DNA from: an uncultured Candidatus Saccharibacteria bacterium | GTDB lineage: Bacteria > Patescibacteriota > Minisyncoccia > Phycocordibacterales > XYD1-FULL-46-19 | Direction of reading: 5' to 3' | Assembly (NCBI GenBank): GCA_964639285.1 | Contig: CAZXCI010000001.1 | Location: forward strand, 42,343 to 106,342 | DNA length: 64,000 nt | In this document: positions 1-64,000 of the stretch, piece after piece | How positions within the stretch are numbered: the stretch's first letter is position 1 | How the letters are laid out: the number at the start of each line of letters is the position of its first letter | The notes under the pieces: generated by a model | Database searches by the model: none | Told to the model about the DNA's origin: nothing | Seen by the model: only the letters and a program-made list of their open reading frames with translations | Made by a program: the position numbers and the translations under genes

Positions 1-45
1 AAAATTGCCTTGAAAATAAACCAAATTTTCAGTAACGTATAATTA

Positions 46-1173
46 ATGGCTGATATAGGAAAAAAGACGATTCTTATTGCTACGGGCCTTTATCCTCCCG
101 ATATTGGGGGTCCAGCTACTTATAGTCATCTGTTGAGTCAAGAATTGCCCCGGAGAGGCATTGGGGTGAAGATCTTAAGTTTCGGGGGGGTTCGTTCTTT
201 GCCGAAGATTATGCGTCATTTTGTCTATGGCTGGCGGGTTTTTAAGTTGTCTTCTCGGTATAGTATTATTTACGCCCAAGACCCAGTCAGCGTTGGTCTG
301 CCGGTTTGTCTGGCCTGCTTTTTTGCCAGGAGGAATTTTATTTTAAAGATTGTTGGTGACTACGCTTGGGAGCAGGGGAGCCAGCGCTTTGGTGTGACGG
401 ATCTTCTTGATGAATTTTCGGTTGAATTCAGGAAGTATCCTTGGCCGGTTAAATTATTAAAATTGATTCAGGTTGGTGTTGCTAAGAGAGCTAGCAAAGT
501 AATTGTTCCTAGTAATTATCTTAAGAAGATTGTTTCTAATTGGGGGATTAACCCAGAGAAGATTAGAGTTATTTATAACGCTTTTAACGCCCCAGCGATT
601 TTGCCAGACAAAGAATTTTTGCGTACTGAATTAAAACTTAGCGATAAGGTCATGGTTAGTGTTGGACGCTTGGTTCCCTGGAAAGGCTTCTCTCTTTTAA
701 TCAAGTTAATGCCAGAATTAATTTCTCTTCATCCGGATCTAAAATTTTTTATTGCTGGCGAAGGACCAGACTGGGATCAACTAAATAAAATGATTGTCGA
801 CAATAAGATGGCTGACCATGTGTTCTTAACGGGTCGCTTGTCTCAACTAGAACTTTTGAAACTTATTAAAGCGAGCGATCTTTTTATTCTCAATACCTCT
901 TATGAGGGTTTCTCCCATCAGCTATTAGAAGTGATGTGGTGTGGAACGCCAATTGTTACGACGAATGTCGGTGGGAACCCAGAATTGATCACTAATGGGC
1001 AAAATGGATTAATTATTAGCTACAATAGCTCCGAAGAGATTAAAAAGGCGATTGACAAAATTTTGTCTGATAAAATTTTTGCCGGCAACCTTTCTCGTTC
1101 GGCGAGAGAGAGAATTAAGTTATTTAGTTTAGATCGCATGATTGATGATTTAGTTGAAGAAATAGGAATATGA
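46..1173 (+). CDS. Glycosyltransferase family 1 (GT4-like)
   Basis: C-terminal GT-B motif EGFSHQLLEVMWCGTPIVTTNVGGNPELI. ATGA start/stop overlap with the next gene. Confidence 0.8.
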   Translation: MADIGKKTILIATGLYPPDIGGPATYSHLLSQELPRRGIGVKILSFGGVRSLPKIMRHFVYGWRVFKLSSRYSIIYAQDPVSVGLPVCLACFFARRNFILKIVGDYAWEQGSQRFGVTDLLDEFSVEFRKYPWPVKLLKLIQVGVAKRASKVIVPSNYLKKIVSNWGINPEKIRVIYNAFNAPAILPDKEFLRTELKLSDKVMVSVGRLVPWKGFSLLIKLMPELISLHPDLKFFIAGEGPDWDQLNKMIVDNKMADHVFLTGRLSQLELLKLIKASDLFILNTSYEGFSHQLLEVMWCGTPIVTTNVGGNPELITNGQNGLIISYNSSEEIKKAIDKILSDKIFAGNLSRSARERIKLFSLDRMIDDLVEEIGI

Positions 1174-2351
1174 ACTCTGTTAGGGATGATAAAGTAATAG
1201 TGTTAGAAAAAAATAGTGATAATAAAATCTCTAACGGAGTGAAAGTTTTAATGATTTCGACCGACAGGCTTATTTTTCATACTGGGAGTGATGTCCGTCG
1301 TCGCCTTCTTGATTATGGAGCATTATTTGCTGAAATTCACGTCATTGTTTTTTCTAATAAAAAATTAGGGCATCATGAAGAACAATTGACTGATAATGTT
1401 TTCCTCTACCCAACCAATTCTTTGAATCGCCTTTTTTATATTTGGCAAGCGATTAAGATTGGTTTGACTTTGCTCGGCCGGAAAGGGAATTGGGTTATTA
1501 CTAGCCAAGATCCCTTCGAGACGGGGGTTGTCGCTCTGTGGTTTAAATGGAAGAAGAAGATTCAATGGCAAGCTCAAATTCATACCGATTTTCTTAGCCC
1601 ATTTTTTGCCCAAGAATCTTGGCTTAATTGGTTGAGAGTTAGGTTGGCCGGCTTTCTTCTCCCTAGGGCTGATAAAATTAGGGTTGTTTCCCTGCGGATT
1701 AAAAAATCTTTGGCTGATTGGAATCTGAAAACAGAGCCAGTCGTTTTGCCGATCTTTGTTTCTCCTAAAACAGAAGTAGTCTGTTCTCCCGCTATGGATC
1801 TCCATAATAAATATCCTCAATTTTCGTTTGTCATTCTTATGGCATCGCGCTTAACTGTGGAAAAAAATTTCAGATTAGCCATCGACGCTTTTGCTGAAGT
1901 TGCCCTCGACAGGAAGAACGTTGGTTTAGTCATTGTTGGTCAGGGACCAGAGAAGGAGCATCTAAAATCTCTAGCAAAAACCTTCCGGGCTGGAGATCAA
2001 GTCATTTTTGAAGATTGGCAATCTAATTTGGATTGTTATTATAAGACGGCTGATCTCTTTATGCTTACCTCTAATTATGAAGGCTATGGTCGAACAATTA
2101 TTGAAGCTAGTCTGGTGGGCTGTCCGGTTCTTAGTACTGATGCTGGCTTGGTTGGCGAAGTTTTTAGCCAAGATGAAATTTTGGTCTGTCCCGTAGGGGA
2201 TGAAAAGTGTCTTTCTGAAAAGCTTGGCTGGGCAATTGCTAATCATGGCCAATTATCAGCAATGGGGGAAAGGTCGCGCTCTAAACTAGGAACTTTCTTA
2301 TCTGGGAAGGACAGTTATTTAGAAGCTTACCGTCAATCTCTTAGTGTTTAA
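1170..2351 (+). CDS. Glycosyltransferase family 1
   Basis: Motif NYEGYGRTIIEASLVGCPVLSTDAG typical of the GT1 nucleotide-sugar binding region. Confidence 0.75.
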   Translation: MNSVRDDKVIVLEKNSDNKISNGVKVLMISTDRLIFHTGSDVRRRLLDYGALFAEIHVIVFSNKKLGHHEEQLTDNVFLYPTNSLNRLFYIWQAIKIGLTLLGRKGNWVITSQDPFETGVVALWFKWKKKIQWQAQIHTDFLSPFFAQESWLNWLRVRLAGFLLPRADKIRVVSLRIKKSLADWNLKTEPVVLPIFVSPKTEVVCSPAMDLHNKYPQFSFVILMASRLTVEKNFRLAIDAFAEVALDRKNVGLVIVGQGPEKEHLKSLAKTFRAGDQVIFEDWQSNLDCYYKTADLFMLTSNYEGYGRTIIEASLVGCPVLSTDAGLVGEVFSQDEILVCPVGDEKCLSEKLGWAIANHGQLSAMGERSRSKLGTFLSGKDSYLEAYRQSLSV

Positions 2352-3378
2352 TCTGAACAAAATGAGAAATAAATTGTTAATTATTACTCAAAAAGTAAAT
2401 AAGGATGACCAAATCCTCGGCTTTTTCCATCGTTGGATTGAAGAATTTGCTAAACATTACGAAAAGGTAACTGTGATTTGTTTGGAACAAGGAATTTTCT
2501 CTCTGCCCAGTAATGTCAAAATCTTATCTTTAGGTAAGGAAAAAAAAATAGGAAGAATCAAATATTTATTTAATTTTTATAAATACATTTGGCAGGAGAG
2601 AAAGAATTACGGTTCTGTTTTTGTTCATATGAACCCTATTTATATTATTTTGGGGGGCCTCTATTGGCATCTGGAGGGAAAGAAAATTGCTCTTTGGTAT
2701 ACGCATAAGCAAGTTGACCTGAAGCTCAAAATCGCCGAAAAGTTGACCGATACCATCTTTTCCGCTTCAGTCGAAAGTTTCCGTTTACCAAGTAGCAAGC
2801 TTGTTGTGACCGGCCATGGTATTGATACTGATTTGTTTCGACCTCAAGATGGAGAGCATGAGGAGTTTGTTATCTTGTCGGTGGGGCGTTTAGCTAAAAC
2901 AAAAAATCACCATCTTTTGATTGAGGCCCTGGCCCATTTGCCTCAAATGGCTAAACCGTGGAAGCTCTTGATTATTGGCGGGGCAATTTATCCTGAAGAT
3001 TTTATTTATCAAGAGGATCTCCTTAGTTTAATTAAAAAATTCAATTTAGAAGATCGGATAACAATGACCGGCTCAATTTTGCCAAGTGGTATGGTTGAGT
3101 ATTATCAGTCGGCCGACTTACTCGTTAACTTAAGCGACACTGGCAGTTTAGACAAGGTAGTTCTTGAGGCGATGGCTTGTGGCTTGAGTATTGTCTCCTG
3201 CAACGAGGCCTTTGCTAAAATTTTGTCCAAAGATTTGTTTGTCGAGAAAGATCCAACTAGTATCTCTCTAGCTATTGTTCGAGCATTGGCGTTGTCAACT
3301 AACAGTCAAAATCGGGATTATATTGTTGCTAATCATAATTTGGTTCGGCTAATTGACAAAATCAGAGGATTGCTATGA
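2344..3378 (+). CDS. Glycosyltransferase family 1
   Basis: Motif SLDKVVLEAMACGLSIVSCNEAF. Same glycan locus. Confidence 0.7.
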   Translation: MFNLNKMRNKLLIITQKVNKDDQILGFFHRWIEEFAKHYEKVTVICLEQGIFSLPSNVKILSLGKEKKIGRIKYLFNFYKYIWQERKNYGSVFVHMNPIYIILGGLYWHLEGKKIALWYTHKQVDLKLKIAEKLTDTIFSASVESFRLPSSKLVVTGHGIDTDLFRPQDGEHEEFVILSVGRLAKTKNHHLLIEALAHLPQMAKPWKLLIIGGAIYPEDFIYQEDLLSLIKKFNLEDRITMTGSILPSGMVEYYQSADLLVNLSDTGSLDKVVLEAMACGLSIVSCNEAFAKILSKDLFVEKDPTSISLAIVRALALSTNSQNRDYIVANHNLVRLIDKIRGLL

Positions 3379-4481
3379 AAATTTCTTATATTGCCAATAT
3401 CCGTATTCCTACAGAAAGAGCCCATGGGATCCAAATTGTGAAAATGTGTGAAGCTTTTTCTCATCTTGGCCATGAAGTTGAGCTCGTTGTTCCACTGAGA
3501 AAGAATGAAATTACCGCTGATGTTTTTTCTTTTTATCGAACAAGAGAAACATTCAAGATAAAATATATTCCTTCTTTTGGTTTTTTTGGGAGTAGCCGAC
3601 TTAGTTTTTGGTTGCAGGCAGTCATCTTTTCTTTTGCGGCTTTTTTCTATCAACTATTTTATCCGGCTGATCTCATTTTTTGCCGCGATGAATTGCCAGT
3701 TTTTTGTTTGAGCTTTTTAAAAAAAAATGTTGTTTGGGAGGCTCACGGGGAAAGAGATAATTTTTTAGTTAAATTTTTATTAAAGAAGATACTTGCTCTC
3801 GTGGCTATTACGAGAGGTCTTAAAGATTTTTATTCCGACAAAGGGATTGCTAGCGAAAAAATTCTTGTTGCTCACGACAGTGTTGACCTGAAGATGTTTT
3901 CTGTTGAAAGGGGGAGAGAAGATTGTCGCTTGCAACTTGGACTACCTGTTGATTACGAGATTATTCTTTACACGGGACACCTTTATGATTGGAAAGGAGC
4001 CCAAGTCTTAGCTGAAGCTGCGACTTTTTTCCCCGCTAAGAGATGGGCGGTTTTTGTAGGAGGCACAGAAAAAGATCTCAAAGAGTTTAGAAATAAAAAT
4101 AAAAAAAATTCTAAACTTATGATTATTGGTCATCGACCATATGAAGAAATGCCTCTTTGGATGAAGGCGGCCAATGTGCTAATATTACCTAATACTAGCC
4201 CCCGTCCGACTTCGCCAATGAAACTTTTCGAATATATGGCTAGTGGTGTCCCTATTGTTTCCTCTGATTTGCCGACAATCAGAGAAGTTTTGAATGAAAA
4301 CAACGCTCTCCTGGTCGAGCCTGGTAATCCGGAGGCTCTATGGAAGGGGATTGGCCTCGTTATTAATGATGATGTCTTCGGAAAAAAAATTTCCCAGTAC
4401 GCTTTAGCGACTGTAAAAGAAAATTCTTGGGAAAAGAGGGGAGAAAAAATCATGACTTTTATCAAAAATGTCTCGGCTTAA
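3375..4481 (+). CDS. Glycosyltransferase family 1
   Basis: Motif MKLFEYMASGVPIVSSDLPTIREV. N-terminal membrane-associated segment. Confidence 0.75.
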   Translation: MKISYIANIRIPTERAHGIQIVKMCEAFSHLGHEVELVVPLRKNEITADVFSFYRTRETFKIKYIPSFGFFGSSRLSFWLQAVIFSFAAFFYQLFYPADLIFCRDELPVFCLSFLKKNVVWEAHGERDNFLVKFLLKKILALVAITRGLKDFYSDKGIASEKILVAHDSVDLKMFSVERGREDCRLQLGLPVDYEIILYTGHLYDWKGAQVLAEAATFFPAKRWAVFVGGTEKDLKEFRNKNKKNSKLMIIGHRPYEEMPLWMKAANVLILPNTSPRPTSPMKLFEYMASGVPIVSSDLPTIREVLNENNALLVEPGNPEALWKGIGLVINDDVFGKKISQYALATVKENSWEKRGEKIMTFIKNVSA

Positions 4482-5823
4482 ACAAAATTTTAATGGTGAT
4501 AGGCTAATTTTTCGGAGTAAGGGTGCCGAGGACTCTCATTTCCTAGGAGACTTTATTGGTTCCCAGTCAGTTCTCAATGACTGTTCGATTTATGACTTCT
4601 TACTTTTTGGGACCATCTTGCCCCCATTGTCTCCTTTGTCTGGAGTTTCCACTTTGTTTCCCGGGGAGTTAGAGGAGGGAGACAATCAATATCGCCATCT
4701 TGATGTTGCCATTAAGGATCAAAGTTTAGAAAAATTTGTCTCTGATTTTGACGACCTTTTGACTAATTATTTTAGTAATTATTCTAGGAAAGATAAGGCT
4801 CTGCTTTTGTCTGGCGGGATTGATTCGGCTATCATCTTAAGCTATCTTGGAAAAGATACAACTTGTCTTACTTGGGGTGGATGGGGAGAAAAATCTAGTG
4901 ATATCGTTTACTCTAAGATGACGGCTGATCGTTATGGAGTTGCGAAACATATTTATGTCCAAGCTGATTATGATAGAGATATTGAACTTTATGAGAAGAA
5001 GGTTAAAGAATTAAAAATACCCCTTCTTTTTTCTAATGTTATTCCCTTTATTCGTCTTTCGGAGGCGGGACAGCAAGCTGGGCTGAAAAGCTGGCTTATG
5101 GGTCAGAATGCTGATACGGTGCTTGTTTCTTATGCTCCAGAGGTTGCGGTAAGGCGTTTGTCGGTACTCAATAATTGGTTGCCGTTCAATCCTTTGTGGT
5201 TTTCTAATAATAGGAAAAGGCATCTTTTTTCAACCAGAAGTCTGATTCGTTTATTTGCTTACTTTAAATCGAACGGAATCTTCCCTGGAAGATGGATTAA
5301 ATTACCCCAAAATTATTTCGAAGAAAAAGAAGCTGTTCTTGCTCATTATCTTAAGCCCCAGAATCTTTCTCAAAAAATTATCTTAACAGAAGAGTTTTTG
5401 TCTGAGGCTCGTCGTAATCAGGTCTACCAAAATGAAATACCTCTGAGCTATGGTATAAAGGTTGATTGTCCATATTACACTAAGCAGTTTATAAATCTGG
5501 CTTTATCTGTTCCTGATCGATTACGAAGAGCTGGTAATTATGACAAGATAATTTTCAAAGAGTTAGCCAAGAAACGAAATGTTCCCCTAGAAGTAATAAA
5601 TAAGGGCAAAAAAGGTCTTTCTTATGGCTCTACTGATTTTATTAAAGAAAAAAAACACATTTCTATCTGGGACGCAATGGAGTCCGATGATTTTTTAAAC
5701 AAGTTTGTTAATGTGAAAGAAATAAGAAAAACTAAGGAGGACGATTTTCTTGTTTTTGATGTTTTGAGAAGTTTGTATAGTTACGGTCGCCTGGTTGTCA
5801 AACCTCATAACATTAAATTTTGA
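4468..5823 (+). CDS. Asparagine synthase-like PP-loop ATP pyrophosphatase (amidotransferase, WbpS-like)
   Basis: PP-loop SGGIDS (LLSGGIDSAIILSYLG). Sits inside a polysaccharide locus, as WbpS-like amidotransferases often do. Confidence 0.55.
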   Translation: MSRLKQNFNGDRLIFRSKGAEDSHFLGDFIGSQSVLNDCSIYDFLLFGTILPPLSPLSGVSTLFPGELEEGDNQYRHLDVAIKDQSLEKFVSDFDDLLTNYFSNYSRKDKALLLSGGIDSAIILSYLGKDTTCLTWGGWGEKSSDIVYSKMTADRYGVAKHIYVQADYDRDIELYEKKVKELKIPLLFSNVIPFIRLSEAGQQAGLKSWLMGQNADTVLVSYAPEVAVRRLSVLNNWLPFNPLWFSNNRKRHLFSTRSLIRLFAYFKSNGIFPGRWIKLPQNYFEEKEAVLAHYLKPQNLSQKIILTEEFLSEARRNQVYQNEIPLSYGIKVDCPYYTKQFINLALSVPDRLRRAGNYDKIIFKELAKKRNVPLEVINKGKKGLSYGSTDFIKEKKHISIWDAMESDDFLNKFVNVKEIRKTKEDDFLVFDVLRSLYSYGRLVVKPHNIKF

Positions 5824-6649
5824 TTGTCTCATGGATCAAGATAAAGAAAAGATTAAGTGTAGCGTTGGTATTATCGTTTTTAATCGAGAGGCGAGTTTGC
5901 GAGCAACACTAGAATCAGTCAAAGATTTTGCTGAGATTATTATCTGTGATGGCGGAAGTACTGATGGGACGTTAAAAATTGCCAGAGAATATGGTTGCAA
6001 AATTATCTCTCAAGCTCAGGAGCATAAAAGATCGGATAATAGCATTGATAATTTCTCTGGAGTTCGGAATCAAACCCTCGGGGTATCCCATTACGATTGG
6101 TTTCTTTATGTTGATTCGGATGAATTTCTATCGACAGAGGTGGTGACAGAAATTCGATCGATTATAGCTAAAGAGACGCCCGAATACTGGGTTTACAACA
6201 TGCCTCGAAAATTTATAGTTAATGGAAAGAAAGTTGATTGTGCTATTACTTACCCTTCTTATCAAACCAGATTTTTTAACAAGCGGGCGGTAACTGGATT
6301 TACCCGAAAAGTCCATGAACGTATTCAAGTTAAGGATGGCTTCGTCAAAGGGTTCTTGTTAGCGTGTACTTGGGCTCCACTAGACTTTGGAGAGTTAAAG
6401 AAGAAAAACGATTATTATCTAACGATAGAGGAGAATCGAGACATAACTTTCTATAATTGGCTAGTCTTTATCTTGTTTAAGACAGTTGCTTCGTCTGCTT
6501 TGTCAATCTTGCGCTATTTGAAGATGCTTCTTTTCTGTCGGGGGAACAAAATGCCCTGGTATAATGAATATATTAGACATCGCTATAATTTAAAGTTAAT
6601 CTTTGTTACGGGTAAAAAATTTTTATCTATTCGCCAGAGAAATGATTAA
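5795..6649 (+). CDS. Glycosyltransferase family 2
   Basis: N-terminal GT-A signature VGIIVFNREASL...ICDGGSTDGT, DxD-like DSDE, C-terminal TM segments. Confidence 0.7.
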   Translation: MSNLITLNFDCLMDQDKEKIKCSVGIIVFNREASLRATLESVKDFAEIIICDGGSTDGTLKIAREYGCKIISQAQEHKRSDNSIDNFSGVRNQTLGVSHYDWFLYVDSDEFLSTEVVTEIRSIIAKETPEYWVYNMPRKFIVNGKKVDCAITYPSYQTRFFNKRAVTGFTRKVHERIQVKDGFVKGFLLACTWAPLDFGELKKKNDYYLTIEENRDITFYNWLVFILFKTVASSALSILRYLKMLLFCRGNKMPWYNEYIRHRYNLKLIFVTGKKFLSIRQRND

Positions 6650-7295
6650 TAGTTGGATTATGTTTCAGAAAATTACTAGGGAAAAAATTAATAAGCTTGT
6701 TTCTCAATATGCAACGGATACTTCTGTCTTGGATATCGGGGCCGGCGGCTCTGTTTATGGTAAGTATTTTCCCAATAGGATCTCTGTCGATATTGATCCG
6801 TTAAGAAATCCTGATATTATTGCCGATGCTCACGCTCTGCCATTTAAAGACGGGGAGTATGTTTTTATTCTTTGTACTGAAGTATTAGAACATCTTAAAA
6901 ATCCTCAAGTGGCGATCAGGGAGATGTCCCGAGTTCTTGATCATGGGGGGGTCTTACTTTTAACGACGAGATTTGTTTATCCTATTCATGATAGTCCTAA
7001 TGATTATTGGCGTTTTACTAAGTATGGGTTACAGGAATTGTTTAGTGATTGGGAAATTGTGAGGTTAATCTCTGACACAGAGAACTTTTCCACTATTGCT
7101 GTTCTTCTCCAAAGGATCATTTTTCAGACTTCTTTAAGAGCCAATAGGTTAGTTAAAGTAATCTTGACCATCTTGACTCATATCTTTAGGAGAATGGATT
7201 TTCTGACAAGATATGAATATGGCGAGATAGGAAAAAAGACTAAAGAGAAAAATATCATGCCCAGTGGCTATTTTTTGGTATGCAGAAAAAAATAA
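6603..7295 (+). CDS. Class I SAM-dependent methyltransferase
   Basis: Motif I LDIGAGGSVYG and the post-I/II pattern LKNPQVAIREMSRVLDHGGVLLL. Confidence 0.7.
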   Translation: MLRVKNFYLFAREMINSWIMFQKITREKINKLVSQYATDTSVLDIGAGGSVYGKYFPNRISVDIDPLRNPDIIADAHALPFKDGEYVFILCTEVLEHLKNPQVAIREMSRVLDHGGVLLLTTRFVYPIHDSPNDYWRFTKYGLQELFSDWEIVRLISDTENFSTIAVLLQRIIFQTSLRANRLVKVILTILTHIFRRMDFLTRYEYGEIGKKTKEKNIMPSGYFLVCRKK

Positions 7296-7948
7296 AAAAT
7301 AAAGAGTTTCTATTTGGCCTATCGCGAAGTGATTTTCTTTTCTATCTTCCTTTGACGATCAACAGTAAGGTTTTAGAGATTGAATGTGGTTTTGGGACTC
7401 ACGCTTTCAACATTGCGAATTTCGTTAAAGAGATTGTTGCCGTTGACAGTCAGGTCGTCAATATCAATTTTTGTGAAAAAAGGAAGAGGCAAGAACAAGT
7501 AAATAATATTAATTTCCTCGAGTTTGAGACTGAAGATTTGAACTTTCCCCGGGAAACTTTTGATGTAATTTTAATCTCTAATTATCAGTTATTGGGTAAA
7601 AATGAGCGAATATTTAAACAATGTTATCAATGGCTCAAACCTCAAGGGACCCTGTATTTTGGGGTTAAGGTTTTGGGGGGTCTTTGGTGCTTGGATCACT
7701 ATCGACGATATTTGCAACGAGTTGGTTTTTCTAAAGAACCTCAGATTTACATTGCTTATCCCAGTCACTTGATTCCGCGTTTTATGATTCCGAAAGATGA
7801 CACTCTGGCTTTAAATTTTATCCTAAATTCTATGACTGCTTATAAGGGCTTTAGAGGTAAATTGATTCGGGGCTTAATTAAGGCCCCCCTTTTTACAAGA
7901 ATTTTTAGGAATTTGTTTTCTGACTATGCTTTTTTTGTGAAAAAATGA
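7280..7948 (+). CDS. Class I SAM-dependent methyltransferase-like
   Basis: VLEIECGFGTHAF (motif I-like), FDVILISN, WLKPQGTLYF. Confidence 0.5.
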   Translation: MQKKIKNKEFLFGLSRSDFLFYLPLTINSKVLEIECGFGTHAFNIANFVKEIVAVDSQVVNINFCEKRKRQEQVNNINFLEFETEDLNFPRETFDVILISNYQLLGKNERIFKQCYQWLKPQGTLYFGVKVLGGLWCLDHYRRYLQRVGFSKEPQIYIAYPSHLIPRFMIPKDDTLALNFILNSMTAYKGFRGKLIRGLIKAPLFTRIFRNLFSDYAFFVKK

Positions 7949-8781
7949 TCGAAGAATTAACAAAAGTAATTATTTCTAATTGGTCTCAGTTGCCAATTTC
8001 TCCACAGGTCCCTACTCCAAATGGGTTGTTGTCGTTTACTAAGTTTTGTCAGCGAATTGTTGGACGTAACACAAAAGTTTTATTTTTTGTTTCTCATGCT
8101 GGGCAGCCTGTTTGTATAATAAAGACCGTTAGGGACCCTGGTTTTAATCAGCGATTAGAAAAAGAGAAAAGAATTCAAAAACAAATTTGCTCTAGGGAAG
8201 TTGTTACTCCAGAAGTTTATTTTGATGGTTTTATTAATGACCGTTATTTTTACGCTGAGCAGGTGGTCTGGGGGACAATTCTTTCTCCCCGTCAAACCAG
8301 AGAAAAACAGTCTGAAATTATGAGCCAGGTTAAATCATTCCCCGTTGCCGGGGAAGTTCCCCTCCAGATGATCTTGGCTCTTTTTTCTTCAAGTTCGATT
8401 TTTCGATCAGACAAAAAGCTTTTTTCTTCGTTGGAATTTCTTTCCAAACAATCCCTAATCTTAAAAATGGGGTTAAGTCACGGCGATCTGGGCCGGCCAA
8501 ATTTGCTGACAGATGGAGTAAGGACTTACTTAATTGACTGGGAACGAGCAAATGATACCCCTTTTTGGTTAATTGATGGGGTTTCTCTTCTAGTCAAGAT
8601 CAACAATATTTGCAATTTTTCGGACTGGGAAAGTCGGGCTCTTTCGATTTTTATCAATTATACTGGCGTAACCTCTAATTACGCTAATATCCTTTATTAC
8701 TTAGTTTCAATTTTTGATATTCTCTATAAGCAATATCCGGCTGAGTATGCTAGGATTATTGAACAGTTGCCTAGGTTATAA
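7945..8781 (+). CDS. Aminoglycoside/choline-kinase-like phosphotransferase family protein
   Basis: Catalytic-loop-like LSHGDLGRPNLL followed by YLIDWERAN (Brenner HGD..N and IDWE motifs). Confidence 0.45.
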   Translation: MIEELTKVIISNWSQLPISPQVPTPNGLLSFTKFCQRIVGRNTKVLFFVSHAGQPVCIIKTVRDPGFNQRLEKEKRIQKQICSREVVTPEVYFDGFINDRYFYAEQVVWGTILSPRQTREKQSEIMSQVKSFPVAGEVPLQMILALFSSSSIFRSDKKLFSSLEFLSKQSLILKMGLSHGDLGRPNLLTDGVRTYLIDWERANDTPFWLIDGVSLLVKINNICNFSDWESRALSIFINYTGVTSNYANILYYLVSIFDILYKQYPAEYARIIEQLPRL

Positions 8782-8783
8782 CG

Positions 8784-9893
8784 ATGAAGATATTTTTTTT
8801 AACAACAGAGTTAAGTGTTAAGAACGGTTGGGGGAGGTATTCAATTGATTTGTTGACAATGCTTCGGTCATCGGGTCTTGAGACGATTGTTGCCATGAGT
8901 TACCTTGGTCCAAGCGAGGTGCCTTGGACAGTAATTAAAAAATTACCGAGCCCGACTGATTATCTTAAAATTTACCCACTAGCCATTTGGTCGGCGTGGA
9001 AGCTGCGCAAGTCGGTGGCTGGTTGTGAAGCGATCCACTGCTTGGTTGAACCATATTCGGCCATCGCCTATTGGTTGTCAAAGTTTACTGGGAAAAAGTT
9101 CTATATTACTACTCATGGCACTTTTGGCATCTTGCCTTATGAATTTCCACTCTGGCAAAGATATTTCCATCACCGGTCATTTAGAGTAGCAGACCAAATT
9201 ATCTGTGTCAGTAGTTACACCAAAAAGAGGTTAGCCAGATTTGGCTTGAGAAATTTAGTGGTAATTAATAACGGTATTGTTTTTAGTAATTTTCACAAAC
9301 CGCCAATCCCTTTATTAAAAGAACGAGAAGATGTCATTTTGAGTGTTGGGGCTTTTAAAAAACGTAAAGGGCAGCATCTTTCGCTTGTTGCATTTGCTAA
9401 GGTGGCGAATCAATTTCCCAACCTGAAATATTATTTGGTGGGGGATAAGTCAGATAAAGAATATTTCAGTCGCCTGTTAAATCTAGCCAAAGAGCTTGGG
9501 GTCGAAAAGCGAACCCGTTTTCTCTCTGATGTCTCTGACGAGGAACTTTTGGTCTTATACAAAAGAGCAAAATTATTTATTTTAAGTTCTTTGAGTGAAA
9601 AATCCTATTTTGAGGGGTTTGGCTTAGTTTATTTAGAAGCTAATGCTTGTGGTTTGCCGGTTATTGGCAGCAAAGATTCAGGGGCAGAGGATGCTATTAT
9701 TAACGGTCAAACGGGTTTTTTGGTGTCTCAAAATAAGCCAGATATCATCGCGGCTTTAATTAAGGAGATTCTTAATAATGATCGGCTCTGGCAGGAAATT
9801 AGCGACGGTGGTATAGTAAGAGCTCAGAAATTTGACTGGCGAGAAATTGCAAAGAAATATATTGAATTTTATAGAATGTCAATTTGTTCATGA
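8784..9893 (+). CDS. Glycosyltransferase family 1
   Basis: FEGFGLVYLEANACGLPVIGSKDSGAEDAIINGQTGFLV, a classic GT4 EX7E region. Confidence 0.75.
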   Translation: MKIFFLTTELSVKNGWGRYSIDLLTMLRSSGLETIVAMSYLGPSEVPWTVIKKLPSPTDYLKIYPLAIWSAWKLRKSVAGCEAIHCLVEPYSAIAYWLSKFTGKKFYITTHGTFGILPYEFPLWQRYFHHRSFRVADQIICVSSYTKKRLARFGLRNLVVINNGIVFSNFHKPPIPLLKEREDVILSVGAFKKRKGQHLSLVAFAKVANQFPNLKYYLVGDKSDKEYFSRLLNLAKELGVEKRTRFLSDVSDEELLVLYKRAKLFILSSLSEKSYFEGFGLVYLEANACGLPVIGSKDSGAEDAIINGQTGFLVSQNKPDIIAALIKEILNNDRLWQEISDGGIVRAQKFDWREIAKKYIEFYRMSICS

Positions 9894-10537
9894 TTTTTAA
9901 TTTTTTCAGAGGGATAATTAAGTCGATTTACTATCAAATTTTTCGATACAAGAGACATCCTCGTCGATATCGTTATCTTTTTGATTTAATCAAAGATATA
10001 AAACCCAGGAATATCTTAGAGATTGGGGTTTGGAATGGCCGACGGGGAGTTGAGATGATAAGGTTGGCTCAAAAATTTCAATCTGAGCCGATTAATTATT
10101 TTGGGGCCGATCTTTTTGAGAAGATGAACGAAAAGATGCTAGTTGATGAATTTTCTAAAATGCCACCCTCAGAAGAAGAGGTTAAAAATCGACTTGATAA
10201 AACGGGGGCTAAAATAACTTTAATTAAGGGTAATACCACGGAGAGTCTGCCGAGAAATTTTGATCTATTGCCGCCAATGGACTTTGTTTTTATTGATGGG
10301 GGACATGCCGTTGAAACTATCACTAACGATTGGTTTTATGTTAGCCAATTATTGAGTGATAAAGGAGTTGTCGTTTTTGATGATTATTATCCAGACCGAG
10401 ACGATGTTGGAGCTAAGAAAGTTGTTGAAAACATTAATTTAGATAAATATCAAGTCAAAATTTTACCCATCCAAGACGTTTTCAAAAAGACGGAGGGGTT
10501 ATTAAAGATTAATTTTGTTGAAGTAAGAAAGAAATAA
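9884..10537 (+). CDS. Class I SAM-dependent methyltransferase-like (Methyltransf_24/CmcI-like)
   Basis: LEIGVWNGRRG and FVFIDGGHAVETITNDW resemble the macrocin/CmcI O-methyltransferase fold. Confidence 0.45.
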   Translation: MFMIFNFFRGIIKSIYYQIFRYKRHPRRYRYLFDLIKDIKPRNILEIGVWNGRRGVEMIRLAQKFQSEPINYFGADLFEKMNEKMLVDEFSKMPPSEEEVKNRLDKTGAKITLIKGNTTESLPRNFDLLPPMDFVFIDGGHAVETITNDWFYVSQLLSDKGVVVFDDYYPDRDDVGAKKVVENINLDKYQVKILPIQDVFKKTEGLLKINFVEVRKK

Positions 10538-11899
10538 TTGAACATGAAGACCATTTTAATCAGTAGTTTCCATAGCTTAATTTCTAGAAATATTCTGAAT
10601 GCGGGAGTTTTGCCCCTTCTTTTGCGGGAGGGGATAAGGGTTGTTTTACTGGTTCCTCAAAGTAAAATAGAGTATTTCCAAAAAAGTTTCGATTATGAGG
10701 GGGTTGAGGTTGTCGGCATTAATGTCCCAGAGAAACCTTTTGAGGGGCCATTATTTTTCCTTTCTCTCAGTTTGGTTGGCGTAAATAATCAGTTGGTTTG
10801 GGAGTGGAAGACGAGGGGGAGCTATCTTAAGTATTATATAGCTAATAGTCTAAATATCCTTTTTCGGCATTTTTTTGTTTTTCATCGATTTTTGCGTTTT
10901 TTTGCTAAATTTTATCTACGAAACAATATCTTTGAACCTACCTTTTCCCAGTATCAACCGGATTTAGTTTGTGCTACTGATATCTTTGGCCGAGAGGACC
11001 GGTCTCTCCTTATTGAGGCCAAACGGAGAAAGATAAAGACAGTGGGGCTAGTTCGCTCTTGGGATAATGCGACAACCAAGGGGGTTTTGTTGTCTGAGCC
11101 AGATTTTATTGTAACTCCCAACGGTGTTCTTCGAGACGAATTAATTTCTATCCATCAGGTTCAGCCTGGCAAGATTAAGGTTGCTGGGATTCCTCATTAT
11201 GATCAAATTTTGTCTGGGTGCTCTGTTTCGCGAGAAGATTTTTTTGCTGAGATGGGTTTAGATATAAAGAAGAAAACAATCCTCTTTGCTCCTGGTGGCA
11301 AAATTTTGTATAAACATGACAAGGAAATTCTTGCAGACTTAGAGGAATATCTCACTAATAGAGATTTTTGTTATCCTGTTCAGTTTTTAGTGAGACTTCC
11401 TCCTGGCGACAGGGTTGATATCTCGGGGGTAGTAAATAACCACAACTTTATAATTGATGATCCTGGGACTGATGCTAATAATCGCAAAAAAGAGAGGGAG
11501 ATGACCGAGAAAGATAATCAACGCTTAAATTGTTCTCTTTATTACAGTGATATCGTTTTGACCTTGATTTCTACTATGGTTATCGATGGCGTATCTTTTA
11601 ATAAGCCAGTTGTAGTTTGGGGCTTTGAACCGGCGGTTGGTCTTTCTGATCCTATAAAAAAGTTTACTAAATATGCCCACTTCAAAAAATTGATTGAAAC
11701 AGGACTAGTGACAGTCGCTTATTCTAGGGAAGAATTCCTTAAACAAATAAATGCTTTTTTAGAGAATCCTGACGTCAATAAGGATGACCGCCAAAAAATT
11801 CTTGATGCCTATACTTATAAACTTGATGGTCATTCCGCAGAACGGGTGTCCCAAATTATTTTGAATTTATTGCAGAACGATGTCGGGCTTACTAAGTAA
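10538..11899 (+). CDS. Putative GT-B glycosyl/glycerophosphotransferase (TagB/TagF-like) or sialyltransferase-like protein
   Basis: 453 aa. The AGIPHYDQI segment resembles the TagF-family GxPxxD region. Placed immediately upstream of the HAD-NeuA-NeuB module. Assignment is inferential. Confidence 0.3.
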   Translation: MNMKTILISSFHSLISRNILNAGVLPLLLREGIRVVLLVPQSKIEYFQKSFDYEGVEVVGINVPEKPFEGPLFFLSLSLVGVNNQLVWEWKTRGSYLKYYIANSLNILFRHFFVFHRFLRFFAKFYLRNNIFEPTFSQYQPDLVCATDIFGREDRSLLIEAKRRKIKTVGLVRSWDNATTKGVLLSEPDFIVTPNGVLRDELISIHQVQPGKIKVAGIPHYDQILSGCSVSREDFFAEMGLDIKKKTILFAPGGKILYKHDKEILADLEEYLTNRDFCYPVQFLVRLPPGDRVDISGVVNNHNFIIDDPGTDANNRKKEREMTEKDNQRLNCSLYYSDIVLTLISTMVIDGVSFNKPVVVWGFEPAVGLSDPIKKFTKYAHFKKLIETGLVTVAYSREEFLKQINAFLENPDVNKDDRQKILDAYTYKLDGHSAERVSQIILNLLQNDVGLTK

Positions 11900-12587
11900 A
11901 AATTTTGTGGCGAAAGCGAAGATTATTGTTTTTGACTTTGATGGTGTTTTTGTGCTTGATTCTGACGCTGTCTTTAAAAAAGAAGCTTGGAGCCGGGTGC
12001 TTCAACCCTGGGTTGGTCAATATCAAGTTTTTCTTGAGGAGGGGAATCGTCTTTATGGCTCTGGTAAACCGGGAGGAAGGAGAGAAATACTTCGTTATAT
12101 TCTTAGAAATCTTGGGCAATCTAGCCAGATGATTTCTGTCTTGGAGGAAAAAATTGTTCAAGAATTTGATAAATATGTGAATGAAAAGATATTAGACGCT
12201 GGGTTAGCGGAGGGGGCAAGGGAAATGCTACAAATATTATTTAACCGCAATATAAAGTTGTATCTTAATTCTGGGACAGAAACATCGGCTTTAGGTCGCG
12301 TTGTTCAAGGTCTTAAAATTAACCACTTTTTTTCTGGGGTTCTTGGTTCGACAAAAGATCCTTATGGTGGAAGTAAGATAGAAAATTTGGAATACATTGC
12401 CGCTCGCGAAAGAGTTAAGCCCGAGGCTGTTCTTTTTATTGGTGATCAGGATTCTGATTATCAGGCCGCTTTGGGTTTCAAATGTCAATTTGTTGGCTTT
12501 GCTAATAGGTGGAATGGTTGGGAGAGGAAAAGTGTTCCTTTCCCTGTCGTAGCTAAATTATCGGCTGTCCCTAAACTTATTATTTAG
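11880..12587 (+). CDS. HAD-superfamily hydrolase (possible nonulosonate-9-P or sugar phosphatase)
   Basis: HAD motif I VFDFDGVFV, C-terminal GDQDSDY (motif IV-like). Confidence 0.7.
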   Translation: MSGLLSKNFVAKAKIIVFDFDGVFVLDSDAVFKKEAWSRVLQPWVGQYQVFLEEGNRLYGSGKPGGRREILRYILRNLGQSSQMISVLEEKIVQEFDKYVNEKILDAGLAEGAREMLQILFNRNIKLYLNSGTETSALGRVVQGLKINHFFSGVLGSTKDPYGGSKIENLEYIAARERVKPEAVLFIGDQDSDYQAALGFKCQFVGFANRWNGWERKSVPFPVVAKLSAVPKLII

Positions 12588-12628
12588 GAAGAGATTTTGA
12601 CTCTAGTAACGTTTGGTGTTAGAGTAAA

Positions 12629-13336
12629 ATGACATTTGCCGAAAATATGGTTAAGAATAGCTATACTATTTTAGCGTTGATTCCTGCTCGGGGTGGGAGT
12701 AAGGGCATACCTCGTAAAAATATCAAAGAACTGGCGGGGAAGCCGTTGATTGCTCATAATATTGAAGCGGCTAAAAATTCTAAGTATATCCAAGGTGTTT
12801 ACGTATCGACGGACGATCTTGAGATTTCTAGGATTAGTCAAGAATTTGGAGCAATAGCAATTGACCGCCCGGCAGAAATGGCAACAGATCAAGCTCCTAG
12901 CGAGTTAGCCCTATTTCATTTTGCCGATAATGTTCATTTTGATGTTCTTGTTTTTTTACAATGCACTTCACCTCTGACTAGATCAGAAGATATTGACGGG
13001 GCAGTGGAGAAGTTTTTGTCTGGCCATGATTCAGTGTTGTCAGTTTGCGAGGATCATGGAGGGTTCTTATGCGGAGGTTTTACTTGGAATGAGAATGGAG
13101 AACCATTTGGTTATGATTATAAAAATCGTCCACGCCGTCAGGATGTGGGTAAAAAATATCGCGAAAACGGTGCTATTTATGTGATGAGTCGTGAAGGTCT
13201 ATTGAAGCACAGGAATCGACTTCATGGAAAAATTGGTTTATATATTATGCCTCGTCACCGTTCTTTTGAGATTGATGAACCTGGAGATTTTGAAATCGTT
13301 GAAGTTTTTATAAAAAATTCTCAAAGATTACTGTAA
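12629..13336 (+). CDS. neuA: Acylneuraminate (nonulosonate) cytidylyltransferase, CMP-sialic acid synthetase family
   Basis: N-terminal ALIPARGGSKGIPRKNIKELAGKPLIAHNIEAA is the canonical CMP-NeuAc/CMP-Pse/Leg synthetase signature. Confidence 0.8.
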   Translation: MTFAENMVKNSYTILALIPARGGSKGIPRKNIKELAGKPLIAHNIEAAKNSKYIQGVYVSTDDLEISRISQEFGAIAIDRPAEMATDQAPSELALFHFADNVHFDVLVFLQCTSPLTRSEDIDGAVEKFLSGHDSVLSVCEDHGGFLCGGFTWNENGEPFGYDYKNRPRRQDVGKKYRENGAIYVMSREGLLKHRNRLHGKIGLYIMPRHRSFEIDEPGDFEIVEVFIKNSQRLL

Positions 13337-13376
13337 AAGGATTGAATTTAAAATATTAGCCAAATTAAATAATAAT

Positions 13377-14240
13377 ATGAAAAAACCGGTCATTATTGCT
13401 GAAATTGGCTGTAATCATAAAGGTGATTTACAGATTGCCAAACAGCTTATAACCATCGCCAAAGAATTTTGTGGGGCTGATGTCGTAAAATTTCAAAAAA
13501 GAACCCCCAAAGAACTTTTAACAAAAGAAGAATATAATACACCTCATCCCGTACCAGAAAATTCTTATGGTCCAACTTATGGCTGTCATAGAGAATTTTT
13601 AGAATTTAGTATTGCTCAACATCAGAAGCTCAAAAAATTTTGTGAGAAATTGGGTGTTGTTTATTCTACTTCTATTTGGGATATGACTTCAACAAAAGAA
13701 ATTGTCGCTTTGAAACCAAAACTAATAAAAATACCATCAGCTTGTAACTTAAACTTTGAAATGCTTGGCTATCTTTGTGATAAATATAAAGGGGAGATTC
13801 ACTTATCGTTGGGGATGACCACTAAAAGAGAGGAGGAGAAAATAGTCTCTTTTTTTGAAAAAAGAAGGCGGGCCAAAGACTTAGTTATCTATAGTTGCAC
13901 TTCTGGCTACCCTGTTTCTTTTGAGGACGTTGCTTTATTAGAGATTTCTAGATTGAGAAAAAAATTTGGGAAACGAGTTAAATCGGTCGGCTTTTCCGGC
14001 CATCACCTTGGCATCGCCGTCGATGTTGCAGCTATGACTTTGGGGGCTTCTCATATTGAGAGGCACTTTACTCTTGATCGAGCATGGAAGGGAACTGATC
14101 ATGCCGCAAGCCTTGAACCTGGTGGTCTTAGGAAGCTCTGTCGGGACGTAGCGAATGTCGCTCTTTCCTTGGATTACAAGAAGGAGGAAATTCTCGATGT
14201 CGAAAAAGTTCAGAGGAAGAAGCTGAAGAGGTTAAATTAA
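13377..14240 (+). CDS. neuB: N-acetylneuraminate/nonulosonate synthase (NeuB family) lacking C-terminal SAF domain
   Basis: IIAEIGCNHKGDLQIAKQLITIAKEFCGADVVKFQK matches the NeuB TIM-barrel N-terminus. Only 287 aa, so no antifreeze-like SAF domain. Confidence 0.7.
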   Translation: MKKPVIIAEIGCNHKGDLQIAKQLITIAKEFCGADVVKFQKRTPKELLTKEEYNTPHPVPENSYGPTYGCHREFLEFSIAQHQKLKKFCEKLGVVYSTSIWDMTSTKEIVALKPKLIKIPSACNLNFEMLGYLCDKYKGEIHLSLGMTTKREEEKIVSFFEKRRRAKDLVIYSCTSGYPVSFEDVALLEISRLRKKFGKRVKSVGFSGHHLGIAVDVAAMTLGASHIERHFTLDRAWKGTDHAASLEPGGLRKLCRDVANVALSLDYKKEEILDVEKVQRKKLKRLN

Positions 14241-14250
14241 ATTTGTAAAA

Positions 14251-15885
14251 ATGGATCAGAAGTATCTTTTTAAGGGCAATATTTCTTTCTATGGCTATAT
14301 GGGGAAAAAACTCCCTGATTTTGTTTACAAGAAGACAGAGGGAACATCCAAGGTGTTTGTTCGGGAAGACGAGAATTTTTCCTTAAAGGTAAATAGCGGC
14401 AATGTTCATGTCGTCGGTTATGGGAATCTCCTAGAAATGAGAGAAAAACAAGCCGATGTCATTTTTCTTGATCATCGGGCCACCAAGGTTTTACTTGCCA
14501 AATTTCCTGTTACTTCGCATTATTTATTATTAAGGCTGGTTCCACGCTGGAGCTGGCTAATTGCTATCCCTGGCCTAATTAGACGAGTTTTGATAGGTTT
14601 GGTTAAAATTGAGGGAATAGTAAAACTTCCTGCTGACGGCCAACAACAGCGCTGGCTGGTTATCAAGCATCTTTTGTCTCGTTCTTTGCAAACTCGTTAT
14701 TCAATTTCGAGCGAGGTTGGTATACAGGGGCTATTAGACTATCTTAATCAAGCTGGGATTAAATATGTGATCTTAAGGTTTTATGAAAAATTACCAGCGC
14801 TCAATCGAATTGGTGGCGATATCGATATTTTGGTTTCTGACGAAGATGAGGAGAAAATGAGGGAATTTCTTCGGGCCCATCCTGGGACAATCGGAGTAGA
14901 CGTTTGGACTCCCTCAAGAACAAGTCACAATAGCATTACTTATTATCCGCCCCCGCTTGCTCGACAAATTATCGCAAGTGCTATCGGGGGTCCAGCTAAC
15001 TCAAAAGTTCCAGCTCCCAAAGAGGCATTTCTATCTTTTGCTTATCATGCCTTATATCATAAGGGCTGTCTTGCTGGGGTGCCAACAAATTTATCTGGCC
15101 TTGAAGTTAATAAATATCCGGAAAATGATTACACTGGTGTCTTGAAAAAAATGGCAGAAGATTTAAAGATTGATATTGATATAAACATGGAAGATTTGGA
15201 CAATTATCTTCGTTCGGTTGGCTGGCAGCCAAAGTTTGATACTTTAGCTAAAATTGCCCCCTGGAACAAATGGGTTAAAAAACGTTTTTTCTCAATGGCC
15301 GCGGTAAATGAAATTGGCCTAGGAGTTTTAATTATTAAAAATAAAGCCTTTGAGCTGGGGGTGGTCGATCAAATCTTAGAAGAAATAGTCACTCTAGGGG
15401 AATTTAAAATTATCAAGACTAAGAGATTTAATAAAGAAGAAGCTAGTCATGTGGCGAATCAGTTAAGAGGGGGAGTTTGGGACGACGTATCTGGGGCGCA
15501 GGTTCAATATTTCCCAGCTATGGCGGTAGTTATTATGGATATTCACTTTGCCCGTTCTTCGAAAGCGAGAGCTGTTCAAGGTGGTCTCCATAGGCGAATT
15601 CGTGAGCTAAAGGCTGGTTTGAGGAAAAAATTTGATAAGGAAAAAATTAGCCTGATTCATGCCACTGATTTTACTTATGAGGCTTGGGAGTATATTGATG
15701 ATTGTTTCCCAGACGAGAGGGAATTGATAAAACAAGAGATAGAAGAGATTTATCAAAATATTCCAATTTCTTGGAAGGACAGGATTGAGCTTAAAATTTT
15801 TTCCTTGCCGAGCTTAACTTACCATTATCTTTCTCGGTTAAAGAAGGATGCCTTAGGTAAACTAGTCCAAGTTTTGGTAAACTAG
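14251..15885 (+). CDS. Hypothetical protein (glycan-locus associated)
   Basis: 544-aa ORF with coding-like composition and no recognisable motif. GGDIDILVSDEDE is only weakly NTase-like. Confidence 0.4.
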   Translation: MDQKYLFKGNISFYGYMGKKLPDFVYKKTEGTSKVFVREDENFSLKVNSGNVHVVGYGNLLEMREKQADVIFLDHRATKVLLAKFPVTSHYLLLRLVPRWSWLIAIPGLIRRVLIGLVKIEGIVKLPADGQQQRWLVIKHLLSRSLQTRYSISSEVGIQGLLDYLNQAGIKYVILRFYEKLPALNRIGGDIDILVSDEDEEKMREFLRAHPGTIGVDVWTPSRTSHNSITYYPPPLARQIIASAIGGPANSKVPAPKEAFLSFAYHALYHKGCLAGVPTNLSGLEVNKYPENDYTGVLKKMAEDLKIDIDINMEDLDNYLRSVGWQPKFDTLAKIAPWNKWVKKRFFSMAAVNEIGLGVLIIKNKAFELGVVDQILEEIVTLGEFKIIKTKRFNKEEASHVANQLRGGVWDDVSGAQVQYFPAMAVVIMDIHFARSSKARAVQGGLHRRIRELKAGLRKKFDKEKISLIHATDFTYEAWEYIDDCFPDERELIKQEIEEIYQNIPISWKDRIELKIFSLPSLTYHYLSRLKKDALGKLVQVLVN

Positions 15886-17138
15886 GCTTTGGCTTTTATA
15901 AATAAGAATAACATAAAAACTAGGCTGAATAGTCTCGAACCGAGTTCGGATAAAATTGCCCCCATAATCCCATAAGTAGGAGTTAGGGCCAGAGTTAGGG
16001 TTAGTTTGACGATTGAGGAAGAAAAAGTGTAAGCATAGAGTTTCTTTGTGTGAGCCTGGGCACCGAAGACTGTGCCTAGGATCTTTTTTGGGAAAAAGAG
16101 GAGACTTAGGGCGAAAATCTGTGAATAAAAGATGGCATTTAGGTATTGTGGAAAAAAGATTTTGAATATATAAGGTGCGATAAAGAAATAAACAATGATG
16201 ATGACAATTAGTCCAAAGAAGATTTTTATTATTTTTTGGGACAATGTTTGTCTAATCTCGCCAAAACTTTTTTGGGCAAACTTAGGGAAAGCCAGTGTCG
16301 GGATATTTTCCAGTATTAGTTGGATTTGGTTTGGGAAGGCTTTAGCAAAAGCAAAAGTAGCAATGGCGGCAGCTCCTGTGAAATTCCAAAGTAGGATATT
16401 GTCTAGGGTATCAACAATCGTACTAACTACGCTTAAGAAACTTAAATGAGACCCGTAGGTTAGAGTCTTGGGGTCTTGTTTGTCGTTGTCTAGATACCTT
16501 TTGTAGACAAGTTGGAAGGCGATAAAGCGGGTTAAGGTGTAAGAAACAAAATAGGCTAGCAGGATTAGGGCTAAGTTTCTTGTGATGAAAATTGTTAGGG
16601 CAATTAAAATTGCAGCAGTTGCCTGAACTCCAATCTCATAAAATATCGAAATCTTGAAAAGTTTTTTGCCTGTTAGGATAGAATTAAAGATCCCTAGGGT
16701 GTCAACGAAGGGGAGAAAAAACGAAGCGAGGAAAAAAGAAATGGCTAACTCTGGCTGACTGTTGAAAAAATAATAAATTGCGACACTCAAACTGGCAATA
16801 CCCCCAATGGTTCCCCAGAGAATTTTCATTCTTAAAACTTGGAAAATTGTTCCTTCAAAACCTCTTGCGATAGCCCGGCTAACAGCCTGGCCCATTCCTG
16901 GTAATGTGGGGATTGTGAGAATTGCAAAGATTGAAAAAAAGTATTTATACTTACCGTACAATTCAGGGGAGACAAAGTTGGCGAAAGCCAGGCTTAGCCC
17001 GAAAGCGATTCCTGCCGATAGTATTTTTTTAAATGATAGCCAAAAATTACCAGAAGCAAAATACACCATATCAGTCTTAGTGTAACGCTCGGTCCAGCGG
17101 AGAAGATGGTAGGAGTGGTTTCTTAGCTTATTTATCAT
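15882..17138 (-). CDS. Polysaccharide biosynthesis protein / Wzx-like oligosaccharide flippase
   Basis: 418 aa and about 12 predicted TM helices. Located in the glycan locus and convergent with upstream genes. Confidence 0.65.
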   Translation of the reverse strand: MINKLRNHSYHLLRWTERYTKTDMVYFASGNFWLSFKKILSAGIAFGLSLAFANFVSPELYGKYKYFFSIFAILTIPTLPGMGQAVSRAIARGFEGTIFQVLRMKILWGTIGGIASLSVAIYYFFNSQPELAISFFLASFFLPFVDTLGIFNSILTGKKLFKISIFYEIGVQATAAILIALTIFITRNLALILLAYFVSYTLTRFIAFQLVYKRYLDNDKQDPKTLTYGSHLSFLSVVSTIVDTLDNILLWNFTGAAAIATFAFAKAFPNQIQLILENIPTLAFPKFAQKSFGEIRQTLSQKIIKIFFGLIVIIIVYFFIAPYIFKIFFPQYLNAIFYSQIFALSLLFFPKKILGTVFGAQAHTKKLYAYTFSSSIVKLTLTLALTPTYGIMGAILSELGSRLFSLVFMLFLFIKAKA

Positions 17139-17305
17139 TAGATTATATATTAGCTTAAAATCAGGGTTTTTTCTAGTTTTGGAAATTTTTTCATGCTATA
17201 CTAAAGATTATTAACTTAGGCAAGCTATCAATGATTAAGAATTTGATTAAGGGTGCAATCCCTTGTCTTTTCTTTGTGAAATCGCGAGACAGTAAAGTTA
17301 TTTAA

Positions 17306-18217
17306 ATGAAATATACTTTTGGTCAGATAATCAAGATTAGTGAGGCGGTTAGAAAAATTAATCGAATATTTCATGATTATGAAGCCAATTCCTACGAGCA
17401 AAGACATCCTGAGATCTATAAGCGGGAGATAAAAAATTGGCAAGATAATTATTATCAATATATTAAACCGATTCAGGATCGAAAGAGGACAGGTATAACA
17501 ATCCTTGACGTCGGGACAGGAAACGGTTTTGTTATTGAATCCTTTGCTGACTTTCTGACTACTGACGACCGGGTAATCTTCTCTGACATATCATCATCGA
17601 TGTTGAAAGTGGTTAGAAAAAAGTTTGAGAAGAACGGGTTTAAAAAAGAATATTTACTTAGCGATGCTTCGTCTCTTGACCTGCCACAGGGAAGTGTTGA
17701 CATTGTGACTATGAACTCAGTTTTGCATCATTTGCCAGACGTGAAGAAGCCCCTTCTTCTTTTTGGGCGTTTCCTAAGTAAAAATGGTGCTGTTATCATT
17801 AGGCATGAGCCAAATAGGCTTTTTGCAGAAAACATCGTCCTCAGGTTTGTCTTCGGGATTATTAATTTTCTGAAACAGGGCAGGCAAAAGGAATCTTTGC
17901 CAATTAAAGTAAAATTACTGGAGAAATTTAGTAGAGAAGGATTTGAATTCGAGGATAATTTTGACTATCAAGATCTTATCTCCATTGTTGACGTTAGATC
18001 GCCGACAGCCCGTGGAGAATTGGATAAGAATAAAGGGTTTGATCCTTTTTTCCTTGGGAGGGAGTATTTTGCGGGCTATCGTGTTTATATTAATACCTAT
18101 AATTTCCTAGGCAAAGTTGATGAGAAAAGTAGCCTAGGGAGAAGAACTCTCTCTTCGATCCTAAAATCATTGTTTCCTTCTTGTGGCTACCTTTTTGAGT
18201 TAATCGCCATTAAGTAA
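17306..18217 (+). CDS. Class I SAM-dependent methyltransferase
   Basis: Motif I ILDVGTGNGFV, motif II-like DIVTMNSVLHHL. Confidence 0.65.
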   Translation: MKYTFGQIIKISEAVRKINRIFHDYEANSYEQRHPEIYKREIKNWQDNYYQYIKPIQDRKRTGITILDVGTGNGFVIESFADFLTTDDRVIFSDISSSMLKVVRKKFEKNGFKKEYLLSDASSLDLPQGSVDIVTMNSVLHHLPDVKKPLLLFGRFLSKNGAVIIRHEPNRLFAENIVLRFVFGIINFLKQGRQKESLPIKVKLLEKFSREGFEFEDNFDYQDLISIVDVRSPTARGELDKNKGFDPFFLGREYFAGYRVYINTYNFLGKVDEKSSLGRRTLSSILKSLFPSCGYLFELIAIK

Positions 18218-18220
18218 TGA

Positions 18221-18230
18221 GGGGGGGGGA
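18221..18230. repeat. Homopolymeric G10 tract in intergenic region
   Basis: gaggggggggggatttt directly after the stop of the 17306-18217 gene and about 95 bp upstream of the FkbM methyltransferase start. Unusual in an AT-rich genome. Confidence 0.9.
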
Positions 18231-18325
18231 TTTTAGATTTATTTTTAATCTTATTAGCCGCTAGGTTTTATATGGGCCCCCAGAGTCTTTGCTTTTTCTA
18301 GTTTTAGGTCTTTTTTTGTGTTATA

Positions 18326-19072
18326 TTGCAAGCGCTTATCTTAGCTAAATCCATGTTGATTAAAAAGACAATTAAAAGGATAATTCCCCAACATTTTCAT
18401 TTTTTCTTGGCTGAGGCTAAGAATTTGCTCACTAATGGTTATTGTCATTGTCATTACTCTCAGTTTGGTGAAGACTTGATAATTAAGAGTATCACAAAGA
18501 ATAAAAATAAAGGTTTTTATGTCGATGTTGGGGCTCATCATCCTTTTCGTTATTCTAACACTCGTCTTTTGTATAAGCGGGGTTGGCGGGGAATTAATGT
18601 CGAACCAAATCACTACACGATAAAATTATTTAGAATCTTTCGACGTCGAGACATTAATTTAGAAATTGGTGTTGGGTCTGAAGATGGAGTGGCCGATTAT
18701 TATTATTTTTCTGACCCGGCTTATAATACTTTTTCTCGAGAGCAGATGGAGGAATCCCTCAAGAATAATAAATGGCTAAAATTAAAAAAGAAAGTCAATT
18801 TATCCATTTCTACCTTAAAAACGATCCTTACTAAATATCTTCCTGCAGGGGTTCCTGTTGATTTCTTGAATGTGGACGTAGAAGGATTGGATATGGTGGT
18901 CCTTCTGTCTAATGACTGGGAAAAATTCAAGCCCAGAATTATTTCTGTTGAATCTCCAAATTTTGATTTGGATAGACCTAATGAAGATGAGACTTATAAT
19001 TATTTAAAAAACCTGGGATACAAACTCGAGGCGGTGACTGGCTGCAGTCTAATTTTTGTGCTATATTCCTAG
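18326..19072 (+). CDS. FkbM-family methyltransferase
   Basis: SQFGEDLIIK...GFYVDVGAHHPFRYSNTRLLYKRGWRGINVEPN is the diagnostic FkbM-domain pattern. Confidence 0.7.
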   Translation: MQALILAKSMLIKKTIKRIIPQHFHFFLAEAKNLLTNGYCHCHYSQFGEDLIIKSITKNKNKGFYVDVGAHHPFRYSNTRLLYKRGWRGINVEPNHYTIKLFRIFRRRDINLEIGVGSEDGVADYYYFSDPAYNTFSREQMEESLKNNKWLKLKKKVNLSISTLKTILTKYLPAGVPVDFLNVDVEGLDMVVLLSNDWEKFKPRIISVESPNFDLDRPNEDETYNYLKNLGYKLEAVTGCSLIFVLYS

Positions 19073-19074
19073 AC

Positions 19075-21129
19075 ATGAATACTAATAAAATTTTACATTG
19101 GGTCACTCTGGTGGGGCTCTTTGCTGTCCCCTTTATCCCGCTTATTGTTACATCCAGCGCTTTTTTTCCTTTTATTACTGGGAAGAACTTTGCTTTTCGT
19201 GTGATCATCGAAATAGTCTTTGCCTCTTGGTTGATACTCGCCTTGCGAGACAGAAGCTATTGGCCCGAGAAATCATATCTCCTTTATGCTGTTTTAGCTT
19301 TAGTAGTAATTACTGGAATTGCGACTTTCTTTGGCGAGAATCCTTATCGTAGTTTCTGGTCTAATTATGAACGAATGGGTGGTTACGTTAGCCTTCTCCA
19401 TTTGGGGGCTTACTTTGTTGTTTTGACATCTCTTCTCAAAAAGAAGGCTGAATGGTTTTGGTTTGCTAATATTTCTCTTGGGGTCAACTGGCTTATTGTT
19501 TTTTACTCGCTTGGGCAATTGGCAGGAAAGACGGAGATTCATCAGGGGGGTGTTCGTCTTGACGCGACCTTAGGCAATGCGACTTATCTTGCTGTCTACG
19601 TTTTGTTTGGCATATTTATATCTCTCTATTTATTGTCTCAAGCTAAAAATATCTGGTTAAAGATTTTTTATGGACTTACCACTTTAGTTAATTTGTTTCT
19701 GCTTTATAATACTGCAACTCGAGGGACGATTCTTGGTCTTATTGCTGGCCTCTTTGTTTTTGCTGGGCTAGTCGTTCTCCGGGGAGAAAAAAGACAGAAA
19801 AAGTGGGCCGGCGGAATCGTCTTAGTTCTTGTCCTCCTCGTGGGGGGTTTTCTTTTAGCGAAAGACTCCTCTTTTGTCACTAATAGCCCTGTACTGTCTC
19901 GTTTTTCGAGTATCTCGGCGACAGAGGCGACAACCCAGTCTCGTTTTCTGATTTGGAACATGAGTTTGCAAGGATTTAAGGAGCATCCTCTGCTTGGTTG
20001 GGGGCCAGAGAATTACAGTCTGGTCTTTAGTAAGTATTATGACCCGGCCATGTGGCGACAAGAGCCATGGTTTGATCGTTCTCATAATATCTTTTTTGAT
20101 TGGCTAATTGATGCTGGCTTGCTCGGTCTGCTAGCTTATCTGTCTATCTTTCTAGTGGCCTTTTATCTTCTTTGGGCGAAGAGAGGAAAGCTTGGTTTTG
20201 GTGGGTATCTTTTTGTGGGCCTAATAGTTGCCTATCTCTTCCATAACATATTTGTCTTTGATAATTTGGTGAGCTATCTCTATTTCTTTGCTGTTGTCGC
20301 TTATGTCAATTTTTGGGTGGCAGAGGAGGGGGGAGTTCCAGCTGAATTAAAGGTAAAAACAAATTATCAAATAGATAAAAAGAAAACTTCTTCGGTGGGA
20401 AATATTTCCCTCGGTGTTAATGTTGCTTCCGGAGTAATTCTGATTATTCTGGTTGGAGTTCTTTATTACATTAATTACAAACCATGGTTGGTCTCAGTTG
20501 ATTTGATTTCAGCTATTCGTCCTAATACTAACTCAGAAAAAAGCTTTTCTATTTTTCAGGAGATTTTTGAACGGAAGACTTTTGGTTCTGGTGAAGCTCG
20601 AGAACAGTTGATCAACAAAACGATGAATATCGTTCGCGACGAGAAAATTCCTGATGAGCTTAAAATAAAATTTGTTAAATTAGTCGATGAACAAATTAAA
20701 GAACAATTGGGGCGCTTTGATGGAGATGCGAGATCCAATTTGTTTTTTGGTTCTTACTTGGCATCGACCGGGCGAGTTGATGAGGGCTTAGCTTTGTTGC
20801 AAAAGGCTCAGGCTCTCTCTCCCAAAAAGCAAGCGATTCTCTTCCAGCTGGTTTCGATTTATGTGCAAAAGCAGGATGCTACGAGTGCCGTTGCGACAGC
20901 TAAGAGTGCTTATGAGCTCGATCCGGCTTATCCCGAAGCGAGGAAGATTTACGCTATTATTCTCTTCATGACGGGTCAGACTAAATTAGGGTATGAAATT
21001 ATTGCGCCGATTAAAAATGATCCTGATTATTTTAACGATCCGCGCTTTCTCAACATCTATGAACAAATGGGTGATACAAAATCAATTCAAGAGATAAAAG
21101 ATTTGCAATTGAAAGAAGCAAAAAAATAA
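19075..21129 (+). CDS. O-antigen ligase/polymerase (Wzy_C)-like polytopic membrane protein with C-terminal TPR repeats
   Basis: About 10 TM helices in the N-terminal 400 aa and a periplasmic-loop region typical of Wzy/WaaL. C-terminal roughly 200 aa form TPR-like helical repeats (QKAQALSPKKQAILFQLVSIYVQKQD...). Confidence 0.6.
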   Translation: MNTNKILHWVTLVGLFAVPFIPLIVTSSAFFPFITGKNFAFRVIIEIVFASWLILALRDRSYWPEKSYLLYAVLALVVITGIATFFGENPYRSFWSNYERMGGYVSLLHLGAYFVVLTSLLKKKAEWFWFANISLGVNWLIVFYSLGQLAGKTEIHQGGVRLDATLGNATYLAVYVLFGIFISLYLLSQAKNIWLKIFYGLTTLVNLFLLYNTATRGTILGLIAGLFVFAGLVVLRGEKRQKKWAGGIVLVLVLLVGGFLLAKDSSFVTNSPVLSRFSSISATEATTQSRFLIWNMSLQGFKEHPLLGWGPENYSLVFSKYYDPAMWRQEPWFDRSHNIFFDWLIDAGLLGLLAYLSIFLVAFYLLWAKRGKLGFGGYLFVGLIVAYLFHNIFVFDNLVSYLYFFAVVAYVNFWVAEEGGVPAELKVKTNYQIDKKKTSSVGNISLGVNVASGVILIILVGVLYYINYKPWLVSVDLISAIRPNTNSEKSFSIFQEIFERKTFGSGEAREQLINKTMNIVRDEKIPDELKIKFVKLVDEQIKEQLGRFDGDARSNLFFGSYLASTGRVDEGLALLQKAQALSPKKQAILFQLVSIYVQKQDATSAVATAKSAYELDPAYPEARKIYAIILFMTGQTKLGYEIIAPIKNDPDYFNDPRFLNIYEQMGDTKSIQEIKDLQLKEAKK

Positions 21130-21180
21130 CCATTCGACTTCGCTCAGGTTAAAATTCTTAAAAATAAAAATAAAAAAATT

Positions 21181-21212
21181 CTGTAAAAAATATTTACAGG
21201 ATTTTTTTATTA
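21181..21212 (+). terminator. Rho-independent terminator after glycan locus
   Basis: ctgtaaa-aaatat-tttacag hairpin followed by gatttttttatt. Confidence 0.6.
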
Positions 21213-21352
21213 AGTTATCCACAACTTTTTATAAAAAAGTGTTGTCGTAATTTTATTTTTAGATGATAATTAATAGCAAGAGTAACAACGTTGATTAAAG
21301 GTCGAATGTTGTTGAACCTCTTTTACAAAATAAAAAATAAAAGTAAAAAAAT

Positions 21353-21421
21353 ATGGCAGCTAAGAAAAAGGCCAAGAAGAAAGTAGCCAAGAAAAAGGCT
21401 AAGGCCAAGAAGAAGAAATAA
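21353..21421 (+). CDS. Lysine/alanine-rich 22-aa small ORF (MAAKKKAKKKVAKKKAKAKKKK)
   Basis: ATG..TAA ORF in a 400-bp AT-rich intergenic region, followed about 25 nt later by a strong intrinsic terminator. No clear SD sequence, so whether it is coding or an RNA is uncertain. Confidence 0.35.
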   Translation: MAAKKKAKKKVAKKKAKAKKKK

Positions 21422-21446
21422 TCTTCTTTCCTCTACTTACACCAAG

Positions 21447-21487
21447 AAAACCTCGTCGGCTCCACAACCGACGGGGTTTTCTTCTTG
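21447..21487 (+). terminator. Rho-independent terminator
   Basis: cctcgtcgg-ctccacaa-ccgacgggg stem followed by ttttcttctt. Confidence 0.65.
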
Positions 21488-21535
21488 ATGCCTCGATTAT
21501 TATTTTGTCTGTTTTTGTGCTAAGATGGCCTAGTT

Positions 21536-24043
21536 ATGGTATTTTGGGATAAAATCTTAGGAACACCTTCTGATAGCTATGTCAAAAAGGTGAGGAAGAC
21601 TATTGCCCTGGTTAATGCTGAGGAGGCAGCCATTTCGGCTTTAAATGATGAAGAGCTGAAGGCCAAGACTTTAGAGTTTAAGAATCGACTAGAGAAAGGG
21701 GAGACCCTCGATGATATTCTTCCTCAAGCCTTTGCTGTTGTCCGCGAAACTTCTAAGCGCCTTTTGGGCCAACGTCATTTCGATGTGCAATTAATTGGTG
21801 GCCTAGCTCTTCATCAGGGTAAGATCGCGGAGATGAAGACGGGTGAGGGTAAGACTTTGGTTGCCACTTTACCTGTTTATCTCAATGCTCTCACTGGCAA
21901 AGGAGCTCACGTTGTGACGGTCAACGATTATCTTGCTCGTCGTGATGCCGTCTGGATGGGGCAGATTTATTCTTTCCTTGGTCTCTCTGTCGCCGTTTTG
22001 AATAATCAGACTTCTTATCTTTACGATCCTAATCATCAGGATTTAGATAAAGAACGAGACGCCGAAGGTTCTTTTCGTGTGGTTCACGAATTTTTGCGAC
22101 CTTGTTCTCGAGGCGAGGCTTATGCCGCTGATATTCTCTATGGTACTAATAATGAATATGGCTTCGATTATCTTCGTGACAACATTGCTTATCGACCAAC
22201 TGATCAGGTTCAGCGTCTTGACCCTCTCTCTCGTCACCATTTTGCGATTGTTGACGAAGTGGACTCAATTCTTATCGATGAAGCGAGGACTCCGCTTATT
22301 ATCTCGGCTCCGGCCGGAGAATCAGAAAATCTCTATGGCACTTTTGCTCAGATTGCTCGCAATTTAACTAAGGACATCGACTATACTGTTGATGAAAAAT
22401 TCAAGTCTATCTCTTTAACTGACGATGGAATAACTAAAGCTGAGAAAATTTTGGGGATAGAGAATATTTATACGGAGAAAGGGATTAAGTATGTTCACCA
22501 TCTTGAGACAGCCGTTAGGGCCAAGGCCCTTTTTGAGCTTGATCGTGATTATGTTGTTCGTGAGGGAGAGATTGTGATTGTCGATGAATTTACCGGTCGA
22601 CTTCAGCCGGGTCGTCGTTGGTCAGAGGGATTGCATCAGGCGATTGAGGCTAAGGAGGGGGTAGAGGTCAAGGAGGAGTCGCGTACTTTTGCCACCATTA
22701 CTTTGCAGAACTATTTCCGCCTTTATCAGAAGTTGGCCGGGATGACCGGCACAGCTCAGACTTCAGGCGAAGAATTCCTTAAAGTTTATGGTCTCGAAGT
22801 AATCTCTATCCCAACCAATAAGCCGAGCCAGCGAGCGGACCTGGGTGATTACATCTTCCAGACGGAGAAAGGGAAGGTGGCGGCGGTGGTGAAGCGTGTG
22901 AAGGAGCTCAATGAGAAGGGTCAGCCAGTCCTGATTGGGACCGCTTCGATTGAGAAGAATGAATTGCTTTCTGCCTATTTCAAAAAAGAGGGGATCGAAC
23001 ACAAAGTGCTTAATGCTAAGAACCACGAAGAAGAAGGAAGTGTTATCGCTAGCGCTGGGCGTAAGGGGAGTGTGGTGATTGCGACCAACATGGCTGGTCG
23101 CGGAGTTGATATTAAGCTTGGTGGTCCGACACCAACACCAGAAGAGCAAGAAGAGGTGAAGAACTTGGGCGGTCTTTTTGTCTTGGGCACCGAGCGTCAT
23201 GAGGCTCGTCGCATTGACGATCAGCTTAGGGGCCGGGCCGGTCGCCAGGGAGATTTTGGTACTACTCAATTTTACGTTTCGCTTGAGGACGACTTGATGC
23301 GTGTTTTTGGTTCGGATCGTATTAAGGGCATGATGGGACGTTTTGGTATCCCTGAAGACGAACCAATCCAGAACAGTTTTGTCTCGAAGGCCTTAGAAGG
23401 AGCGCAGGCGAAAATTGAGGGTTTCAATTTTGATATGCGTAAGCATTTACTTGAATATGACGATGTCGTTAGTCATCAACGTCAGACTATTTATGATCGA
23501 CGCAATAAGATTCTTCTTGGTGGAGCTGAAGAAGTTGATGATTTTCTCACTAAAGCCGATGAAGCTTTGCTTATTCCTGACGAAGACAAGAAAAATCTTT
23601 TGTCTGATGTAAAGAAAAAGAGAGAAGAGCTTGGTGAAGAAAAATTTATTTTCCAGGCTCGTCAAACTATCTTGCAGGTCATAGACATGTTTTGGGTTGA
23701 GCACTTAGAGGCTATCGATTACATGAGGGGAAGTGTCCGACTTCGAGCCTATGGTCAACGAGATCCTCTGGTTGAGTTCAAGAAAGAGGGTTTGTCTTTG
23801 TTTAAAGAAATGGAGTTAGCTATCTTCGGCAACGTACTTGAACTTCTCGCCAAACTTGAAGGAGAACTCAAGACCGAAGAAGTTAAAATCAAAGAAGTCC
23901 ATGACCAGGCTGAGCTAATCCTAAACTCTGGCTCGGCCCAATCCTCATCTTCGGCCCCTCAATCCAAAGGGGATAAGGTGGGACGAAATGATCCCTGCCC
24001 TTGTGGTAGCGGCCTGAAATACAAGAAGTGCCACGGGAGATAA
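21536..24043 (+). CDS. secA: Preprotein translocase ATPase SecA
   Basis: HFDVQLIGGLALHQGKIAEMKTGEGKTLVATLP (Walker A), the DEVDSILIDEARTPLIIS DEAD-like motif, and the C-terminal Zn finger CPCGSGLKYKKCHG. Confidence 0.95.
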   Translation: MVFWDKILGTPSDSYVKKVRKTIALVNAEEAAISALNDEELKAKTLEFKNRLEKGETLDDILPQAFAVVRETSKRLLGQRHFDVQLIGGLALHQGKIAEMKTGEGKTLVATLPVYLNALTGKGAHVVTVNDYLARRDAVWMGQIYSFLGLSVAVLNNQTSYLYDPNHQDLDKERDAEGSFRVVHEFLRPCSRGEAYAADILYGTNNEYGFDYLRDNIAYRPTDQVQRLDPLSRHHFAIVDEVDSILIDEARTPLIISAPAGESENLYGTFAQIARNLTKDIDYTVDEKFKSISLTDDGITKAEKILGIENIYTEKGIKYVHHLETAVRAKALFELDRDYVVREGEIVIVDEFTGRLQPGRRWSEGLHQAIEAKEGVEVKEESRTFATITLQNYFRLYQKLAGMTGTAQTSGEEFLKVYGLEVISIPTNKPSQRADLGDYIFQTEKGKVAAVVKRVKELNEKGQPVLIGTASIEKNELLSAYFKKEGIEHKVLNAKNHEEEGSVIASAGRKGSVVIATNMAGRGVDIKLGGPTPTPEEQEEVKNLGGLFVLGTERHEARRIDDQLRGRAGRQGDFGTTQFYVSLEDDLMRVFGSDRIKGMMGRFGIPEDEPIQNSFVSKALEGAQAKIEGFNFDMRKHLLEYDDVVSHQRQTIYDRRNKILLGGAEEVDDFLTKADEALLIPDEDKKNLLSDVKKKREELGEEKFIFQARQTILQVIDMFWVEHLEAIDYMRGSVRLRAYGQRDPLVEFKKEGLSLFKEMELAIFGNVLELLAKLEGELKTEEVKIKEVHDQAELILNSGSAQSSSSAPQSKGDKVGRNDPCPCGSGLKYKKCHGR

Positions 24044-24055
24044 TGGTTTTCTAAA

Positions 24056-24108
24056 GGACACTAAAGGACAAATCCCTCTAGGGGGATTTGTCCTTTAGTG
24101 TCCTTATT
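24056..24108 (+). terminator. Long perfect hairpin terminator after secA
   Basis: 21-bp perfect inverted repeat ggacactaaaggacaaatccc / gggatttgtcctttagtgtcc with a 6-nt loop, then ttatt. A tandem ctaaaggaca duplication sits in the 5' arm. Confidence 0.7.
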
Positions 24109-24316
24109 GGAGAAAAGGAGGGTTTCTGAGTAAGAAATAGTTTGCTCCTCAGCTCGTCTTGAAAGATGGAGGCTAGACATTATCTATTTGCCCTTGCCTT
24201 ATTTGGAAGGTTCTGCTAGTAATGATGGTAGCAATTGTACCTCTTTAGATCTGTTCTTTGGGAAAACTTGATATGCTCTTTTTCGGATTTTATTATCTGT
24301 TATCTGAAACAGGGCC

Positions 24317-25990
24317 ATGTTTTCTAAAACTATCAATTTAACTCAACACTTACTTGTCCTCGCTCTCTTGGTGGGGGTTTTAGTGATGCCAGTTACACCT
24401 TTGGTAGCGGAGGAAATTGCTGATGTCGTCCCTGCTTCTGCTTCTGTTGATGTTGTGGAAGTTCCAGAGGTTGTTCTTCCCTTAGTTCCTGAAGTTGTCC
24501 CAGATGTTGCTATCACAGAAACGGAGGTCGCTCCTGATCAAGTTTGCGATACCTCAACCTCGACTTCTGTCGTTGATGAGGCAGAGGTTGCCAGTAGTTC
24601 GCCAATTGTCTCTTCTCCTGATGTCACCTCGACCGAACCAATGGTCGTAATTGTCGATACTCCCATTGTGGCAGAGCTCTCTCTCCAAGCTGACACACAA
24701 GAGGATAATTTCACAACTTTAGGTGAAGGTTCTATCGTCGTTACTGGCGAGACTTCTTTGAGCGAAGAGGATAACTTCGAAACTTTGACTGGGATTCCGA
24801 GCGTTATGGAACAAGGAATAAGTGAAGAAAATTCTTTCATCACTTTCGATCAGATAATTGATAATTCAGTGGTTATTAGTAACGAAGGGTCTTTTAATAC
24901 CCTAAGTACTCCGGCCGATAGGCAAACTGTCAGCCGTGAGAATTCCTTCGTTACTCAGGCATCGGTTCCGGTTGGTCCAGCCGTTAGTGTTGAAAATAGT
25001 TTCAACACTCTTCCTGGTGGTCCGATTACAATCGATCCGGTGGTTAGCCCTGAGAATCATTTCACAACCTTGAGTCTTCCCGATAAACCTTTAGCTGTCA
25101 GTGAGGAAAATTCCTTCACCACCTTTGGTATTCCTGGTAACCCTGATGGTGAGGAAAATTCTTTCACGACCCTGTCCAATAGTGGTTGCACCGGTAATTG
25201 TGGAGGTGGCGGAGGTGGCGGCAGTGCCAGCAGAATTGTTCTTGCTGAGAAGACTTATAGTTGTCCAGTTTATTTACACAAATTTATAAAATTTGGTGAA
25301 GCCAATGATCGTCGTGAGGTGGTCAAGCTTCAAGCTTTCTTAAAGGTTTATGAAGGTTTCAATGATCTTAAGATCACTGGAGTTTATGATCGAGCAACTT
25401 TTGAGGCTGTTGAGATCTTCCAGGCTCGTTATCTTCGCGATGTCCTTAAGCCTTGGCAGATTAATGACTCTACTGGCTTTGTCTATATTACAACGCGCCA
25501 AGCGATAAATAATATTTATTGTGGCCGTGATACCAAGAATGACTTACTCTTCCGTAAGCGGGTTGCTTATGAATATTATCTAGCGACGAGAGAAGACATT
25601 GATGTCCCTGTCATAGAGCCGACCGATGGTGGTTATTTCATTGTCCCGACAAGCACAGCGACAACGACTTCTGTTCTTAAGCCCAATGTTTTCTTAGCTG
25701 GTGTTGGCGAACTCTTAGACTTTATTGGAGAGAATTTCTGTTGGCTCCTGAACCTTCTTCTCCTTCTCTTGATTTTCTTCCTTCTTTGGTTGCTTTGGCA
25801 AAAGGATCGAGATGATGAGCTTGAGGGTTCTGATCTCCATGAGACGGAAGACTTCGATACTCTCTTGCCTGAAGATGAAGAGGAATTGGCAAAATTGGCC
25901 GAAGAAGATGAGTCCAAAATGGACGTCTTAGACAATAATCCTTGGCAAGAAGCAATTGCTCTTGGTCCGGAGACAACTGAGGAAGAATAA
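24317..25990 (+). CDS. Secreted, C-terminally membrane-anchored repeat protein with peptidoglycan-binding (PG_binding_1-like) domain
   Basis: N-terminal signal peptide. About 10 degenerate repeats centred on E(E/D)NSFTTL at roughly 25-aa spacing. A Gly-rich linker GCTGNCGGGGGGGS. VVKLQAFLKVYEGFNDLKITGVYDRATFEAVEIFQARY fits the PG-binding helical bundle. C-terminal TM helix LLNLLLLLLIFFLLWLLW followed by an acidic tail. Confidence 0.6.
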   Translation: MFSKTINLTQHLLVLALLVGVLVMPVTPLVAEEIADVVPASASVDVVEVPEVVLPLVPEVVPDVAITETEVAPDQVCDTSTSTSVVDEAEVASSSPIVSSPDVTSTEPMVVIVDTPIVAELSLQADTQEDNFTTLGEGSIVVTGETSLSEEDNFETLTGIPSVMEQGISEENSFITFDQIIDNSVVISNEGSFNTLSTPADRQTVSRENSFVTQASVPVGPAVSVENSFNTLPGGPITIDPVVSPENHFTTLSLPDKPLAVSEENSFTTFGIPGNPDGEENSFTTLSNSGCTGNCGGGGGGGSASRIVLAEKTYSCPVYLHKFIKFGEANDRREVVKLQAFLKVYEGFNDLKITGVYDRATFEAVEIFQARYLRDVLKPWQINDSTGFVYITTRQAINNIYCGRDTKNDLLFRKRVAYEYYLATREDIDVPVIEPTDGGYFIVPTSTATTTSVLKPNVFLAGVGELLDFIGENFCWLLNLLLLLLIFFLLWLLWQKDRDDELEGSDLHETEDFDTLLPEDEEELAKLAEEDESKMDVLDNNPWQEAIALGPETTEEE

Positions 25991-26141
25991 TTTTTGCTCT
26001 TGACATCTACTCCTATCTCTAGTAGTAATTGAATTGGGTGAAGTTCTTTGTTATCAGAACAAGGAATAAAAACCTTCAATGTTTGAACTAACAGCCCGTA
26101 TCGGGCAACCTCGGCATCTGCGGAGGTGAAGGAATTAGGCC

Positions 26142-27548
26142 ATGAAAAAGAAAATGGCGTTTCTGTTATTGGCGGCCTTCGCCGCCGTGGTTTTTGCTGG
26201 TTGTGCTCCGAAGGTTGAGGGAGTTTTCTATGACTCTCAAGGGGGCGTTGTCTATCAAGGTAAAGTTGCCTCTGGGCAACGGATCATGGTTGGCCAAGGA
26301 GGTTGGGCTTCCCTTCATATCTCTGGCTGTACCAGCCGGGGGGATGTCACTGTCGTTGCTGAAAAAGGGTGTTGTGGCCCGGGCACGACGGTAGTCATCG
26401 CCGGAGGTGGCCTCGCGGTGGTCTCAGTGGCTGTCTGGTCGATGGTGGATTTTCTTCTCGACCAAGACAACGGCTTCGATTACGTCGTTGGGCCGGTGTT
26501 CGGGGAGACCACTGTCTATGTCGGAGACGATTTTGTCTTTACTCTTCTTGTCGACGACGGCATTGAAGGCGAAGGCGAAGTTCCTGTCGAAGGTGAACCC
26601 GAAGGCGAGGGTGAATTTATCCCTCTGTCGGTGGAAATCTTGGCCCCGGTCAATGGGCGAGTTTTCAATGCCGGCGATGTCGCTACTGTCCGGGTTTTGC
26701 CGAATGGTGATCCGTCCTCGACGCCTTTGCGTCTTGTCGTCCGGAACGCTGAACTCGAAACCCGGGTGGCCGAGAATGTTGCCCCTGGAGTAGAGAAGAC
26801 GCTTGCGTTCACTCTTAATTTAGTTGGGACAGGAGCTTTCACGGCCTACCTTGAAGACAAGGATGGCGCTCATGTGACCACCTCGGTGACCTATTCGGTG
26901 ATCGTGCCTATCGAAGGCGAGCCTGTCGTCGAAGGTGAAGATGAAGGCGAACCGGTTGAAGGTGAGGGCGAGGGTTGTGCCGTTGTGCCGGACCTTTCGG
27001 GCCTGACCGAAAATCAAGCCCGAGCGGTCATTTCCTCGACCTGTCTGGTCGTCGGGACCGTTCTGTTCGTCGATGATTCTAACGTTCCGGCTGGCTATGT
27101 GGTCAGCTGGAATCCCACTGGGACGGTTTCCTGCGGGACGGCGATCAACCTCGTCATCTCGACCGGCCCTGTCATTGAAGGCGAAGGCGAAGCTCCCGTT
27201 GAGGGCGAATCTGAAGGCGAGGGCGAAGCCATCGAAGGTGAAGGCGAGTTCATCCCTCTGTCGGTAGAAATTCTCGCTCCTGCCAGTGGGCAAGTCTTCA
27301 ATATCGGAGACACGGTGACGGTCAGGGTCTTACCAAATGGCGATCCTTCTCTACGACCTTTGCGTCTTGTTGTCCGGAATGCGGAGCTCACGACTTGGAC
27401 GGTGGAAGATGTCACCCCTGGGGTGGAGGCAACTTTCACTTTTACAGTCGGGCTTTTTGGGCCGGGAGCTTTCACTGGTTATGTCGAGGATAGGAACGGG
27501 TTGTCTGTCACGACATATTGTCCCTATTCAGTGGCCATCCCCGAGTAA
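26142..27548 (+). CDS. GC-rich lipoprotein with PASTA domain and internally duplicated ~105-aa domain
   Basis: Lipobox LLAAFAAVVFAGC. EGE-rich linkers. PASTA-like VPDLSGLTENQARAVISSTCLVVGTV...VVSWNPTGTVSCGTAINLVISTGP. Two paralogous domains (EGEGEFIPLSVEILAP..VRVLPNGDPS..LRLVVRNAEL..) at about 26601-26925 and 27232-27545. Confidence 0.6.
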   Translation: MKKKMAFLLLAAFAAVVFAGCAPKVEGVFYDSQGGVVYQGKVASGQRIMVGQGGWASLHISGCTSRGDVTVVAEKGCCGPGTTVVIAGGGLAVVSVAVWSMVDFLLDQDNGFDYVVGPVFGETTVYVGDDFVFTLLVDDGIEGEGEVPVEGEPEGEGEFIPLSVEILAPVNGRVFNAGDVATVRVLPNGDPSSTPLRLVVRNAELETRVAENVAPGVEKTLAFTLNLVGTGAFTAYLEDKDGAHVTTSVTYSVIVPIEGEPVVEGEDEGEPVEGEGEGCAVVPDLSGLTENQARAVISSTCLVVGTVLFVDDSNVPAGYVVSWNPTGTVSCGTAINLVISTGPVIEGEGEAPVEGESEGEGEAIEGEGEFIPLSVEILAPASGQVFNIGDTVTVRVLPNGDPSLRPLRLVVRNAELTTWTVEDVTPGVEATFTFTVGLFGPGAFTGYVEDRNGLSVTTYCPYSVAIPE

Positions 27549-27718
27549 ATTCCTTGTTTTTGAGTCAGGGTCGGGGGCGCATTGCGCGCTTCCGGCCCTT
27601 TTTGGTTCTCAGCTATTTCTCTTGACAAAGCCTCTTTGCATATGCTAGTAATAGGCTATTAAAAGATCGATTTAAAAACATTATTAAGAGCTTTTCAAGC
27701 TATAATTATAAGAAAAAT

Positions 27719-28339
27719 ATGAACAAATTTGTAAAATTAATTGGTTCAATCGCCATTGCCTTCTTGGTGATTGTTGCTAGCGCCTCCTTGGTGTCAGCCG
27801 CGGGCCTGGTGACCACCATTAGTTCTCCTGTTGCCGGTGATACTTTCACCATTGGTCAGATTGTTAATTTGTCAGCCTCTAGCGTGAGCGCTGTTGGTGA
27901 AGTCAATTACGTTTGGTCCTTCAGCGATGGGACAGATAGCCGTACTGGTCAGACTCAGACTGTCAGCTTTGCCACCGCTGGTACTAAGACTATCACTGTC
28001 ATGGCTGGCGATGCTTCTGGCGCTAACAGCGTGAAGACTGTCGATGTTACTGTGACCGAGACTTCTTCTCAGAAGCCAGTTATCACTAATATTCGAGCAA
28101 TCAACATTACTCAGACCAGCGTGACCATTACTTGGGATACTGATATTCCAGCGACCAGCCGTGTTATCTATGACTCGACTAGCCATGCTGATATCTCTGG
28201 CGAAACAGCTCCTAACTTTGGTTATGTTGCTTCAACTCCAGAATCTGATGTTACCACTAAGGTCACTAGCCACTCAGTCGATATCTCTGGTCTCTCACCT
28301 GCGACCAAATATTATTTCCGTGTTCTTTCTCAAGGTTAA
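27719..28339 (+). CDS. Secreted PKD-domain plus fibronectin type III-like domain protein
   Basis: Signal peptide. PKD pattern VNYVWSFSDGTDSRTGQTQTVSFATAGTKTITV. FN3-like C-terminus ending SGLSPATKYYFRVLSQG. Confidence 0.6.
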   Translation: MNKFVKLIGSIAIAFLVIVASASLVSAAGLVTTISSPVAGDTFTIGQIVNLSASSVSAVGEVNYVWSFSDGTDSRTGQTQTVSFATAGTKTITVMAGDASGANSVKTVDVTVTETSSQKPVITNIRAINITQTSVTITWDTDIPATSRVIYDSTSHADISGETAPNFGYVASTPESDVTTKVTSHSVDISGLSPATKYYFRVLSQG

Positions 28340-28361
28340 TATCTCGGAAAGAGGAAGTAGA

Positions 28362-28397
28362 AAAATGTGCGACACCAAGTGCCGCACATTTTTTGTT
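28362..28397 (+). terminator. Rho-independent terminator
   Basis: aaaatgtgcg-acaccaagtgc-cgcacatttt stem then ttgtttg. Confidence 0.65.
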
Positions 28398-28513
28398 TGT
28401 ATAAAATAAAATAAAATAAAAAAGTAATCCACTGAAAATTAGAAATTAAACTAGAAGAAGAAGTATGTTTTATAGTATAATAAAAATTAGTAATTACTAA
28501 TCTAAAAATTTTT

Positions 28514-29458
28514 ATGAAAAAAAATATATTGTTCTTTATCGGATTGTTTGTCGCCATAATTTTAGTCGCTTTGGTTATGGCCTTTGTTCAAGTTGGTCTC
28601 CCTTCAAAGTATCAAACTCTTTCTAGGGTTGGTTTTGGTGGGAGTATAACTGAGAGTTTTGCTCCTAGTTCTAAAATGGCGGTTTCTGATCGGATGGCTG
28701 TTTCTCCTGCTTCAGCCTCAACTCCTAATATCTCTCGCAAAGTGACTAAGACAGGAAATCTTAGCATCCTTGTCGACACAGCCGAGACGGCTGTTCAGAA
28801 TATTCAGGCTATCGCTGAGAGTGTCGCTGGTTATGTTAGCGATTCAACCCTATATGAGGTTACTCCTGGTGTTAAGGCGGGGGCGATTACCATTCGTGTT
28901 CCGGCCGACAAATTTGATCAGACGATCAATCGTGTTAAAGACTTGGCCGTGAAGGTGGAGAGTGAGAATATCAATGCCAATGATGTCACCGAACAATTCA
29001 TCGACCTCGAAGCTCGTTTGAAGAATCTTGAAGCTCAGGAAGCTCAGTATCTTGATATTTTAAAAAAGGCCAGTGAGGTTGAAGATGTTTTGAAAATTAC
29101 TAATCAGTTAAACCAAGTTCGCCAACAAATTGACTCTTGGCAAGGGCAACTTAAATATCTTAATGACCAAATTGACCTCTCGACCATCACTGTCAATCTT
29201 ACCGCCGAAAAAGAAGTTCAAATTTGGGGATTAAATTGGCGCCCCATTACCGTCGTTAAGCAGGCGGTCCGTTCTCTTCTTAACGGTTTGGTTAGTTATG
29301 TCAATATAATTATTGCGGTGGCGATTTATCTACCAGTAATTCTTGTTTGGGTGATCACCTTCTTGGTTGTTGCCTGGATTTTCTGGACGGTTGTTAAGTG
29401 GCTTAAGAATCGAACTAAGCCTACAATTAAGAAGAAAGCCAAGAAAACAAGCGTTTAG
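28514..29458 (+). CDS. DUF4349-like membrane protein (signal anchor, coiled coil, C-terminal TM pair)
   Basis: N-terminal TM. Central coiled-coil ELEARLKNLEAQEAQYLDILKKA...QLNQVRQQIDSWQGQLKYLNDQIDL. Two C-terminal TM helices and a basic tail. This is the typical DUF4349 architecture. Confidence 0.5.
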   Translation: MKKNILFFIGLFVAIILVALVMAFVQVGLPSKYQTLSRVGFGGSITESFAPSSKMAVSDRMAVSPASASTPNISRKVTKTGNLSILVDTAETAVQNIQAIAESVAGYVSDSTLYEVTPGVKAGAITIRVPADKFDQTINRVKDLAVKVESENINANDVTEQFIDLEARLKNLEAQEAQYLDILKKASEVEDVLKITNQLNQVRQQIDSWQGQLKYLNDQIDLSTITVNLTAEKEVQIWGLNWRPITVVKQAVRSLLNGLVSYVNIIIAVAIYLPVILVWVITFLVVAWIFWTVVKWLKNRTKPTIKKKAKKTSV

Positions 29459-29502
29459 GGTAGCACTTTCTTTGGGCTCTTTCTCGTGTATAATGTAGTT
29501 CT

Positions 29503-30945
29503 ATGTCATATAAGCCAACGATTGGCCTGGAGATTCATGTGGAGTTGAAGACAGCGACGAAAATGTTTTGTCGTTGCCTTAATGACCAAGAAGGCCTGCT
29601 TGCCGGTAGGCAGGAAAAACCCAATACTAATATCTGCCCGGTTTGTACCGCTCAGCCGGGAGCTTTGCCGGTTATCAACAAGGAAGCGGTGAGGCATGTC
29701 TTGCGCGTTGGCGTGGCCCTCGACGGTCAGCTTGCTGACTTCACCGAGTTTGACCGCAAGAATTATTTTTACCCCGATATTCCTAAGGGTTATCAGATTA
29801 GCCAATATAAGTATCCTCTCGTCTCTGGCGGTGAATTAGGTGGAGTGAAGATAACGAGGATTCATCTCGAAGAAGATACGGCCAAATCAACTCACAGTGG
29901 GGGAGTCGACGAGAGTTATGTTGACTTCAATCGCTCTAGTCTTCCCCTGATGGAACTGGTTACTGAACCGGTTATTCATGACGGGAAAACGGCTTCTCGT
30001 TTTGCTAAGGAATTACAGACTCTCATGCGTTATCTCGGTGCCTCGGAAGCCAATATGGAGAAGGGGCAGATGCGTTTGGAGGCGAATATTTCTGTCTCCG
30101 AGACGGATCAGCTGGGGACCAAAGTTGAGGTGAAGAATCTTAACTCTTTTCGTTCTGTCGAACGAGCTATTGATTTCGAAATTGAACGCCAGATTAAAGA
30201 ATTAGAAAAAGGTGGTAAGATCGTACAGGAAACTCGCGGTTGGGATGAGAACAAACAAATTACCTTCAGCCAGCGCCTGAAGGAGTCTTCTCATGATTAT
30301 CGTTATTTCCCTGATCCTGATTTGCCCAAACTTTTCTTGAGTGAGATTCCTGAGTTTAGTTTAGAAGCGATCAAGAAGTCTTTGCCGGAGTTGCCTTGGC
30401 AGAAGCGCCAACACTTTACCGAAACTTTTGGTCTTAAGGGTGAAGATGTGGAAGTCTTCGTGCAGAATCATAAATTGGCCGAATTTTTCACCGAAGTAGC
30501 TGAGGGCTTTGATCTTAGTTTAGAAACAGCCAAGGCCTATCTTCAGACGGCGGCAAATTATATTACCTCCGATCTCTTAGGTTTGGTAGCTGATACAGAG
30601 GATTACACTTTGCCAGATACTAAGCATTATGCGGATTTGATTAAGATGGTTAGCGAGAAAGAAGTTTCTTCGCGTGGGGCCAAAGATATTCTAGCGGTAA
30701 TGATTAAAGAAGGAGGGGATCCGCGGGAAATTGCTGAAGCCAGAGGTCTCTTCCAAGTTCATGATGAGAGTGCCATCCTGGCGATTGTTGATAAAGTCAT
30801 TGCCGACAATCAGGATGTCTTCGCCGAATTCAAGGGGGGCAAGGAGAAATCACTCCAATTCCTCATTGGTCAAGCGATGAAGGAGAGCCGTGGCTCCGCC
30901 AATCCCGAAATTCTCAAAAAATTGTTTGAAGCGAAAGTAAATTAA
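29503..30945 (+). CDS. gatB: Aspartyl/glutamyl-tRNA(Asn/Gln) amidotransferase subunit B
   Basis: IGLEIHVELKT.TKMFCRC...CPVCTAQPGALPV and the C-terminal YqeY-like domain. Confidence 0.9.
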   Translation: MSYKPTIGLEIHVELKTATKMFCRCLNDQEGLLAGRQEKPNTNICPVCTAQPGALPVINKEAVRHVLRVGVALDGQLADFTEFDRKNYFYPDIPKGYQISQYKYPLVSGGELGGVKITRIHLEEDTAKSTHSGGVDESYVDFNRSSLPLMELVTEPVIHDGKTASRFAKELQTLMRYLGASEANMEKGQMRLEANISVSETDQLGTKVEVKNLNSFRSVERAIDFEIERQIKELEKGGKIVQETRGWDENKQITFSQRLKESSHDYRYFPDPDLPKLFLSEIPEFSLEAIKKSLPELPWQKRQHFTETFGLKGEDVEVFVQNHKLAEFFTEVAEGFDLSLETAKAYLQTAANYITSDLLGLVADTEDYTLPDTKHYADLIKMVSEKEVSSRGAKDILAVMIKEGGDPREIAEARGLFQVHDESAILAIVDKVIADNQDVFAEFKGGKEKSLQFLIGQAMKESRGSANPEILKKLFEAKVN

Positions 30946-30964
30946 ACGTGTTAATATATTAATA

Positions 30965-33430
30965 ATGGAAAACTCGCGAGAGGATAAATCTGCGGAAAAT
31001 AAAGAAGGCCTCAATTTCTATGAGGTAGCTCAAAGACGAAGAGATCTAAGACAGGAATTAAAGAGAGTTAGGCCCGAACTCGATAACCAGGATCCGCTCC
31101 TTGATCGGGCTTATAAGGAACCACTGGCTGAGGTTGAGGAACAAGCCTCTCGTTTCAAAATCGCTGATTTCAAAAAGCCAGAAAATTCCTCTGGTTTGAG
31201 AGGGGCCATAGATTTTCTTAAAGGACAAAAAGCTTCTTACGAAAAGTCTTTGGAATCAGAAACTTCTCCGGCTATTGCCCCAGAATTAGCCGAGGTTCTC
31301 AGGATGAAAGAGATTGTCAAAAGATATAAAGAATTTCGTCTTCGTCGAATGCTGGAAATTCTTGATCGAAGCATCTCGCCCACCACCAGAAAAAGGAATG
31401 AGTCAATTTTGCGTCTAATCACAGAGGAAATCAAAAATAGTGAAGAAGCCCTACAAAAAATGGATCTTCCTCTCCTTCGCCAAGCGGAGCTTCTGGGCTA
31501 TAAAGAAGACTTGGCGCGCAGTGGTCATATTTGTATTACTCCCAGTGTGGCCAAAGATTTGGAGGCGATCGGGGATCGAATGCTTACGGGCAAACCGATT
31601 CTCCTTCATGGACCAACGGGGACGGGTAAAACTTCCTTGGCTCGTTTTGCCACAGCTCATTTTATGGGGAAGGATCCGGAGATGGTCTTTTGTAATCCGC
31701 AAACGAAACAATCAGATGTCTACGGTAAAACCGGACTTCGCGCTGTTCCTGGTGGGGAGGGAGCGATTGAAACAGTCGAGATATATGGTCCGCTAGCTCG
31801 AGCGATGATTGAAGGAAAGCCTGTTATCTTCGACGAGTTCACCGCTTTGCCAAAAGAGCAAATGGTCTTCATCAAGGGAATTTTTAATGCCAAAATCGGG
31901 GACAAAATAAATATTAGTGGGAATGGGGTTGTTGAAATCAAGCCTGGTTTCCAAATGATTTTCACGGCGAATTTGAAATCAGAGAAAAATCCAGAGAGAC
32001 AGGATCTTCCGCCAGAAATTGCTCGCGAGTTTGAACAAAATAATCTAGAAATTAAATACAATGACCCGGCCGAGACTTATGACATCATCCTCTCACGTCT
32101 CTTGGGAAAAGATGATTCCTTAGAACTCTCTTTCTTTGATTTGAATACTACTTTGCCTAAATTATGTGAGGCTATGTCTGAAATCCAAGAGTCTTACACC
32201 AACGAAACAGATAAAGAAGTAGCTCGTCGAGCGGGAGCAATGGATGCTTCTGGTAAGGTTTATTCTTTGAAAAAATTTGTGATGACTCAGGGCTCGATTG
32301 AGGCCATCTTATCTTCGTGGTTGGTTGAGAAGCAAACGGGTAAAAAGGAGAGAAGTTTTTCGGAATTCTTAGATGAACGTCTGAAGACGGCTTTAACTTT
32401 CAAAGAGTACCCTAAAGAGGATAGAATTTTGGCGGCTAAAATCTTAGCCTCTAAGGGTTTCTTATTGACACTCACGGCCAAAGATCTTGATTTGCCGGAG
32501 GATATATTTAGTTTTAATACCATCAGGCAAATGCGCGGAGAAGATGCGACTGAAGAATTAAAAAATAAATCAGGAGACGTTAAACGGCTTAATTTGCGCG
32601 AAGTGGCCGAATTGGATCCCTTCAACAAGAGAGCTAACATGCTAAGACAACAGGCGGAAGATCTCCTCGGCCTCGGTGATCGAGAAGGGGATCCTTTTTT
32701 GAGTGATTTTGACAGAGCGTTTGGGGGAGTTTTTGCTGGAGAGAAAAAGGGTATTATTTCCACCCCCTTCACCTACACCAACCCCGACACTAACCAGGTG
32801 GAACTCCAAGAAACCATCACTCTTGATCTCGAAGCTAAACTCCAATCAACTCTCGCTTTCTACCAATCCATCAACCTTGATATTCCCCCTGACTTTGAAG
32901 ACCAAATCCGTGACATCTGGTCTCGTCATCAAGACGAGATTGAACAAGCCATTGCTACCCAAGGCTTCAATGACCTTCTCCTCCTTCCCCCCACCCCTAA
33001 TCTCCCAGACTTAGCAAACAAAACCGAGATGGAACAAGGCTACTGGACTTCCGACAACTTCACCGAAGGTGGCGGTTTCGCCCAAGCCAAGAGCCAAAAC
33101 ACTAACCAAACCCGTCTTCTCTTAGTCCACCACACCCAAAATCTCCAAGACCACCCTCTCCTCAAGCAAACTCTCAATATCAAGGGCCAAGACGTTAACT
33201 TAAGTGAAGCCCTCACCTTAGAAGACTACCTTCTCTTCCAGAGACAATATTTTGCTCAAAACAACAAACACTTAGATGAAGACGGCTGGACCTGGCTAGC
33301 CACTCATTCCGGCCCTCGCCTGGTCTGCGCCCGCTGGTTTCCTGGCGATCACCGGCTCCGCGTCGATGCGGGTGACCTCACCAGCCAGGATGGCTATCTC
33401 GGTGTCCGCCCCACCCGCTGTTTCTTGTGA
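30965..33430 (+). CDS. DGR target protein 1: AAA+ (MoxR/CobS-like, AAA_5) ATPase fused to C-terminal C-type-lectin-fold variable domain
   Basis: Walker A ILLHGPTGTGKTSLARFA, Walker B PVIFDEFTAL. The C-terminal 225 aa are identical to the tail of ORF 37193-38155 and end in VR1 (GPRLVCARWFPGDHRLRVDAGDLTSQDGYLGVRPTRCF). Confidence 0.75.
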   Translation: MENSREDKSAENKEGLNFYEVAQRRRDLRQELKRVRPELDNQDPLLDRAYKEPLAEVEEQASRFKIADFKKPENSSGLRGAIDFLKGQKASYEKSLESETSPAIAPELAEVLRMKEIVKRYKEFRLRRMLEILDRSISPTTRKRNESILRLITEEIKNSEEALQKMDLPLLRQAELLGYKEDLARSGHICITPSVAKDLEAIGDRMLTGKPILLHGPTGTGKTSLARFATAHFMGKDPEMVFCNPQTKQSDVYGKTGLRAVPGGEGAIETVEIYGPLARAMIEGKPVIFDEFTALPKEQMVFIKGIFNAKIGDKINISGNGVVEIKPGFQMIFTANLKSEKNPERQDLPPEIAREFEQNNLEIKYNDPAETYDIILSRLLGKDDSLELSFFDLNTTLPKLCEAMSEIQESYTNETDKEVARRAGAMDASGKVYSLKKFVMTQGSIEAILSSWLVEKQTGKKERSFSEFLDERLKTALTFKEYPKEDRILAAKILASKGFLLTLTAKDLDLPEDIFSFNTIRQMRGEDATEELKNKSGDVKRLNLREVAELDPFNKRANMLRQQAEDLLGLGDREGDPFLSDFDRAFGGVFAGEKKGIISTPFTYTNPDTNQVELQETITLDLEAKLQSTLAFYQSINLDIPPDFEDQIRDIWSRHQDEIEQAIATQGFNDLLLLPPTPNLPDLANKTEMEQGYWTSDNFTEGGGFAQAKSQNTNQTRLLLVHHTQNLQDHPLLKQTLNIKGQDVNLSEALTLEDYLLFQRQYFAQNNKHLDEDGWTWLATHSGPRLVCARWFPGDHRLRVDAGDLTSQDGYLGVRPTRCFL

Positions 33431-33478
33431 GGTTAGGTTGTATTTTTGATTTTGGTTATTGTTTGAGATTTTTGGTTT
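32765..33478 (+). repeat. 714-bp direct repeat copy A (C-terminal variable domain + VR + 3' flank)
   Basis: Identical to 37490-38203 where compared: the protein tail is identical over 225 aa, alternative-frame translations are identical, and the VR and 55 bp downstream are identical. Confidence 0.85.
33311..33423 (+). other. DGR variable repeat VR1
   Basis: 113-bp homology to TR (33702-33814). All 18 mismatches fall at positions where TR has adenine. GC-rich 3' end ggtgtccgccccacccgctgttt (IMH-like). Confidence 0.85.
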
Positions 33479-33701
33479 ATTTTTTAAAAATTCTTCGGTG
33501 AGTATGATTGATCTGACTTAGGGTCGGTCTGCCGAAGCGCTCAATAAAACTGAAGCTGGATTTGTTTTGAGAGCAAATTCATAAAGTCTTGATCTGTTAG
33601 AGTGGAAATAAAAGAAACAGCAGTTTTGCCTTGGGGAAGTGCCCTGATAAACGAAGTATTGTTTCCAAGAGAGCGGGGATAAAGCAAAACTAATGTGGGA
33701 C

Positions 33702-33814
33702 GGCCCTCGCCTGGTCAACGCCAACTGGAATCCTGACAATCACCAGCTCAACGTCAATGCGAATGACCTCACCAACCAGAATAGCAATCTCGGTGTCCGC
33801 CCCACCCGCTGTTT
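33702..33814 (+). other. DGR template repeat (TR)
   Basis: Encodes an AAY-rich template (GPRLVNANWNPDNHQLNVNANDLTNQNSNLGVRPTRCF). The listed ORF 33693-33998 is this template, not a gene. Confidence 0.85.
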
Positions 33815-34189
33815 TTATGCCAAGTTTCGAGAATATTTTATCCAACCTTGGGTCATCCGACCTATTTCTTGGAGTTTACTCTCAATCTCTAAATATTGCT
33901 TAGTGTCTATGATTTGGCAATTTAGAGAAAGGCGAAAAAGGATTTTGAGCAGTTCCACTTTAGTATTGGCTCGGAGGAGGACTTTTTCTTTTTCGTAGCG
34001 GGAGGATTGATTAGCTAGAGTAAAAATTTCCATTGATTCCAAAAGGGAATTTTCTAGTTTTTCTCCTAGGGTGTAACGCTCGTGTTTGGGAAATTTGAAG
34101 ATTAATTTGTGCGTAATCTCGTATAAGACGAGAAGTTTGATAACAATTGGTATCTCTAATTTTGAATAATCACAATGGCCGTTGTCCAT
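33815..34189 (-). CDS. avd: Avd-like accessory variability determinant (four-helix-bundle protein, TIGR02436-like)
   Basis: 124 aa. DYSKLEIPIVIKLL...FPKHERYTLGEKLENSLLE...ANTKVELLKILFRLSLNCQIIDTKQYLEIESKLQEIGRMTQGWIK matches the bAvd/IVS-protein pattern. On the opposite strand to RT, with a 15-bp overlap of their 5' ends. Confidence 0.65.
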   Translation of the reverse strand: MDNGHCDYSKLEIPIVIKLLVLYEITHKLIFKFPKHERYTLGEKLENSLLESMEIFTLANQSSRYEKEKVLLRANTKVELLKILFRLSLNCQIIDTKQYLEIESKLQEIGRMTQGWIKYSRNLA

Positions 34190-35155
34190 AAAAGTTATGA
34201 CGAATTATTTAGCCTTTATAATCTTTTTCGTGCCTGGAGGAAGTTTCGGCGGGGCAAGACCAGAAAAAAAGATATTCTGGATTACGAATTGCATTTGGAA
34301 GACAACCTCTTTAATTTATATGAAGCTTTATGCCAGGATATTTACGAACATTCAGCTTATCAATATTTTCAAATTTTTGACAATAAAAAGAGGGATATCT
34401 CTAAAGCGGAGGTGAGAGATAGAATTGTCCACCAAATTATTTATGATTATATACTTGGTATCTTTGAACCAGACTTTATATCCGATTCTTATGCTTCCAG
34501 ATTAAATAAAGGATCATACAAAGCTCTCGGGGCTTTTCAGTACTTTATCAAACTTAATCATTACTCTCAAAAAACTTGCTTTGTTCTGAAGTGCGATGTT
34601 AAAAAATATTTTGATAACATTAGTCACGAGATCCTTCTCCGTCTGATTAAAGAAAGAGTTGTTGATGATAAAGTATTTTTTATTATTCAAAAAATAATAA
34701 AAAGTTATTCTTCCGGTGATAATCGAGGTATTCCTCTTGGCAATATCACGAGCCAGATTTTTGCTAACATTTACCTCAATCAACTGGATCATTATGTTAA
34801 AAAAGAATTAGGTTGCCGTTTTTATGTTAGGTACAACGATGATTTTGTCATTCTTTCAGAATCTTCCCGTTGACTGGAAGAAATCCGAAGCAAAATAATT
34901 GCTTTTTCAGAAGAAGAGTTATCTCTAAATATTCCTCTTGGAAAAACAAGTTTGAGGAAAATAACTTGGGGCGTGGATTTTCTCGGATTTACTGTCCTGC
35001 CGGGGGCGATTCTCTTAAGAGACAAGACGAAAAGTAAGATGTTTGCCAATATTAGCTCACGTAATATCCATTCATATTTTGGCATTTTAAAGCACTGTAA
35101 TTCTTATAACCTGAGGCGGAAGATACTCTCAATGGATAAACTGGACAGAGTTTGA
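34175..35155 (+). CDS. DGR reverse transcriptase (single frame interrupted by one in-frame TGA at 34871-34873)
   Basis: N-terminal SYDELFSLYNLFRAWRKFRRGK. RT motif IPLGNITSQIFANIYLNQLDHYV. YVRYNDDFVIL (YxDD). After the TGA the same frame continues into the thumb region ...WGVDFLGFTV... ending at 35155. Total 326 codons. Confidence 0.85.
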
Positions 35156-35167
35156 TAAAATATTGGC

Positions 35168-37171
35168 ATGGAAGAGCCTAATGATATCGAGACAAAAAAT
35201 GGAGAGGATATATCCCCAGAGACAGAAAATGCCCACGCTGAGGCGGTGGCCTTGGTGGAGAAAAATCGCGACTTTTTTGAACATTACGCTAAGGGGAAGA
35301 TTCAAATTGAACCGGCACCGGCGGGGCTGGGGACTTTTGCCTTTGATCTAGAAAAAAATACGATTTATCTCAACTCGCTTTTTTTTCAAAAAATGGGGTT
35401 GCCCGAAGAGAAAACAATTTTTGCTACTCTCCACGAGATCGAGCACTTTATGGAAAAAATCCAAATTCTCTCGGAGGAAGGCGGGCAAAGAACTTTTACC
35501 AAATTTCTCTCCCGTCTTAAGGCCTCGCGTGCTTTCTCTTTGATAGATAATTGTGTGGCTGATATCAGGCAGAATCGAGCGGTTATCTCAAAAACCAATA
35601 GAGGGATGGCTGAGCTGGAGACGACGATGTACCAGGAAGATCTTTTTGCGGAAACCGATTTTCTTGCCCGACCTCGACATATTCAATTTAGTGAAGCGCT
35701 TTTGCGGGAATCGCGAGTGCCGAGTGAGAAGTGCCAAGTGGCGCCCGAAGTGAGACAGGCGCTGGAAGAAATAGCCAAAGTTTCCAATCTGTTGGAAGTG
35801 ATGACCAATCCGGAGACTCCGATGTCTTTACGCTTGAAATTGCAAGACAAATTTATCTGGCCCAAGGTGCAAGCTCTTTTGGATCAAGACATTGAAGAGA
35901 AGAAAAAACAAAAGGAAGAAGATAAAAAGAAAAAAGGAGGCGCCGATACTCTCGATGGAGCGGAAGGGGCGGAAGGCGGTGCGGGCGATGGGGGAGCCGG
36001 CGAAAATGATAATAAAGAAAGAGGGAAAAAAGGAGGAGATAACAAAGCTCAAACAGAAGACGGGGAAGAGAGTCAGGGAGGAGAAGGAGAGAGTAAGGCG
36101 GGTGGCGAAAATGATGAAGAAGAAACTGATCCCAACAAAATTTTTGCAAAGGATTATGAGGAGGCCGAGAGCAAATTCCCTGAGGCCGTTCCGTTAGAGA
36201 AAATTGAGGAGGCCTTCAAAAAATGGCAAGAGGCGCAAAAAAACCAAAATACCCCCGACCAGGCTGATGAAGCCTACGCCCAAAATCTTGGCGTGAAGAA
36301 GGAAGCCTTACAAAATTATCGTCGACTAGTTGAGTCCCTGGAGAAAATTGTGAATCCTGAAACTGATATGCCCGTGATTGAAGAATTGCGGAATCTTTTT
36401 AATCGGATAATCTCCAAGAGACTTAAATTGGCCCAAGCTCCTAAATACCCGGTATCGGAGGGGGACGAGTTAGTTGACCCGGCGCAATTGGTGGCCGACG
36501 TTAAAGCGGGGAATTTTGAGCCCAAGGTCTGGGAAGATGTAGAGATCAAGGAAAAGAAGGGTGACAAATTCGGCGAAGTGGAGATCACTCTTATCTGTGA
36601 CCGTTCTGGTTCGATGAATGGGGTTAAAGCGGAGGAACAAAGAAAGTCGGCAGTCTTAGTGATGGAGGCACTGAAAGAATTTGCCGAACTTTGCGAGCAG
36701 GAAAAAATAAATATTGATAAACCTTTGGAAGTTAGATCAGAGATTTACAGCTTTGCCAGTAGTGAGGATGACGACAAACCACTGAAGAAGATGTCCCCGG
36801 AGCTAGGCGAGGTCGAGCGGATAAATGTTTTAGAGAAGCTCAAAGAGATAACTGGTTCCACCACCGATTTTCGTTGTTTGGAAGCGATTGCCGCTAATCT
36901 CTCAGAAGAAATCAGGATCAAATTAAAAATTGCGGAATTGAAAAAGATCGTGATTGTCTTCACTGATGGCGAGAGCGACGATCCGGTTCGAACCCAAGTG
37001 AATCTTAAGAATTTACGCGACAACGGCGTTTTTGTTATCGGTGTGGGCATCACTTCCGCTGGTCAATCAGTTTTATCAACCTATGCGCCTGAAGCTCAAG
37101 TGGTGGAAGATGTCTCTCGTCTGCCCCTTGTTTTGGCCGAGCTTCTCAAGGAGCATTTACATAATCTCTAA
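35168..37171 (+). CDS. vWA-domain protein with N-terminal HExxH region and acidic low-complexity linker (CobT-like partner of the AAA ATPase)
   Basis: HEIEHF (HExxH). A long E/K/G/D-rich linker (KKKQKEEDKKKKGGADTLDGAEGAEGG...). MIDAS DxSxS in EITLICDRSGSMNG. Von Willebrand A fold at the C-terminus. Confidence 0.7.
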   Translation: MEEPNDIETKNGEDISPETENAHAEAVALVEKNRDFFEHYAKGKIQIEPAPAGLGTFAFDLEKNTIYLNSLFFQKMGLPEEKTIFATLHEIEHFMEKIQILSEEGGQRTFTKFLSRLKASRAFSLIDNCVADIRQNRAVISKTNRGMAELETTMYQEDLFAETDFLARPRHIQFSEALLRESRVPSEKCQVAPEVRQALEEIAKVSNLLEVMTNPETPMSLRLKLQDKFIWPKVQALLDQDIEEKKKQKEEDKKKKGGADTLDGAEGAEGGAGDGGAGENDNKERGKKGGDNKAQTEDGEESQGGEGESKAGGENDEEETDPNKIFAKDYEEAESKFPEAVPLEKIEEAFKKWQEAQKNQNTPDQADEAYAQNLGVKKEALQNYRRLVESLEKIVNPETDMPVIEELRNLFNRIISKRLKLAQAPKYPVSEGDELVDPAQLVADVKAGNFEPKVWEDVEIKEKKGDKFGEVEITLICDRSGSMNGVKAEEQRKSAVLVMEALKEFAELCEQEKINIDKPLEVRSEIYSFASSEDDDKPLKKMSPELGEVERINVLEKLKEITGSTTDFRCLEAIAANLSEEIRIKLKIAELKKIVIVFTDGESDDPVRTQVNLKNLRDNGVFVIGVGITSAGQSVLSTYAPEAQVVEDVSRLPLVLAELLKEHLHNL

Positions 37172-37192
37172 TCTCGTAATATAATACCCCAT

Positions 37193-38155
37193 ATGTCCCC
37201 CGAATCCCTCTCTCCCCACCCCGACCAAACCCAAGAGGAACTCCGTCCTCTCTATCAACAAAGACTCAATTCTCTCAAAGATCCTCTCCATCAAGGCCGT
37301 GATCAATATGCCCAAGACCTAAAGAACGGTCTCTTTGATGATCAAGAGGGTGAAGAACCAGGCCAAGGAGAGAAACGCCAAGAGGAAGCTCAACAAAAGC
37401 TTCTTAAACTCCTCGCCCAAGCCCAGAAACTCAAAGCTCTCCTCGACAGCGGAGAACCTCTTCCTCAATTATCTCCCGTCATCACCACTCCCTTCACCTA
37501 CACCAACCCCGACACTAACCAGGTGGAACTCCAAGAAACCATCACTCTTGATCTCGAAGCTAAACTCCAATCAACTCTCGCTTTCTACCAATCCATCAAC
37601 CTTGATATTCCCCCTGACTTTGAAGACCAAATCCGTGACATCTGGTCTCGTCATCAAGACGAGATTGAACAAGCCATTGCTACCCAAGGCTTCAATGACC
37701 TTCTCCTCCTTCCCCCCACCCCTAATCTCCCAGACTTAGCAAACAAAACCGAGATGGAACAAGGCTACTGGACTTCCGACAACTTCACCGAAGGTGGCGG
37801 TTTCGCCCAAGCCAAGAGCCAAAACACTAACCAAACCCGTCTTCTCTTAGTCCACCACACCCAAAATCTCCAAGACCACCCTCTCCTCAAGCAAACTCTC
37901 AATATCAAGGGCCAAGACGTTAACTTAAGTGAAGCCCTCACCTTAGAAGACTACCTTCTCTTCCAGAGACAATATTTTGCTCAAAACAACAAACACTTAG
38001 ATGAAGACGGCTGGACCTGGCTAGCCACTCATTCCGGCCCTCGCCTGGTCTGCGCCCGCTGGTTTCCTGGCGATCACCGGCTCCGCGTCGATGCGGGTGA
38101 CCTCACCAGCCAGGATGGCTATCTCGGTGTCCGCCCCACCCGCTGTTTCTTGTGA
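37193..38155 (+). CDS. DGR target protein 2: standalone C-type-lectin-fold variable protein
   Basis: 320 aa. Unique roughly 95-aa N-terminus, then the same 225-aa domain as target 1 ending in an identical VR. TATAAT at 37180-37185 only 7 nt upstream of the ATG. Confidence 0.7.
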   Translation: MSPESLSPHPDQTQEELRPLYQQRLNSLKDPLHQGRDQYAQDLKNGLFDDQEGEEPGQGEKRQEEAQQKLLKLLAQAQKLKALLDSGEPLPQLSPVITTPFTYTNPDTNQVELQETITLDLEAKLQSTLAFYQSINLDIPPDFEDQIRDIWSRHQDEIEQAIATQGFNDLLLLPPTPNLPDLANKTEMEQGYWTSDNFTEGGGFAQAKSQNTNQTRLLLVHHTQNLQDHPLLKQTLNIKGQDVNLSEALTLEDYLLFQRQYFAQNNKHLDEDGWTWLATHSGPRLVCARWFPGDHRLRVDAGDLTSQDGYLGVRPTRCFL

Positions 38156-38203
38156 GGTTAGGTTGTATTTTTGATTTTGGTTATTGTTTGAGATTTTTGG
38201 TTT
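37490..38203 (+). repeat. 714-bp direct repeat copy B
   Basis: See copy A (32765-33478). Confidence 0.85.
38036..38148 (+). other. DGR variable repeat VR2 (identical to VR1)
   Basis: Same 113 bp as VR1. Matches TR except at TR adenines. Confidence 0.8.
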
Positions 38204-38270
38204 TGTCTTGGTTTTTGTTACAATGTCTCTATTAATATCTAATCAAACCTATTTTTATATAAATAAAATT

Positions 38271-39317
38271 ATGGATAATCAAATTTCTAACGGGGGAAAC
38301 AAAAAAGTACGAGTGGGAATTAACGGTCTGGGGCGAATTGGGCGCGCTTTTCTAAAATTAGCAATTAAGAATCCGAATATCCAAATTGTAGGAGCTAACG
38401 ATTTGGGCGATCTTGAGAATATTGCTTATCTTTTAAAATATGACAGTGCCTACGGCAAATTTGCTGGGACAATCGCTACTGGCGACGGAGTTCTAATTGT
38501 GGATAATCAAGAAATTAAATTTTTTCAAGAAAAAGATCCGGCGCAATTGCCCTGGGGTGATTTGCAGGTTGATGTTGTTGTGGAATCGACTGGCGTTTTT
38601 GAAACTTTTGCCAAAGCCAAAGCTCACTTGGATGCGGGCGCGCGCAAGGTCGTGATCTCGGCGCCGGTGAAGGATGAGCCGGTGGCCGGTATTCCGGGCG
38701 GAACACATTTAATTAATATCAATGACGAAAATCTGTCAGACAAAGTTATCACGTCTAATGGTTCTTGCACCACCAATTGCGCGGCGCCGGTGATAAAAAT
38801 TCTTGATGAGGCGATTGGCGTGGAGAAGGCCCTGCTCAACACAACGCACGGTTATACGGCAACGCAAAAATTAGTTGATGTGGCTGATGCCAAGGATTGG
38901 CGACGGGGGAGAGCGGGTGCGATTAACCTTATTCCTTCTTCGACTGGCGCGGCAATTGCCGTGGGACAAGTGATCCCTTCAATGCAGGGCAAATTTGATG
39001 GGATTGCGGTGCGAGTTCCAGTGATTACGGGGTCAATGATTGATATTACTTTTATCGCTAAGAAAAATACCAGTGTGGAAGAAGTTAACAGCGCCTTAGA
39101 AAAAGCGGCGAGTGATCCTAAATGGCAATCAACTTTTACTGCAACCAAAGAGGCTCTCGTTTCCTCGGACATTTTGGGTAGCCCCTTTGCCTCTATTGCT
39201 GATCTCTCTTATACCAAGGTGGTAGGGGGCAATCTTGTCAAAGTGATGGCTTGGTATGACAATGAAGCCGGTTATACCAACACCCTCGTCGAACACGTGA
39301 TTAAATTGGGGCAGTAG
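38271..39317 (+). CDS. gap: Glyceraldehyde-3-phosphate dehydrogenase, type I
   Basis: VRVGINGLGRIGR (NAD binding). Active site SNGSCTTNCAAPV. The ATG at 38271 is preferred over the upstream 38184 extension. Confidence 0.9.
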   Translation: MDNQISNGGNKKVRVGINGLGRIGRAFLKLAIKNPNIQIVGANDLGDLENIAYLLKYDSAYGKFAGTIATGDGVLIVDNQEIKFFQEKDPAQLPWGDLQVDVVVESTGVFETFAKAKAHLDAGARKVVISAPVKDEPVAGIPGGTHLININDENLSDKVITSNGSCTTNCAAPVIKILDEAIGVEKALLNTTHGYTATQKLVDVADAKDWRRGRAGAINLIPSSTGAAIAVGQVIPSMQGKFDGIAVRVPVITGSMIDITFIAKKNTSVEEVNSALEKAASDPKWQSTFTATKEALVSSDILGSPFASIADLSYTKVVGGNLVKVMAWYDNEAGYTNTLVEHVIKLGQ

Positions 39318-39331
39318 GTTATAATAGTTAG

Positions 39332-39793
39332 ATGAAGATTTACTTGGGCACCGACCATGCTGGTTTTGAATTAAAGGAGAAGATCAAGGTCTATCTCAAG
39401 GGTAAGGGTCTGACTGTTGAGGATCAGGGGGCTTACGCTATTGATCCTGAGGATGATTATCCTGATTATGTGAAGATCGTCGCGCGGATGGTACAGGGTG
39501 AACCTGATAGTCGGGGAATTATTTTGGGTGGTTCGGGACAAGGTGAGGCTATTTGTGCCAATCGTTTCTCGGGAATTCGTGCTGCTCTCTATTATGGTGG
39601 GTCGCTCGATATCATCAAGCTTTCTCGTGAGCATAACAATGCCAATATTCTGTCGCTTGGGGCTCGATTTATAAAATTCGAAGAGGCAAAGACGGCGATC
39701 GATTTGTGGCTAGCCACACCTTTCTCTGATAATGAACGCCATGCTCGCCGAATTTTTGAAATAGATGATGGTTCGATGGGGAAGGTTATATAA
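39332..39793 (+). CDS. rpiB: Ribose-5-phosphate isomerase B
   Basis: MKIYLGTDHAGFELKEKI...GILLGGSGQGEAICANR is the RpiB/LacAB family signature. Confidence 0.85.
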   Translation: MKIYLGTDHAGFELKEKIKVYLKGKGLTVEDQGAYAIDPEDDYPDYVKIVARMVQGEPDSRGIILGGSGQGEAICANRFSGIRAALYYGGSLDIIKLSREHNNANILSLGARFIKFEEAKTAIDLWLATPFSDNERHARRIFEIDDGSMGKVI

Positions 39794-39799
39794 AGGAAT

Positions 39800-40459
39800 A
39801 TGGAAATAATCCCTTCAATTATTGCCTCTGATGCCGAAGAAGCTCGTACTCGAATGGTGCGGGTCGAAGGTCTTGTCGATTGGGTTGAGTTTGATGTGGC
39901 CGACGGCGTCTTTGTTCCGAGTTTCACTTGGCCAATGCTTCTGGGGCAAGCACCAGAGGATCTCAAAGAGGTGGACGGCAAGACAAAGATTAGTGCCCAC
40001 TTGATGGTAGAGCATCCCGAGACTCTCATTGATGACCATCGCCCCGGCGGGGCGAGCTGGCAAGACGTAGCAGATAGAATAATTTTTCATTACGAGGCAA
40101 CTGATGAAATTGAGAAAATAATTAGAAATGTTGGCGTGCATATGAGTTTAGGAATTGCTTTAGAATTGCCTACTCCGGTGGAGAAAATTTATCCCTATTT
40201 AGATAAAATAAAATTAGTTCAATTGATGAGTATCGAACGAGTGGGTTATTCTGGCGAAAAATTTGACGAACGAGTTTTTGAAAAAATTAAAACTCTTAAA
40301 ACTAACTGGCCAGATGTTAAAATTATTGTCGATGGGGGGATTGATTTAGAAATTGGCAAAAGGCTCAAAGAAGCCGGTGTTGATGGTTTAGTTGTTGGGT
40401 CACGAATCTGGAATGCTCCCAATATTGAAGAAGCCATACGCGATTTTCAAAGTTTGTAG
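39800..40459 (+). CDS. rpe: Ribulose-phosphate 3-epimerase
   Basis: IIPSIIASDAEEARTRMVRVEGLVDWVEFDVADGVFVP and the C-terminal VDGGI. Confidence 0.85.
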   Translation: MEIIPSIIASDAEEARTRMVRVEGLVDWVEFDVADGVFVPSFTWPMLLGQAPEDLKEVDGKTKISAHLMVEHPETLIDDHRPGGASWQDVADRIIFHYEATDEIEKIIRNVGVHMSLGIALELPTPVEKIYPYLDKIKLVQLMSIERVGYSGEKFDERVFEKIKTLKTNWPDVKIIVDGGIDLEIGKRLKEAGVDGLVVGSRIWNAPNIEEAIRDFQSL

Positions 40460-40467
40460 CTAAATTT

Positions 40468-41298
40468 ATGATACTTATTGATGACAAATTAAAATTTTTA
40501 GAAGGCAAAGCGAAGAATATTCGTCGTTCAATTATTGAGATGCTAGTAGAGGCACGATCTGGGCATACAGCAGGAGCCTTAGGTATGGCCGATATTTTCA
40601 CCGCCCTTTATTTTGGTCTTTTGAATCATGATGTTAAGAAGCCGGACTGGCCAGAGAGAGACAGGTTAATTTTGTCGAATGGTCACATTTGTCCAGTTTT
40701 GTATGCGACCTTAGCTGAGGCGGGTTATATTGAGAGAAAAGAATTATTGACCTTGCGCAAATATGGCTCGCGCTTACAGGGTCATCCGCATCGCGAATTT
40801 TTGCCATTGATGGAGACAAGCTCGGGCCCTCTAGGTGAAGGTTTATCGCAGGCGGTGGGCATGGCTCTAGCGGATCGTCTTGATAGTGGCAAGAGTTCGC
40901 AAAAATTCTTTTATTGTTTGATGAGTGATGGCGAATTACAGGAGGGGAGTACTTGGGAGGCAGCAATGTTGGCGGGTAAAGAAAAGCCCCATAATCTTAT
41001 TGCTGTTATCGACCGCAATAATATCCAAATTGATGGTCATACCGAAGATGTGATGCCCTTAGAATCGCTCGCTGACAAATGGCGAGCCTTTGGTTGGCAG
41101 GTAATCGAGATTGACGGACACAGCTTCCAAGAAATTTTTGATGCCGTGGGCATGGCCAAATCTGTCTTCAATCGCCCGACGGTTATTATTGCCCACACTA
41201 CCCCTGGCAAAGGCGTCCTAGAATTTGAAAATAAATTTGAATGGCACGGCAAACCTCCGACTAAAGAGGAGGGGATCGAAGCCTTGAAAGAAATATGA
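40468..41298 (+). CDS. Transketolase, N-terminal (TPP-binding) subunit of split enzyme
   Basis: GHTAGALGMADIFTALYFGLL and the GDG-like SDGELQEGSTWEA TPP motif. Confidence 0.85.
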   Translation: MILIDDKLKFLEGKAKNIRRSIIEMLVEARSGHTAGALGMADIFTALYFGLLNHDVKKPDWPERDRLILSNGHICPVLYATLAEAGYIERKELLTLRKYGSRLQGHPHREFLPLMETSSGPLGEGLSQAVGMALADRLDSGKSSQKFFYCLMSDGELQEGSTWEAAMLAGKEKPHNLIAVIDRNNIQIDGHTEDVMPLESLADKWRAFGWQVIEIDGHSFQEIFDAVGMAKSVFNRPTVIIAHTTPGKGVLEFENKFEWHGKPPTKEEGIEALKEI

Positions 41299-42278
41299 GT
41301 AACCTTAACCCCAAAATTTACGAACTTAATGTTGAGCAGAAGGCGATTCGGAGTGGCTTCGGTGAGGGTCTGGTTGAGGCGGGGGAGAAAAATGAAAATG
41401 TCGTGGTTTTGTGCGCGGACTTGAAGGAGTCGACCCGTGTTGAAGAATTTTCCAAGAAATTCCCCGAGAGATTTATTGAGTTGGGTGTAGCCGAGCAGAA
41501 TATGGCTGGCGTGGCTTCGGGAATGGCCACTATGGGCAAAGTTCCTTTTATGGTCTCTTACGCTATCTTCTCGCCAGGGCGGAATTGGGAGCATGTCCGG
41601 ACAACGATTTGTTACAACAATACTAATGTCAAAATTGTTGGAGCTCATGCGGGGCTTAATGTTGGACCTGACGGCGGTTCGCATCAGATGCTTGAAGATA
41701 TTGCTCTCACCCGAGTTTTGCCTAATATGACCGTGGTCGTCCCTTGTGATGCTATTGAAGCGAAGAAAGCAACGCTGGCTCTGGCCGAATCTATTGGCCC
41801 GGCTTATCTGCGTTTGGCGAGAGAAAAGAGTCCTGTCGTGACAACCGAAGAATCAGACTTTGTTATTGGTAAGGCAAATACTTTGCTTGATCAAGAGAGC
41901 CCTGAAGCGACTCTTATTGCTTGTGGCCCGATGGTTTATCGGGCCCTTATCGCTGCTAAGAAATTGGATCGAGAGGGGATTAAGGTTAGTGTTATCAATA
42001 ATCATACGATTAAACCCTTGGATGAAGAAACCTTGCTTGAGGCCGTGCAAAAAGCGGGGGCTGTTGTTGCTTGCGAAGAGCATCAAATTGCCGGCGGGAT
42101 GGGGAGTGCGGTGGCTGAATTATTAGCCAAGACAAATCCTGTGCCCATGGAGTTTGTTGGTGTTGCTGATCGTTTCGGCCAATCTGGTGAACCCGCCGAG
42201 CTTATGGAGCATTATGGCCTTGGTGTTGATGATATTATCGATGCGGTAAAAAGAGTAATTAAGAGGAAAAAGTCTTAA
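41295..42278 (+). CDS. Transketolase, C-terminal (pyrimidine-binding) subunit
   Basis: Pyr domain plus the transketolase C-terminal domain. ATGA overlap with the upstream subunit. Confidence 0.85.
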   Translation: MSNLNPKIYELNVEQKAIRSGFGEGLVEAGEKNENVVVLCADLKESTRVEEFSKKFPERFIELGVAEQNMAGVASGMATMGKVPFMVSYAIFSPGRNWEHVRTTICYNNTNVKIVGAHAGLNVGPDGGSHQMLEDIALTRVLPNMTVVVPCDAIEAKKATLALAESIGPAYLRLAREKSPVVTTEESDFVIGKANTLLDQESPEATLIACGPMVYRALIAAKKLDREGIKVSVINNHTIKPLDEETLLEAVQKAGAVVACEEHQIAGGMGSAVAELLAKTNPVPMEFVGVADRFGQSGEPAELMEHYGLGVDDIIDAVKRVIKRKKS

Positions 42279-42281
42279 AGA

Positions 42282-42575
42282 ATGGTTCAAAAATTACAAA
42301 AGACTCCTGTTCTAGACAAAATAGCTTTTGCCCTTATGCGATTTTCTCGCTGGTTATTTTTTAGGACTATTCCGATGATCGTTTCTGCTTTTACCATTAT
42401 CTATCTCCCCAGGGAAAAGGTTAACGATCTTGCGGGTGGCGATCCTCTTATCGCTAAGGTTATTTTATTATTTGAATTTATTTTGGTCTTTCTTCTCGTT
42501 TCTGGCCTCATTTCGTTTTTTGACAAAAAATATTTCAAAGAAGCTTTCGATGCTTGGCCACAGAGAAAAAGGTAA
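42282..42575 (+). CDS. Small membrane protein, hypothetical
   Basis: 97 aa with two predicted TM helices. Confidence 0.35.
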   Translation: MVQKLQKTPVLDKIAFALMRFSRWLFFRTIPMIVSAFTIIYLPREKVNDLAGGDPLIAKVILLFEFILVFLLVSGLISFFDKKYFKEAFDAWPQRKR

Positions 42576-42577
42576 AA

Positions 42578-43639
42578 TTAGTATTTTTTAATTTCAGAAC
42601 GGGTAAGGAGGCCTTCATGGGGGCCGATTTTGGTAACAACAGAGGCGGAGTTGGTGGCGCCCCAGACTAAGGCTTCTTCGCTAGAGAGGCCATCGATTGT
42701 TGCGGCGAGAAAAGCGGAGGCGAAGGCGTCACCGGCGCCGGTTCGTTCGATAGCTGGGCCAAAGATTTTTAGGGCGGGGGTTTGAAAGAAATTATTGTTT
42801 GCGTCTAGGACGCTGGCGCCATTTTCGCCGTCGGTGATGATGACTGTTTTCGGCCCTAGTTTCTTTATTTGCTCGGCTAATGTGTGAAGTACGACTTGGC
42901 TACGCGAAGTTGGACTTCCCACATTAGCCTCACTTGAAGTCACATCTCTCACAAGCCCGTCTGAGGTCGTTTCTCTTACAACTTTTCCCTCAGCTATTTT
43001 CTCAGCTTCTTGTTTGTTGCAAAATAGGATTTCGGTGTGGGCGTAAATATCTTTTAATTTTTCTGTGCCAGCTTTTATTTGCCAGGTACCGGGACTAAAG
43101 GCGAGTTTGACTTCAGGATGGGTGATGAACCAATCGGAGATCTTCTGGTGAAGAGAAAAATCACTGTCGTTAATTGATGATAAATAAAGCCAATCAGTTC
43201 TTGGACTGTCTGGCCCATCTTGGAGAAAATTAAGGAACTGATCATTCGCATAATCTTCATGTTTAACCAAGATTGTTCGGTCGTCGGCGTACCAGAGAAC
43301 ATAGTTGTAGTTAGTTGGAATTCCGACATGAGTTTTAATCCAGGTGGTGTCAGCATTGGCGTCTTTTAGTTTGGCGAGAGTTTTTCGTCCATGATCATCA
43401 TCACCGACGTTTGAGATATAAGCGACATTTAGGCCAAGCTTGGCTGAACCTAAGGTCACATTGGAGCTATTGCCTCCGGCGGGGATCTCAGTGACTGATT
43501 CGTAAGGAATCTTCGAGGCAAACTTCATGCAGATCTTGCATTCGGGTTTGTCAATCTGGCAATTTAACTCAGCTTCAGAGAGGCGAATAAAAGCATCGGT
43601 AGCGTTATCCCCCATGGAGATTAAATCAAATTTTGTCAT
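42578..43639 (-). CDS. PfkB-family carbohydrate kinase
   Basis: C-terminal GAGDAFASAFLAA PfkB signature. N-terminal di-Gly region in ISMGDN. Confidence 0.75.
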   Translation of the reverse strand: MTKFDLISMGDNATDAFIRLSEAELNCQIDKPECKICMKFASKIPYESVTEIPAGGNSSNVTLGSAKLGLNVAYISNVGDDDHGRKTLAKLKDANADTTWIKTHVGIPTNYNYVLWYADDRTILVKHEDYANDQFLNFLQDGPDSPRTDWLYLSSINDSDFSLHQKISDWFITHPEVKLAFSPGTWQIKAGTEKLKDIYAHTEILFCNKQEAEKIAEGKVVRETTSDGLVRDVTSSEANVGSPTSRSQVVLHTLAEQIKKLGPKTVIITDGENGASVLDANNNFFQTPALKIFGPAIERTGAGDAFASAFLAATIDGLSSEEALVWGATNSASVVTKIGPHEGLLTRSEIKKY

Positions 43640-43655
43640 ATGCTATGATTATAAT

Positions 43656-44525
43656 ATGAAAACTTTAAAAGAGGTAATTTTAGAGGCGGATAAACAGAAG
43701 ATAGCCATTGGGCACTTCAACATATCTAATATTGAGGGTCTCTGGGGAATCTTTCGAGCGGCCAAAGGTCTTAATCTTCCAGTAATCATTGGTGTGTCTG
43801 AGGGCGAACGAGATTTTATCGGTTTGGCTCAAGTTGTTGCCTTAGTAACGAGTCTTAAGGAAGAATTTAATTACCCAATTTATCTATCAGCTGATCATAC
43901 CTCATCCTTCGAGCGAGCCAAAGAGGCGATTGATTTGGGTTTTGACATGATTGTCTTTGACCGAAGTGAATTATCTCTTGACGACAATATCGCTGAAACA
44001 AAAAAATGTGTTGATTATGCCCGTTCTGTGAATCCTAATATTTTGGTTGAGGGAGAACTTGGTTATATTGGTAAATCTTCCAAGATGCTTGAAGAAATTC
44101 CAGAGGGGGTGGCGATTGAGGAAGGCTCTATTACTAATGCTGATGAAGCCTCAAAACTGGTTAAAGAGTCTGGAGTAGATCTTTTTTCCCCAGCGGTTGG
44201 CAATCTCCACGGTATGCTCAAGCATGCTCCTAACCCAAGACTAAATATTGATCGAATTAAAGAGATTCGCGAAGCGACGGGTGTTCCCCTTGTCTTGCAC
44301 GGGGGGTCTGGCCTTCCGGATACTGATTTTTGGGCGGCGATTAAGGCGGGGGTTTCTGTTATCCATATCAATACCGAGTTGAGATTGGCCTATCGGGATG
44401 CCCTGCGCGATTTCCTCCAAAATTATCCTGAGGAAATTGCTCCGTATAAGATTATGAAGGGGGCCATTGGCGCTATGAAAGACGTAACTGAAAAGAGGCT
44501 CAAACTTTTTTCTCGACTGACTTAG
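43656..44525 (+). CDS. fba: Class II fructose-bisphosphate aldolase
   Basis: MKTLKEVILEADKQKIAIGHFNISNIEGL... and HGGSG near the C-terminus. Start at 43656 avoids overlap with the divergent kinase. Confidence 0.85.
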   Translation: MKTLKEVILEADKQKIAIGHFNISNIEGLWGIFRAAKGLNLPVIIGVSEGERDFIGLAQVVALVTSLKEEFNYPIYLSADHTSSFERAKEAIDLGFDMIVFDRSELSLDDNIAETKKCVDYARSVNPNILVEGELGYIGKSSKMLEEIPEGVAIEEGSITNADEASKLVKESGVDLFSPAVGNLHGMLKHAPNPRLNIDRIKEIREATGVPLVLHGGSGLPDTDFWAAIKAGVSVIHINTELRLAYRDALRDFLQNYPEEIAPYKIMKGAIGAMKDVTEKRLKLFSRLT

Positions 44526-44575
44526 TTTGATAACTGTTTTGACATTATTCAATTTTTGGGTATACTTAATCCGTT

Positions 44576-45256
44576 ATGATGTTGAAGTTAAAGGCTCAAG
44601 CTCGAACCGCTTTTGGTAAGAAGGTTCAATCTCTGCGTAACGAGGGTCAAATTCCTGCGATTGTTTATGGTGGAGGAGGATCTAAGGCTGGAGATAAGGG
44701 GGCCACGTCTCTTGCCATCGATGCCTCTGAATTTAAAAAAGTGTTAACTAAGGCGGGGGAATCTACGATTATTTCTCTTGAGCTGGATGGAAAAGGGCAA
44801 GATGTTCTTATTCATGAGGTTCAAGTTGACCCTGTCTCCGGCACTCCTATCCACGCTGATTTTTACATTGTTAGTCAGGACAAAGAACTTGAAGTAGCGG
44901 TACCGCTCGTCTTCGAGGGGGTTTCTCCGGCTGTTAAAGATCTTGGCGGTAGTTTAGTTAAAGTTTTGCATGAGTTGGAAATTCGCGCTTTGCCTAAGAA
45001 TTTACCTCACGACCTTATTGTTGATATTTCTTCTCTGGTGGCTCTCGATAGCCAGATTCTTATAAAAGATTTGAAATTGCCGACTGGGGTTGAATCTGTC
45101 TTAGGGCCTGAAGAAGTTGTTGCCGCTGTCTCTGAGGCGGTGGAAGAAATTATTGAAGAGGCGGCCCCAGTTGACCTTTCCGAGATTGAGGTAGAGAAGA
45201 AGGGTAAGAAAGAAGAAGAGGGCGAAGGAGAAGGGGAAGCGAGCGCGACTGAATAA
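44576..45256 (+). CDS. rplY: 50S ribosomal protein bL25 (Ctc form) with acidic C-terminal tail
   Basis: LKAQARTAFGKKVQSLRNEGQIPAIVYG. The C-terminal extension ends KKEEEGEGEGE. Confidence 0.85.
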   Translation: MMLKLKAQARTAFGKKVQSLRNEGQIPAIVYGGGGSKAGDKGATSLAIDASEFKKVLTKAGESTIISLELDGKGQDVLIHEVQVDPVSGTPIHADFYIVSQDKELEVAVPLVFEGVSPAVKDLGGSLVKVLHELEIRALPKNLPHDLIVDISSLVALDSQILIKDLKLPTGVESVLGPEEVVAAVSEAVEEIIEEAAPVDLSEIEVEKKGKKEEEGEGEGEASATE

Positions 45257-45276
45257 TTTTTGCTATAATACCCCTA

Positions 45277-46593
45277 ATGGGAAAACGGACAATTTTTTCA
45301 TGTCTCGTATTTTTTGCTGGTCTGGGGCTGGTCCTTTTTCCGATTATCTCTTACGCTGAGACAGCGCAAGAAAAAGAGGCTCGTTTGAGCGCTGAGCTTA
45401 GACAGGTAGAAGCCGAAATTGCTGGCCAGAAAAGTCTTCTCCAATCAAAACAAAAAGAGACAGCTAGTATTAAGCGGGATATTGATATCTTGACTTATAA
45501 GATAAATACGGCCCAACTTAATATTAAAGCCAAACAAATTGAGATTTCCCGCTTGGGTGGGGTTATTGTGCAAAAGGAGAAAACCATTGTTACTCTCTCT
45601 GATCGTTTAGACAAAGAAAAGAATTCTCTAGCCGAGCTGTTGCGTCAAACACGAGAACTTGACGACAATACTTTTGCTGAGATTGTTCTATCTCCACAGA
45701 CCCTATCTAATCTGTTTGTTGATGTTCAGCGTTTCCATGCGGTCGGAGACAGGGTTAAGGTAACCCTCGATTCTTTGCGTGGGGTTAAGAAAGATACCGA
45801 ATCGCAAAAAGTTGTTCTTGAGGATCGTCGTGATGCTGAGACTAATGCCAAGAAAGCGATCGAGGCCGAGAAGGCTAATATTGAGCAATTAAACAAAGAG
45901 AAGACAGTTCTTCTTAATGCTAGTAAGGCCAAGGAGAATACTTATAAGGCGGTTATCGCGACCAAAGAGAAACAACGAGCGGCAATTTTAAATGCTTTAT
46001 ATACCCTTCGAGGAGCTAAGAATATTACCTTTGGTCAAGCTCTTGAACATGCCAAATTTGTTTCTGGAAAGACGGGGGTTAGGCCGGCTTTCCTTCTAGC
46101 GATTATTACTCAAGAATCAAATCTGGGTGAGAATATTGGGACTTGTAATCGGCCGGGGGATCCGGAGGCGAAGCTTTATAAAGCGGTGATGAAACCAGAT
46201 CGTGATATTATTCCCTTCGAGAAAATTTGCCGAGAGCTGGGAATTGATCCAGTGGGACAACCGATCTCTTGCCCTTATCGTGGCGGTTATGGTGGAGCAA
46301 TGGGGCCGGCTCAGTTTATTCCCTCGACTTGGATGGGGATGAAGAGTGCGGTCTCTAAACTGACCGGCAATAACCCGCCTAACCCTTGGGACGCTCGAGA
46401 TGCCTTCTCGGCGTCAGGGCTCTATCTCCGTGACCTTGGTGCAGACGGGGGTACTTATACCTCTGAGCGCAAGGCGGCTCTTAAGTATTATGCTGGAGGG
46501 AACTGGTCTAACCCCAAGAACGCCTTCTATGGGGATGAAGTTATGGCTATCGCTAAGCGTTATCAGAGCCAAATCGATATCTTGCAGAATTAA
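45277..46593 (+). CDS. Secreted coiled-coil protein with C-terminal lytic-transglycosylase/lysozyme-like domain
   Basis: Signal peptide. About 230 aa of coiled coil. Then FLLAIITQESNLGENIGTC...GAMGPAQFIPSTW resembles the SLT catalytic E-S and GLMQ-like motifs. Confidence 0.5.
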   Translation: MGKRTIFSCLVFFAGLGLVLFPIISYAETAQEKEARLSAELRQVEAEIAGQKSLLQSKQKETASIKRDIDILTYKINTAQLNIKAKQIEISRLGGVIVQKEKTIVTLSDRLDKEKNSLAELLRQTRELDDNTFAEIVLSPQTLSNLFVDVQRFHAVGDRVKVTLDSLRGVKKDTESQKVVLEDRRDAETNAKKAIEAEKANIEQLNKEKTVLLNASKAKENTYKAVIATKEKQRAAILNALYTLRGAKNITFGQALEHAKFVSGKTGVRPAFLLAIITQESNLGENIGTCNRPGDPEAKLYKAVMKPDRDIIPFEKICRELGIDPVGQPISCPYRGGYGGAMGPAQFIPSTWMGMKSAVSKLTGNNPPNPWDARDAFSASGLYLRDLGADGGTYTSERKAALKYYAGGNWSNPKNAFYGDEVMAIAKRYQSQIDILQN

Positions 46594-46618
46594 TAATAAA
46601 CTGTTATAGTTCCCTAGT

Positions 46619-46873
46619 ATGAAGAAAGAAATTCACCCTAAATATTACGAGGCTAAAGTCACTTGTGCTTGTGGCAACGCTTTTACTGTTGGTGCTTCAG
46701 TCGAGAAAATTCAGGTAGAAATCTGTAGTGCCTGCCACCCCTTCTTTACTGGTAATGAGAAAGTTGTTGATACGGCTGGTATGGTAGAGAAATTTAGAGG
46801 CCGAGCTGCCAAAGCGACAACCGCTAAGAAAAAGACCAAATCTGCTCCTGCCAAAGTTTCGGCGGAGAAGTAG
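46619..46873 (+). CDS. rpmE: 50S ribosomal protein bL31
   Basis: [11 protein letters not shown]...CACG...[10 protein letters not shown] zinc-ribbon. Confidence 0.85.
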
Positions 46874-46879
46874 ATACTA

Positions 46880-47827
46880 ATGGATATCTCTGACTTCAGA
46901 GCTAACAATAAAACCGCCTATTTGGCTGGTTTGTATGATGATTTTACGCGTCAGATAGAAGAGGCGAAGGCTTTGGCTGTTACTGATAATTCAGTTGCTG
47001 GTTTAGTGGAAGAAGAAGTAAAAAATTTTGAGAAAGAACAAGAGGCTCTTTGGTCTAAGATGGAAGAGATTCTGGCACCTAAGGAAGGGGAAGATGATGA
47101 CCCTAAGACCGTGATGATCGAAATGCGAGCAGGGGCGGGGGGAACAGAATCGGCCCTCTTTGCTTACGAATTGTCTGAGATGTATGCCAAGTATGCTTCT
47201 TCGCAAGGCTGGAGCTTTGTTCTAGTCGATTCTTCGCCTTCAGAGCTTGGAGGCTATAAAGAAGCCACTTTTGAAGTTACGGGAGAGGGCGCCTATGAGG
47301 CTTTCAAAAATGAAATGGGCGTTCATCGGGTGCAACGTGTGCCTGCCACGGAGAAACAAGGGAGGGTTCACACCTCTACTATTTCGGTGGCGGTTTTGCC
47401 GGTGCGCGAGATCAGTACTGTCAAGATTAATCCTAGTGATTTGGAAATAGAATTTACCCGTAGTGGTGGGGCTGGCGGGCAGAATGTTAACAAGGTTGAG
47501 ACAGCTGTGCGAATGACCCACAAGCCGACAGGCCTCGTTGTTCGCAGTCAGGCTGAACGTACTCAGCTTCGCAATAAAGAGAAGGCCCTGGCCCTATTAT
47601 CGGCAAAGATTGAGGACATGGAACGTCAGAAAGAGGAGGCCAAATATTCCGCCGAACGCAAGAGTCAGATCGGCACCGCCGATCGCTCGGAGAAAATTCG
47701 GACTTATAATTATCTTCAAGATCGTATTACCGATCACCGCATTAAGAAAAATTGGCACGGCATGGAGCGTATCCTGGCCGGAGAAATGGGACCCATGATT
47801 GCCGACCTGAAAGAAGGCTTAAAATAA
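46880..47827 (+). CDS. prfA: Peptide chain release factor 1
   Basis: GGQ motif [24 protein letters not shown]. The RF1-type PAT tripeptide is in [17 protein letters not shown]. Confidence 0.85.
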
Positions 47828-47867
47828 CGCCCAATGGAGACTTAGTCTCCATAATTACCCCGCGCTA

Positions 47868-47894
47868 TTGACAATCAGGGTCTTCGTGTATAAT
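47868..47894 (+). promoter_or_regulatory. Near-consensus sigma70-like promoter (TTGACA-N15-TATAAT)
   Basis: ttgacaatcagggtcttcgtgtataat immediately upstream of the GC-rich orphan gene. Confidence 0.4.
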
Positions 47895-47973
47895 AAGAGA
47901 AGGTGAAAGTGATGTGTCAGCATTTGTCGCAAAACACAAAGCTTTTGAAAAAACAAAGAAAGGAACCCGTAAT

Positions 47974-48759
47974 ATGATTACGGAACCCACTGTTCGAAAA
48001 TCGACGCACGACCTCGCCTTGCTTATTCCAAGCAGTGTCAGGGTCGCTAATCTGTCGCCCGAGGTTGAGGCATTTTTTCTGGCAAACAAGGACCAGATTC
48101 CAGAAGCCCTTCGTCGAGGCTTCGTCCTCCCTGAGATTACGCCGCCGCTTCTTACTCCTCCTTTTAAAACTATCAGTACCGATCTTGATTGGTGGCTGGC
48201 CACGGCCGAGGAATTTGCCCAATCCCACTTTAGGGTTACTGTTAACCTTCTGCAGATGTTCGTCATCCCTATGGAATTACCCTGGCCGAGCGCTATTCCC
48301 ATCTTCGACCCGGGGACACTCACAAACCGCAAAATGTTCAATCTTCTGAAAAAGCTGGGGCTTAATCCATGGGAAGAGGCGGACGTAATGAGATACTCCG
48401 GTTGCCAAGCTGGCGGTCTTCCCCATCTCCACCTGATTGAGAATTCAATCAAACCGGACGCTGACACTCTAACGAGCCCTGGCCAGTCACCAGACGATCT
48501 GCTCCAGAAAGGTAAGCCCTATCTTCGTCTTCGTGGTTATGGCCTGGCCTCTGCGCTGTTCTTTTCCGCCAAAAGAGAACTTCTAGACATTGAGACTTGG
48601 ACCTGGTTCCCCAATGACCGCTTGGCCGAAGGCCGTGTTGCCCGCGGTGGCTGGGATTCGAAATATGATGGCCATCTCAGGTTCTCTTGGAACGATCCGG
48701 GTACTCGGAATCCATTCTGTGGTGCCCGTGTGGCAATTTCTTGTCCACTTGCTCCTTAG
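47974..48759 (+). CDS. Hypothetical protein in GC-rich single-gene island
   Basis: ATG preceded by aaggaa. About 50% GC versus about 40% in flanking genes. Bounded by a promoter (47868) and a terminator (48784). The alternative minus-strand ORF 47865-48467 is less likely. Confidence 0.4.
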   Translation: MITEPTVRKSTHDLALLIPSSVRVANLSPEVEAFFLANKDQIPEALRRGFVLPEITPPLLTPPFKTISTDLDWWLATAEEFAQSHFRVTVNLLQMFVIPMELPWPSAIPIFDPGTLTNRKMFNLLKKLGLNPWEEADVMRYSGCQAGGLPHLHLIENSIKPDADTLTSPGQSPDDLLQKGKPYLRLRGYGLASALFFSAKRELLDIETWTWFPNDRLAEGRVARGGWDSKYDGHLRFSWNDPGTRNPFCGARVAISCPLAP

Positions 48760-48783
48760 GCCTTGTTCTCTTTTCTTTCTGTG

Positions 48784-48816
48784 GCACCCAGACATCTTGT
48801 CTGGGTGCTATTTTTG
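48784..48816 (+). terminator. Rho-independent terminator
   Basis: gcacccagac-atctt-gtctgggtgc followed by tatttttg. Confidence 0.6.
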
Positions 48817-48905
48817 ATTAGGCTGTGACGATCTAATAAAGTAGAAATTGCGAGTGGAGACAAGAGCTTGCCGTTTTGAAGGTTTTCTGTTAAACTCTTC
48901 TCTGT

Positions 48906-49661
48906 ATGTCTGAAGCAGTAAAAGATCAAGTCAAAGAGGATTTAGTGAAAAAGATGTTTGATTTGGGGGCTCATTTTGGCTATGGCCGAAACAGTCGCCA
49001 TCCTTCAAGCAAGTCTTTTTTGTTTGGATTAAAAAATAAGACCGTTATCATCGACCTTGAGAAGACTGCCGACAGTCTAAACGAGGCCAAGGCTTTTGTT
49101 CGTGAACTTGGGCGCAACAAGAAGACCATTATTTTCGTTGGATCAAAGACTGAGGCCAAGAAGTCGATCGCTAGTGTTGCTAATCTGGCTGGTCAACCCT
49201 ATGTCACCGAACGTTGGATTGGCGGGACCATGACTAATTTCCGCGAAATTCGTCGTCGCATCGATCGCTTGATCAGTCTTAAGGACGATGAGGCGACTGG
49301 TGAATTAAATAAATATACTAAGAAAGAGCGCGGTGTTATTGCCAAAGAAGTTTCTGACTTGGAGCGTTATTTTGGCAATCTTGTTGATTTAACTAAATTG
49401 CCTGGAGCGGTCTTTGTTGTTGATCCTAAGAAAGAAGAAATTGCTGTGGCTGAAGCCAAGAAACTTAAGATTCCTGTTATTGCCTTGTCTAACTCAGACT
49501 GCAATATTGAAGGTATTACCTATCCGATTGTTGCCAATGATGCCCAACAGAAGGTTATCGATTTTGTTGGTCGTGAGATTGCCACAGCCTACAACGAAGG
49601 GGTTAAAGAGGGGAATGAGCAAACAGTGGCGGCCAAGCCCGTTCCCGCTTCGGCTGTTTAA
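48906..49661 (+). CDS. rpsB: 30S ribosomal protein uS2
   Basis: MFDLGAHFGYGRNSRHP...NKTVIIDLEKTA and VFVVDPKKEEIAVAEAKKLKIPVIAL. Confidence 0.9.
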   Translation: MSEAVKDQVKEDLVKKMFDLGAHFGYGRNSRHPSSKSFLFGLKNKTVIIDLEKTADSLNEAKAFVRELGRNKKTIIFVGSKTEAKKSIASVANLAGQPYVTERWIGGTMTNFREIRRRIDRLISLKDDEATGELNKYTKKERGVIAKEVSDLERYFGNLVDLTKLPGAVFVVDPKKEEIAVAEAKKLKIPVIALSNSDCNIEGITYPIVANDAQQKVIDFVGREIATAYNEGVKEGNEQTVAAKPVPASAV

Positions 49662-49723
49662 GGCCAAGCCCTTTTCTTATTTGCTATTAATTATAAATTT
49701 AACAACTTATAAATTTTTCGATC

Positions 49724-50182
49724 ATGGTTATTACCACCGAACAAATTAAAGAATTACGAGATCGCACTGGTATTTCTATTGCTCAATGCAAGAAGGCTCT
49801 TGAGGATGCTGGGGGTGACATTGATAAGGCTCTAGGTTTCTTGAAAGAGAAGGGGGCTGAAGTTGCTGAGAAGAAGGCAGCTCGCGAGTTACATGCTGGT
49901 GTTATCAGTGCTTATGTTCACTCTAATGGCAAGATGGGGGCCATTGTCCAGGTCCACGTGGAGACCGATTTCGTGGCGAAGAACGAAGGTTTCAAGGCTT
50001 TGGCTGATGATATTGCGATGCATGTCGCCGCGATGAATCCGACTGATGTGACAGAACTTTTGACTCAACCCTTTGTTAAAGATCCGTCTCTGACTATCGA
50101 TGATTTGGTCAAGAATCACATTCAGAAATTTGGCGAACGTATTGAAGTTGCCAAGTTTGCTCGTTTGGACACTAATAGCTAG
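49724..50182 (+). CDS. tsf: Elongation factor Ts (short form)
   Basis: ITTEQIKELRDRTGISIAQCKKALEDAGGDIDKAL (UBA-like N-terminus). Only 152 aa. Confidence 0.8.
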   Translation: MVITTEQIKELRDRTGISIAQCKKALEDAGGDIDKALGFLKEKGAEVAEKKAARELHAGVISAYVHSNGKMGAIVQVHVETDFVAKNEGFKALADDIAMHVAAMNPTDVTELLTQPFVKDPSLTIDDLVKNHIQKFGERIEVAKFARLDTNS

Positions 50183-50191
50183 AACCACTTT

Positions 50192-50611
50192 ATGGTTTAT
50201 TATATTTTAGCGATAATTGCTCTTGTATCGCTGGTCGTCCTCATTGCGATATTTAGACGTCAGATAATTGCCAATCGAGGTAAGAAGCTTGATTATAGTA
50301 ATTTTCGCAATTATACCGTTACCAATTTAGCCATTGATTATCTGGCTTTCAAGATCGTGCGTTTCTGGCAGATAACACTTCATAAACTTTATATTTTCTC
50401 TCTGCACTTCATTAAGAATTCTGTTTCGATGGCTCGCTACACGATCGTAAGGGCTGAGAAGAAGTTCAACAAGATTGTTGATGCTGCCCCTGGCCCTGAG
50501 GAGATTCATAAGACTAATAAAGTTTCTTCTTTCTTGCAAGAGATTAAGGACCACAAAGAGAGCGCCATGGCGGAGATACAAAGTGGTGCAGGAGAAAATA
50601 TTGAAAAATAA
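50192..50611 (+). CDS. Hypothetical membrane protein
   Basis: N-terminal TM helix. No recognisable domain. Confidence 0.35.
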   Translation: MVYYILAIIALVSLVVLIAIFRRQIIANRGKKLDYSNFRNYTVTNLAIDYLAFKIVRFWQITLHKLYIFSLHFIKNSVSMARYTIVRAEKKFNKIVDAAPGPEEIHKTNKVSSFLQEIKDHKESAMAEIQSGAGENIEK

Positions 50612-50617
50612 AATAAT

Positions 50618-50690
50618 GCCGGTGTAGCTCAGTTGGTAGAGCGCCACTTTTGTAAAGTGGATGTCGTGGGTTCGATCCCTGCCACCGGCT
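50618..50690 (+). tRNA. tRNA-Thr (anticodon UGU)
   Basis: Cloverleaf. Acceptor gccggtg/caccggc. D-arm agctcagttggtagagc. Anticodon loop ttTGTaa. T-arm gtgggttcgatccctgc. Discriminator U. No encoded CCA. Confidence 0.85.
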
Positions 50691-50715
50691 CAAAGAGATA
50701 CCCTCTTTTTCGTAT
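50691..50715 (+). terminator. Putative terminator after tRNA-Thr
   Basis: aaagag-ataccc-tcttt stem followed by ttcg. Weak. Confidence 0.4.
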
Positions 50716-50750
50716 ACCCATAGTAGGGTCACTTTTGGTATACTTAAAGC

Positions 50751-51164
50751 ATGAGAAGATGTGAAAATTGTCTCAGGGAACTAACTGAAAGGCATAAAAT
50801 AAAGTTTTGTTCTAATAAATGTCAACACGATTATCAATATCACTCTTACATAAAGGAGTGGAAAAGTGGGAATGAGGGTGGAGTTAAGGGAACGATAACA
50901 AAGAATATCTCGGGGCACTTAAAAAGATATTTACTAGAGAAATACAAGGAAAAGTGTGCTAAATGTGGCTGGAACAAAAAACACCCAATTACTGGACGTG
51001 TCCCTTTGGAGGTTGATCACATCGACGGGAACTCTGACAATAATTCTGAGGAAAATTTAGTTCTTTTGTGCCCAAATTGCCATTCTCTAACTCCATATTT
51101 TCGCAATTTAAACAAAGGTAAGGGCCGAAAATGGAGGAAAAGCCTCAAGGAATATTTAGGATAA
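50751..51164 (+). CDS. HNH endonuclease
   Basis: N-terminal Cys pairs (CENC...C..C) and the HNH core EVDHIDGNSDNNSEENLVLLCPNCHS. Lies immediately 3' of a tRNA gene. Confidence 0.75.
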   Translation: MRRCENCLRELTERHKIKFCSNKCQHDYQYHSYIKEWKSGNEGGVKGTITKNISGHLKRYLLEKYKEKCAKCGWNKKHPITGRVPLEVDHIDGNSDNNSEENLVLLCPNCHSLTPYFRNLNKGKGRKWRKSLKEYLG

Positions 51165-51181
51165 CGTGCTAATATAAAATT

Positions 51182-51700
51182 ATGGACGAACAGCATAAAA
51201 AGAGAGAGGGGATATTCCCGATAGATCGGGAAGTTTTAGAATACACGCAAAAAGAAGCCGAGAAATTTTTTGGTACCCTATCTGACTCAGAGCAAATTCC
51301 CATTACCATGGAGTCTCACGACAAGCTTGAGGCGATGGACCCTAATTCCATGTTATACAAAAGAGATGTTGAGGGGCATGTGGTGGCTTGGACGGTTTTT
51401 GTCCCGACGACTTCGGACCTGATGAGCAAATTTTTATCTGGCGAGATAACCGAGAGACAATTATTCGACCGAACGTCTGCTGGTATCGGTTATGATGCCC
51501 TTTATCTTTGTTCGATAATCGTCCCCTCCGAATATCGCGGCCGTGGTTATGCTAAGGAGCCTGGAGCCGAAGCAGTAAAAAGGCTTTCTAAATCAAACAA
51601 AATCAAGAATCTTTTTGCTTGGCCATATAGCAAAGAAGGCCAGCAGTTATTAGAATTTGCCAAAACTGCAGGTTACGAAATAAAGATAAAAAATACCTGA
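51182..51700 (+). CDS. Hypothetical protein, possible GNAT-family acetyltransferase
   Basis: SIIVPSEYRGRGYAKE resembles GNAT motif A (R/Q-x-x-G-x-G/A). Weak. Confidence 0.35.
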   Translation: MDEQHKKREGIFPIDREVLEYTQKEAEKFFGTLSDSEQIPITMESHDKLEAMDPNSMLYKRDVEGHVVAWTVFVPTTSDLMSKFLSGEITERQLFDRTSAGIGYDALYLCSIIVPSEYRGRGYAKEPGAEAVKRLSKSNKIKNLFAWPYSKEGQQLLEFAKTAGYEIKIKNT

Positions 51701-51735
51701 TTTGAATTTAGCTCTATTTTCGCTATAATCGAGAA

Positions 51736-52500
51736 GTGAAAGAGAAAGCAGAAAAAGGTCATCTCCATCCCTTAACCCAGATAATCAATGAAGTTGTCGA
51801 TGCTTTTCGTAATCTTGGTTTTGTCGTAGCGGAGGGTCCAGAGATTGAGGATGAATATCATAATTTTGATGCTCTCAATGTCCCGGCTGATCACCCCGCG
51901 CGTGACATGTGGGATACTTTTTGGTTAAAACCAGAAAACACAAAAAGACTTTTGCGTACCCATACCTCACCTGTCCAAGTGAGATATTTAGAGAACAATA
52001 AACCGCCCCTTCGTATTATTGTGCCAGGCAAAGTCTTTCGTTACGAAGCTACCGATGCTCGTCATGAGGCGCAATTCTTCCAGATTGAAGGTTTGCTGGT
52101 TGACAAGAAGGTTAGCGTGGCTGACATGAAAGGAAGTCTTGAATATTTTTTGCAAAAGATTTTTGGGCCAAAGGTTCAGATTCGTTTGCGCCCATCCTTT
52201 TTTCCTTTCGTTGAGCCTGGTTTTGAGGTTGATATGATTTGCCCTAAATGCATCGCCTCGCCGGAGCTTAAAGCGGAGGCGGGTAATAAATGTTCTGTCT
52301 GTGGCGGTGGAGGTTGGCTCGAGATTATGGGGGCAGGCCTTGTTCACCCTCATGTCTTCAAATCTGTCGGGCTTGACCCTAACGAGTGGCAAGGCTTTGC
52401 TTTTGGTATGGGCCCAGAACGTTTGGCCATGGTCAAGTGGGGAATAGAGGATATTCGTAATTTTTATAATGGGGATAATCGTTTTATTCAGCAATTCTAA
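51736..52500 (+). CDS. pheS: Phenylalanine--tRNA ligase alpha subunit (catalytic core only, GTG start)
   Basis: [39 protein letters not shown] (motifs 2/3 region) and the C-terminal GMGPERLAM. Confidence 0.9.
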
Positions 52501-52506
52501 TTTGTT

Positions 52507-54423
52507 ATGCTTGTTTCATATGATTGGTTACAAAAATATTTTGCTAAACCTTTGCCGAAGGCAAGTGACGTTGTCGATAAATTAATCTTTCACGCTTTTG
52601 AAGTTGAGAGTGTTGAAGAAAGATATGGTGATTTTGTTTTTGATGTGAAGGTTTTGCCCGATCGGGCCCACGATTGCCTTTGTCATTATGGTATTGCTAA
52701 AGAAATCGCAGCACTGTTTAACTTGGAGGCTAAGCCTCCAAAGGGGGAATTGGGATCAGCGAAAACACAAAAAACTAGTAGAGATCTAAAAATAAAAATA
52801 GAGGAGTCTAATCTCTGCCGACGCTATGTTGGTCGAGTGATCGAGAATATTCAAGTTAAGGGCTCTCCAGATTGGCTTAGGGTTGATCTAGAAAAATTAG
52901 AACAACGTTCTATTAGCAATATTGTCGATGCCTCTAATCACGGAATGTTTGACGTTGGTCAACCACTGCACGCTTTTGATGCTGATAAGGTTAAAGGTGG
53001 AATTATTGTTCGGCTGGCCAAGATTGGTGAAAAAATCACGACACTCGATAATCAAGAGGTTAATTTAGATGAAACAATTTTAATCATTGCTGACGACGAG
53101 GGGCCACTAGCAATCGCCGGGGTTAAGGGTGGGAAGAAGGCAGAAGTGACAAGTGAAACAAAAAATCTGATTCTTGAGTCGGCTAACTTTGATCCGGTGA
53201 ATATTCGAAAAACGGCACAAAAAATTGGGATTAAGACTGATGCTTCAAAAAGATTTGAAAATGAGATTTCGACGGAGGTTGCTGATTATGCCATGGATTT
53301 ACTCACAGAGTTAATTGTCAAAGAGGCGGGTACAAACGAGACTAAAGTTGGTGAGAAAATTGATAAATACCAGAGCAAAAATATTCCTGCTCCGGTTGAG
53401 TTTGAGGTCAGAGAATTCAAAGAGAGATTAGGTGTCGTAATCCCAACAGAAGAGTCTGTAAAAATTTTAGAAAGCTTGGGAATTAAAGTGGAACAGATCC
53501 CCGAGTCCTCGAGAATCCGAGTTATCCCGCCGGTGGAGAGAATTGACTTGGTAGCTAAAGAGAATTACGTCGAAGAAGTCGGGCGCATTTATGGTTATGA
53601 CAAGATCAAGGGTCGGATCCCTGACCACTTAGAGGCGAAGCCTCTAAGTGGGGCAGAGAAGAGATTCAATTTAGCTAATAAGATTAGAGTGATGTTAAAA
53701 GCTGAAGGCTTCACCGAAGTCTATGGCTATGCCTTTACTGGTAAAGGAGAAGTAGAATTAGCCAATCCGCTCGCCGTGGGCAAAGAATTCTTACGAACTA
53801 ATCTTATCGACTTATTGACCGAGAAACTTAAATTTAATTTATCCCATGTCTTATTTGATGACGAGGCAGTTAAAATTTTCGAAATTGGCAAAGTTTTTAC
53901 CAGCGGGGAAGAAGAAACGCGTTTGGCCTTGGGCGTTTCCTATCGCAAGAAAATTAAGGGTCAAGATGCAAGGAAGGAAGTTGAGGAAGCTTTAGAAAAA
54001 ATTGGGAAGAAAACTTCGGTAACAGGCGACGAGGTCACCGGCCTTCGAGAAATCAATTTTGATGAATTGGTAGAAGAGTCTAGCGATACTACTCCGGTCC
54101 CGCTTGAAGGTTTGGTGAATAAAAATGCCAGTTACAAAATTGTTTCGCCTTATCCTCGTATTATCCGTGATATTGCTGTTTGGGTGCCAGAAAATACCGC
54201 GGTCGAGGCGGTGATGACTACGATTAAGTCTTCGGCCGGCGACCTCTGTGTCCTTGGTCCAATCTTGTTTGACGAATTTGTTAAAGAGGAAAGAAAGTCG
54301 CTTGCCTTCCGTCTCGTCTTCCAATCTTATCAGAAAACCCTCTCTGATGATGAGGCCAATCTTGAGATGTCTAAGGTGATTGAAGCTCTCGAAAAGTGTC
54401 CTAATTTCGAAGTCCGAAAATAG
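52507..54423 (+). CDS. pheT: Phenylalanine--tRNA ligase beta subunit (shortened form)
   Basis: MLVSYDWLQKYF start. B3/B4 and B5 regions present. 638 aa versus about 800 typical. Confidence 0.85.
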   Translation: MLVSYDWLQKYFAKPLPKASDVVDKLIFHAFEVESVEERYGDFVFDVKVLPDRAHDCLCHYGIAKEIAALFNLEAKPPKGELGSAKTQKTSRDLKIKIEESNLCRRYVGRVIENIQVKGSPDWLRVDLEKLEQRSISNIVDASNHGMFDVGQPLHAFDADKVKGGIIVRLAKIGEKITTLDNQEVNLDETILIIADDEGPLAIAGVKGGKKAEVTSETKNLILESANFDPVNIRKTAQKIGIKTDASKRFENEISTEVADYAMDLLTELIVKEAGTNETKVGEKIDKYQSKNIPAPVEFEVREFKERLGVVIPTEESVKILESLGIKVEQIPESSRIRVIPPVERIDLVAKENYVEEVGRIYGYDKIKGRIPDHLEAKPLSGAEKRFNLANKIRVMLKAEGFTEVYGYAFTGKGEVELANPLAVGKEFLRTNLIDLLTEKLKFNLSHVLFDDEAVKIFEIGKVFTSGEEETRLALGVSYRKKIKGQDARKEVEEALEKIGKKTSVTGDEVTGLREINFDELVEESSDTTPVPLEGLVNKNASYKIVSPYPRIIRDIAVWVPENTAVEAVMTTIKSSAGDLCVLGPILFDEFVKEERKSLAFRLVFQSYQKTLSDDEANLEMSKVIEALEKCPNFEVRK

Positions 54424-54511
54424 GCTCTCCCTTGTTTATTTTGTGGGCCCTTTATGCTATAATGGGGCCATATGATAGCCCTAATGGGTTATTGTTTTTA
54501 TGGCTTAAAAT

Positions 54512-56602
54512 ATGGCAAAAAAAGAAGAAAAAACACCTGCGTTAGGCGGGGCAAAGCGTAAATATGGGGCTGACGATATCGTCGTTCTGGAAGGGTTAGA
54601 TCCGGTTCGTAAACGCCCAGGTATGTATATTGGCTCAACTGGGACAGATGGCCTCCATCACTTGCTGGTAGAGATTTTTGATAATTCACGCGATGAAGCG
54701 ATGAACGGCTTTTGTAATGAAATCGAGGTCGCTATCTTGCCGGGGAATACTGTGCGCATTGTCGACAACGGAACCGGTATCCCTGTTGATATACATAAGA
54801 AGACTAAGGTCTCGGCGCTTGAGACCGTGCTTACTGTTTTGCATGCGGGAGGTAAATTTGAGGGCGATGGTTACAAAATTTCTGGTGGTTTGCACGGAGT
54901 TGGGGCTTCGGTCGTTAACGCTCTCTCTACTTCACTTAAGGCTGAGGTCCATCGTGATGGCGGTAAGTACATGCAAGAGTACGAGCGCGGGAAGAAGAAG
55001 TATAATGTGAAGAAGGTTTCTGCTTCTAAAGAGCATGGGACAATTATCACTTTCCAACCTGACGACACCATTTTTTCTGACACGGTCTATGATTGGGATA
55101 GGGTTGTCAACCATTTGCGTGGGCAGGCTTACTTGGTTAAAGGCTTAAGGGTCAGAGCGATCGATGCTCGTAGTTATGATGGGAAGATTGATACTGACAA
55201 AATTTTCTTTTTGCAGGATTTAGGTCTCGAGGTTCCATCCAAATCTTTCTATTTTGAGGGTGGATTGTTGTCGCTTGTTCGCTATTACAATAGACACGAC
55301 AAACCGCTTCATCGAGAAATCTTTTATGTTGAGAAAGAGGCCAATGAAGTAATGGTTGAAGTTGCCCTGCAATATGTTGACGATATCGACGCCAAAGAAG
55401 TTAGTTTTACCAACAATACTATTACGCCTGAGGGTGGGATGCATCTCACTGGCTTCCGTACTGCCCTGACGCGTATTATTAATGACTATGGCAAGAAGAA
55501 TAATATTCTTAAAGATAGCGAGGGGAGCCTAACGGGAGATGATGTGCGGGAAGGCCTAACTGCCGTTGTTTCGGTGAAGCTCAGGAACCCTCAATTTGAA
55601 GGTCAAACCAAGGCCAAGCTTGGGAGTGTGGAGGCCCGTGGGGCTGTCGAGGCGGTCTTTGGCGAGGCTTTTAACGCTTATCTAGAAGAGCATCCAGATG
55701 ACGCCAAGTCTATCATCAGCAAGTCAATTTTGGCTCTCAAGGCTCGTAAGGCGGCCAAAGCGGCTAAAGATAGTGTTATTCGCAAAGGTGCTCTAGAGGG
55801 GATGACCTTACCTGGCAAACTTGCTGATTGTCAGAGTCGTAACCCCGAAGATTCGGAGATATTTATTGTCGAGGGAGACTCAGCCGGTGGTTCAGGCAAA
55901 CAAGGTCGGGACCGCCACACTCAAGCCATCCTTCCTCTTAAGGGTAAGATTTTAAACGTTGAGAAGGCCCGTTTGGATAAAATGCTCGCTTTCAAAGAAA
56001 TCAAATCTCTGATCATCGCGATGGGGGTTGGTATTGGCGACATGATGGATATTTCTAAACTTCGTTATCACAAAATTATTATTGCGACCGATGCCGATGT
56101 GGATGGAGCCCATATTACCACCCTGCTTTTGACCTTCTTCTTTCGCTACTACAAACAATTGATTGATGATGGGCGCATTTTTATCGCTCAGCCACCTCTG
56201 TATAAAATCAAGAAAGGCAAAGAAACTATCTATGCTTATAGTGACGAAGAGAAGGTCAAAGTGATCGCCCAGCTTGGTGGCAACGAAACAGAAACAAAAG
56301 AAGTTGAAGAGCCAGAATTAGAGACAGATGTTGTCGAGAGCGAAGAGGGAGAGGAGGAAGAAGTGGTGACTAAAGGTAAAATCGCCAAGATTTCAATCCA
56401 GCGCTATAAGGGTCTAGGAGAAATGAATCCTGAAGAATTATGGGAGACAACTATGAACCCGGCCACCCGTGTTTTGAAGCAAGTGACCACCCCCGATGTT
56501 GAGGAAGCTGACAAAACCTTCGATATCTTAATGGGCAGTGAAGTTGAACCTCGCAAAATTTTCATCCAGACACATGCCAAACTCGCCAATGTGGATGTCT
56601 AG
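54512..56602 (+). CDS. gyrB: DNA gyrase subunit B
   Basis: VLEGLDPVRKRPGMYIGST, the GHKL ATPase, the Toprim EGDSAGGS, and IQRYKGLGEMNPEELWETTM. Confidence 0.95.
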   Translation: MAKKEEKTPALGGAKRKYGADDIVVLEGLDPVRKRPGMYIGSTGTDGLHHLLVEIFDNSRDEAMNGFCNEIEVAILPGNTVRIVDNGTGIPVDIHKKTKVSALETVLTVLHAGGKFEGDGYKISGGLHGVGASVVNALSTSLKAEVHRDGGKYMQEYERGKKKYNVKKVSASKEHGTIITFQPDDTIFSDTVYDWDRVVNHLRGQAYLVKGLRVRAIDARSYDGKIDTDKIFFLQDLGLEVPSKSFYFEGGLLSLVRYYNRHDKPLHREIFYVEKEANEVMVEVALQYVDDIDAKEVSFTNNTITPEGGMHLTGFRTALTRIINDYGKKNNILKDSEGSLTGDDVREGLTAVVSVKLRNPQFEGQTKAKLGSVEARGAVEAVFGEAFNAYLEEHPDDAKSIISKSILALKARKAAKAAKDSVIRKGALEGMTLPGKLADCQSRNPEDSEIFIVEGDSAGGSGKQGRDRHTQAILPLKGKILNVEKARLDKMLAFKEIKSLIIAMGVGIGDMMDISKLRYHKIIIATDADVDGAHITTLLLTFFFRYYKQLIDDGRIFIAQPPLYKIKKGKETIYAYSDEEKVKVIAQLGGNETETKEVEEPELETDVVESEEGEEEEVVTKGKIAKISIQRYKGLGEMNPEELWETTMNPATRVLKQVTTPDVEEADKTFDILMGSEVEPRKIFIQTHAKLANVDV

Positions 56603-56756
56603 GTGCTCAGATTGCTTTCGTTTAAAAACCTCGCATTAGAATTTTCCAGCGAAAATTCTGTGCTCCTCTCGACCAAATTACTCCTCGCTACGCTCGGAGG
56701 CCATGCTAATTTGGTCTGCGAGAGGCTTTTTAAACGAAACAATCCTCGCTTTGATG
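56603..56756. other. Nested inverted-repeat cluster between convergent gyrB and thrS (bidirectional terminator or structured RNA)
   Basis: Outer arms gctttcgtttaaaaacctcgc / gcgagaggctttttaaacgaaac. Inner hairpins gaattttccagcgaaaattc, cctctcgaccaaatta/taatttggtctgcgagagg and ctcctcgctacgctcggagg. Confidence 0.5.
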
Positions 56757-58529
56757 TTATTTCCTAGCTTTAATTTCGGAAATAAGGGAGGTGATAAAAT
56801 CAGCGAGAGATGTTTTGATTCCTTTTTCTTCGACTCCACGTTTTTCAATCGTGATCATTTTTTCTTCCATTTCTTTGTCGCCTAAGACAATGAGGTAGGG
56901 GATTTTTTGCGTTTTGGCATTTCTAATTTTCTTGCCCAGAGTCTCGTTTGATTCGTCCAATTCTACTCTGATATCATTTTCCTTAAGTTCAGCGAGAACT
57001 TCTTCGGCATAAGCTATTTGTTTGTCAGAAATTGGCAGAATCTTGATCTGTACGGGTGCGAGCCAAGTGGGGAAATTACCAGCGTAATGTTCTATGAGAA
57101 AACCGGTTAAGCGTTCATGGGTCCCAAGTGGCGCGCGATGGATGCAGAGAGGGGTTTCTAATTTCCCTTTTTCGTCAGTGTAAGCCAGGTCGAAGCGTTT
57201 GGGGACAGCGAAATCTACTTGATTAGTTGCTAAGGTAAATTCACGACCAATAGCACTCCAAACTTGTACGTCGATCTTGGGGCCATAGAAGGCCGCTTCG
57301 TTGGGTATCTCGACATAAGGTATCTTAGCTTCGATCAAAGTATTGCGAACCATCTTCTCAGTTTCTAGCCAAAGCTCTGGTTCGTTGACATATTTCTCGC
57401 CTAATTTTTTAGGATCATGAGTAGAGAGTCGCATTACGTATTTATCAATCCCGAAGATTTTAAAATATTTTAGATACATGTCGTTGACAGCTTTGAACTC
57501 ACTAGCGAATTGTTCTCGGGTGCAATAGATATGAGCATCGTTCATCTGCATCATGCGTACGCGCATTAACCCAAATAGTTCACCTGATTTTTCGTGGCGA
57601 TAACAAGTGCCATATTCGGCTAAACGGAGAGGGAGTTCCTTATAGCTTCGTGTTTTATGGGCAAAGATCTTGTGATGGTGGGGGCAATTCATTGCTTTGA
57701 GATAATATTTTACCCCTTCATACTCCATGGGCGGGAACATACTATCTTGGTAATAAGGTAGATGGCCACTCCGAAGATACATTGATTCTTTAGCCAAATG
57801 GGGAGTGCGAACACGAAGATAGCCTCCTTCGGCCTCTGTCTCTTTGGCCAATTTTTCTAATTCATCAATCATTATTGTCCCGTTGGGCAACCAGAGAGGA
57901 AGACCTGCGCCGACATCATCATCGAAGGTGAAGATCTCTAATTCTTTCCCCAGTTTTCGGTGATCTCTTTTTTCTGCTTCAGCCATCATATCTAAGTAGT
58001 CATCAAGTTCGCCCTTGTTGGCAAAGGCTACGCCATAAATACGAGTGAGCATTTTATTTTTCTCGTCTCCTCGCCAATAAGCGCCAGCAACACGGGTAAG
58101 ACGGAAGGCGTCACGGGCGATCTCGTTGGTGCTCGCGACGTGAGGCCCGGCACAGAGGTCAACTAGATCATGGGAGCGATAGATGGAGATATTTTCGCCC
58201 TTCTCGTCTAACTCATTAATTAATTCTAATTTATATGGCTCGCTAGCAAAAATTTCCCGCGCTTGGTCGGGGCTAATTTCTTCGCGAATAAAAGCAATAT
58301 TTTTTGAAACTAAGGCGCGCATCTCTTTCTCTAGGTTTAGAAGCTCATTTTCTGGCGGGATGGTTGCGCCAAAATCAAAGTCGTAATAAAAACCATTTTC
58401 AATCGTTGGGCCGATGCCAAGTTTAGCCTTAGGGTATTTTGCCTTAACAGCGATAGCTAAGAGGTGAGATAGCGAATGACGAATTTTGTCTGCACCGAGC
58501 TCGGCTGAAGTGTCTAAATCGTTTTCCAT
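56757..58529 (-). CDS. thrS: Threonine--tRNA ligase (N-terminally short form)
   Basis: THERLTGFLIEHYAGNFPTWLAPVQIKILP. Class II motifs. Anticodon-binding C-terminus. ATG at 58529 (MENDLDTSAEL) chosen, because the longer ORF would read through the leader terminator. Confidence 0.9.
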   Translation of the reverse strand: MENDLDTSAELGADKIRHSLSHLLAIAVKAKYPKAKLGIGPTIENGFYYDFDFGATIPPENELLNLEKEMRALVSKNIAFIREEISPDQAREIFASEPYKLELINELDEKGENISIYRSHDLVDLCAGPHVASTNEIARDAFRLTRVAGAYWRGDEKNKMLTRIYGVAFANKGELDDYLDMMAEAEKRDHRKLGKELEIFTFDDDVGAGLPLWLPNGTIMIDELEKLAKETEAEGGYLRVRTPHLAKESMYLRSGHLPYYQDSMFPPMEYEGVKYYLKAMNCPHHHKIFAHKTRSYKELPLRLAEYGTCYRHEKSGELFGLMRVRMMQMNDAHIYCTREQFASEFKAVNDMYLKYFKIFGIDKYVMRLSTHDPKKLGEKYVNEPELWLETEKMVRNTLIEAKIPYVEIPNEAAFYGPKIDVQVWSAIGREFTLATNQVDFAVPKRFDLAYTDEKGKLETPLCIHRAPLGTHERLTGFLIEHYAGNFPTWLAPVQIKILPISDKQIAYAEEVLAELKENDIRVELDESNETLGKKIRNAKTQKIPYLIVLGDKEMEEKMITIEKRGVEEKGIKTSLADFITSLISEIKARK

Positions 58530-58735
58530 AATAATTTTGAGTAAGTTGATAATAAAACGAGAACGCCCCGGCAAAAGCCGTTGGCTTTTGCCGGGGCGAG
58601 ATTTATTTTTTTAAAATCACGCGGTTCCACCCGGATTTGGTCTCTTTTTATTAGATTAGTCCTTCGCTGAGCTCAGGATCCCTTTTTAGGATGGCGATTG
58701 GTAGTCACCACAATTTCTAAGTAATCTAATAGTAG
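58530..58735 (-). promoter_or_regulatory. T-box riboswitch leader of thrS (promoter, specifier hairpin, T-box antiterminator, terminator)
   Basis: Minus strand, 5' to 3'. TTGACA-N17-TACTAT (plus-strand coordinates 58752-58757 / 58729-58734). Hairpin GGUGA-CUACCAA-UCGCC with Thr codon ACC+A in the loop. T-box aaauCCGGGUGGAACCGCG (plus 58620-58638). Antiterminator helices CCGGG/CCCGG and GCG/CGC flank a 7-nt UGGAACC bulge. Terminator and U-tract directly before the AUG. Confidence 0.6.
58564..58598 (-). terminator. Leader terminator hairpin of thrS T-box
   Basis: Perfect 16-bp stem cgccccggcaaaagcc-aac-ggcttttgccggggcg followed on the minus strand by uucguuuuauu. Confidence 0.6.
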
Positions 58736-58777
58736 GCCCTGTGGTTTAGTTTGTCAAATTGTTGTAATATATAAAGT

Positions 58778-59527
58778 ATGAAAAAATATTTAATTGCTCT
58801 AGTCGTTGTTATTTTATTAATCATTATTGCTGGTGCTGTTTATTTAAAATTAAGTAACCCCTTAATTACTATTCCTAATCCAGTCGCTTGTACCGAGGAA
58901 GCCAAACTTTGTCCCGATGGTGTTACTTACGTGGGTCGCCAAGGTCCTGATTGTGCCTTTGCCGAGTGCCCGGTTGCTCAAGTAGAAGACGAGATGTCTG
59001 ACTGGAAAACATATAGAAATGATGAATATGGATTTTCAATCCAATATCCTAGCGATTGGAAGGTTCAGGAATATAAGGATTCTAAAAACACAATAAGGAC
59101 TTTGGCGATTGATCCTGTTGGTGTTTACACACAATCACAGTATAACAGTATTGATGCACCAGCAGGGATGTTAACTGTCAATTTTAATTATGACAATACC
59201 TCGAAGATTTCAGAGGAGAGTTTTTCATCTAATAATTACCAAACAGTTTCGCAAATAAACATAGGGGGAGATAATCCGATATCAGTTACAAAGATATTTA
59301 CACCAGATAATGGAGTGGCGGGTTCATCAAATCCTTGGTGGAGGACAAAAAAGAGTACAGTATATTTTGTTGGTCAATATCAAATACAAAATGCTGATCC
59401 TTCTGATCCTTATGATTCTAATTATAGAATTTATCCATTGACAATTAGCTACGTTACATTTATTTCTGATACTAAATATGATCAGAGTGTAAATGAAATA
59501 TTAGGAACTTTAAAAATTACGAAATAA
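58778..59527 (+). CDS. Secreted/membrane-anchored hypothetical protein with small Cys-rich (Kazal-like?) module
   Basis: N-terminal TM/signal. CTEEAKLCPDGVTYVGRQGPDCAFAECP loosely resembles a Kazal C..C.DG.TY..C.F..C pattern. Confidence 0.45.
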   Translation: MKKYLIALVVVILLIIIAGAVYLKLSNPLITIPNPVACTEEAKLCPDGVTYVGRQGPDCAFAECPVAQVEDEMSDWKTYRNDEYGFSIQYPSDWKVQEYKDSKNTIRTLAIDPVGVYTQSQYNSIDAPAGMLTVNFNYDNTSKISEESFSSNNYQTVSQINIGGDNPISVTKIFTPDNGVAGSSNPWWRTKKSTVYFVGQYQIQNADPSDPYDSNYRIYPLTISYVTFISDTKYDQSVNEILGTLKITK

Positions 59528-59621
59528 TTAAAGCTCTTTCACCGCTTCTATAATTATCGAGGGTTCGCCCCGCCGTCGCTGAAGCTATGGCGGGCATGCA
59601 TTACGGTGATCATTGAGTTAC

Positions 59622-62600
59622 CTATAACTCTTTGACAGCTTCCAGTATTATCGAGGGTTCTCCATTTCGATGGGAGATTTTTCCGCGGAGGGCGATAATT
59701 TTGTCGGGGACGAGGAGTTGTTTGTATTTCTCATAAATATCGGCGAAGGCAACCGCTTCGATGGTATCGGTGAAGTCGAACAGTTTGATGAAGGCCATCT
59801 TTTTATTATTCTTGGTAATAATTTCGCGAACTGTATCGACAACGCCACCGGTGACGGCGGGGAAGCCCTCTCGTTGCTCGCGGTGAAATTTAATGGTGTT
59901 TTCAGCTTTCTCGAAGCGATCACGATATGGTTCAAGGGGGTGGCCAGAAACATAGAGGCCAAGCAGTTCTTTTTCCCAGGCGAGCTGGGTCTTGGGGTCA
60001 ACCGGTTCAACTTCTTTTAACCTTAGGGCGGGAGGAGTTGATTCTTCTGGGAGTAAACCGAAGAGGGAAGTTTGGTTGGCGTTGGCGCCGAGCTCTTGAC
60101 GGTTATAAGCGAGAGCTTCGTCGATGTTGCCAAGAACCTGCCCTCGTTCCAAGCCAAGATTGTCGAAGGCGCCGGCTTTGGCTAAGGCCTCGAGAGATTT
60201 CTTGTTCATGTTCTTATGTTTAACTCGAGTGAGAAAATCGGCAAAATCTTTATATAAACCATTTTTCTTTCTCTCTTCGACAATGAAGTGAGAAATTTCG
60301 GCACCGAGATTCTTGATTGTCACTAGGCCAAAACGGATCCTATCTTTATCATCAGTATTTTTCTTAGAGAGAGTTTGGGCGATGTCTGTTAAGCCGACAG
60401 TGCCCAGGCCCTTAATTACGGTGAAGTCTTCAAAACTTTCGTTGACATCAGGAGGCAAGACAGGGAGATCCATTCGGCGACATTCTTGAATTACTTCAGC
60501 GATCTTTTCCGTGTCACCGGCCTCAGCCGTGAGGACAGCGGTCATGTATTCGGAGGGGTAATTGGCTTTCATGTAGCTCGTCTGGTAAGCGACTCGGCCA
60601 TAACTAGCAGCGTGAGCTTTGTTGAACCCATAAGCGGCGAAGGGTTCAATCAGGAGCCAGAGTTCTTGAGATTTTTTCTCTGATAAACCATTTTTTACTA
60701 ACCCCTCAAGCAACTTACCTTTTTGGGCCTCCATTTCTTTGGGAATTTTCTTACCCATTGCCTTACGTAATTTGTCGGCCTCGACCCAAGAATAACCAGC
60801 CAGGTGAATAGCTGTGAGCATGACGTCATCTTGATAGACAAGAACACCGAAGGAATGGTGGAGAATTTTTTCTAGGCGAGGGTCAAGATATTTTATCAGC
60901 TTCGGATTATGTTTACGCTTAATATATTCGGGGATCATTTCCATTGGACCGGGACGATACAAGGCGACCATGGCGTTGATATCGAAGATTGTTGTGGGGC
61001 GAAGTTCCTTGAGCCAGCGAGTCATGCCGGCGCCACTTAGTTGAAAGAGGCCAATGGTCTCACCTCGAGCCAACATGTCAAAAGTTTTTTGATCATCGAG
61101 GGGAATTTCGTTAATGTCGATATTTACTCCAAAAATTTTTCGAACAATACGAATCGCATCTTCGAGAATTGAAAGATTGCGGATTCCGAGAAAATCATAC
61201 TTTAATAGGCCAGCATCTTCGACGGCATGCATTTCATATTGAGTTATGGTTTTGCCACCCTTCGGATCGAATTGAATCGGGGTGAAGTCAGTAATTTCGG
61301 TTGGGGAGATCACGACGCCGGCGGCGTGAACAGAAATGTGCCGGGCACAACCCTCAATTTTTTTGGCTAGATCAATAATCTTTTTCGTATCAGCATCTTT
61401 CTTGTACATCTCCTCAAGTTCTGGCGTCATCTCTAGGGCGCGAGCAATGGTCATGGGAAAACCTTGTGAGCCCATGGGGATAAGTTTAGAGATTGTATCA
61501 CCGACGGCGTAAGGATAACCTAGAGCGCGAGCGACATCACGCACGGCGCCCCGAGCCATCATGGAGCCGAAGGTTCCAATTTGGGCGACGTTATTCTCTC
61601 CATATTTTCTTCTGGCATATTCAATAATTTCATCTCGACGTTTATCGGCATAATCCATATCAATATCAGGGGGCGATGGGCGTTCAGCGTTTAAGAAACG
61701 TTCAAAGGGGAGCTCGTAGAAGAGAGGGTCAACGTTGGTGATGCCAATGATAAAAGAGATAAAGGAGCCGGCCGCCGAACCTCGAGTATTGGTGAAGATT
61801 CCTGTCTCGTGAGCATGGTTAATTAGGTCAGAGACAACTAAGAAATAAGGCGAATAACCTTTTTTGCTGATTACGTCGAATTCATAATCAACTCTCTGGC
61901 GGGCTTCTTTTTCCCGATCGGGATTTTTCTCGAGGTATTTTGCCAGACCGGCCTCGGCCAAAATTTTCAGTTCTTGGTTGTAGTTAGAGCCTTCAGGGAT
62001 GGGGTACTTAGGGAAAGTCCACTGGCCAAGTTCAAGTGTGACGTTGCATCTCTCGGCGATTTTAAGAGAATTTTCAATGGCTTCGGGAACATGGGCAAAA
62101 TTCTTGGCCATTTCTTCGCCCGACAGGAACGAGAAGTCTTCATCGGTATTGGTGACGCCTTTCAGATCAGACAAATCATTGCCCGTTTGGATAGCGAGTA
62201 AGGTATGGTGGGCTTCAGCATCATCACGGTCTAGATAATGAGTGTCTTGGGTGGCCACCAGCGGGATGTTCAATTTTTTTCCAAGGGCGATAACCCTCTT
62301 CGTAATCTCTGTTTGATCTTCAATTAACGGATGATGCATTATTTCGAGATAGTAATTTTCTGTGCCAAAAATTTCTTGATGTTCTTTGATGACCGCCTCG
62401 CCTCGCTCTGGTTCGTGGACGAGGACGCGAGATAATTCTCCGCCTCGGCAACCGGATAGGGCGATAATACCTTCGTGATGTTCGCGTAACAATTCTTTGT
62501 CGGCTCGTGGTTTATAATAGTAACCTTCGAGATTGGCTTTGGTCACTATCTTTATCAGATTTTGATAACCAGCAAGATCTTTGGCTAGTAAAGTTAAGTG

Positions 62601-62894
62601 ATAACGTCGGGCATCAATGTGAGGTTCTTTGTTGAAACGACTACGGGCGGCGACATAAATCTCGCAGCCCAGGATTGGTTTGACCCCCTCGGCTAAGCAT
62701 TTTCTATAAAATTCGATAACGCCATACATGTTTCCATGATCGGTGATGGCAACAGCTGGCATACCATATTCTTTGGCCTTTTTTACTAATTCGGGGATTT
62801 TGATCAGTCCATCGAGAAGACTGTAGTGGGTGTGGTTATGGAGGTGAACAAACATATTAGTATTTAGTATATAGTATGTTGTATGTCGGGGCAA
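59622..62894 (-). CDS. dnaE: DNA polymerase III alpha subunit
   Basis: PHP domain FVHLHNHTHYSLLDGL...AVAITDHGNMYG. Polymerase core. OB-fold C-terminus. 1090 aa. Confidence 0.95.
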   Translation of the reverse strand: MPRHTTYYILNTNMFVHLHNHTHYSLLDGLIKIPELVKKAKEYGMPAVAITDHGNMYGVIEFYRKCLAEGVKPILGCEIYVAARSRFNKEPHIDARRYHLTLLAKDLAGYQNLIKIVTKANLEGYYYKPRADKELLREHHEGIIALSGCRGGELSRVLVHEPERGEAVIKEHQEIFGTENYYLEIMHHPLIEDQTEITKRVIALGKKLNIPLVATQDTHYLDRDDAEAHHTLLAIQTGNDLSDLKGVTNTDEDFSFLSGEEMAKNFAHVPEAIENSLKIAERCNVTLELGQWTFPKYPIPEGSNYNQELKILAEAGLAKYLEKNPDREKEARQRVDYEFDVISKKGYSPYFLVVSDLINHAHETGIFTNTRGSAAGSFISFIIGITNVDPLFYELPFERFLNAERPSPPDIDMDYADKRRDEIIEYARRKYGENNVAQIGTFGSMMARGAVRDVARALGYPYAVGDTISKLIPMGSQGFPMTIARALEMTPELEEMYKKDADTKKIIDLAKKIEGCARHISVHAAGVVISPTEITDFTPIQFDPKGGKTITQYEMHAVEDAGLLKYDFLGIRNLSILEDAIRIVRKIFGVNIDINEIPLDDQKTFDMLARGETIGLFQLSGAGMTRWLKELRPTTIFDINAMVALYRPGPMEMIPEYIKRKHNPKLIKYLDPRLEKILHHSFGVLVYQDDVMLTAIHLAGYSWVEADKLRKAMGKKIPKEMEAQKGKLLEGLVKNGLSEKKSQELWLLIEPFAAYGFNKAHAASYGRVAYQTSYMKANYPSEYMTAVLTAEAGDTEKIAEVIQECRRMDLPVLPPDVNESFEDFTVIKGLGTVGLTDIAQTLSKKNTDDKDRIRFGLVTIKNLGAEISHFIVEERKKNGLYKDFADFLTRVKHKNMNKKSLEALAKAGAFDNLGLERGQVLGNIDEALAYNRQELGANANQTSLFGLLPEESTPPALRLKEVEPVDPKTQLAWEKELLGLYVSGHPLEPYRDRFEKAENTIKFHREQREGFPAVTGGVVDTVREIITKNNKKMAFIKLFDFTDTIEAVAFADIYEKYKQLLVPDKIIALRGKISHRNGEPSIILEAVKEL

Positions 62895-62942
62895 AGACAG
62901 AAAAATCCTAAGCTTTGGTAGGGTTTGTGCTAAGATTTAATC

Positions 62943-63605
62943 ATGGTGAAGAAGGCAAAATACCTAATTGGTATCGATGAAGCGGGGCGGGGGGCTCTAG
63001 CGGGGCCGGTGGCGGTAGGGTTGGTGGTCTGGGATGTCTCGGCTTGGCCCGTGATTAAGAAGTTCTTGCGGGATTATCCTGTCGGTAAAGATTCGAAGAA
63101 ATTAACCCCCAAACAACGTGACTTTTGGTTTGCTCAAATTCAAGACCTAAATATTAGCCAATTGATGTTTAACGAGGTGGCTTTTGTGAGCAATAAAGTG
63201 ATAGATAAAAAAGGGATAAATTTTGCAATTAAGGAGGGGATTAAAAAGGCTTTGGGTTTGTGCGAAGTCGCATTTGGCTACGCGAAAAACGACTTCGCAC
63301 AAACCCAGTTTTCCAGACAATCGCTTGTGCTTCTTGATGGCGGGTTAAGGGCGCCAGACAATTGGCCCAATCAACAGACGATAATAAAAGGGGATGAAAA
63401 AGAATTGGTAATTTCTTTGGCTTCTATCGTTGCTAAGGTTTCGCGTGATCGCGAAATGGTAAGGCTGGGGAAAAGATATCCCGAACACCAATTTGAGCGT
63501 CACAAAGGTTATGGAACCAAGTTACATTATCAAAAAATCACCAAATTTGGATTTCTAATTATCCACCGACAGACTTATCTCAAATCCTTGTATTTTAAAC
63601 CCTGA
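62943..63605 (+). CDS. rnhB: Ribonuclease HII
   Basis: GIDEAGRGALAGPVAVG catalytic Asp-Glu motif. Confidence 0.85.
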   Translation: MVKKAKYLIGIDEAGRGALAGPVAVGLVVWDVSAWPVIKKFLRDYPVGKDSKKLTPKQRDFWFAQIQDLNISQLMFNEVAFVSNKVIDKKGINFAIKEGIKKALGLCEVAFGYAKNDFAQTQFSRQSLVLLDGGLRAPDNWPNQQTIIKGDEKELVISLASIVAKVSRDREMVRLGKRYPEHQFERHKGYGTKLHYQKITKFGFLIIHRQTYLKSLYFKP

Positions 63606-63648
63606 TTTGCTACCCTGATAGAGGACAGGATCATTTTTTATTGGGCTG

Positions 63649-63930
63649 TTGTTTTGTCTTTTCTTTTATCAGAAGGGAGGTGGAAGTATGTCAAAAGTTG
63701 ACAATCTGGACGCAAAGTTGTTTGGCATGAGTCGGGCTTTTCACACAGGCAATCACGACGGAATGATTTCCTTGTGGCAAGAGGTGAGAAGCCATCCCGA
63801 CTTGGGCAAGATTGAACTTGAATGGATAATTGTCCATGTCAGGGATCTGGAGCTTGCCGATGAAGCTCGAGACATGCTCTCGAAGAGAGGGCTGGTGGGC
63901 ATTCCGGTTCTGGTTGGGGCGCAGGCCTGA
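63649..63930 (+). CDS. Small hypothetical protein
   Basis: 93-aa ORF near the window end. No recognisable motif. Confidence 0.3.
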   Translation: MFCLFFYQKGGGSMSKVDNLDAKLFGMSRAFHTGNHDGMISLWQEVRSHPDLGKIELEWIIVHVRDLELADEARDMLSKRGLVGIPVLVGAQA

Positions 63931-64000
63931 GCCTGCTGTCATCAAGCTTGGGAGGGTGAGGGTTTGCAGTTTTGCGGCCCCCACCTTTTTCTTTTTCTTG

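Follow-up and report, generated by a model that had tools for sequence, protein, structure and literature searches.

To judge from sequence, the region described here is one instance of a cassette, conserved and self-contained, that is found in Paceibacteria/Parcubacteria (CPR) and in which a DGR-diversified MoxR-class AAA+ ATPase is encoded together with small variable paralogs and a vWA partner bearing an HExxH domain. On balance, we favour the view that this set of genes constitutes a cytoplasmic, retargetable sensor of a conflict- or immunity-like kind. The cassette lies within the window, i.e. the whole 64,000-nucleotide stretch of DNA that was analysed.

Gene order and conservation of the cassette

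The genes are arranged in the order target 1 (AAA-VR), TR, inverted avd, RT, vWA gene and small target 2:

30965..33430, + strand: target 1, ORF, 821 aa
33701..33814, + strand: template repeat (TR), 28 adenines
33815..34189, - strand: avd, 124 aa, DGR accessory four-helix-bundle protein, inverted relative to the other genes
34175..35158, + strand: DGR RT, 327 codons with one in-frame TGA (coding span also given as 34175-35155)
35168..37171, + strand: vWA partner, ORF, 667 aa
37193..38155, + strand: target 2, ORF, 320 aa

The original prediction had placed the DGR, as an insertion, between the AAA and vWA genes. Its position was confirmed, and the order AAA-VR, DGR, vWA and small target was found repeatedly in Paceibacteria loci, with synteny of the gene set over many genomes and the RT located between the AAA and vWA genes in 13 loci. 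Because this order recurs and a vWA gene belongs to the cassette in 16 of the 18 informative related loci, we take the arrangement to be a conserved cassette and not a recent insertion; it is ancestral to the whole family. The exceptions were L020 and L031, where no vWA gene was found near the DGR, and L008 and L021, where the RT is absent. The regions flanking the cassette vary among genomes.

The ATPase target and its vWA partner

The following features were assigned to target 1:

31598..31993, + strand: AAA_5 domain (Pfam), aa 212-343
31610-31633, + strand: Walker A, GPTGTGKT, within AAA_5
31823-31837, + strand: Walker B, VIFDE, within AAA_5
32753..33427, + strand: C-terminal VR-bearing domain, aa ~597-821, fold unclassified

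Target 1, for which 277 homologs were retrieved (many of them full-length), is made of an N-terminal helical region, the AAA_5 (MoxR-class) domain, a helical middle region, a flexible linker and the C-terminal VR-bearing domain (AF2 model, pLDDT 85). An AAA_5/MoxR-type ATPase had been predicted from the motifs HGPTGTGKTS and VIFDEF; both were located where expected (aa 215-224 and 287-292, respectively), and the Pfam AAA_5 match to aa 212-343 (E 5e-11, 43.2 bits) was above the gathering threshold of 22. Walker A, Walker B and the sensor-1 residue N336 do not vary across 81 homologs, 76 of which also keep the candidate Arg finger R354; this supports the assignment of target 1 as a non-degenerate MoxR-class AAA+ protein. 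Two beta-hairpins occur in the AF2 secondary structure where a helix-2 insert (aa 254-274) and a pre-sensor-1 hairpin (aa 314-324) are expected. NorQ, a MoxR ATPase partnered by the vWA protein NorD, was the best PDB match to the AAA domain (E 7.6e-7), a GvpN profile matched target 1 at 3.4e-7, and the bpMoxR HMM remained under threshold (E 0.025).

The VR-bearing domain was modelled by AF2 with pLDDT above 90, and fold, Pfam and PDB searches gave weak hints for it but nothing significant, so that the C-type-lectin/FGE fold initially proposed could not be shown. Wherever this domain occurred, it was either attached to AAA_5 or formed a small protein by itself: AAA_5 is present in nine of the ten long proteins that contain it, and no other type of N-terminal domain was observed. 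Target 2 (AF2 pLDDT 91.9) combines a VR-bearing domain as in target 1, with which it has its C-terminal ~221 aa in common, and a three-helix N-terminal domain (aa ~14-86) that is weakly MIT-like, its profile matches being to Vps4 MIT domains (E 0.0045-0.05).

The vWA partner (394 homologs) comprises an N-terminal HExxH domain, an acidic linker, a helical region and a C-terminal vWA domain:

35432..35446, + strand: HEIEH motif, aa 89-93
35894..36133, + strand: acidic linker, aa ~243-322, low-complexity and Gly/Glu/Lys-rich, seen in the sequence
36584..37093, + strand: vWA domain with complete MIDAS (D478-x-S480-x-S482, T565, D600)

The linker, MIDAS and HExxH region foreseen for this protein are thus all present. 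All 52 homologs have residues H89, E90, H93 and E96 unchanged; the domain had no significant match among peptidase families, and its resemblance to the minigluzincin MJ1213 was non-significant (E 0.47). The linker varies in length across the alignment of vWA homologs. Pfam VWA matched aa 473-642 (E 5e-11, 43.6 bits, cutoff 23.8), and in the same 52 homologs D478, S480, T565 and D600 of the MIDAS are invariant while S482 is at least 90% conserved. The proposed CobS/CobT-like pairing therefore stands in its general form, an AAA_5 (MoxR-like) protein with a vWA protein, but membership of the CobS/CobT family is not supported, since CobT_C matched weakly in 7 of 52 vWA homologs (best score 0.059) and the gene context held no cobalamin genes.

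The DGR core and its activity

The repeats and related features are located as follows:

33310..33423, + strand: VR1, variable repeat of target 1
38035..38148, + strand: VR2, variable repeat of target 2, identical to VR1
34871..34873, + strand: in-frame TGA, RT codon 233
32760-33478 (copy 1) and 37485..38203 (copy 2), + strand: 719-bp duplicate, 3' parts of targets 1 and 2

Between VR1 and the TR there are 18 mismatches, every one of them at one of the 28 TR adenines, a pattern far beyond chance. The TR contains 18 variable codons, 10 of them AAY, giving ~10^16.6 possible protein variants. Avd was recognised by both Pfam bAvd (E 1.7e-16, 61.1 bits, cutoff 40) and NCBIfam DivGenRetAVD (E 4.7e-21), and the RT by RVT_1 (E 1.4e-16), with the motifs GNITSQ and YNDD visible. 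Homologs of the RT are intact at 326-344 aa. The TGA at codon 233 also occurs in L035, a strain whose copy is 95.4% identical in DNA to that of the window; the next relative has TGG (Trp).

Comparison with L035 also bears on activity. The two TRs are identical over 114 of 114 positions, but 20 sites of VR1 have changed, 17 of them corresponding to TR adenines. In related loci, the VRs of one locus differ from each other by 13-27 nt, and from the TR at A sites. The adenine-specific mutations, the divergence of paralogous VRs and the change in VR1 between strains with identical TRs together show that this is a true DGR with past activity. In the 94 RT codons downstream of the TGA, 19 synonymous and 9 nonsynonymous differences were counted between L035 and the window; as the count upstream of the TGA, 20:8, gives the same ratio, purifying selection still acts on the 3' part of the RT.

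The 719-bp duplicate covers the VR and 48 nt past the stop codon and is 100% identical between its copies save for one mismatch at the 5' edge. VR1 and VR2 are consequently the same within it, unlike in every related locus; the paralogous constant parts of those loci are only 60-90% identical. The independent L035 contig breaks exactly at the repeat borders, and the identity of the two VRs could for this reason be an assembly collapse.

Possible roles of the cassette

The original prediction regarded an AAA-fused DGR target as unusual. This is wrong for CPR, in which such targets are already known and are reported to form the commonest DGR architecture (Paul 2017 Nat Microbiol, as summarised in Doré 2024, PMC10907252); Wu 2018 (PMC5758913) likewise lists P-loop NTPase (category g1) and UVR4 'Midasin-like' DGR targets. 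In what these accounts describe, the present locus resembles them in its CPR host, the C-terminal VR on an AAA-type P-loop ATPase, the CPR-type TR/avd/RT, the multiple targets per locus and the lack of TM segments or signal peptides. The vWA/MIDAS-HExxH partner, the N-domain of the small paralog and the RT UGA, by contrast, are unmentioned in the text of Wu 2018 and Doré 2024.

Target 1, the vWA partner and target 2 all lack a signal peptide and TM segments (maximum 19-residue hydropathy 1.33), in agreement with the cytoplasmic-looking ATPase first described. In our proposal, the C-terminal domain of this apparently cytoplasmic MoxR-class AAA+ protein is rewritten by the adjacent DGR, and the protein would form a ring that works with the vWA protein, by analogy with NorQ/NorD, CbbQ/CbbO and RavA/ViaA; MoxR ATPases are described as typically working with VWA proteins (PMC13036017, abstract). 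The hypervariable domain would offer a ligand-binding surface that can be altered, so that remodelling or signalling driven by ATP could be redirected to new intracellular targets. Small paralogs of the target 2 type would be extra adaptors or competitors, and the HExxH domain, a putative metallopeptidase, may be the output. The role would most likely be to recognise foreign or host proteins as these change, in a parallel to the MoxR-vWA systems linked to DGRs in cyanobacteria and purple sulfur bacteria (Kaur et al. 2020, PMC7159879; Doré et al. 2024, PMC10907252).

Those 'ternary' MoxR-vWA-VMAP conflict systems similarly bring together genes for a MoxR-class AAA+ protein, a vWA protein and a ligand-binding domain diversified by a DGR; their targets are predicted to be cytoplasmic, some of their loci have a long target paired with a short one, and a metallopeptidase is occasionally fused to their vWA component, as the HExxH domain is here. 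They differ in carrying the variable domain on the vWA protein instead of the ATPase and in residing in multicellular bacteria and not CPR, and the bpMoxR HMM stayed below threshold for our ATPase. Most CPR RTs, in a statement that covers CPR generally, fall in a clade apart from that of the conflict-system DGRs (Doré et al., PMC10907252). No adaptor (Trypco), VMAP component or recognisable effector (nuclease, TIR, caspase/trypsin peptidase) was found at the cassette, which counts against the sensor reading, as do the clade of most CPR RTs, the HExxH domain with no significant peptidase match, the unclassified fold of the variable domain and the loci devoid of a vWA gene or an RT. The STAND/NACHT NTPase-CLec DGR targets of cyanobacteria and Thiohalocapsa (PMC7517822, PMC10907252) also join an intracellular NTPase to a C-terminal DGR-variable domain and are read as tunable sensors, although they use STAND and not an AAA_5/MoxR ring ATPase, and their variable domains are recognisable FGE-type CLec whereas the fold here is unclassified.

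A surface function, in which the variable proteins would be exported non-classically to bind the episymbiont to its host, with the ATPase acting in assembly or export, seems to us unlikely. Such a role is generally proposed for CPR/DPANN DGR targets, host-cell interaction being mentioned by Doré et al. (PMC10907252), DGR targets act mostly in cell-cell or virus-cell attachment (PMC8144416), and vWA/MIDAS domains are classic adhesion modules, the nearest PDB vWA matches of the partner being extracellular proteins. However, export signals are missing from all three proteins, the variable domain is covalently joined to an ATPase with invariant catalytic residues that requires cytoplasmic ATP, and no conserved secretion genes occur in the neighbourhood of the cassette, with its differing flanks, in the genomes compared. 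Less probable still is a dedicated chaperone for metal insertion or cofactor maturation of the CobS/CobT, BchI/BchD or NorQ/NorD type, as the naming in the original prediction implies, with the variable domain as a mere docking module. The locus does share with NorQ/NorD, CbbQ/CbbO, RavA/ViaA, CobS/CobT, BchI/BchD and GvpN an AAA_5 domain with helix-2-insert-clade features adjoining a MIDAS vWA gene; NorQ is its closest solved sequence, the vWA partner is laid out like CobT/BchD (N-domain, acidic linker, C-terminal vWA), and the weak CobT_C matches point the same way. Nevertheless, no family-level HMM match to CobS, CobT, BchD, CbbQ_C or NorD was obtained, the cassette is not surrounded by cobalamin, chlorophyll or NOR genes, and 10^16 binding-site variants would be needless for a fixed client. 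Unlike the classical pairs, the locus shows neither a fixed client nor a metabolic gene context; its ATPase has an N-terminal helical stretch of ~200 aa, a large helical middle region and a C-terminal domain that is hypervariable, and its vWA protein an HExxH N-domain.

It is also doubtful that the window copy is a decaying, inactive DGR, its RT truncated by the nonsense codon, its VRs homogenised by gene conversion and its diversification over. This would account for the TGA and for the identical VRs in the near-perfect duplicate, and fragmented RTs are known in the relatives L024 and L030. The TGA is nevertheless common to both strains with purifying selection apparent beyond it, VR1 has changed at TR adenines between them, and the VR identity could be an artefact of assembly.

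We thus retain the sensor cassette as the favoured reading. The potentially novel element is the obligatory HExxH-vWA partner of the CPR DGR cassette, which connects the DGRs of CPR with the MoxR-vWA systems coupled to DGRs in other phyla.

Genetic organisation and conservation of the cassette

Between 29.5 and 39.3 kb, the window carries a closely packed series of genes, mostly on one strand, in which a diversity-generating retroelement (DGR) lies together with an AAA-type target, a vWA protein and a second, smaller target. The genes and the two neighbours of the cassette are listed here.

Table. Genes of the cassette and its neighbours (window coordinates)
29503-30945: gatB, upstream neighbour of the cassette
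30965-33430: target 1, 821-aa ORF; AAA_5 at aa 212-343, E 5e-11, above the gathering threshold
33815-34189, minus strand: avd, 124-aa ORF; bAvd, E 1.7e-16
34175-35155: RT frame; RVT_1, E 1.4e-16
35168-37171: vWA protein, 667-aa ORF; VWA at aa 473-642, E 5e-11, above threshold
37193-38155: target 2, 320-aa ORF
38184-39317: gap (GAPDH), downstream neighbour of the cassette

All of the motifs quoted in the original prediction, namely HGPTGTGKTS, VIFDEF, HExxH, DxSxS and the acidic linker, were found in these proteins. An Rfam scan of the cassette gave no match. Elsewhere in the window, 26142-27548 codes for a predicted lipoprotein of 468 aa (signal ...VFAGC) that is unrelated to the DGR; its sequence includes two long repeats and several low-complexity linkers rich in EGE, and the local GC content is high (0.52, the window as a whole lying at about 0.40-0.45).

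Homolog searches returned 277 AAA-type, 394 vWA-type and 122 small-target proteins. Named matches belonged almost entirely to Parcubacteria/Paceibacteria-type lineages of the ultra-small CPR bacteria, the closest being named Paceibacterota, Parcubacteria, Taylorbacteria, Zambryskibacteria and similar. Using the window proteins as queries, 34 related loci were compared, and a recurring gene order emerged: the AAA gene with its variable repeat (VR), none or one small target, the template repeat (TR), inverted avd, RT, the vWA gene and a small target. The vWA gene was present in 16 of the 18 loci that extend far enough and the RT lay between the AAA and vWA genes in 13 loci, while the genes flanking the cassette varied among genomes. 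Exceptions were L008 and L021 (no RT), L020 and L031 (no vWA gene) and L033 (vWA gene upstream). The DGR had originally been described as inserted between the AAA and vWA genes; the comparison instead identifies the arrangement as a conserved cassette.

In the two loci lacking an RT (L008, 2525-10181; L021, 10001-15379), the AAA-VR and vWA genes are accompanied by up to three small VR paralogs with neither avd nor RT in the locus; the DGR core is either missing altogether or operates from another genomic site. At another locus (L001, 10647-12022), an AbiEi/AbiEii toxin-antitoxin pair has been inserted into the cassette and separates the AAA-VR gene from the first small target.

Some AAA orthologs share aa 1-595 but end in another, unrelated C-terminal variable domain (for example ...GSLVR.S.G.W.VP.A.W.GS.W.R.A.WL...RVVLLEI). 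Such domains were found at the AAA 3' ends of L014, L017, L020, L024, L030, L031 and L032 (proteins P0073-P0120), and Pfam scans of them gave no match of C-type-lectin (CLec) type. The differing C-terminal domain is accompanied by a more divergent RT and Avd, which indicates a joint exchange of variable domain and DGR core as one module.

Diversification and the in-frame UGA of the RT

A 114-nt sequence is present in three copies (33310-33423, 33701-33814 and 38035-38148), of which the middle one is the TR and the outer two are the variable repeats of target 1 (VR1) and target 2 (VR2). VR1 and VR2 each show 18 mismatches to the TR, 18 out of 18 at TR adenines, and in nine related loci the differences are likewise confined to TR adenines. 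The TR has 18 variable codons, ten of them AAY, none of which can mutate to a stop, and the computed repertoire amounts to about 10^16.6 protein variants. Avd scored 61.1 bits against bAvd (cutoff 40) and 75 bits against DivGenRetAVD, slightly below the cutoff of 80. The RT carries the GNITSQ and YNDD motifs and one in-frame TGA. With its adenine-confined TR/VR differences, adjoining RT and Avd, and evidence of ongoing diversification from strain comparison, the locus is a DGR. A GC-rich GTCCGCCCCACCCGC is common to VR and TR, and the sequences part after CTGTTT. In the DGR of phage BPP-1 a hairpin follows the GC-rich IMH at the VR 3' end; no stable hairpin was detected downstream of the VR in the window (z-score 0.18).

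VR1 and VR2 are identical to each other because both sit within a perfect 719-bp duplicate (32760-33478 and 37485-38203) that takes in the entire variable domain with the VR and 48 nt of 3' flanking sequence. This was never so in the related loci, where paralogous constant regions share only 60-90% identity and 13-27 nt separate the VRs. The contig of L035, a closely related strain, breaks exactly at both borders of the 719-bp repeat. The two copies are identical either through gene conversion that took place very recently or because the assembly has collapsed them.

The in-frame TGA is codon 233 of the RT (34871-34873). The same TGA is present in L035 (about 1575-1577), an independent contig from another sample with 95.4% DNA identity, and the RT of the next relative, L036 (391-1371), has TGG (Trp) at this position. 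A dead gene, an RT acting in trans and read-through of the UGA were weighed as explanations. Between the window and L035, RT codons upstream of the TGA show 20 synonymous and 8 nonsynonymous differences and those downstream 19 and 9, respectively; the similarity of the two ratios argues that the 3' part of the RT is still under purifying selection. Moreover, the two TGA-bearing strains have identical TRs while their VR1 copies show 20 differences, of which 17 fall at TR adenines, and diversification has thus continued in the lineage that carries the UGA. Taken from sequence comparison, these observations suggest that the UGA is read through rather than marking a dead gene. Supply of the activity by an RT in trans is the less likely alternative. 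The stop context of the RT is UGA-C, a leaky terminator, and the sole tRNA found in the window was a tRNA-Thr, with no suppressor tRNA. Genetic codes 4 and 25 were considered separately and rejected, as TGA ends 14 of 60 long ORFs and code 4 merges only the RT.

The ATPase, its vWA partner and the variable domains

The AAA_5 match of target 1 scored 43.2 bits (cutoff 22). GPTGTGKT, FDEF and the sensor-1 residue Asn N336 are invariant in all 81 homologs of the alignment, and R354, the candidate arginine finger, which lines up with the R-F motif of NorQ, is found in 76 of the 81. These invariant catalytic motifs together with R354 therefore speak against a degenerate AAA domain, and the AAA+ identity originally assigned to target 1 stands. 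The closest solved relative by sequence was NorQ (E 7.6e-7), with CbbQ also matched weakly; NorQ is a MoxR ATPase whose partner is the vWA protein NorD. The top NCBIfam match was GvpN, and a bpMoxR match remained sub-threshold (E 0.025). In the AF2 model (pLDDT 85), beta-hairpins at aa 254-274 and 314-324 lie where the clade's helix-2 insert and pre-sensor-1 hairpin are located, a correspondence at the level of secondary structure. Target 1 contains a functional-looking ATPase of the MoxR class.

The VWA match of the partner protein scored 43.6 bits (cutoff 23.8). Across 52 homologs, four MIDAS residues (D478, S480, T565, D600) never vary and S482 is conserved to at least 90%; the N-terminal HExxH (H89, E90, H93) and E96 are invariant as well. 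This motif follows a conserved strand within aa 1-250 (35168-35920), where D132, H171 and other residues are likewise invariant. Pfam and PDB profile searches with these 250 residues gave no significant family or PDB match, the sole hit being a non-significant one between the strand plus HExxH segment and the minigluzincin MJ1213 (selecase; E 0.47). The N-terminal domain resembles a small zincin and is a candidate effector of the system.

[quoted passage not shown] The features are real and belong to a coherent conserved system, and much of that structural reading held; the exceptions are CobS/CobT membership, which the searches do not support, and the lectin fold, for which they gave no significant match. 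The window proteins gave no match to CobS, CobT or BchD, CobT_C reached only sub-threshold scores in 7 of the 52 vWA homologs (best 0.059), and in place of a cobalamin or chlorophyll context the neighbouring genes are gatB and gap. Given the lack of a family-level match, the vWA protein is CobT/BchD-like in layout and not a member of either family.

Structure prediction gave the variable domain very high confidence (pLDDT 91.9 for target 2), and its distribution is narrow: out of 1.84 billion, a small-target profile search at E<=1e-3 recovered no more than 317 cluster representatives. Among ten long proteins with this domain, nine have AAA_5 and none any other recognisable N-terminal domain. 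Pfam scans of isolated C-terminal domains, including the TR-encoded version and distant members, found nothing relevant at E<=10, nor did PDB profile searches using two profiles, A1 and A5, the latter being the more diverse. Such CPR VRs were likewise left unclassified by Wu et al. 2018 (PMC5758913). By hhalign, the domain was compared with fetched phage DGR targets (FGE-type, DUF1566-type, Mtd and hankyphage). The VR aligned in register with FGE-type/hankyphage VRs (g.RvV.s.W...L.V.A...lG.R..R for the VR and R..rGg.W...L.l..arS...iGFR.A for the latter) at a non-significant P of about 0.05, in a test that is itself weak since established CLec classes used as positive controls scored only 0.0015-0.11 against each other. 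A divergent CLec fold is plausible for this domain.

In target 2, the variable domain is preceded by a conserved N-terminal domain (aa ~14-86, 37232-37450) modelled as three helices. Its profile matched several Vps4 MIT chains at borderline E values of 0.0045-0.05; Pfam MIT was weakly matched in 27 of 95 small-target members (best 0.023), and Foldseek of the small target against MITD1 reached an E value of only 1.5. The small target was also considered as a copy of the pre-VR region of the AAA protein, which was rejected at an hhalign probability of 0.14%; its N-terminal domain has no homology to any part of the AAA protein.

Relation to known systems and proposed role

Few groups are as strongly enriched in DGRs as CPR bacteria, which are mostly without CRISPR. 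With an AAA domain N-terminal to a C-terminal VR in a CPR genome, the cassette fits the CPR AAA-ATPase type of DGR target, which, according to Doré et al. 2024 (PMC10907252), Paul reported in 2017 as the commonest target architecture in CPR. Wu et al. 2018 (PMC5758913) assigned CPR targets with P-loop NTPase motifs to category g1 and matched UVR4 targets to the Midasin AAA domain. The fusion of a DGR target to an AAA ATPase, originally regarded as unusual, is thus already in the literature. No mention of a vWA partner in CPR cassettes was found in the literature covered, which did not extend to Paul's 2017 work. DGR-linked MoxR-vWA-VMAP systems occur in cyanobacteria and gammaproteobacteria (Kaur et al. 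2020, PMC7159879; Doré et al. 2024, PMC10907252). There the variable domain usually resides on the vWA protein, whereas in the cassette it is carried by the ATPase. The third component of the VMAP-ternary system is a VMAP protein with a peptidase, cNMP-cyclase or adaptor domain (Kaur et al. 2020); the cassette has no such gene, and Pfam and PADLOC scans gave no VMAP-family match.

In the proposal of Doré et al. 2024 (PMC10907252), the C-terminal region detects signals that the ATPase may then pass on, and Roux et al. 2021 left unresolved whether CPR DGR targets are genuinely non-membrane-bound. By analogy with these systems, we infer that the cassette encodes a cytoplasmic MoxR-vWA machine whose recognition domain can be retargeted by the DGR, and which probably senses foreign or host proteins as they change. 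In a bolder reading, a MoxR-type ring would bear its own hypervariable recognition domain, from a narrow orphan family that is not demonstrably a C-type lectin, and would work with an obligatory HExxH-vWA/MIDAS partner and free MIT-like adaptor paralogs, the ensemble forming an anticipatory, immunity-like intracellular sensor in CPR bacteria. Read-through of the conserved in-frame UGA would set the dosage of the RT. The full proposal, a distinct CPR-specific, DGR-programmed ATPase machine with an HExxH-vWA partner, MIT-like paralogs and an RT dosage set by UGA read-through, is speculative and we consider it rather unlikely.

Three points merit further attention: an HExxH-vWA partner that is conserved, a variable domain of orphan status, and an RT that seems to be active although it contains the UGA. 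As a compact set of four proteins, the system lends itself to reconstitution and testing. The cassette argues that a major class of CPR DGR targets is cytoplasmic and part of an ATP-driven machine of MoxR-vWA type, which lends support to the view put forward by Doré et al. 2024 (PMC10907252) that CPR AAA-fused targets may act like the DGR-tuned sensors of multicellular bacteria.

Follow-up and report, generated by a model that had tools for sequence, protein, structure and literature searches.

The analysed stretch of DNA, 64 kb in length and referred to here as the window, comes from a Patescibacteria (CPR) host and contains a DGR whose cassette is of the ordinary Patescibacteria type, with two target genes, a template repeat (TR), a divergent Avd gene, an RT gene, and a VWA gene. 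Target gene 1 (30965..33430, + strand) encodes an 821-aa protein with a MoxR-like AAA_5 ATPase domain (Pfam E 5e-11) and a C-terminal variable domain. Its variable region, VR1 (33310..33423, + strand; 114 nt), is 84% identical to the TR, and all 18 mismatches (18/18) fall at TR adenines. The TR (33701..33814, + strand; 114 nt) is 100% identical between the haplotype of the window (haplotype A) and a second haplotype described below (haplotype B, L004). The Avd accessory gene (33815..34189, - strand) encodes 124 aa matching the Pfam bAvd profile (PF22296, E 1.7e-16). It adjoins both the TR and the RT gene, is divergent from the latter, and overlaps its start by 15 nt; the position and the profile match identify it as the accessory determinant of a DGR. 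Downstream of the RT gene, a VWA-domain protein of 667 aa (35168..37171, + strand; Pfam VWA E 5e-11) separates the RT from target gene 2 (37193..38155, + strand). Target 2 is a 320-aa protein belonging to a family of ~320-aa Patescibacteria proteins, and it matches target 1 exactly over the 222 C-terminal residues. Its variable region, VR2 (38035..38148, + strand), is identical to VR1, and the 3' ends of both VRs lie 7 nt upstream of the stop codons of their target ORFs. The flanking genes are chromosomal housekeeping genes, including those for GatB, transketolase, RNase HII, and glycosyltransferases. By anatomy and descent, the region 30965..38155 is thus a complete DGR, although it is probably not a working one.

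The RT frame starts at an ATG at 34175 (+ strand), is interrupted by a TGA at codon 233 (34871..34873, followed by C), and is then open from 34874 to a TGA at 35153-35155. The N-terminal ORF (34175..34873, + strand) encodes 232 aa comprising the fingers and palm, with motifs 1-5 including the SQ dipeptide (NITSQIF) and the YNDD box. The C-terminal continuation (34874..35155, + strand; 93 codons and a stop) encodes motifs 6-7 and the thumb, and keeps 27 of the 27 family-invariant residues. A first-pass annotation of the window had read ORFs 34175-34873 and 34952-35155 as two parts of one RT in the same frame, separated by nothing other than a TGA. We found no frame error in this reading: the offset (34952-34175)=777=3x259 is right, and the single in-frame TGA is the only lesion in the RT. 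The frame of the second ORF also holds, but its proposed start does not, as 34952 is merely the first TTG and the open frame begins directly after the TGA. Translation through the TGA gives a contiguous 326-aa RT, as had been proposed. The Pfam RVT_1 match (E 3.9e-22, residues 70-274) runs across the stop, and the read-through RT is colinear with homologs of 326-328 aa, with no gap at the stop position. The RVT_1 match, the YNDD box, and the SQ dipeptide of motif 4, a published criterion for DGR RTs (PMC3521204), place the protein in the DGR clade, and its best PDB match is the Bordetella bRT (8ub7, E 5.3e-32, residues 8-288). Eleven long ORFs on the + strand of the window terminate at a TGA, and the RT is alone among them in being followed by a long frame (94 codons) homologous to the same protein, which is more than would be expected by chance.

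The element resembles the DGR of Bordetella phage BPP-1 (bRT-Avd, PDB 8ub7 series) in several respects: its RT is homologous, an Avd protein accompanies it, mutagenesis has left an adenine-specific signature, and the VR occupies the 3' end of the target and has a GC-rich 3' element. Unlike the phage element, it is chromosomal, has its Avd gene on the opposite strand, serves two targets, and has an RT truncated 10 residues past the YxDD box. It is closer to the DGRs of other Patescibacteria/CPR, which have RTs of ~326 aa and targets of ~320 aa: the RT is 60-88% identical to theirs, the target family is the same, and the RT-VWA synteny is shared, the close relatives L002 and L003 having the two genes in the same order. 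The RT relatives at this level of identity number in the hundreds, and those at 60-70% belong to Paceibacterota, Minisyncoccia, Komeilibacteria, Falkowbacteria, and other Patescibacteria MAGs. The present element differs from these DGRs in its interrupted RT ORF and in its two VRs, which have been made identical by a 714-nt conversion or duplication. DGRs of Patescibacteria/CPR were reportedly described earlier by Paul and colleagues in 2017. CPR DGRs are also mentioned by Roux et al. 2021 (PMC8144416).

We identified the TGA in six assemblies, consisting of the NCBI contig (376,383 bp) and Logan contigs from five sequencing runs. Separate assemblies from SRR8925806 (L001) and SRR8925774 (L112) were 100% identical to the window and represent haplotype A. 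Haplotype B was assembled from SRR8925766 (L004), SRR8925719 (L005), and SRR8925803 (L006). The three haplotype B contigs are mutually identical and show about 180-200 differences from the window (~92.5-95% overall identity). Every contig of both haplotypes has the TGA at the same codon with the open frame behind it, so that the RT ORF is interrupted at codon 233 in 6/6 assemblies of the lineage. No full-length RT allele at >=90% identity was found among the ~15 billion proteins searched, and a degenerate DNA pattern, RYNDDFVILSESSR-TGN-LEE, had no match in the JGI metagenome contigs. The TGA is therefore apparently fixed in the sampled lineage.

To identify the ancestral codon, we compared the RT with its relatives. 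The two closest intact RTs, P0001/L002 (88% identity) and P0002/L003 (86% identity), have TGG-TTG and TGG-CTG, respectively, at codon 233. The presence of TGG (Trp) in both indicates that the lesion is a single G-to-A transition, and UGG was indeed one of the one-step ancestors suggested in the first-pass annotation. The TGG-CTG of L003 further indicates that the C after the stop is ancestral and was not acquired with it. The aligned residue is variable over 105 related RT loci (K27, R16, D14, E14, H6, N5, S5, Y4, W2, and others), and a stop was found at this position in 0/105 of them. Three of the related loci (L023, L029, and L085) are RT pseudogenes with multiple lesions, showing that RT decay affects a few percent of this clade.

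The stop lies 10 residues past the YxDD box, at the equivalent of about residue 225 of the 328 residues of bRT in an alignment of the two proteins. It removes 94 residues, the equivalent of ~bRT 226-328, which include motifs 6-7 (…KTS…, G-DFLGF) and the thumb. These data are best explained by a nonsense mutation of recent origin in a DGR that is otherwise intact, inactivating the element or strongly attenuating it, a reading to which we assign a probability of about 75%. A recent inactivating mutation was among the options raised in the first-pass annotation, and it is the best supported of them. According to this reading, a G-to-A transition would have converted the Trp codon 233 from TGG to TGA, and ribosomes would terminate there because this genome uses TGA as a normal stop. 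The predicted product is a 232-aa fragment that has the fingers and the palm through the catalytic YNDD but would lack motifs 6-7 and the whole thumb, which an RT needs in order to hold the template-primer. From general RT architecture we infer that this fragment is inactive. If so, synthesis of TR cDNA and mutagenic homing into the VRs would stop, or drop to the level set by natural UGA leakiness, and the variable regions would thereby be frozen. The lesion appears to be young: the RT, Avd, TR, and target genes are free of any further lesion, and haplotype A still shows TR/VR mismatches at adenines only. We likewise infer the order of these events in time.

To examine how the two haplotypes are related around the stop, we compared them along the locus. 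Zero-difference blocks at 33487-34018, 34047-34398, and 34533-34884, the last of which contains the TGA, were found to alternate with sharply bounded divergent tracts at 33326-33486, 34399-34532 (25% divergent), and 34885-35668. The last tract begins 12 nt past the stop and extends into the VWA gene. Over the 93 codons after the stop, the haplotypes differ by 21 synonymous and 11 non-synonymous changes (dN/dS 0.11, the same as between intact homologs), and all of these differences lie in the tract 34885-35668. We considered this ratio as proof of continued translation and dropped it, as the differences sit in bounded tracts beside zero-difference blocks. A bounded divergent tract suggests that the differences are most likely recombination imports, in which case dN/dS records selection in the donor lineage. 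We took VWA codons 168-667 as the genomic baseline between the haplotypes (pS 0.034, pN 0.0025). From this baseline, the 576 identical bases of the RT would be expected to show ~20 differences if neutral and ~5 if constrained, while 0 were observed. The identical blocks are thus more alike than the baseline allows even with constraint, suggesting that the DGR core was very recently shared between strains and that no time has elapsed for selection to be read. The Avd protein is identical in the two haplotypes, with 4 synonymous differences clustered within 28 nt, which likewise say little about selection after the stop arose. One aspect of the haplotype comparison counts against inactivation: the TGA is found on haplotypes that are 3.4% apart at synonymous sites elsewhere, so it either persisted or spread through recombination, without being purged.

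We then analyzed the state of the VRs. In haplotype A, VR1 and VR2 are identical within a perfect repeat of ~714 nt (32765-33478 = 37490-38203), which reaches 48 nt past the stop codons of the target genes. Because the repeat runs past the stop codons, it represents a recent gene conversion or duplication and is not a direct read-out of RT inactivity. The first-pass annotation had taken the identical, undiversified VRs to fit inactivation; their identity stands, but the conclusion drawn from it is weakened, as it is part of the ~714-nt duplication. No diversification has occurred in haplotype A since this event. In haplotype B, VR1 differs from the TR by 13 adenine and 3 non-adenine mismatches, the latter located at or beside the GC-rich 3' element. 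VR1 of haplotype B is identical in two runs, and the contigs cross it unbroken. The haplotype B contigs start 30 nt before window position 33332, which corresponds to a TR adenine; with k = 31 this implies that VR1 and VR2 differ there in haplotype B. Across samples, the VR of target 2 is represented by the NCBI copy alone, since assemblies made from short reads are interrupted by the repeat. Between haplotypes A and B, the TR is identical (141/141 nt), and the VR differs at 17 adenine sites. This contrast was examined as a sign of activity after the TGA arose and was dropped, since the TR lies in the recently shared block and VR1 of haplotype A was overwritten by the 714-nt conversion. At the level of consensus sequences, the VR pattern fits an inactive or nearly inactive element.

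Several other explanations of the TGA can be weighed against inactivation. Apparent truncations of DGR RTs by point mutation have been noted to be possible sequencing errors (PMC3521204), and L001, being 100% identical to the NCBI assembly, may share source reads with it. The same TGA nevertheless recurs in contigs from five runs, each assembled independently, and is shared by two haplotypes with ~200 differences at other positions, which excludes the sequencing error suggested in the first-pass annotation. The strain polymorphism suggested alongside it finds no support, as a sense-codon (TGG) allele of this lineage is absent from both the protein collection and the JGI metagenome contigs. An artefact, or a minor variant caught by the consensus, is therefore very improbable. 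Some lineages of Patescibacteria (Gracilibacteria and Absconditabacteria) use code 25, and the Trp of the homologs is what code 4 would predict, so the TGA could in principle be a sense codon. This is hard to reconcile with the 10 other long ORFs of the window for which TGA is the terminator. These encode complete Pfam domains (e.g., Glycos_transf_1 172/172 and RNase_HII 193/199), their in-frame extensions past the stop are short or contain further stops, and several have ATGA stop/start overlaps or tightly spaced downstream starts. The ATGA junctions at 1170-1173 and 3375-3378, cited in the first-pass annotation as real TGA stops, were borne out, and its view that code 25 was unlikely can be extended: TGA is the normal stop of 10 other genes whose domains are complete, and this excludes code 4 as well as code 25. 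Within the 64-kb window, the RT is the sole interrupted gene and no other gene requires an in-frame TGA; a tRNA scan of the window identified tRNA-Thr as the only tRNA and no suppressor tRNA. Selenocysteine fares no better, as an Rfam scan of 33200-35400 including SECIS gave no match at E up to 1, and Cys is never found at the codon-233 position among the homologs and 105 related loci, where the residue is variable and non-catalytic. Recoding of the TGA in any of these forms is extremely improbable. We also consider it far-fetched that the 232-aa fragment and a separately started C-terminal fragment form an active split RT. The downstream sequence is intact and includes an ORF with a TTG start (34952-35155), but a product begun there would lack 26 residues, among them the motif-6 region, and there is no ATG or GTG between the stop and 34952. 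A convincing ribosome-binding site before the TTG was not seen by eye, and such splitting was found in 0/105 relatives.

The main rival explanation is that the stop is leaky, such that reading of UGA at low frequency by near-cognate tRNA-Trp(CCA) would yield a little full-length wild-type RT, with the TGA tolerated or even favoured as a dosage attenuator. UGA followed by C is the weakest termination context in E. coli, and the RT TGA is followed by C while the 10 genuine TGA stops of the window are all followed by A, T, or G (10/10). Background readthrough of UGA by endogenous tRNA-Trp(CCA) has been observed in E. coli (PMC13092985). The ancestral residue here is the amino acid that UGA miscoding inserts, so that Trp insertion would rebuild the exact ancestral RT and the mutation may be hypomorphic rather than null. 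The intact frame and invariant residues after the stop, the purely synonymous nature of the 4 Avd differences between haplotypes, and the recurrence of the TGA on two haplotypes in five runs are also compatible with leakiness, as is the lack of a repaired allele despite divergent tracts that end 339 nt upstream and begin 12 nt downstream of the stop. Against this, the stop is absent from the closest homologs and from all 105 relatives, and the C after it was inherited from an ancestral TGG-CTG, as in L003. The haplotype-identical blocks, with 0 differences versus ~5 expected under constraint, point to very recent shared ancestry, and the VRs appear static at the consensus level. Folding and the Rfam scan revealed no conserved stimulatory structure: the fold of 34862-34960 is unremarkable (z-score -1.8), the small hairpin that carries the UGA in its loop here is shared by the intact L002, and haplotype B no longer has the hairpin located 13 nt 3' of the stop. 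The programmed readthrough listed in the first-pass annotation thus finds neither a stop conserved in orthologs nor a conserved 3' RNA element, and what is left is low-level leakiness, which as an account of the locus we consider unlikely. In the gag-pol of MuLV, readthrough of a UAG controls the dosage of RT, and that stop is conserved and followed by a conserved pseudoknot. If read through, the TGA here would similarly restrict how much active RT is made, as it lies upstream of essential RT sequence. In contrast to the MuLV stop, it is restricted to one lineage, falls within the RT domain, and lacks a conserved downstream structure. The more specific proposal that the TGA is maintained as a throttle, or as a reversible off-switch one mutation away from "on", would require UGA-C to be read at a few percent by tRNA-Trp and the allele to have spread between strains by recombination. 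We regard this as quite improbable. No positive evidence supports such a role: the stop is unconserved, no signal was found, and there is no sign of activity after the TGA arose.

Inactivation or strong attenuation by a young nonsense mutation has precedents among DGRs. The DiGReF survey (Schillinger et al. 2012, PMC3521204, Fig. 4A) includes DGR RTs truncated by a nonsense mutation (Ruminococcus gnavus ATCC 29149), by a frameshift, or by an IS insertion. These truncated cases keep adenine-only changes between TR and VR and were read as very recent inactivations or possible sequencing errors (PMC3521204). The present locus resembles the nonsense cases in having a single premature stop in the RT, adenine-only TR/VR mismatches, and otherwise intact parts. 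It differs from them in that the stop has been verified in five runs and on two recombinant haplotypes, that it arose by TGG -> TGA in a UGA-C context, and that the host belongs to the Patescibacteria (CPR). The kind of event is therefore already known, and the locus is another case of it, in a Patescibacteria DGR and with the option of a sequencing error removed. With one lesion and the rest intact, it offers a well-verified snapshot of how DGR decay would begin in a Patescibacteria lineage that has not been cultivated. DGRs have been classed as active or inactive by SNV enrichment in their VRs (Roux et al. 2021, PMC8144416), and for measurements of VR diversity in the sample series the locus could be used as a natural negative control. 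If adenine mutagenesis were instead found to have continued despite the fixed TGA, leakiness of the stop codon would be revealed as a way of setting the dosage of a hypermutation system. Records of precisely this 232-aa product exist for both the NCBI contig and the Logan assemblies; because gene callers give a 232-aa "RT" at this locus, DGR pipelines may mis-size or drop the element.

The window sequence (haplotype A) and the contigs L004, L005 and L006, which represent a second haplotype of the same lineage (haplotype B), showed a strongly mosaic pattern of strain divergence across window positions 33302-37514. Blocks without a single difference were interleaved with sharply bounded tracts that were 13-25% divergent, located at 33326-33486, 34399-34532 and 34885-35668. 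These tracts stand out against the baseline synonymous difference between the two haplotypes (pS = 0.034). This pattern indicates that homologous recombination with divergent DGR alleles is frequent in this Patescibacteria population. In the tract at 34399-34532, which lies within the reverse transcriptase (RT) gene, haplotype B resembled L002 and L003, the loci carrying the closest intact RT homologs, while the window resembled the consensus of the wider family.

We also found a perfect direct repeat of ~714 nt in the window, with copies at 32765-33478 and 37490-38203. The repeat spans the variable repeats (VR1, 33310-33423; VR2, 38035-38148) together with the final 222 codons of each DGR target gene and 48 nt past the stop codons, and looks like the outcome of a gene conversion or duplication event in the recent past. 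For haplotype B, the points at which the contigs break (k = 31 logic) imply that the sequences of VR1 and VR2 are not identical from window position 33332 onward, and about 15 positions in the 3' flank of VR1 differed from those of the window. When VR1 of haplotype B (L004 9-122) was compared with the template repeat (TR, 33701-33814), three non-adenine mismatches were observed (C>G, T>C and C>T). They fall at window-equivalent positions 33400, 33405 and 33409, in the GC-rich 3' element and immediately upstream of it. Either they are ordinary mutations that built up without re-homing, or these sites lie beyond the homing boundary.

The Avd gene (33815-34189, minus strand) was located on the strand opposite to the TR and the RT gene (34175-35155). 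The final base of the TR abuts the Avd stop codon (33814/33815), and the starts of Avd and RT overlap by 15 nt (34175-34189). Given this layout, the promoter region of both genes would have to lie inside coding sequence. A 101-aa ORF on the plus strand (33693-33998), which gene calling predicted on Logan contig L004, begins just upstream of the TR, reads across it and overlaps the opposite-strand Avd. It is probably a spurious call owed to the protein-like sequence of the TR.

In the first DGR target (30965-33430), the diversified C-terminal domain is fused to a MoxR-like AAA_5 ATPase, and the RT gene is directly followed by a gene for a VWA-domain protein (35168-37171) with a long acidic/lysine-rich low-complexity linker. 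The DGR at this locus incorporates an AAA-VWA pair, which brings to mind the NTPase/vWA conflict systems that Kaur et al. 2020 reportedly linked to DGRs.

Among related Patescibacteria loci, the RT genes at L023 974-1949, L029 3001-3996 and L085 1501-2435 contained several in-frame stops and/or frameshifts and are advanced pseudogenes. The RT matches at L030 and L031 were only partial. Elsewhere in the window, an ORF matching Transketolase_N (40429-41298) terminates in TGA, and the next long ORF is located at 41265-42278. If the latter encodes the C-terminal half, the transketolase would be split in two, and the TGA where the ORFs meet would be another genuine stop.

Follow-up and report, generated by a model that had tools for sequence, protein, structure and literature searches.

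The 64,000-nucleotide stretch of DNA analysed here, referred to as the window, very probably carries the avd gene (accessory variability determinant) of a diversity-generating retroelement (DGR) from a Paceibacterota/Parcubacteria bacterium of the candidate phyla radiation (CPR). This DGR is of architecture B3; in it the starts of avd and of the reverse transcriptase (RT) gene diverge and are embedded in each other, and a structured RNA lies 5′ of the template repeat (TR). The TR occupies positions 33701–33814 on the plus strand (114 nt), and is followed by avd at 33815–34189 on the minus strand and by RT at 34175–35155 on the plus strand. These coordinates agree with a preliminary description of the same DNA, which had placed an inverted avd between TR and RT on the opposite strand, with its 5′ end overlapping the RT start by 15 bp and its stop codon abutting the last base of the TR.

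Geometry of the cassette and its conservation in relatives

The stop codon of avd, read as the complement of 33815–33817, adjoins the last base of the TR (33814) with no gap. At its other end avd overlaps RT head-to-head by 15 nt (34175–34189, ATGGCCGTTGTCCAT), and direct reading of the sequence there gives two facing start codons in the form ATG-N9-CAT. Other ATG, GTG or TTG starts ahead of the conserved residues were sought in both avd and RT and none was found, so the overlap is independent of start-codon choice. In both Avd and RT the fifth codon is CAT (His), complementary to the ATG of the partner gene, and this is the reason for the near-invariant His5 in the Avd alignment.

Relatives of this Avd were compared at 20 genome loci and 59 metagenome loci. 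RT was divergent from avd, with the N-termini touching, at 18 of the 20 genome loci and at nearly all of the judgeable loci among the 59 from metagenomes. Of the roughly 75 related Paceibacterota/Parcubacteria loci where an avd could be recognised, nearly all have it fixed between TR and RT; the comparison with other CPR DGRs that had been suggested earlier thus returned the same layout. The ATG/ATG overlap measured 15 nt in 26 and 18 nt in 19 of 56 distinct loci, which together make 45. The distance from the end of the TR to the avd stop codon was 0–3 nt in 28 of 58 loci and no more than 14 nt in 49 of them, with a full span of 0–49 nt. The packing of the cassette is therefore conserved in dozens of relatives.

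The only co-directional case among the fetched loci was L020 (JAKJDO010000007.1), the most distant Avd relative (30% identity), in which avd and RT are about 960 nt apart. No TR/VR pair was detected in the 6.8 kb of L020, and this locus is therefore unusable as a co-directional contrast. Within the same loci (L001–L079), Avd was better conserved than RT, with approximately 70–78% versus 60–70% identity to the window, and synonymous-site constraint does not explain this difference. In general, avd genes show very little conservation (Wu et al. 2018, PMC5758913).

Synonymous constraint and candidate promoters at the two starts

Normalised synonymous codon entropy was calculated at conserved residues, with codons threaded onto the protein alignments. 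RT codons 1–18 had an entropy of 0.33, compared to 0.71 for the rest of the gene (p=7e-7), and avd codons 1–13 had 0.49, compared to 0.80 for the rest (p=4e-4). Intermediate values extended as a tail to approximately codon 70 of RT, and abnormal synonymous conservation was found only around the two starts, at about 34151–34228, where a core of suppressed synonymous variation takes in both 5′ coding ends. The consensus of this frozen core (...GGTATTTCTAATTTTGAAAAATCATTATGAGTATTATCCATAAAAATTATGATGAATTATTTAGTCTTGATAAT...) contains a −10-like hexamer near each ATG, TCTAAT on the plus strand and CATAAT on the minus strand, and the conserved TCTAAT sits 15–20 nt 5′ of the RT ATG. No Shine-Dalgarno sequence was present in the core, which together with the −10-like hexamers would fit short-leader or leaderless mRNAs. 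RNA covariation was not seen on either strand of the region at about 34151–34228, and the constraint therefore acts at the level of the sequence. The tail over RT codons 20–70 was likewise searched for hidden RNA structure, and on neither strand did covariation exceed that of controls in which the partner strands were slid (slid controls).

We propose that avd would be transcribed divergently from RT, and that the signals which start transcription and translation of either gene would lie within the first 40–55 nt of the coding sequence of the other; on this proposal, synonymous sites at the starts would be frozen because the start signals are embedded in the partner gene. The core at 34151–34228 is thus a candidate bidirectional promoter and translation-initiation region, and part of the reduced synonymous variation could come from a general bias of gene starts towards A/T-rich codons. 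The geometry of the cassette in part dictates the inference of promoters: any promoter of avd has to be on the minus strand, within or beyond the 5′ coding region of RT. The preliminary description had expected separate promoters embedded in the coding 5′ ends of the two genes, and had suggested a look for promoter motifs at 34150–34230 on both strands. The synonymous conservation at both starts supports the presence of embedded signals, and −10-like hexamers do occur near the ATGs, but a consensus promoter/terminator scan did not rise above chance, with 4 sites against 2.6 ± 1.5 expected and none convincingly placed. With their starts locked head-to-head and their synonymous sites frozen, avd and RT present a compact natural bidirectional control region.

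It is also conceivable, although we consider it rather doubtful, that RT has no promoter of its own and is reached by one long transcript running from the target gene or the TR through antisense avd. It is equally doubtful, as the second half of this reading, that the frozen sites are translation-initiation signals only and that the avd mRNA is fully antisense, with mutual antisense regulation. In phage BPP-1, avd-TR-brt are co-transcribed. The scan agrees with such a transcript to the extent that it found no plus-strand promoter-like site upstream of 34175 and no conserved terminator after the TR; the sole terminator-like site, a hairpin at 33849–33864, is specific to the window, and we rejected it as a terminator since it is not conserved in relatives. 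However, the conserved TCTAAT just 5′ of the RT ATG speaks for a start at RT itself, and the RNA structure supported by covariation stops at the end of the TR. Co-transcription and an RT promoter are, moreover, not mutually exclusive. Our preferred reading is divergent transcription from embedded starts.

Template repeat, variable repeats and target genes

The 114-nt repeat is present three times on the plus strand of the window, as the TR (33701–33814), as variable repeat VR1 (33310–33423) and as VR2 (38035–38148). VR1 is 84% identical to the TR, and both VR copies differ from it at 18 positions, all 18 of which are A in the TR. This adenine specificity (18/18 mismatches) is the TR/VR signature of a DGR, here with one TR and two VRs. 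VR1 ends 7 nt before the stop codon of a gene for 821 aa (target 1, 30965–33430, plus strand), which contains an AAA_5 (MoxR-like) ATPase domain (PF07728, E 5e-11) and has VR1 at its C-terminus. VR2 is likewise placed in a gene for 320 aa (target 2, 37193–38155, plus strand), the 3′ 666 nt of which are identical to target 1.

The two VRs are 100% identical to each other. They are enclosed by a perfect 714-bp duplication (32765–33478 = 37490–38203), through which the 821-aa and 320-aa targets share identical C-terminal 222 codons. The contig of an independent strain, L080 (95.4% DNA identity), breaks at both copies of the duplication. Identical VRs within such a duplication are unexpected for an active DGR, and could result from recent duplication, gene conversion or assembly collapse.

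Between RT and target 2 lies a gene for a VWA-domain protein (35168–37171, plus strand; PF00092 VWA, E 5e-11), which is probably partnered with the AAA_5 ATPase rather than being a core part of the DGR. As its main target the DGR has the AAA_5 (MoxR-like) ATPase, whose C-terminus is fused to the variable region, and a VWA gene lies nearby; the DGR therefore diversifies one component of a MoxR/VWA-type pair.

The reverse transcriptase gene and the state of this copy

The RT gene spans 326 codons (34175–35155, plus strand; RVT_1, E 3.9e-22). Its translation carries IPLGNITSQ, corresponding to motif 4 ([LIV]GxxxSQ), and YNDD, corresponding to YxDD. The GxxxSQ pattern is typical of DGR RTs. The RT of the window had no match to a DGR-specific RT model in the profile libraries.

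The reading frame of RT is interrupted at codon 233 by a TGA (34871–34873, context CGT TGA CTG), a position at which 65 relatives have a variable sense codon (K/E/D/R/N). An alternative genetic code was rejected as the explanation, since in this genome TGA serves as a normal stop, terminating 14 of 60 long ORFs. L080 shares the TGA, and its frame downstream is open to the same stop codon. Between the window and L080, dN/dS of RT was 0.11 downstream of the TGA (21 synonymous and 11 non-synonymous differences) and 0.09 upstream. UGA-C is a weak terminator context. The shared TGA and the purifying selection downstream of it suggest read-through rather than decay, and judging from these comparisons, RT may be read through or may be tolerated as a split protein. 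The TRs of the window and L080 are identical and their VRs differ at TR-adenine positions, with 13 adenine mismatches and 3 non-adenine mismatches between the TR and VR of L080. Differences of VRs at TR adenines next to an identical TR would indicate that the DGR has been active in this lineage.

This copy may not be active now, because of the in-frame TGA in RT and the identical VRs. One could go further and regard it as a decaying relic, in which a nonsense mutation truncated RT and the orientation of avd has no functional meaning, but we think this unlikely. The TGA at 34871–34873, being an ordinary stop elsewhere in the genome, and the 100% identity of VR1 and VR2 are what such decay could leave behind. 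A relic is, however, difficult to reconcile with a second strain that shares the TGA and keeps the frame open to the same stop, with a dN/dS nearly as low after the TGA as before it, with VRs that differ at TR adenines between the two strains, and with an avd that has 0 non-synonymous and 4 synonymous differences from that of L080. This counter-evidence has to be read with the caveat that the differences between the window and L080 are clustered, and recombination could have imported tracts that were already under selection.

RNA structure on the two sides of the template repeat

In BPP-1, the TR needs a structured spacer (Sp) of 140 nt on its 3′ side, which contains the priming adenosine (A56), forms a stop duplex with an upstream segment of 20 nt, and carries stem-loops that bind Avd and RT (Handa et al., bioRxiv 10.1101/2023.10.23.563531). 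Putative Avd-binding stem-loops were reported downstream of the TR in 207 of 278 Avd-containing DGRs, CPR examples included (bioRxiv 10.1101/2023.10.23.563531). In the window, the corresponding segment is antisense to avd, and if the cassette worked exactly like that of BPP-1, Sp RNA would be encoded there and the 3′ half of avd would be in dual use. The requirement of BPP-1 for 140 nt after the TR with priming from A56 of Sp, and the high proportion of DGRs with predicted downstream stem-loops, make this a reasonable expectation, and a dual constraint could cause the better conservation of Avd relative to RT described above.

The alignments did not bear this expectation out. Synonymous sites of avd codons 14–124 were near saturation (entropy 0.80 overall and 0.71–0.84 in the 3′ third), and the spacer separating the avd stop from the TR end is of variable length (0–49 nt). 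RNAalifold found no helix downstream of the TR in 53 loci. In a dedicated covariation test of the 150 nt after the TR, compensatory changes, meaning changes on both sides of a pair, occurred in 2 pairs/6 cells, compared to 1–3 pairs/1–7 cells in slid controls, and there was no consensus pairing between the 40 nt upstream and the downstream segment. On these grounds we rejected the antisense strand of avd as an Sp analogue, and consider an operation exactly like that of BPP-1 to be improbable, more so than decay of the copy.

Upstream of the TR the result was different. The 270-nt stretch from VR1 to the TR is conserved throughout and folds by RNAalifold into a covarying structure, from which we defined a conserved structured non-coding RNA between VR1 and the TR (33493–33700, plus strand; conserved in 45 loci). 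The model, built from 44 loci, comprises 73 pairs in 13 helices. In these loci, 93.5% of cells could pair, compared to 38–45% in slid controls, and compensatory changes occurred in 29 pairs/161 cells, compared to 13–18 pairs/23–47 cells in slid controls; 0 of 500 shuffles reached the observed values. The RNA of the window itself (33487–33831) did not exceed shuffled sequence in stability (z = +0.59), and a search of Rfam with the TR region and the upstream RNA, at the gathering threshold and at E<=10, returned no family.

All helices mentioned here are on the plus strand. H1 (33493–99/33531–37), H2 (33506–10/33525–29) and H3 (33538–40/33602–04) are among the best-supported, and H6 (33622–32/33681–91) has 7 of its 11 pairs covarying. 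H7 (33633–36/33642–45), given by RNAalifold, also counts among the helices with strong covariation. A GGATAAT upstream of the TR was considered as a −10 box and rejected, since it is one strand of the covarying helix H6. Two duplexes involve the TR. H9 (33695–33707/33792–33805), another of the best-supported helices with 5 covarying pairs, joins the 5′ flank and start of the TR to its GC-rich 3′ part, and H5 (33615–21/33808–14) joins the last 7 nt of the TR to an upstream strand. H5 is weakly supported, by one covarying pair that amounts essentially to two linked haplotypes, and in the larger clade it is interrupted by an internal U-C mismatch. In both duplexes, the strands that partner the 3′ part of the TR lie upstream and not downstream of the TR. 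The upstream RNA of a few loci contains, between H3 and H5, an inserted hairpin of some 40 nt (CACCCTGTTAAAT...ATTTAACAGGG; L021:1573-1917 and L024:2950-3294, alignment columns 210–245), with a similar sequence in L013; this insertion is possibly a small mobile element or an expansion element.

From the covariation pattern, we propose that the structured RNA at 33493–33700 would clamp both ends of the TR and that nothing structured would be needed downstream, and, as part of the same proposal, that avd can therefore sit antisense right after the last TR base. The structured accessory RNA of this clade may thus lie 5′ of the TR and not 3′ as in phage BPP-1. More tentatively, and with somewhat less than even confidence, we suggest that the DGR RNA could be permuted relative to that of BPP-1, so that the RNA which positions RT and Avd, and which possibly provides cis-priming, would lie 5′ of the TR, close on both TR ends and finish at the last TR base. 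If this were true, it would be the reason why avd can sit antisense directly after the TR, and published searches for Sp-like elements downstream of the TR would be misplaced for most CPR DGRs. The upstream RNA and the lack of a downstream spacer suggest that RNA needs are arranged otherwise than in the Bordetella phage element.

Identity and fold of the avd product

According to the ORF listing of the window, the minus-strand ORF at 33815–34189 encodes 124 aa from an ATG start and contains the peptide motifs quoted in the preliminary description. A Pfam profile search with this ORF matched PF22296 (bAvd) with 61.1 bits (E 1.7e-16), well over the gathering score of 40 bits. The NCBIfam equivalog NF033474 'DGR protein Avd' (DivGenRetAVD) matched over the full model with 75 bits, narrowly below its cut-off of 80, and there were weak matches to PF05635 (E 9e-4) and, below cut-off, to TIGR02436. 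The profile search that had been proposed earlier, with TIGR02436 or an Avd model, thus succeeded with PF22296 and stayed under the cut-off with TIGR02436.

A search of PDB sequences with the Avd profile alone returned nothing relevant, and therefore a fold search with Foldseek was needed. The AlphaFold model of Avd (pLDDT 88.8) has helices at residues 8–30, 35–61, 64–90 and 96–123, forming a four-helix bundle. It matched the Avd chains of 4dwl, the free Avd of Bordetella phage, and of 8ub7, in which Avd is within an RT-Avd-RNA particle, with TM 0.77–0.90 and rmsd 1.4–1.8 Å. The top Foldseek match was 2gsc, a hypothetical protein.

Searches found 233 homologues of this Avd; the best 120 of these 233 were 70–100% identical and mostly 124–125 aa long, and those with names were from Parcubacteria, Paceibacterota, Minisyncoccia or Patescibacteria. 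Relatives were also sought among viral contigs, and none was found there. Variation among the avd relatives was concentrated at third codon positions of the minus-strand frame, which rules out a better gene on the plus strand. A stronger plus-strand coding signal across 33815–34189, which would have told against the original reading, was thus absent. Two plus-strand ORFs (33693–33998 and 33757–33903) were considered as genes and rejected as unsupported read-through of the TR frame. The former (101 aa) begins 8 nt 5′ of the TR, crosses the TR in-frame and continues into antisense avd, and is a TR-frame artefact and no gene.

The avd ORF is therefore not a chance occurrence and its annotation as Avd is secure on the combined evidence of PF22296, NF033474, AlphaFold, Foldseek and synteny, so that the four-helix-bundle Avd first described from the ORF stands on a profile score of 61 bits against 40 and on a fold shared with the Avd of Bordetella phage. 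The weak PF05635 and sub-cut-off TIGR02436 matches, the hypothetical protein 2gsc as best fold match and the shortfall of NF033474 would also be seen with a generic 23S rRNA intervening-sequence/S23-family four-helix-bundle protein that merely stands beside RT, but with bAvd well over its cut-off, a model that fits BPP-1 Avd and a gene fixed within nearly all of the DGR loci compared, this can be dismissed as extremely improbable. S23-family proteins (PF05635, TIGR02436; PDB 2gsc, 2rld) share their fold with Avd, which belongs to the same superfamily; they mostly occur without linkage to RT, whereas the gene of the window has a fixed place within a DGR cassette and scores best with bAvd models.

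By homology with BPP-1, Avd is expected to form a homopentamer that binds RT and DGR RNA. We infer that, as a pentameric barrel, it would bind RT together with the TR-containing RNA, and that this binding would license cis-primed, adenine-mutagenic cDNA synthesis, as in the phage.

Comparison with known DGR systems

Three architectures were distinguished by Wu et al. 2018 (Nucleic Acids Res, PMC5758913), B1 (avd-TR-RT), B2 (avd-RT-TR) and B3 (TR-(avd)-RT), where parentheses denote the reverse strand, and B3 was reported for 90% of CPR DGRs. The cassette of the window, which reads target(VR) – TR – (avd, reverse strand) – RT, is of architecture B3. The inverted avd had been considered unusual at the outset; this is true among characterised DGRs, but not in the CPR lineage, where B3 is the rule. 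As in the CPR B3 DGRs described by Wu et al. 2018 (PMC5758913), the host belongs to CPR, and TR, reverse avd and RT follow one another in the same order and orientation. The target carries, upstream of the VR, a P-loop NTPase domain as in their category g1, and nothing essential differs. The inverted avd is therefore a real but ordinary finding, as the layout has already been catalogued as usual in CPR, and as one more example of it the window changes little.

The conserved start overlap, the frozen control region and, above all, the upstream RNA without a downstream spacer are another matter, since we found no earlier description of them in the literature examined. The accessible portion of the text of Wu et al. 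2018 (PMC5758913) makes no mention of the 15/18-nt overlap, of the avd stop abutting the TR or of an upstream structured RNA. CPR is the lineage with the most known DGR diversity, and a different arrangement of the RNA in it, if confirmed, would guide efforts to reconstitute CPR DGRs for diversifying proteins.

The Bordetella phage BPP-1 DGR (mtd-avd-TR-brt) is of architecture B1. It has in common with the window the four-helix bundle of Avd, the GxxxSQ and YxDD motifs of RT, adenine-specific TR-to-VR differences, a GC-rich 3′ end that TR and VR have in common, and placement of the VR at the target gene's 3′ end. The two systems differ in the position of avd, which in BPP-1 is co-directional and upstream of the TR, whereas in the window it is antisense and begins at the base after the TR. 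They differ also in their RNA: BPP-1 has 140 nt of structured Sp RNA after the TR, whereas the clade of the window has no conserved structure there and instead has approximately 210 nt of covarying structure 5′ of the TR.

Follow-up and report, generated by a model that had tools for sequence, protein, structure and literature searches.

A probable T-box riboswitch of compact design in the leader of thrS from a CPR bacterium

T-boxes are a model system for RNA recognising RNA, and the current picture of them has been drawn from Firmicutes and Actinobacteria. In this picture, switches that act during transcription depend on a long Stem I to hold the tRNA elbow for sufficiently fast binding, and a very short Stem I is regarded as peculiar to the slow, translational switches of ileS. 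The leader of thrS in the 64-kb stretch of DNA analysed here (the window) raises the question of whether a T-box is present in a CPR-like genome, and in which form, as had been proposed in an original prediction of a T-box leader with a specifier in a hairpin loop and an ultrashort Stem I. From its sequence and from comparison with its relatives, the leader is very probably a T-box riboswitch that responds to how far tRNA-Thr is charged and, by attenuating transcription, controls thrS. The assignment to thrS of a CPR-like genome was borne out by the finding of the same architecture at more than 100 thrS loci and by ThrS homologues that are nearest in Paceibacterota/Parcubacteria.

The whole leader is contained, on the minus strand, in the 248-nt gap that separates thrS (ATG at 58529) from a divergent gene encoding 249 aa (start at 58778). 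The T-box core, the antiterminator, the 16-bp terminator, the specifier hairpin and the promoter were all found on this strand where the original prediction had placed them. The parts of the locus, in the order in which they would be transcribed and followed by the tRNA gene, are given below, with the source of the assignment in brackets where it applies.

58729 to 58757, minus strand: putative sigma-70-type promoter, TTGACA (58757-58752), 17-nt spacer, TACTAT (58734-58729), 10 of 12 matches
about 58722 to 58720, minus strand: predicted transcription start, at the first bases of P1
58716 to 58720, minus strand: P1 5' strand UUAGA, closing the decoding domain by pairing with UCUAA at 58655-58651
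58710 to 58715, minus strand: J1 joining strand AAUUGU, the last U of which pairs with A58692; family consensus GAUUGU
58693 to 58709, minus strand: P2 specifier hairpin, stem GGUGA/UCGCC, with the shape of an anticodon stem-loop (covariation, RNAalifold)
58698 to 58704, minus strand: 7-nt loop of P2, CUACCAA, with the specifier ACC at 58702-58700 followed by A58699
58679 to 58691, minus strand: P3 hairpin UCCU-AAAAA-GGGA (folding)
58660 to 58678, minus strand: P4 hairpin UCCU...AGGA with an 11-nt loop (folding)
58656 to 58659, minus strand: J4 joining strand CUAA, directly 5' of the P1 3' strand (family conservation)
58651 to 58655, minus strand: P1 3' strand UCUAA (covariation, pairing with 58720-58716)
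58636 to 58650, minus strand: purine-rich linker UAAAAAGAGACCAAA, without a Stem III hairpin (alignment to the covariance model)
58590 to 58635, minus strand: antiterminator (folding, covariation, partial RF00230 alignment)
58630 to 58634, minus strand: antiterminator A1, CCGGG, pairing with CCCGG at 58595-58591
58620 to 58632, minus strand: T-box core GGGUGGAACCGCG
58623 to 58629, minus strand: T-box bulge UGGAACC, 7 nt
58620 to 58622, minus strand: antiterminator A2, GCG, pairing with CGC at 58598-58596 and extended by GAUUU/AAAUC
58551 to 58598, minus strand: predicted intrinsic terminator, a perfect 16-bp hairpin (58598-58564) and a U-rich tract (58563-58551), −31.6 kcal/mol
56757 to 58529, minus strand: thrS, the presumed regulated gene, 590 aa, with tRNA_SAD, tRNA-synt_2b and HGTP_anticodon domains
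50618 to 50690, plus strand: tRNA-Thr(UGU) gene, discriminator U73, CCA not encoded

When compared with the conserved T-box sequence AGGGUGGNACCGCG, the window has CGGGUGGAACCGCG at 58633-58620, with 13 of 14 positions in agreement. The 5' arm of the terminator is made of the 3' strands of A2 and A1, the hairpin is followed by UUCUCGUUUU, and its stem ends 35 nt before the ATG. The leader is more stable than shuffled sequences (z = −4.7), and the minimum free energy fold of its first 135 nt, namely, before the 3' arm of the terminator exists, corresponds to the structure of the family described below, with the decoding domain and the antiterminator. The proposed switch was also recovered, in that the antiterminator (−13.9 kcal/mol) and the terminator (−31.6 kcal/mol) are mutually exclusive folds, and, the latter being much the stronger, termination would be the default state. 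A 10-bp helix, UAUUAGAUUA/UAAUCUAAUA, emerging from the minimum free energy fold of the whole region was instead discarded: its 5' arm falls within the −10 box or further upstream, and the helix used by the family is the 5-bp P1 beside it.

The literature ties short and ultrashort Stem I elements to translational T-boxes, so that the hairpin taken here as a terminator might be thought to hide the ribosome-binding site, in the style of the ultrashort ileS switches, instead of halting RNA polymerase. The distance of 35 nt from the start codon excludes from the hairpin the region just before the ATG, and a U tract is found in the window as well as in most relatives: terminators, counted by direct complement search as at least eight of nine bases complementary to the A2'/A1' strand and then at least five T in 10 nt, are present in 92 of 104 leaders. 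Furthermore, three of the related leaders (L202, L204 and L140) precede other ORFs or sit at a variable distance from thrS. On account of the U tract and of the distance to the start codon, sequestration of the ribosome-binding site is considered very improbable, and transcription attenuation is the reading retained.

Where the RNA begins bears directly on the form that Stem I could take. Measured from P1, the family has its −10-like hexamers concentrated 6-9 nt upstream and its −35-like hexamers 28-33 nt upstream, and the closest leader-bearing relative (L202) has a TTGACA-17-TACTAT promoter identical to that of the window. Promoter-like hexamers at a fixed spacing from P1 indicate that the RNA begins at P1, and thus that it has no long Stem I upstream; in the window, the 57 nt between P1 and the start codon of the divergent gene contain the promoter.

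These features also help to understand the outcome of the searches with the Rfam T-box model. The above-threshold match to RF00230 that would have been expected from the original prediction was not obtained: at the gathering cut-off the model finds no T-box in the window leader (15.9 bits versus 93), and in a permissive search the 15.9 bits come only from model positions 183-216, the part of the model for the T-box and the antiterminator, with no alignment of the leader 5' of model position 183. Three related leaders from reference genomes (L001, L002 and L040) are likewise without a match at the gathering cut-off. Other weak Rfam matches, to miRNA and sRNA models, were all on the terminator hairpin and were dismissed as due to chance. 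Since RF00230 models a long Stem I, which is missing in this class of thrS leaders, it is unsuited as a yardstick for them. The short-Stem-I model of TBDB has been run only on Actinobacteria and on class I (RF00230)-detected T-boxes with a truncated Stem I.

The relatives of the leader were found in several ways. Three of the 80 thrS loci fetched from reference genomes have a leader organised in this way, though with another hairpin stem: L001 from Saccharibacteria, L002 from an uncultured organism and L040 from Paceibacterota. A scan of metagenome DNA with the pattern ATTGT-N5-YYACCA-N60-90-GGTGGAACCRCG returned at least 120 loci, in which ACC, UGGA, ATTGT and GGTGGAACC are fixed by the pattern itself. 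The five bases on each side of the loop are free in the pattern, and they pair to form the P2 stem in 118 of the 120 matches listed, with dozens of different sequences. Among the leaders listed, 115 of 124 are followed directly by thrS, and the rest are truncated contigs or the two false matches; of the ThrS ORFs from metagenomes, 69 out of 74 have their closest counterparts in CPR-labelled genomes. Finally, protein similarity led to leaders that do not depend on the pattern in Paceibacterota (L202), Vogelbacteria (L204), Patescibacteria (L045) and Moraniibacteriota (L046), of which L046 is divergent and has GAGUGGAACC. All eight leaders that are independent of the pattern, being either retrieved by protein similarity or the window itself (the window, L001, L002, L040, L045, L046, L202 and L204), carry UGGA as well as ACC with a purine after it.

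The nearest named homologues of the window ThrS are from Paceibacterota (81%), Parcubacteria GW2011 (74%), Vogelbacteria, Kaiserbacteria, Nomurabacteria and Minisyncoccia, which places the window in CPR/Parcubacteria. The leader is conserved in the first of them, L202 (ThrS 81% identical), along with the promoter, P1 and the T-box, and the P2 stem is GGGAG/UUCCC there versus GGUGA/UCGCC in the window, both strands having changed in compensation within a short evolutionary distance. The leader is patchily distributed among close relatives, being absent in the named relatives from Parcubacteria GW2011 (L203, 74% ThrS identity), Kaiserbacteria (L205) and Nomurabacteria (L206), the latter two with 67% identity. 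Further T-box leaders were found neither elsewhere in the 64-kb window, including the regions upstream of pheS and pheT, nor, apart from those of thrS, in 1.5 Mb of loci.

From 5' to 3', the family consists of P1 (5 bp), J1, P2, P3, P4, C-UAA, the P1 3' strand, a linker, Stem III, A1, the bulge, A2 and the terminator. The specifier in a hairpin loop was confirmed as regards the ACC loop and the covariation of P2; the ultrashort Stem I, for its part, is not free-standing, and P2 lies together with P3 and P4 in a four-helix junction closed by P1 (58720-58716/58655-58651 in the window). All five P1 pairs adjoining UAA can form in 87 of 110 leaders, and all five covary. P2 has a stem of 5-6 bp and a 7-nt loop, its helix is paired in 96% of cases with covariation at all five pairs, and the loop, of the general form YYACCAN, reads CUACCAA in 78 of 99 leaders. 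The P3/P4 interval, which folds as two hairpins in 62 of 99 leaders, is more stable than shuffled sequences (mean z = −1.9), and three family members are without both P3 and P4. As a GNRA loop is found in P4 in just 17 of 62 cases, no tetraloop contact is claimed.

The two joining strands, J1 (GAUUGU) and J4 (CUAA), are nearly invariant in the family. The U14-A32 pair at J1 is UA in 92 of 97 sequences and UG in the other five, and J1 reads GAUCGU or GAUUGC in pattern-independent leaders, ATTGT having been fixed by the pattern elsewhere. J4, the position of which was left free in the search pattern, is CUAA in 88 and CCAA in seven of 99 leaders. The GAU beside the P1 5' strand and the UAA beside its 3' strand may resemble the UAA/GAN internal-loop motif, in which an adenine stack serves tertiary contacts; a literature search on this motif gave no relevant result.

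Downstream of P1, the family linker is purine-rich, with ...AAUGAGNG or AAAGAGA..., and carries a covarying Stem III in approximately 72-78 of 101 leaders, Stem III being absent in 23-29 of 101, the window included; no linker hairpin is predicted in 25 of 99 leaders. When aligned to the covariance model, the window shows deletions at the positions of Stem III, which leaves the purine-rich linker alone, with purines resembling the ones beside Stem III elsewhere in the family. The antiterminator of the family has an A1 of 6 bp, with covariation at 4-5 of the six pairs, the bulge UGGAACC and an A2 of the type RCG...CGY. At the bulge-side pair of A2, the window has G-C; among the family members, G-C occurs in 45-47 and G-U in 35-38. 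The F-box CCGUUA was found in none of 110 family leaders versus five of six canonical thrS T-boxes of Chloroflexi and Bacillaceae.

Covariation was evaluated with two alignments, namely a MAFFT alignment of 97 leaders, which is not fitted to any structure and in which 19 pairs of P1, P2, A1 and A2 were considered, and a model-based alignment of 101 leaders that includes Stem III. In the former, 95.7% of the cells contain standard pairs versus 33-42% when the 3' partner is slid by 1-3 columns, with 408 two-sided changes as opposed to 24-70 in the slid controls, and none of 500 shuffles reaches the observed value on four of five measures. In the latter, 95.5% of the cells are paired (33-42% when slid), with 590 two-sided changes; none of 500 shuffles matches the observed value on any of the five measures, and covariation is seen in each of the four pairs of Stem III. 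The aligned sequences had their 3' ends picked by the best A1/A2 pairing, which favours A1 and A2, so that among the five helices with compensatory changes (P1, P2, Stem III, A1 and A2) the result for P2 is free of this bias and that for P1 nearly so. RNAalifold, when applied to the MAFFT alignment, independently recovered P2 and A1.

A covariance model (R1) was built from 96 family members with the window left out. It recognises the window leader at 58587-58723 on the minus strand over its full length (model positions 1-139), with 80.8 bits and E = 4.7e-15, and this is the sole significant match in the 64 kb searched, the next best having E = 0.48. Canonical T-boxes of Chloroflexi and Bacillota score 23-36 bits with R1, by virtue of the 3' half that they share with the family.

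The same data allow two other readings of the leader to be weighed. Attenuation by a leader peptide was rejected: a 12-codon ORF starting with GUG (VVTTNRHPKKGS) overlaps P2, and P2 varies by compensatory RNA changes rather than by synonymous ones. The leader could also be the relic of a T-box that has lost the sensing of tRNA, with an attenuator that is constitutive or otherwise controlled, for example, by a protein or by NTP levels. Modules described as essential are indeed missing, namely the elbow platform and the F-box pseudoknot, along with Stem III in the case of the window (PMC7583486), and the patchy occurrence among close relatives, with three of them without the leader, points in the same direction. 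Against loss of function, strong purifying selection is evident, with compensatory changes in every helix among lineages whose ThrS proteins are only 45-60% identical, the ACC-A and UGGAACC sequences are retained in independently retrieved members, and the GAUUGU and CUAA joining strands hardly vary. As every helix and the two joining strands are under selection, a relic is unlikely, and strongly so, but of the alternatives to a working T-box we would still place it first.

For a T-box that senses tRNA-Thr, the leader should find its counterpart in the tRNA, and the original prediction had named the product of the tRNA-Thr(UGU) gene of the window. This match held for the discriminator and only in part for the anticodon. 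The 3' end of this tRNA, UCCA, is complementary to UGGA of the bulge, with U73 opposite the bulge A; the bulge base N is A in every family member, and the sole tRNA-Thr gene at hand has U73. The anticodon UGU matches ACC at two of three positions, with a C-U mismatch at the third. The perfect partner of ACC would be tRNA-Thr(GGU), and a gene for it was found neither in the window nor in any of about 145 loci.

The identity of the triplet in the P2 loop also bears on the possibility that the leader is an autoregulatory operator bound by the ThrRS protein. In E. coli, the synthetase recognises a mimic of the anticodon arm in the leader of its own thrS mRNA. The P2 hairpin, located upstream of thrS, has the shape that would be expected of such a mimic, with 5-6 bp, a 7-nt loop, a pyrimidine before the triplet and an A after it. 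The triplet, however, is the codon ACC and not a threonine anticodon (NGU), and it therefore complements tRNA-Thr rather than mimicking it, which makes the operator unlikely. Moreover, the hairpin lies approximately 165 nt from the start codon, so that a protein bound to it would not directly block ribosome binding, and an operator would leave unexplained both the UGGAACC bulge, complementary to the tRNA 3' end, and the antiterminator/terminator pair. Binding by ThrRS is thus regarded as the least probable of the alternatives, with hardly any weight left to it, and the leader is best taken as a T-box.

For the T-box, the following sequence of events may be envisaged. As sequence and comparison show, the transcript starts at P1 and folds into a compact junction, from which a hairpin shaped as an anticodon stem-loop displays the threonine codon ACC followed by A. 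Further downstream, a weak antiterminator holds UGGAACC between A1 and A2, its 3' strands being the same that form the 5' arm of the stronger terminator. By the established T-box mechanism (PMC7583486), the anticodon of tRNA-Thr would pair with ACC in a loop-loop contact, and the UCCA end of the uncharged tRNA would pair with UGGA, stabilising the antiterminator and allowing RNA polymerase to enter thrS; threonyl-tRNA, unable to dock, would leave the terminator to form, with a stop approximately 30 nt before the start codon.

This design is minimal in that it lacks the long Stem I with the platform for the tRNA elbow and the F-box pseudoknot, and, in the subgroup to which the window belongs, Stem III as well. 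Several points count against the T-box reading, among them the low RF00230 score and the lack of a tRNA-Thr(GGU) gene in the loci searched. The leader is without parts that are deemed needed in a review (PMC7583486), namely the elbow platform and Stem III, and the bulge-side pair of A2 is G-C in the window instead of the G-U wobble that has been described as a steric sensor. According to the same source, an elbow-binding Stem I platform is needed by co-transcriptional T-boxes, and Stem III is 'indispensable' (PMC7583486). If functional, these leaders would contradict both the need for the elbow platform in co-transcriptional T-boxes and the indispensability of Stem III.

On a narrow balance of probability, the family may represent a widespread CPR class of transcriptional T-boxes that senses tRNA-Thr by means of a kissing hairpin set in a small junction, with some lineages able to do without Stem III. 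If so, T-box regulation would extend to Patescibacteria, where thrS may be its sole target; a search of the literature outside subscription journals found nothing relevant on T-boxes in CPR/Patescibacteria. The combination of an ultrashort terminal-loop specifier and a terminator, along with the quarter of the family that is without Stem III, would provide natural tests of minimal co-transcriptional tRNA sensing, and the compact scaffold of about 135 nt could be of use for engineering. The leader would also be one of the few concrete mechanisms of gene regulation that can be read from CPR genomes, and it is one that standard Rfam annotation misses.

How the leader relates to the known systems can now be considered. 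With the canonical transcriptional T-boxes (RF00230; B. subtilis tyrS/thrS, glyQS) it shares the T-box sequence GGGUGGNACCGCG with a 7-nt bulge between A1 and A2, the complementarity of UGGN to the tRNA's NCCA end, a specifier codon in keeping with the regulated aaRS and with a purine after it, the mutual exclusion of antiterminator and intrinsic terminator and, in approximately 75% of the family, Stem III with its flanking purines. Unlike them, the family is without the K-turn, the internal specifier loop and the AG bulge/distal-loop elbow platform. The codon is located in a terminal hairpin loop, with the decoding hairpin and two small hairpins enclosed by P1; there is no F-box pseudoknot, and the subgroup of the window has no Stem III. 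Stem II and the IIA/B pseudoknot with its F-box are optional in T-boxes, being missing from glycine T-boxes. In canonical T-boxes, Stem III and the purines RRRxG...AA beside it belong to the discriminator.

In the ultrashort class, Stem I carries the specifier in its terminal loop. The class is described as translational, with 'all' members regulating ileS through a Shine-Dalgarno sequestrator, and as having an S-turn Stem II and the IIA/B pseudoknot in support of the codon-anticodon helix. Such translational ileS T-boxes of Actinobacteria with an ultrashort Stem I were reportedly described by Sherwood, Grundy and Henkin in 2015, and structures are said to be available for those of M. tuberculosis and N. 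farcinica. The leader resembles them in the terminal-loop specifier, the very short Stem I, the lack of an elbow platform and the same discriminator core. It differs from them in the terminator platform, in the thrS target with ACC and in its CPR hosts, a distinction drawn from descriptions of the class rather than from its sequences, and also, at the level of sequence, in that the family has two plain hairpins closed by P1 and no F-box.

The canonical thrS T-boxes of Chloroflexi (L008, L010, L011, L020 and L022) have the same target, with ThrS proteins approximately 59% identical to that of the window, the same specifier ACC, the same bulge UGGAACC and nearly the same 3' half (AAAUCGGGUGGAACCGCGUGA...CUCGCCCCG), through which they score 24-33 bits with the CPR model. 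What sets them apart from the CPR family is a long Stem I together with an F-box and a Stem III; RF00230 recognises two of them above its cut-off. The occurrence in CPR and Chloroflexi of thrS T-boxes with near-identical 3' halves would be a new data point on the origin of T-boxes. The E. coli thrS operator is similar in that the leader of thrS contains a hairpin with the shape of an anticodon arm. In E. coli, this hairpin bears the anticodon and is bound by the protein beside the ribosome-binding site; in the window, the loop bears the codon, and a T-box bulge and a terminator accompany it. Taken together, these comparisons describe a family that works like a T-box with a shared discriminator core, and yet fails several of the features of both classes described so far.

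The minimal T-box-type leader upstream of thrS is frequently gained or lost within CPR, because the regions upstream of thrS in three named relatives were found to be without it, namely those of Parcubacteria GW2011 (L203), Kaiserbacteria (L205) and Nomurabacteria (L206), the ThrS proteins of which are 74%, 67% and 67% identical, respectively, to that of the window. The distribution among aaRS genes of the window itself was also considered, the relevant features being:

56757-58529, minus strand, thrS, encoding a protein of 590 aa
51736-54423, pheS and pheT

The original prediction had pointed to other aaRS genes as places where similar leaders might be sought; the regions upstream of pheS and pheT contain no T-box-like sequence and, therefore, such leaders are not present on every aaRS gene of the organism. 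In the ThrS protein of the window, a Pfam search detected no N-terminal TGS domain. In loci labelled Bacteroidota, several genes for similar ThrS proteins begin approximately 60 codons earlier than the window thrS.

Where the leader is present, the gene that follows it directly is not always thrS. One metagenome contig (L140) carries two complete Thr-type leaders:

562-690, leader 1, with its own terminator and followed by a 167-aa ORF
1485-1649, leader 2, with thrS downstream

The 167-aa ORF, for which a Pfam search gave no match, would be the only non-thrS target among the matches listed. In the Paceibacterota relative (L202, 132-698), the leader is followed by a MazG-like ORF and, 2 nt after that ORF, by thrS, and in the Vogelbacteria relative (L204, 72-603) a 79-aa ORF separates thrS from the leader.

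Elsewhere in the window, the tRNA-Thr(UGU) gene is followed after 60 nt by an HNH endonuclease ORF (50751-51164). The GC content is 37-39% in 1-20000 versus 42-48% in 20000-64000, and the first 20 kb may correspond to a gene cluster of distinct composition.

In six Chloroflexi loci (L008, L010, L011, L020, L022 and L076) a tRNA-Val(GAC) gene is found closely upstream of thrS. In L011 and L020, the loci with a full-length T-box match, 10-21 nt separate the end of this gene from the start of the canonical T-box, which suggests that the tRNA-Val/T-box/thrS order is conserved.

Within the leader, the strands flanking P1, the 5-bp helix closing the decoding domain, are in the window:

58656-58658, minus strand, UAA, directly 5' of the P1 3' strand
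58713-58715, minus strand, AAU, the window variant of GAU, 3' of the P1 5' strand

The UAA is nearly invariant family-wide and lies opposite the GAU, an arrangement that we take to resemble the UAA/GAN internal-loop motif.
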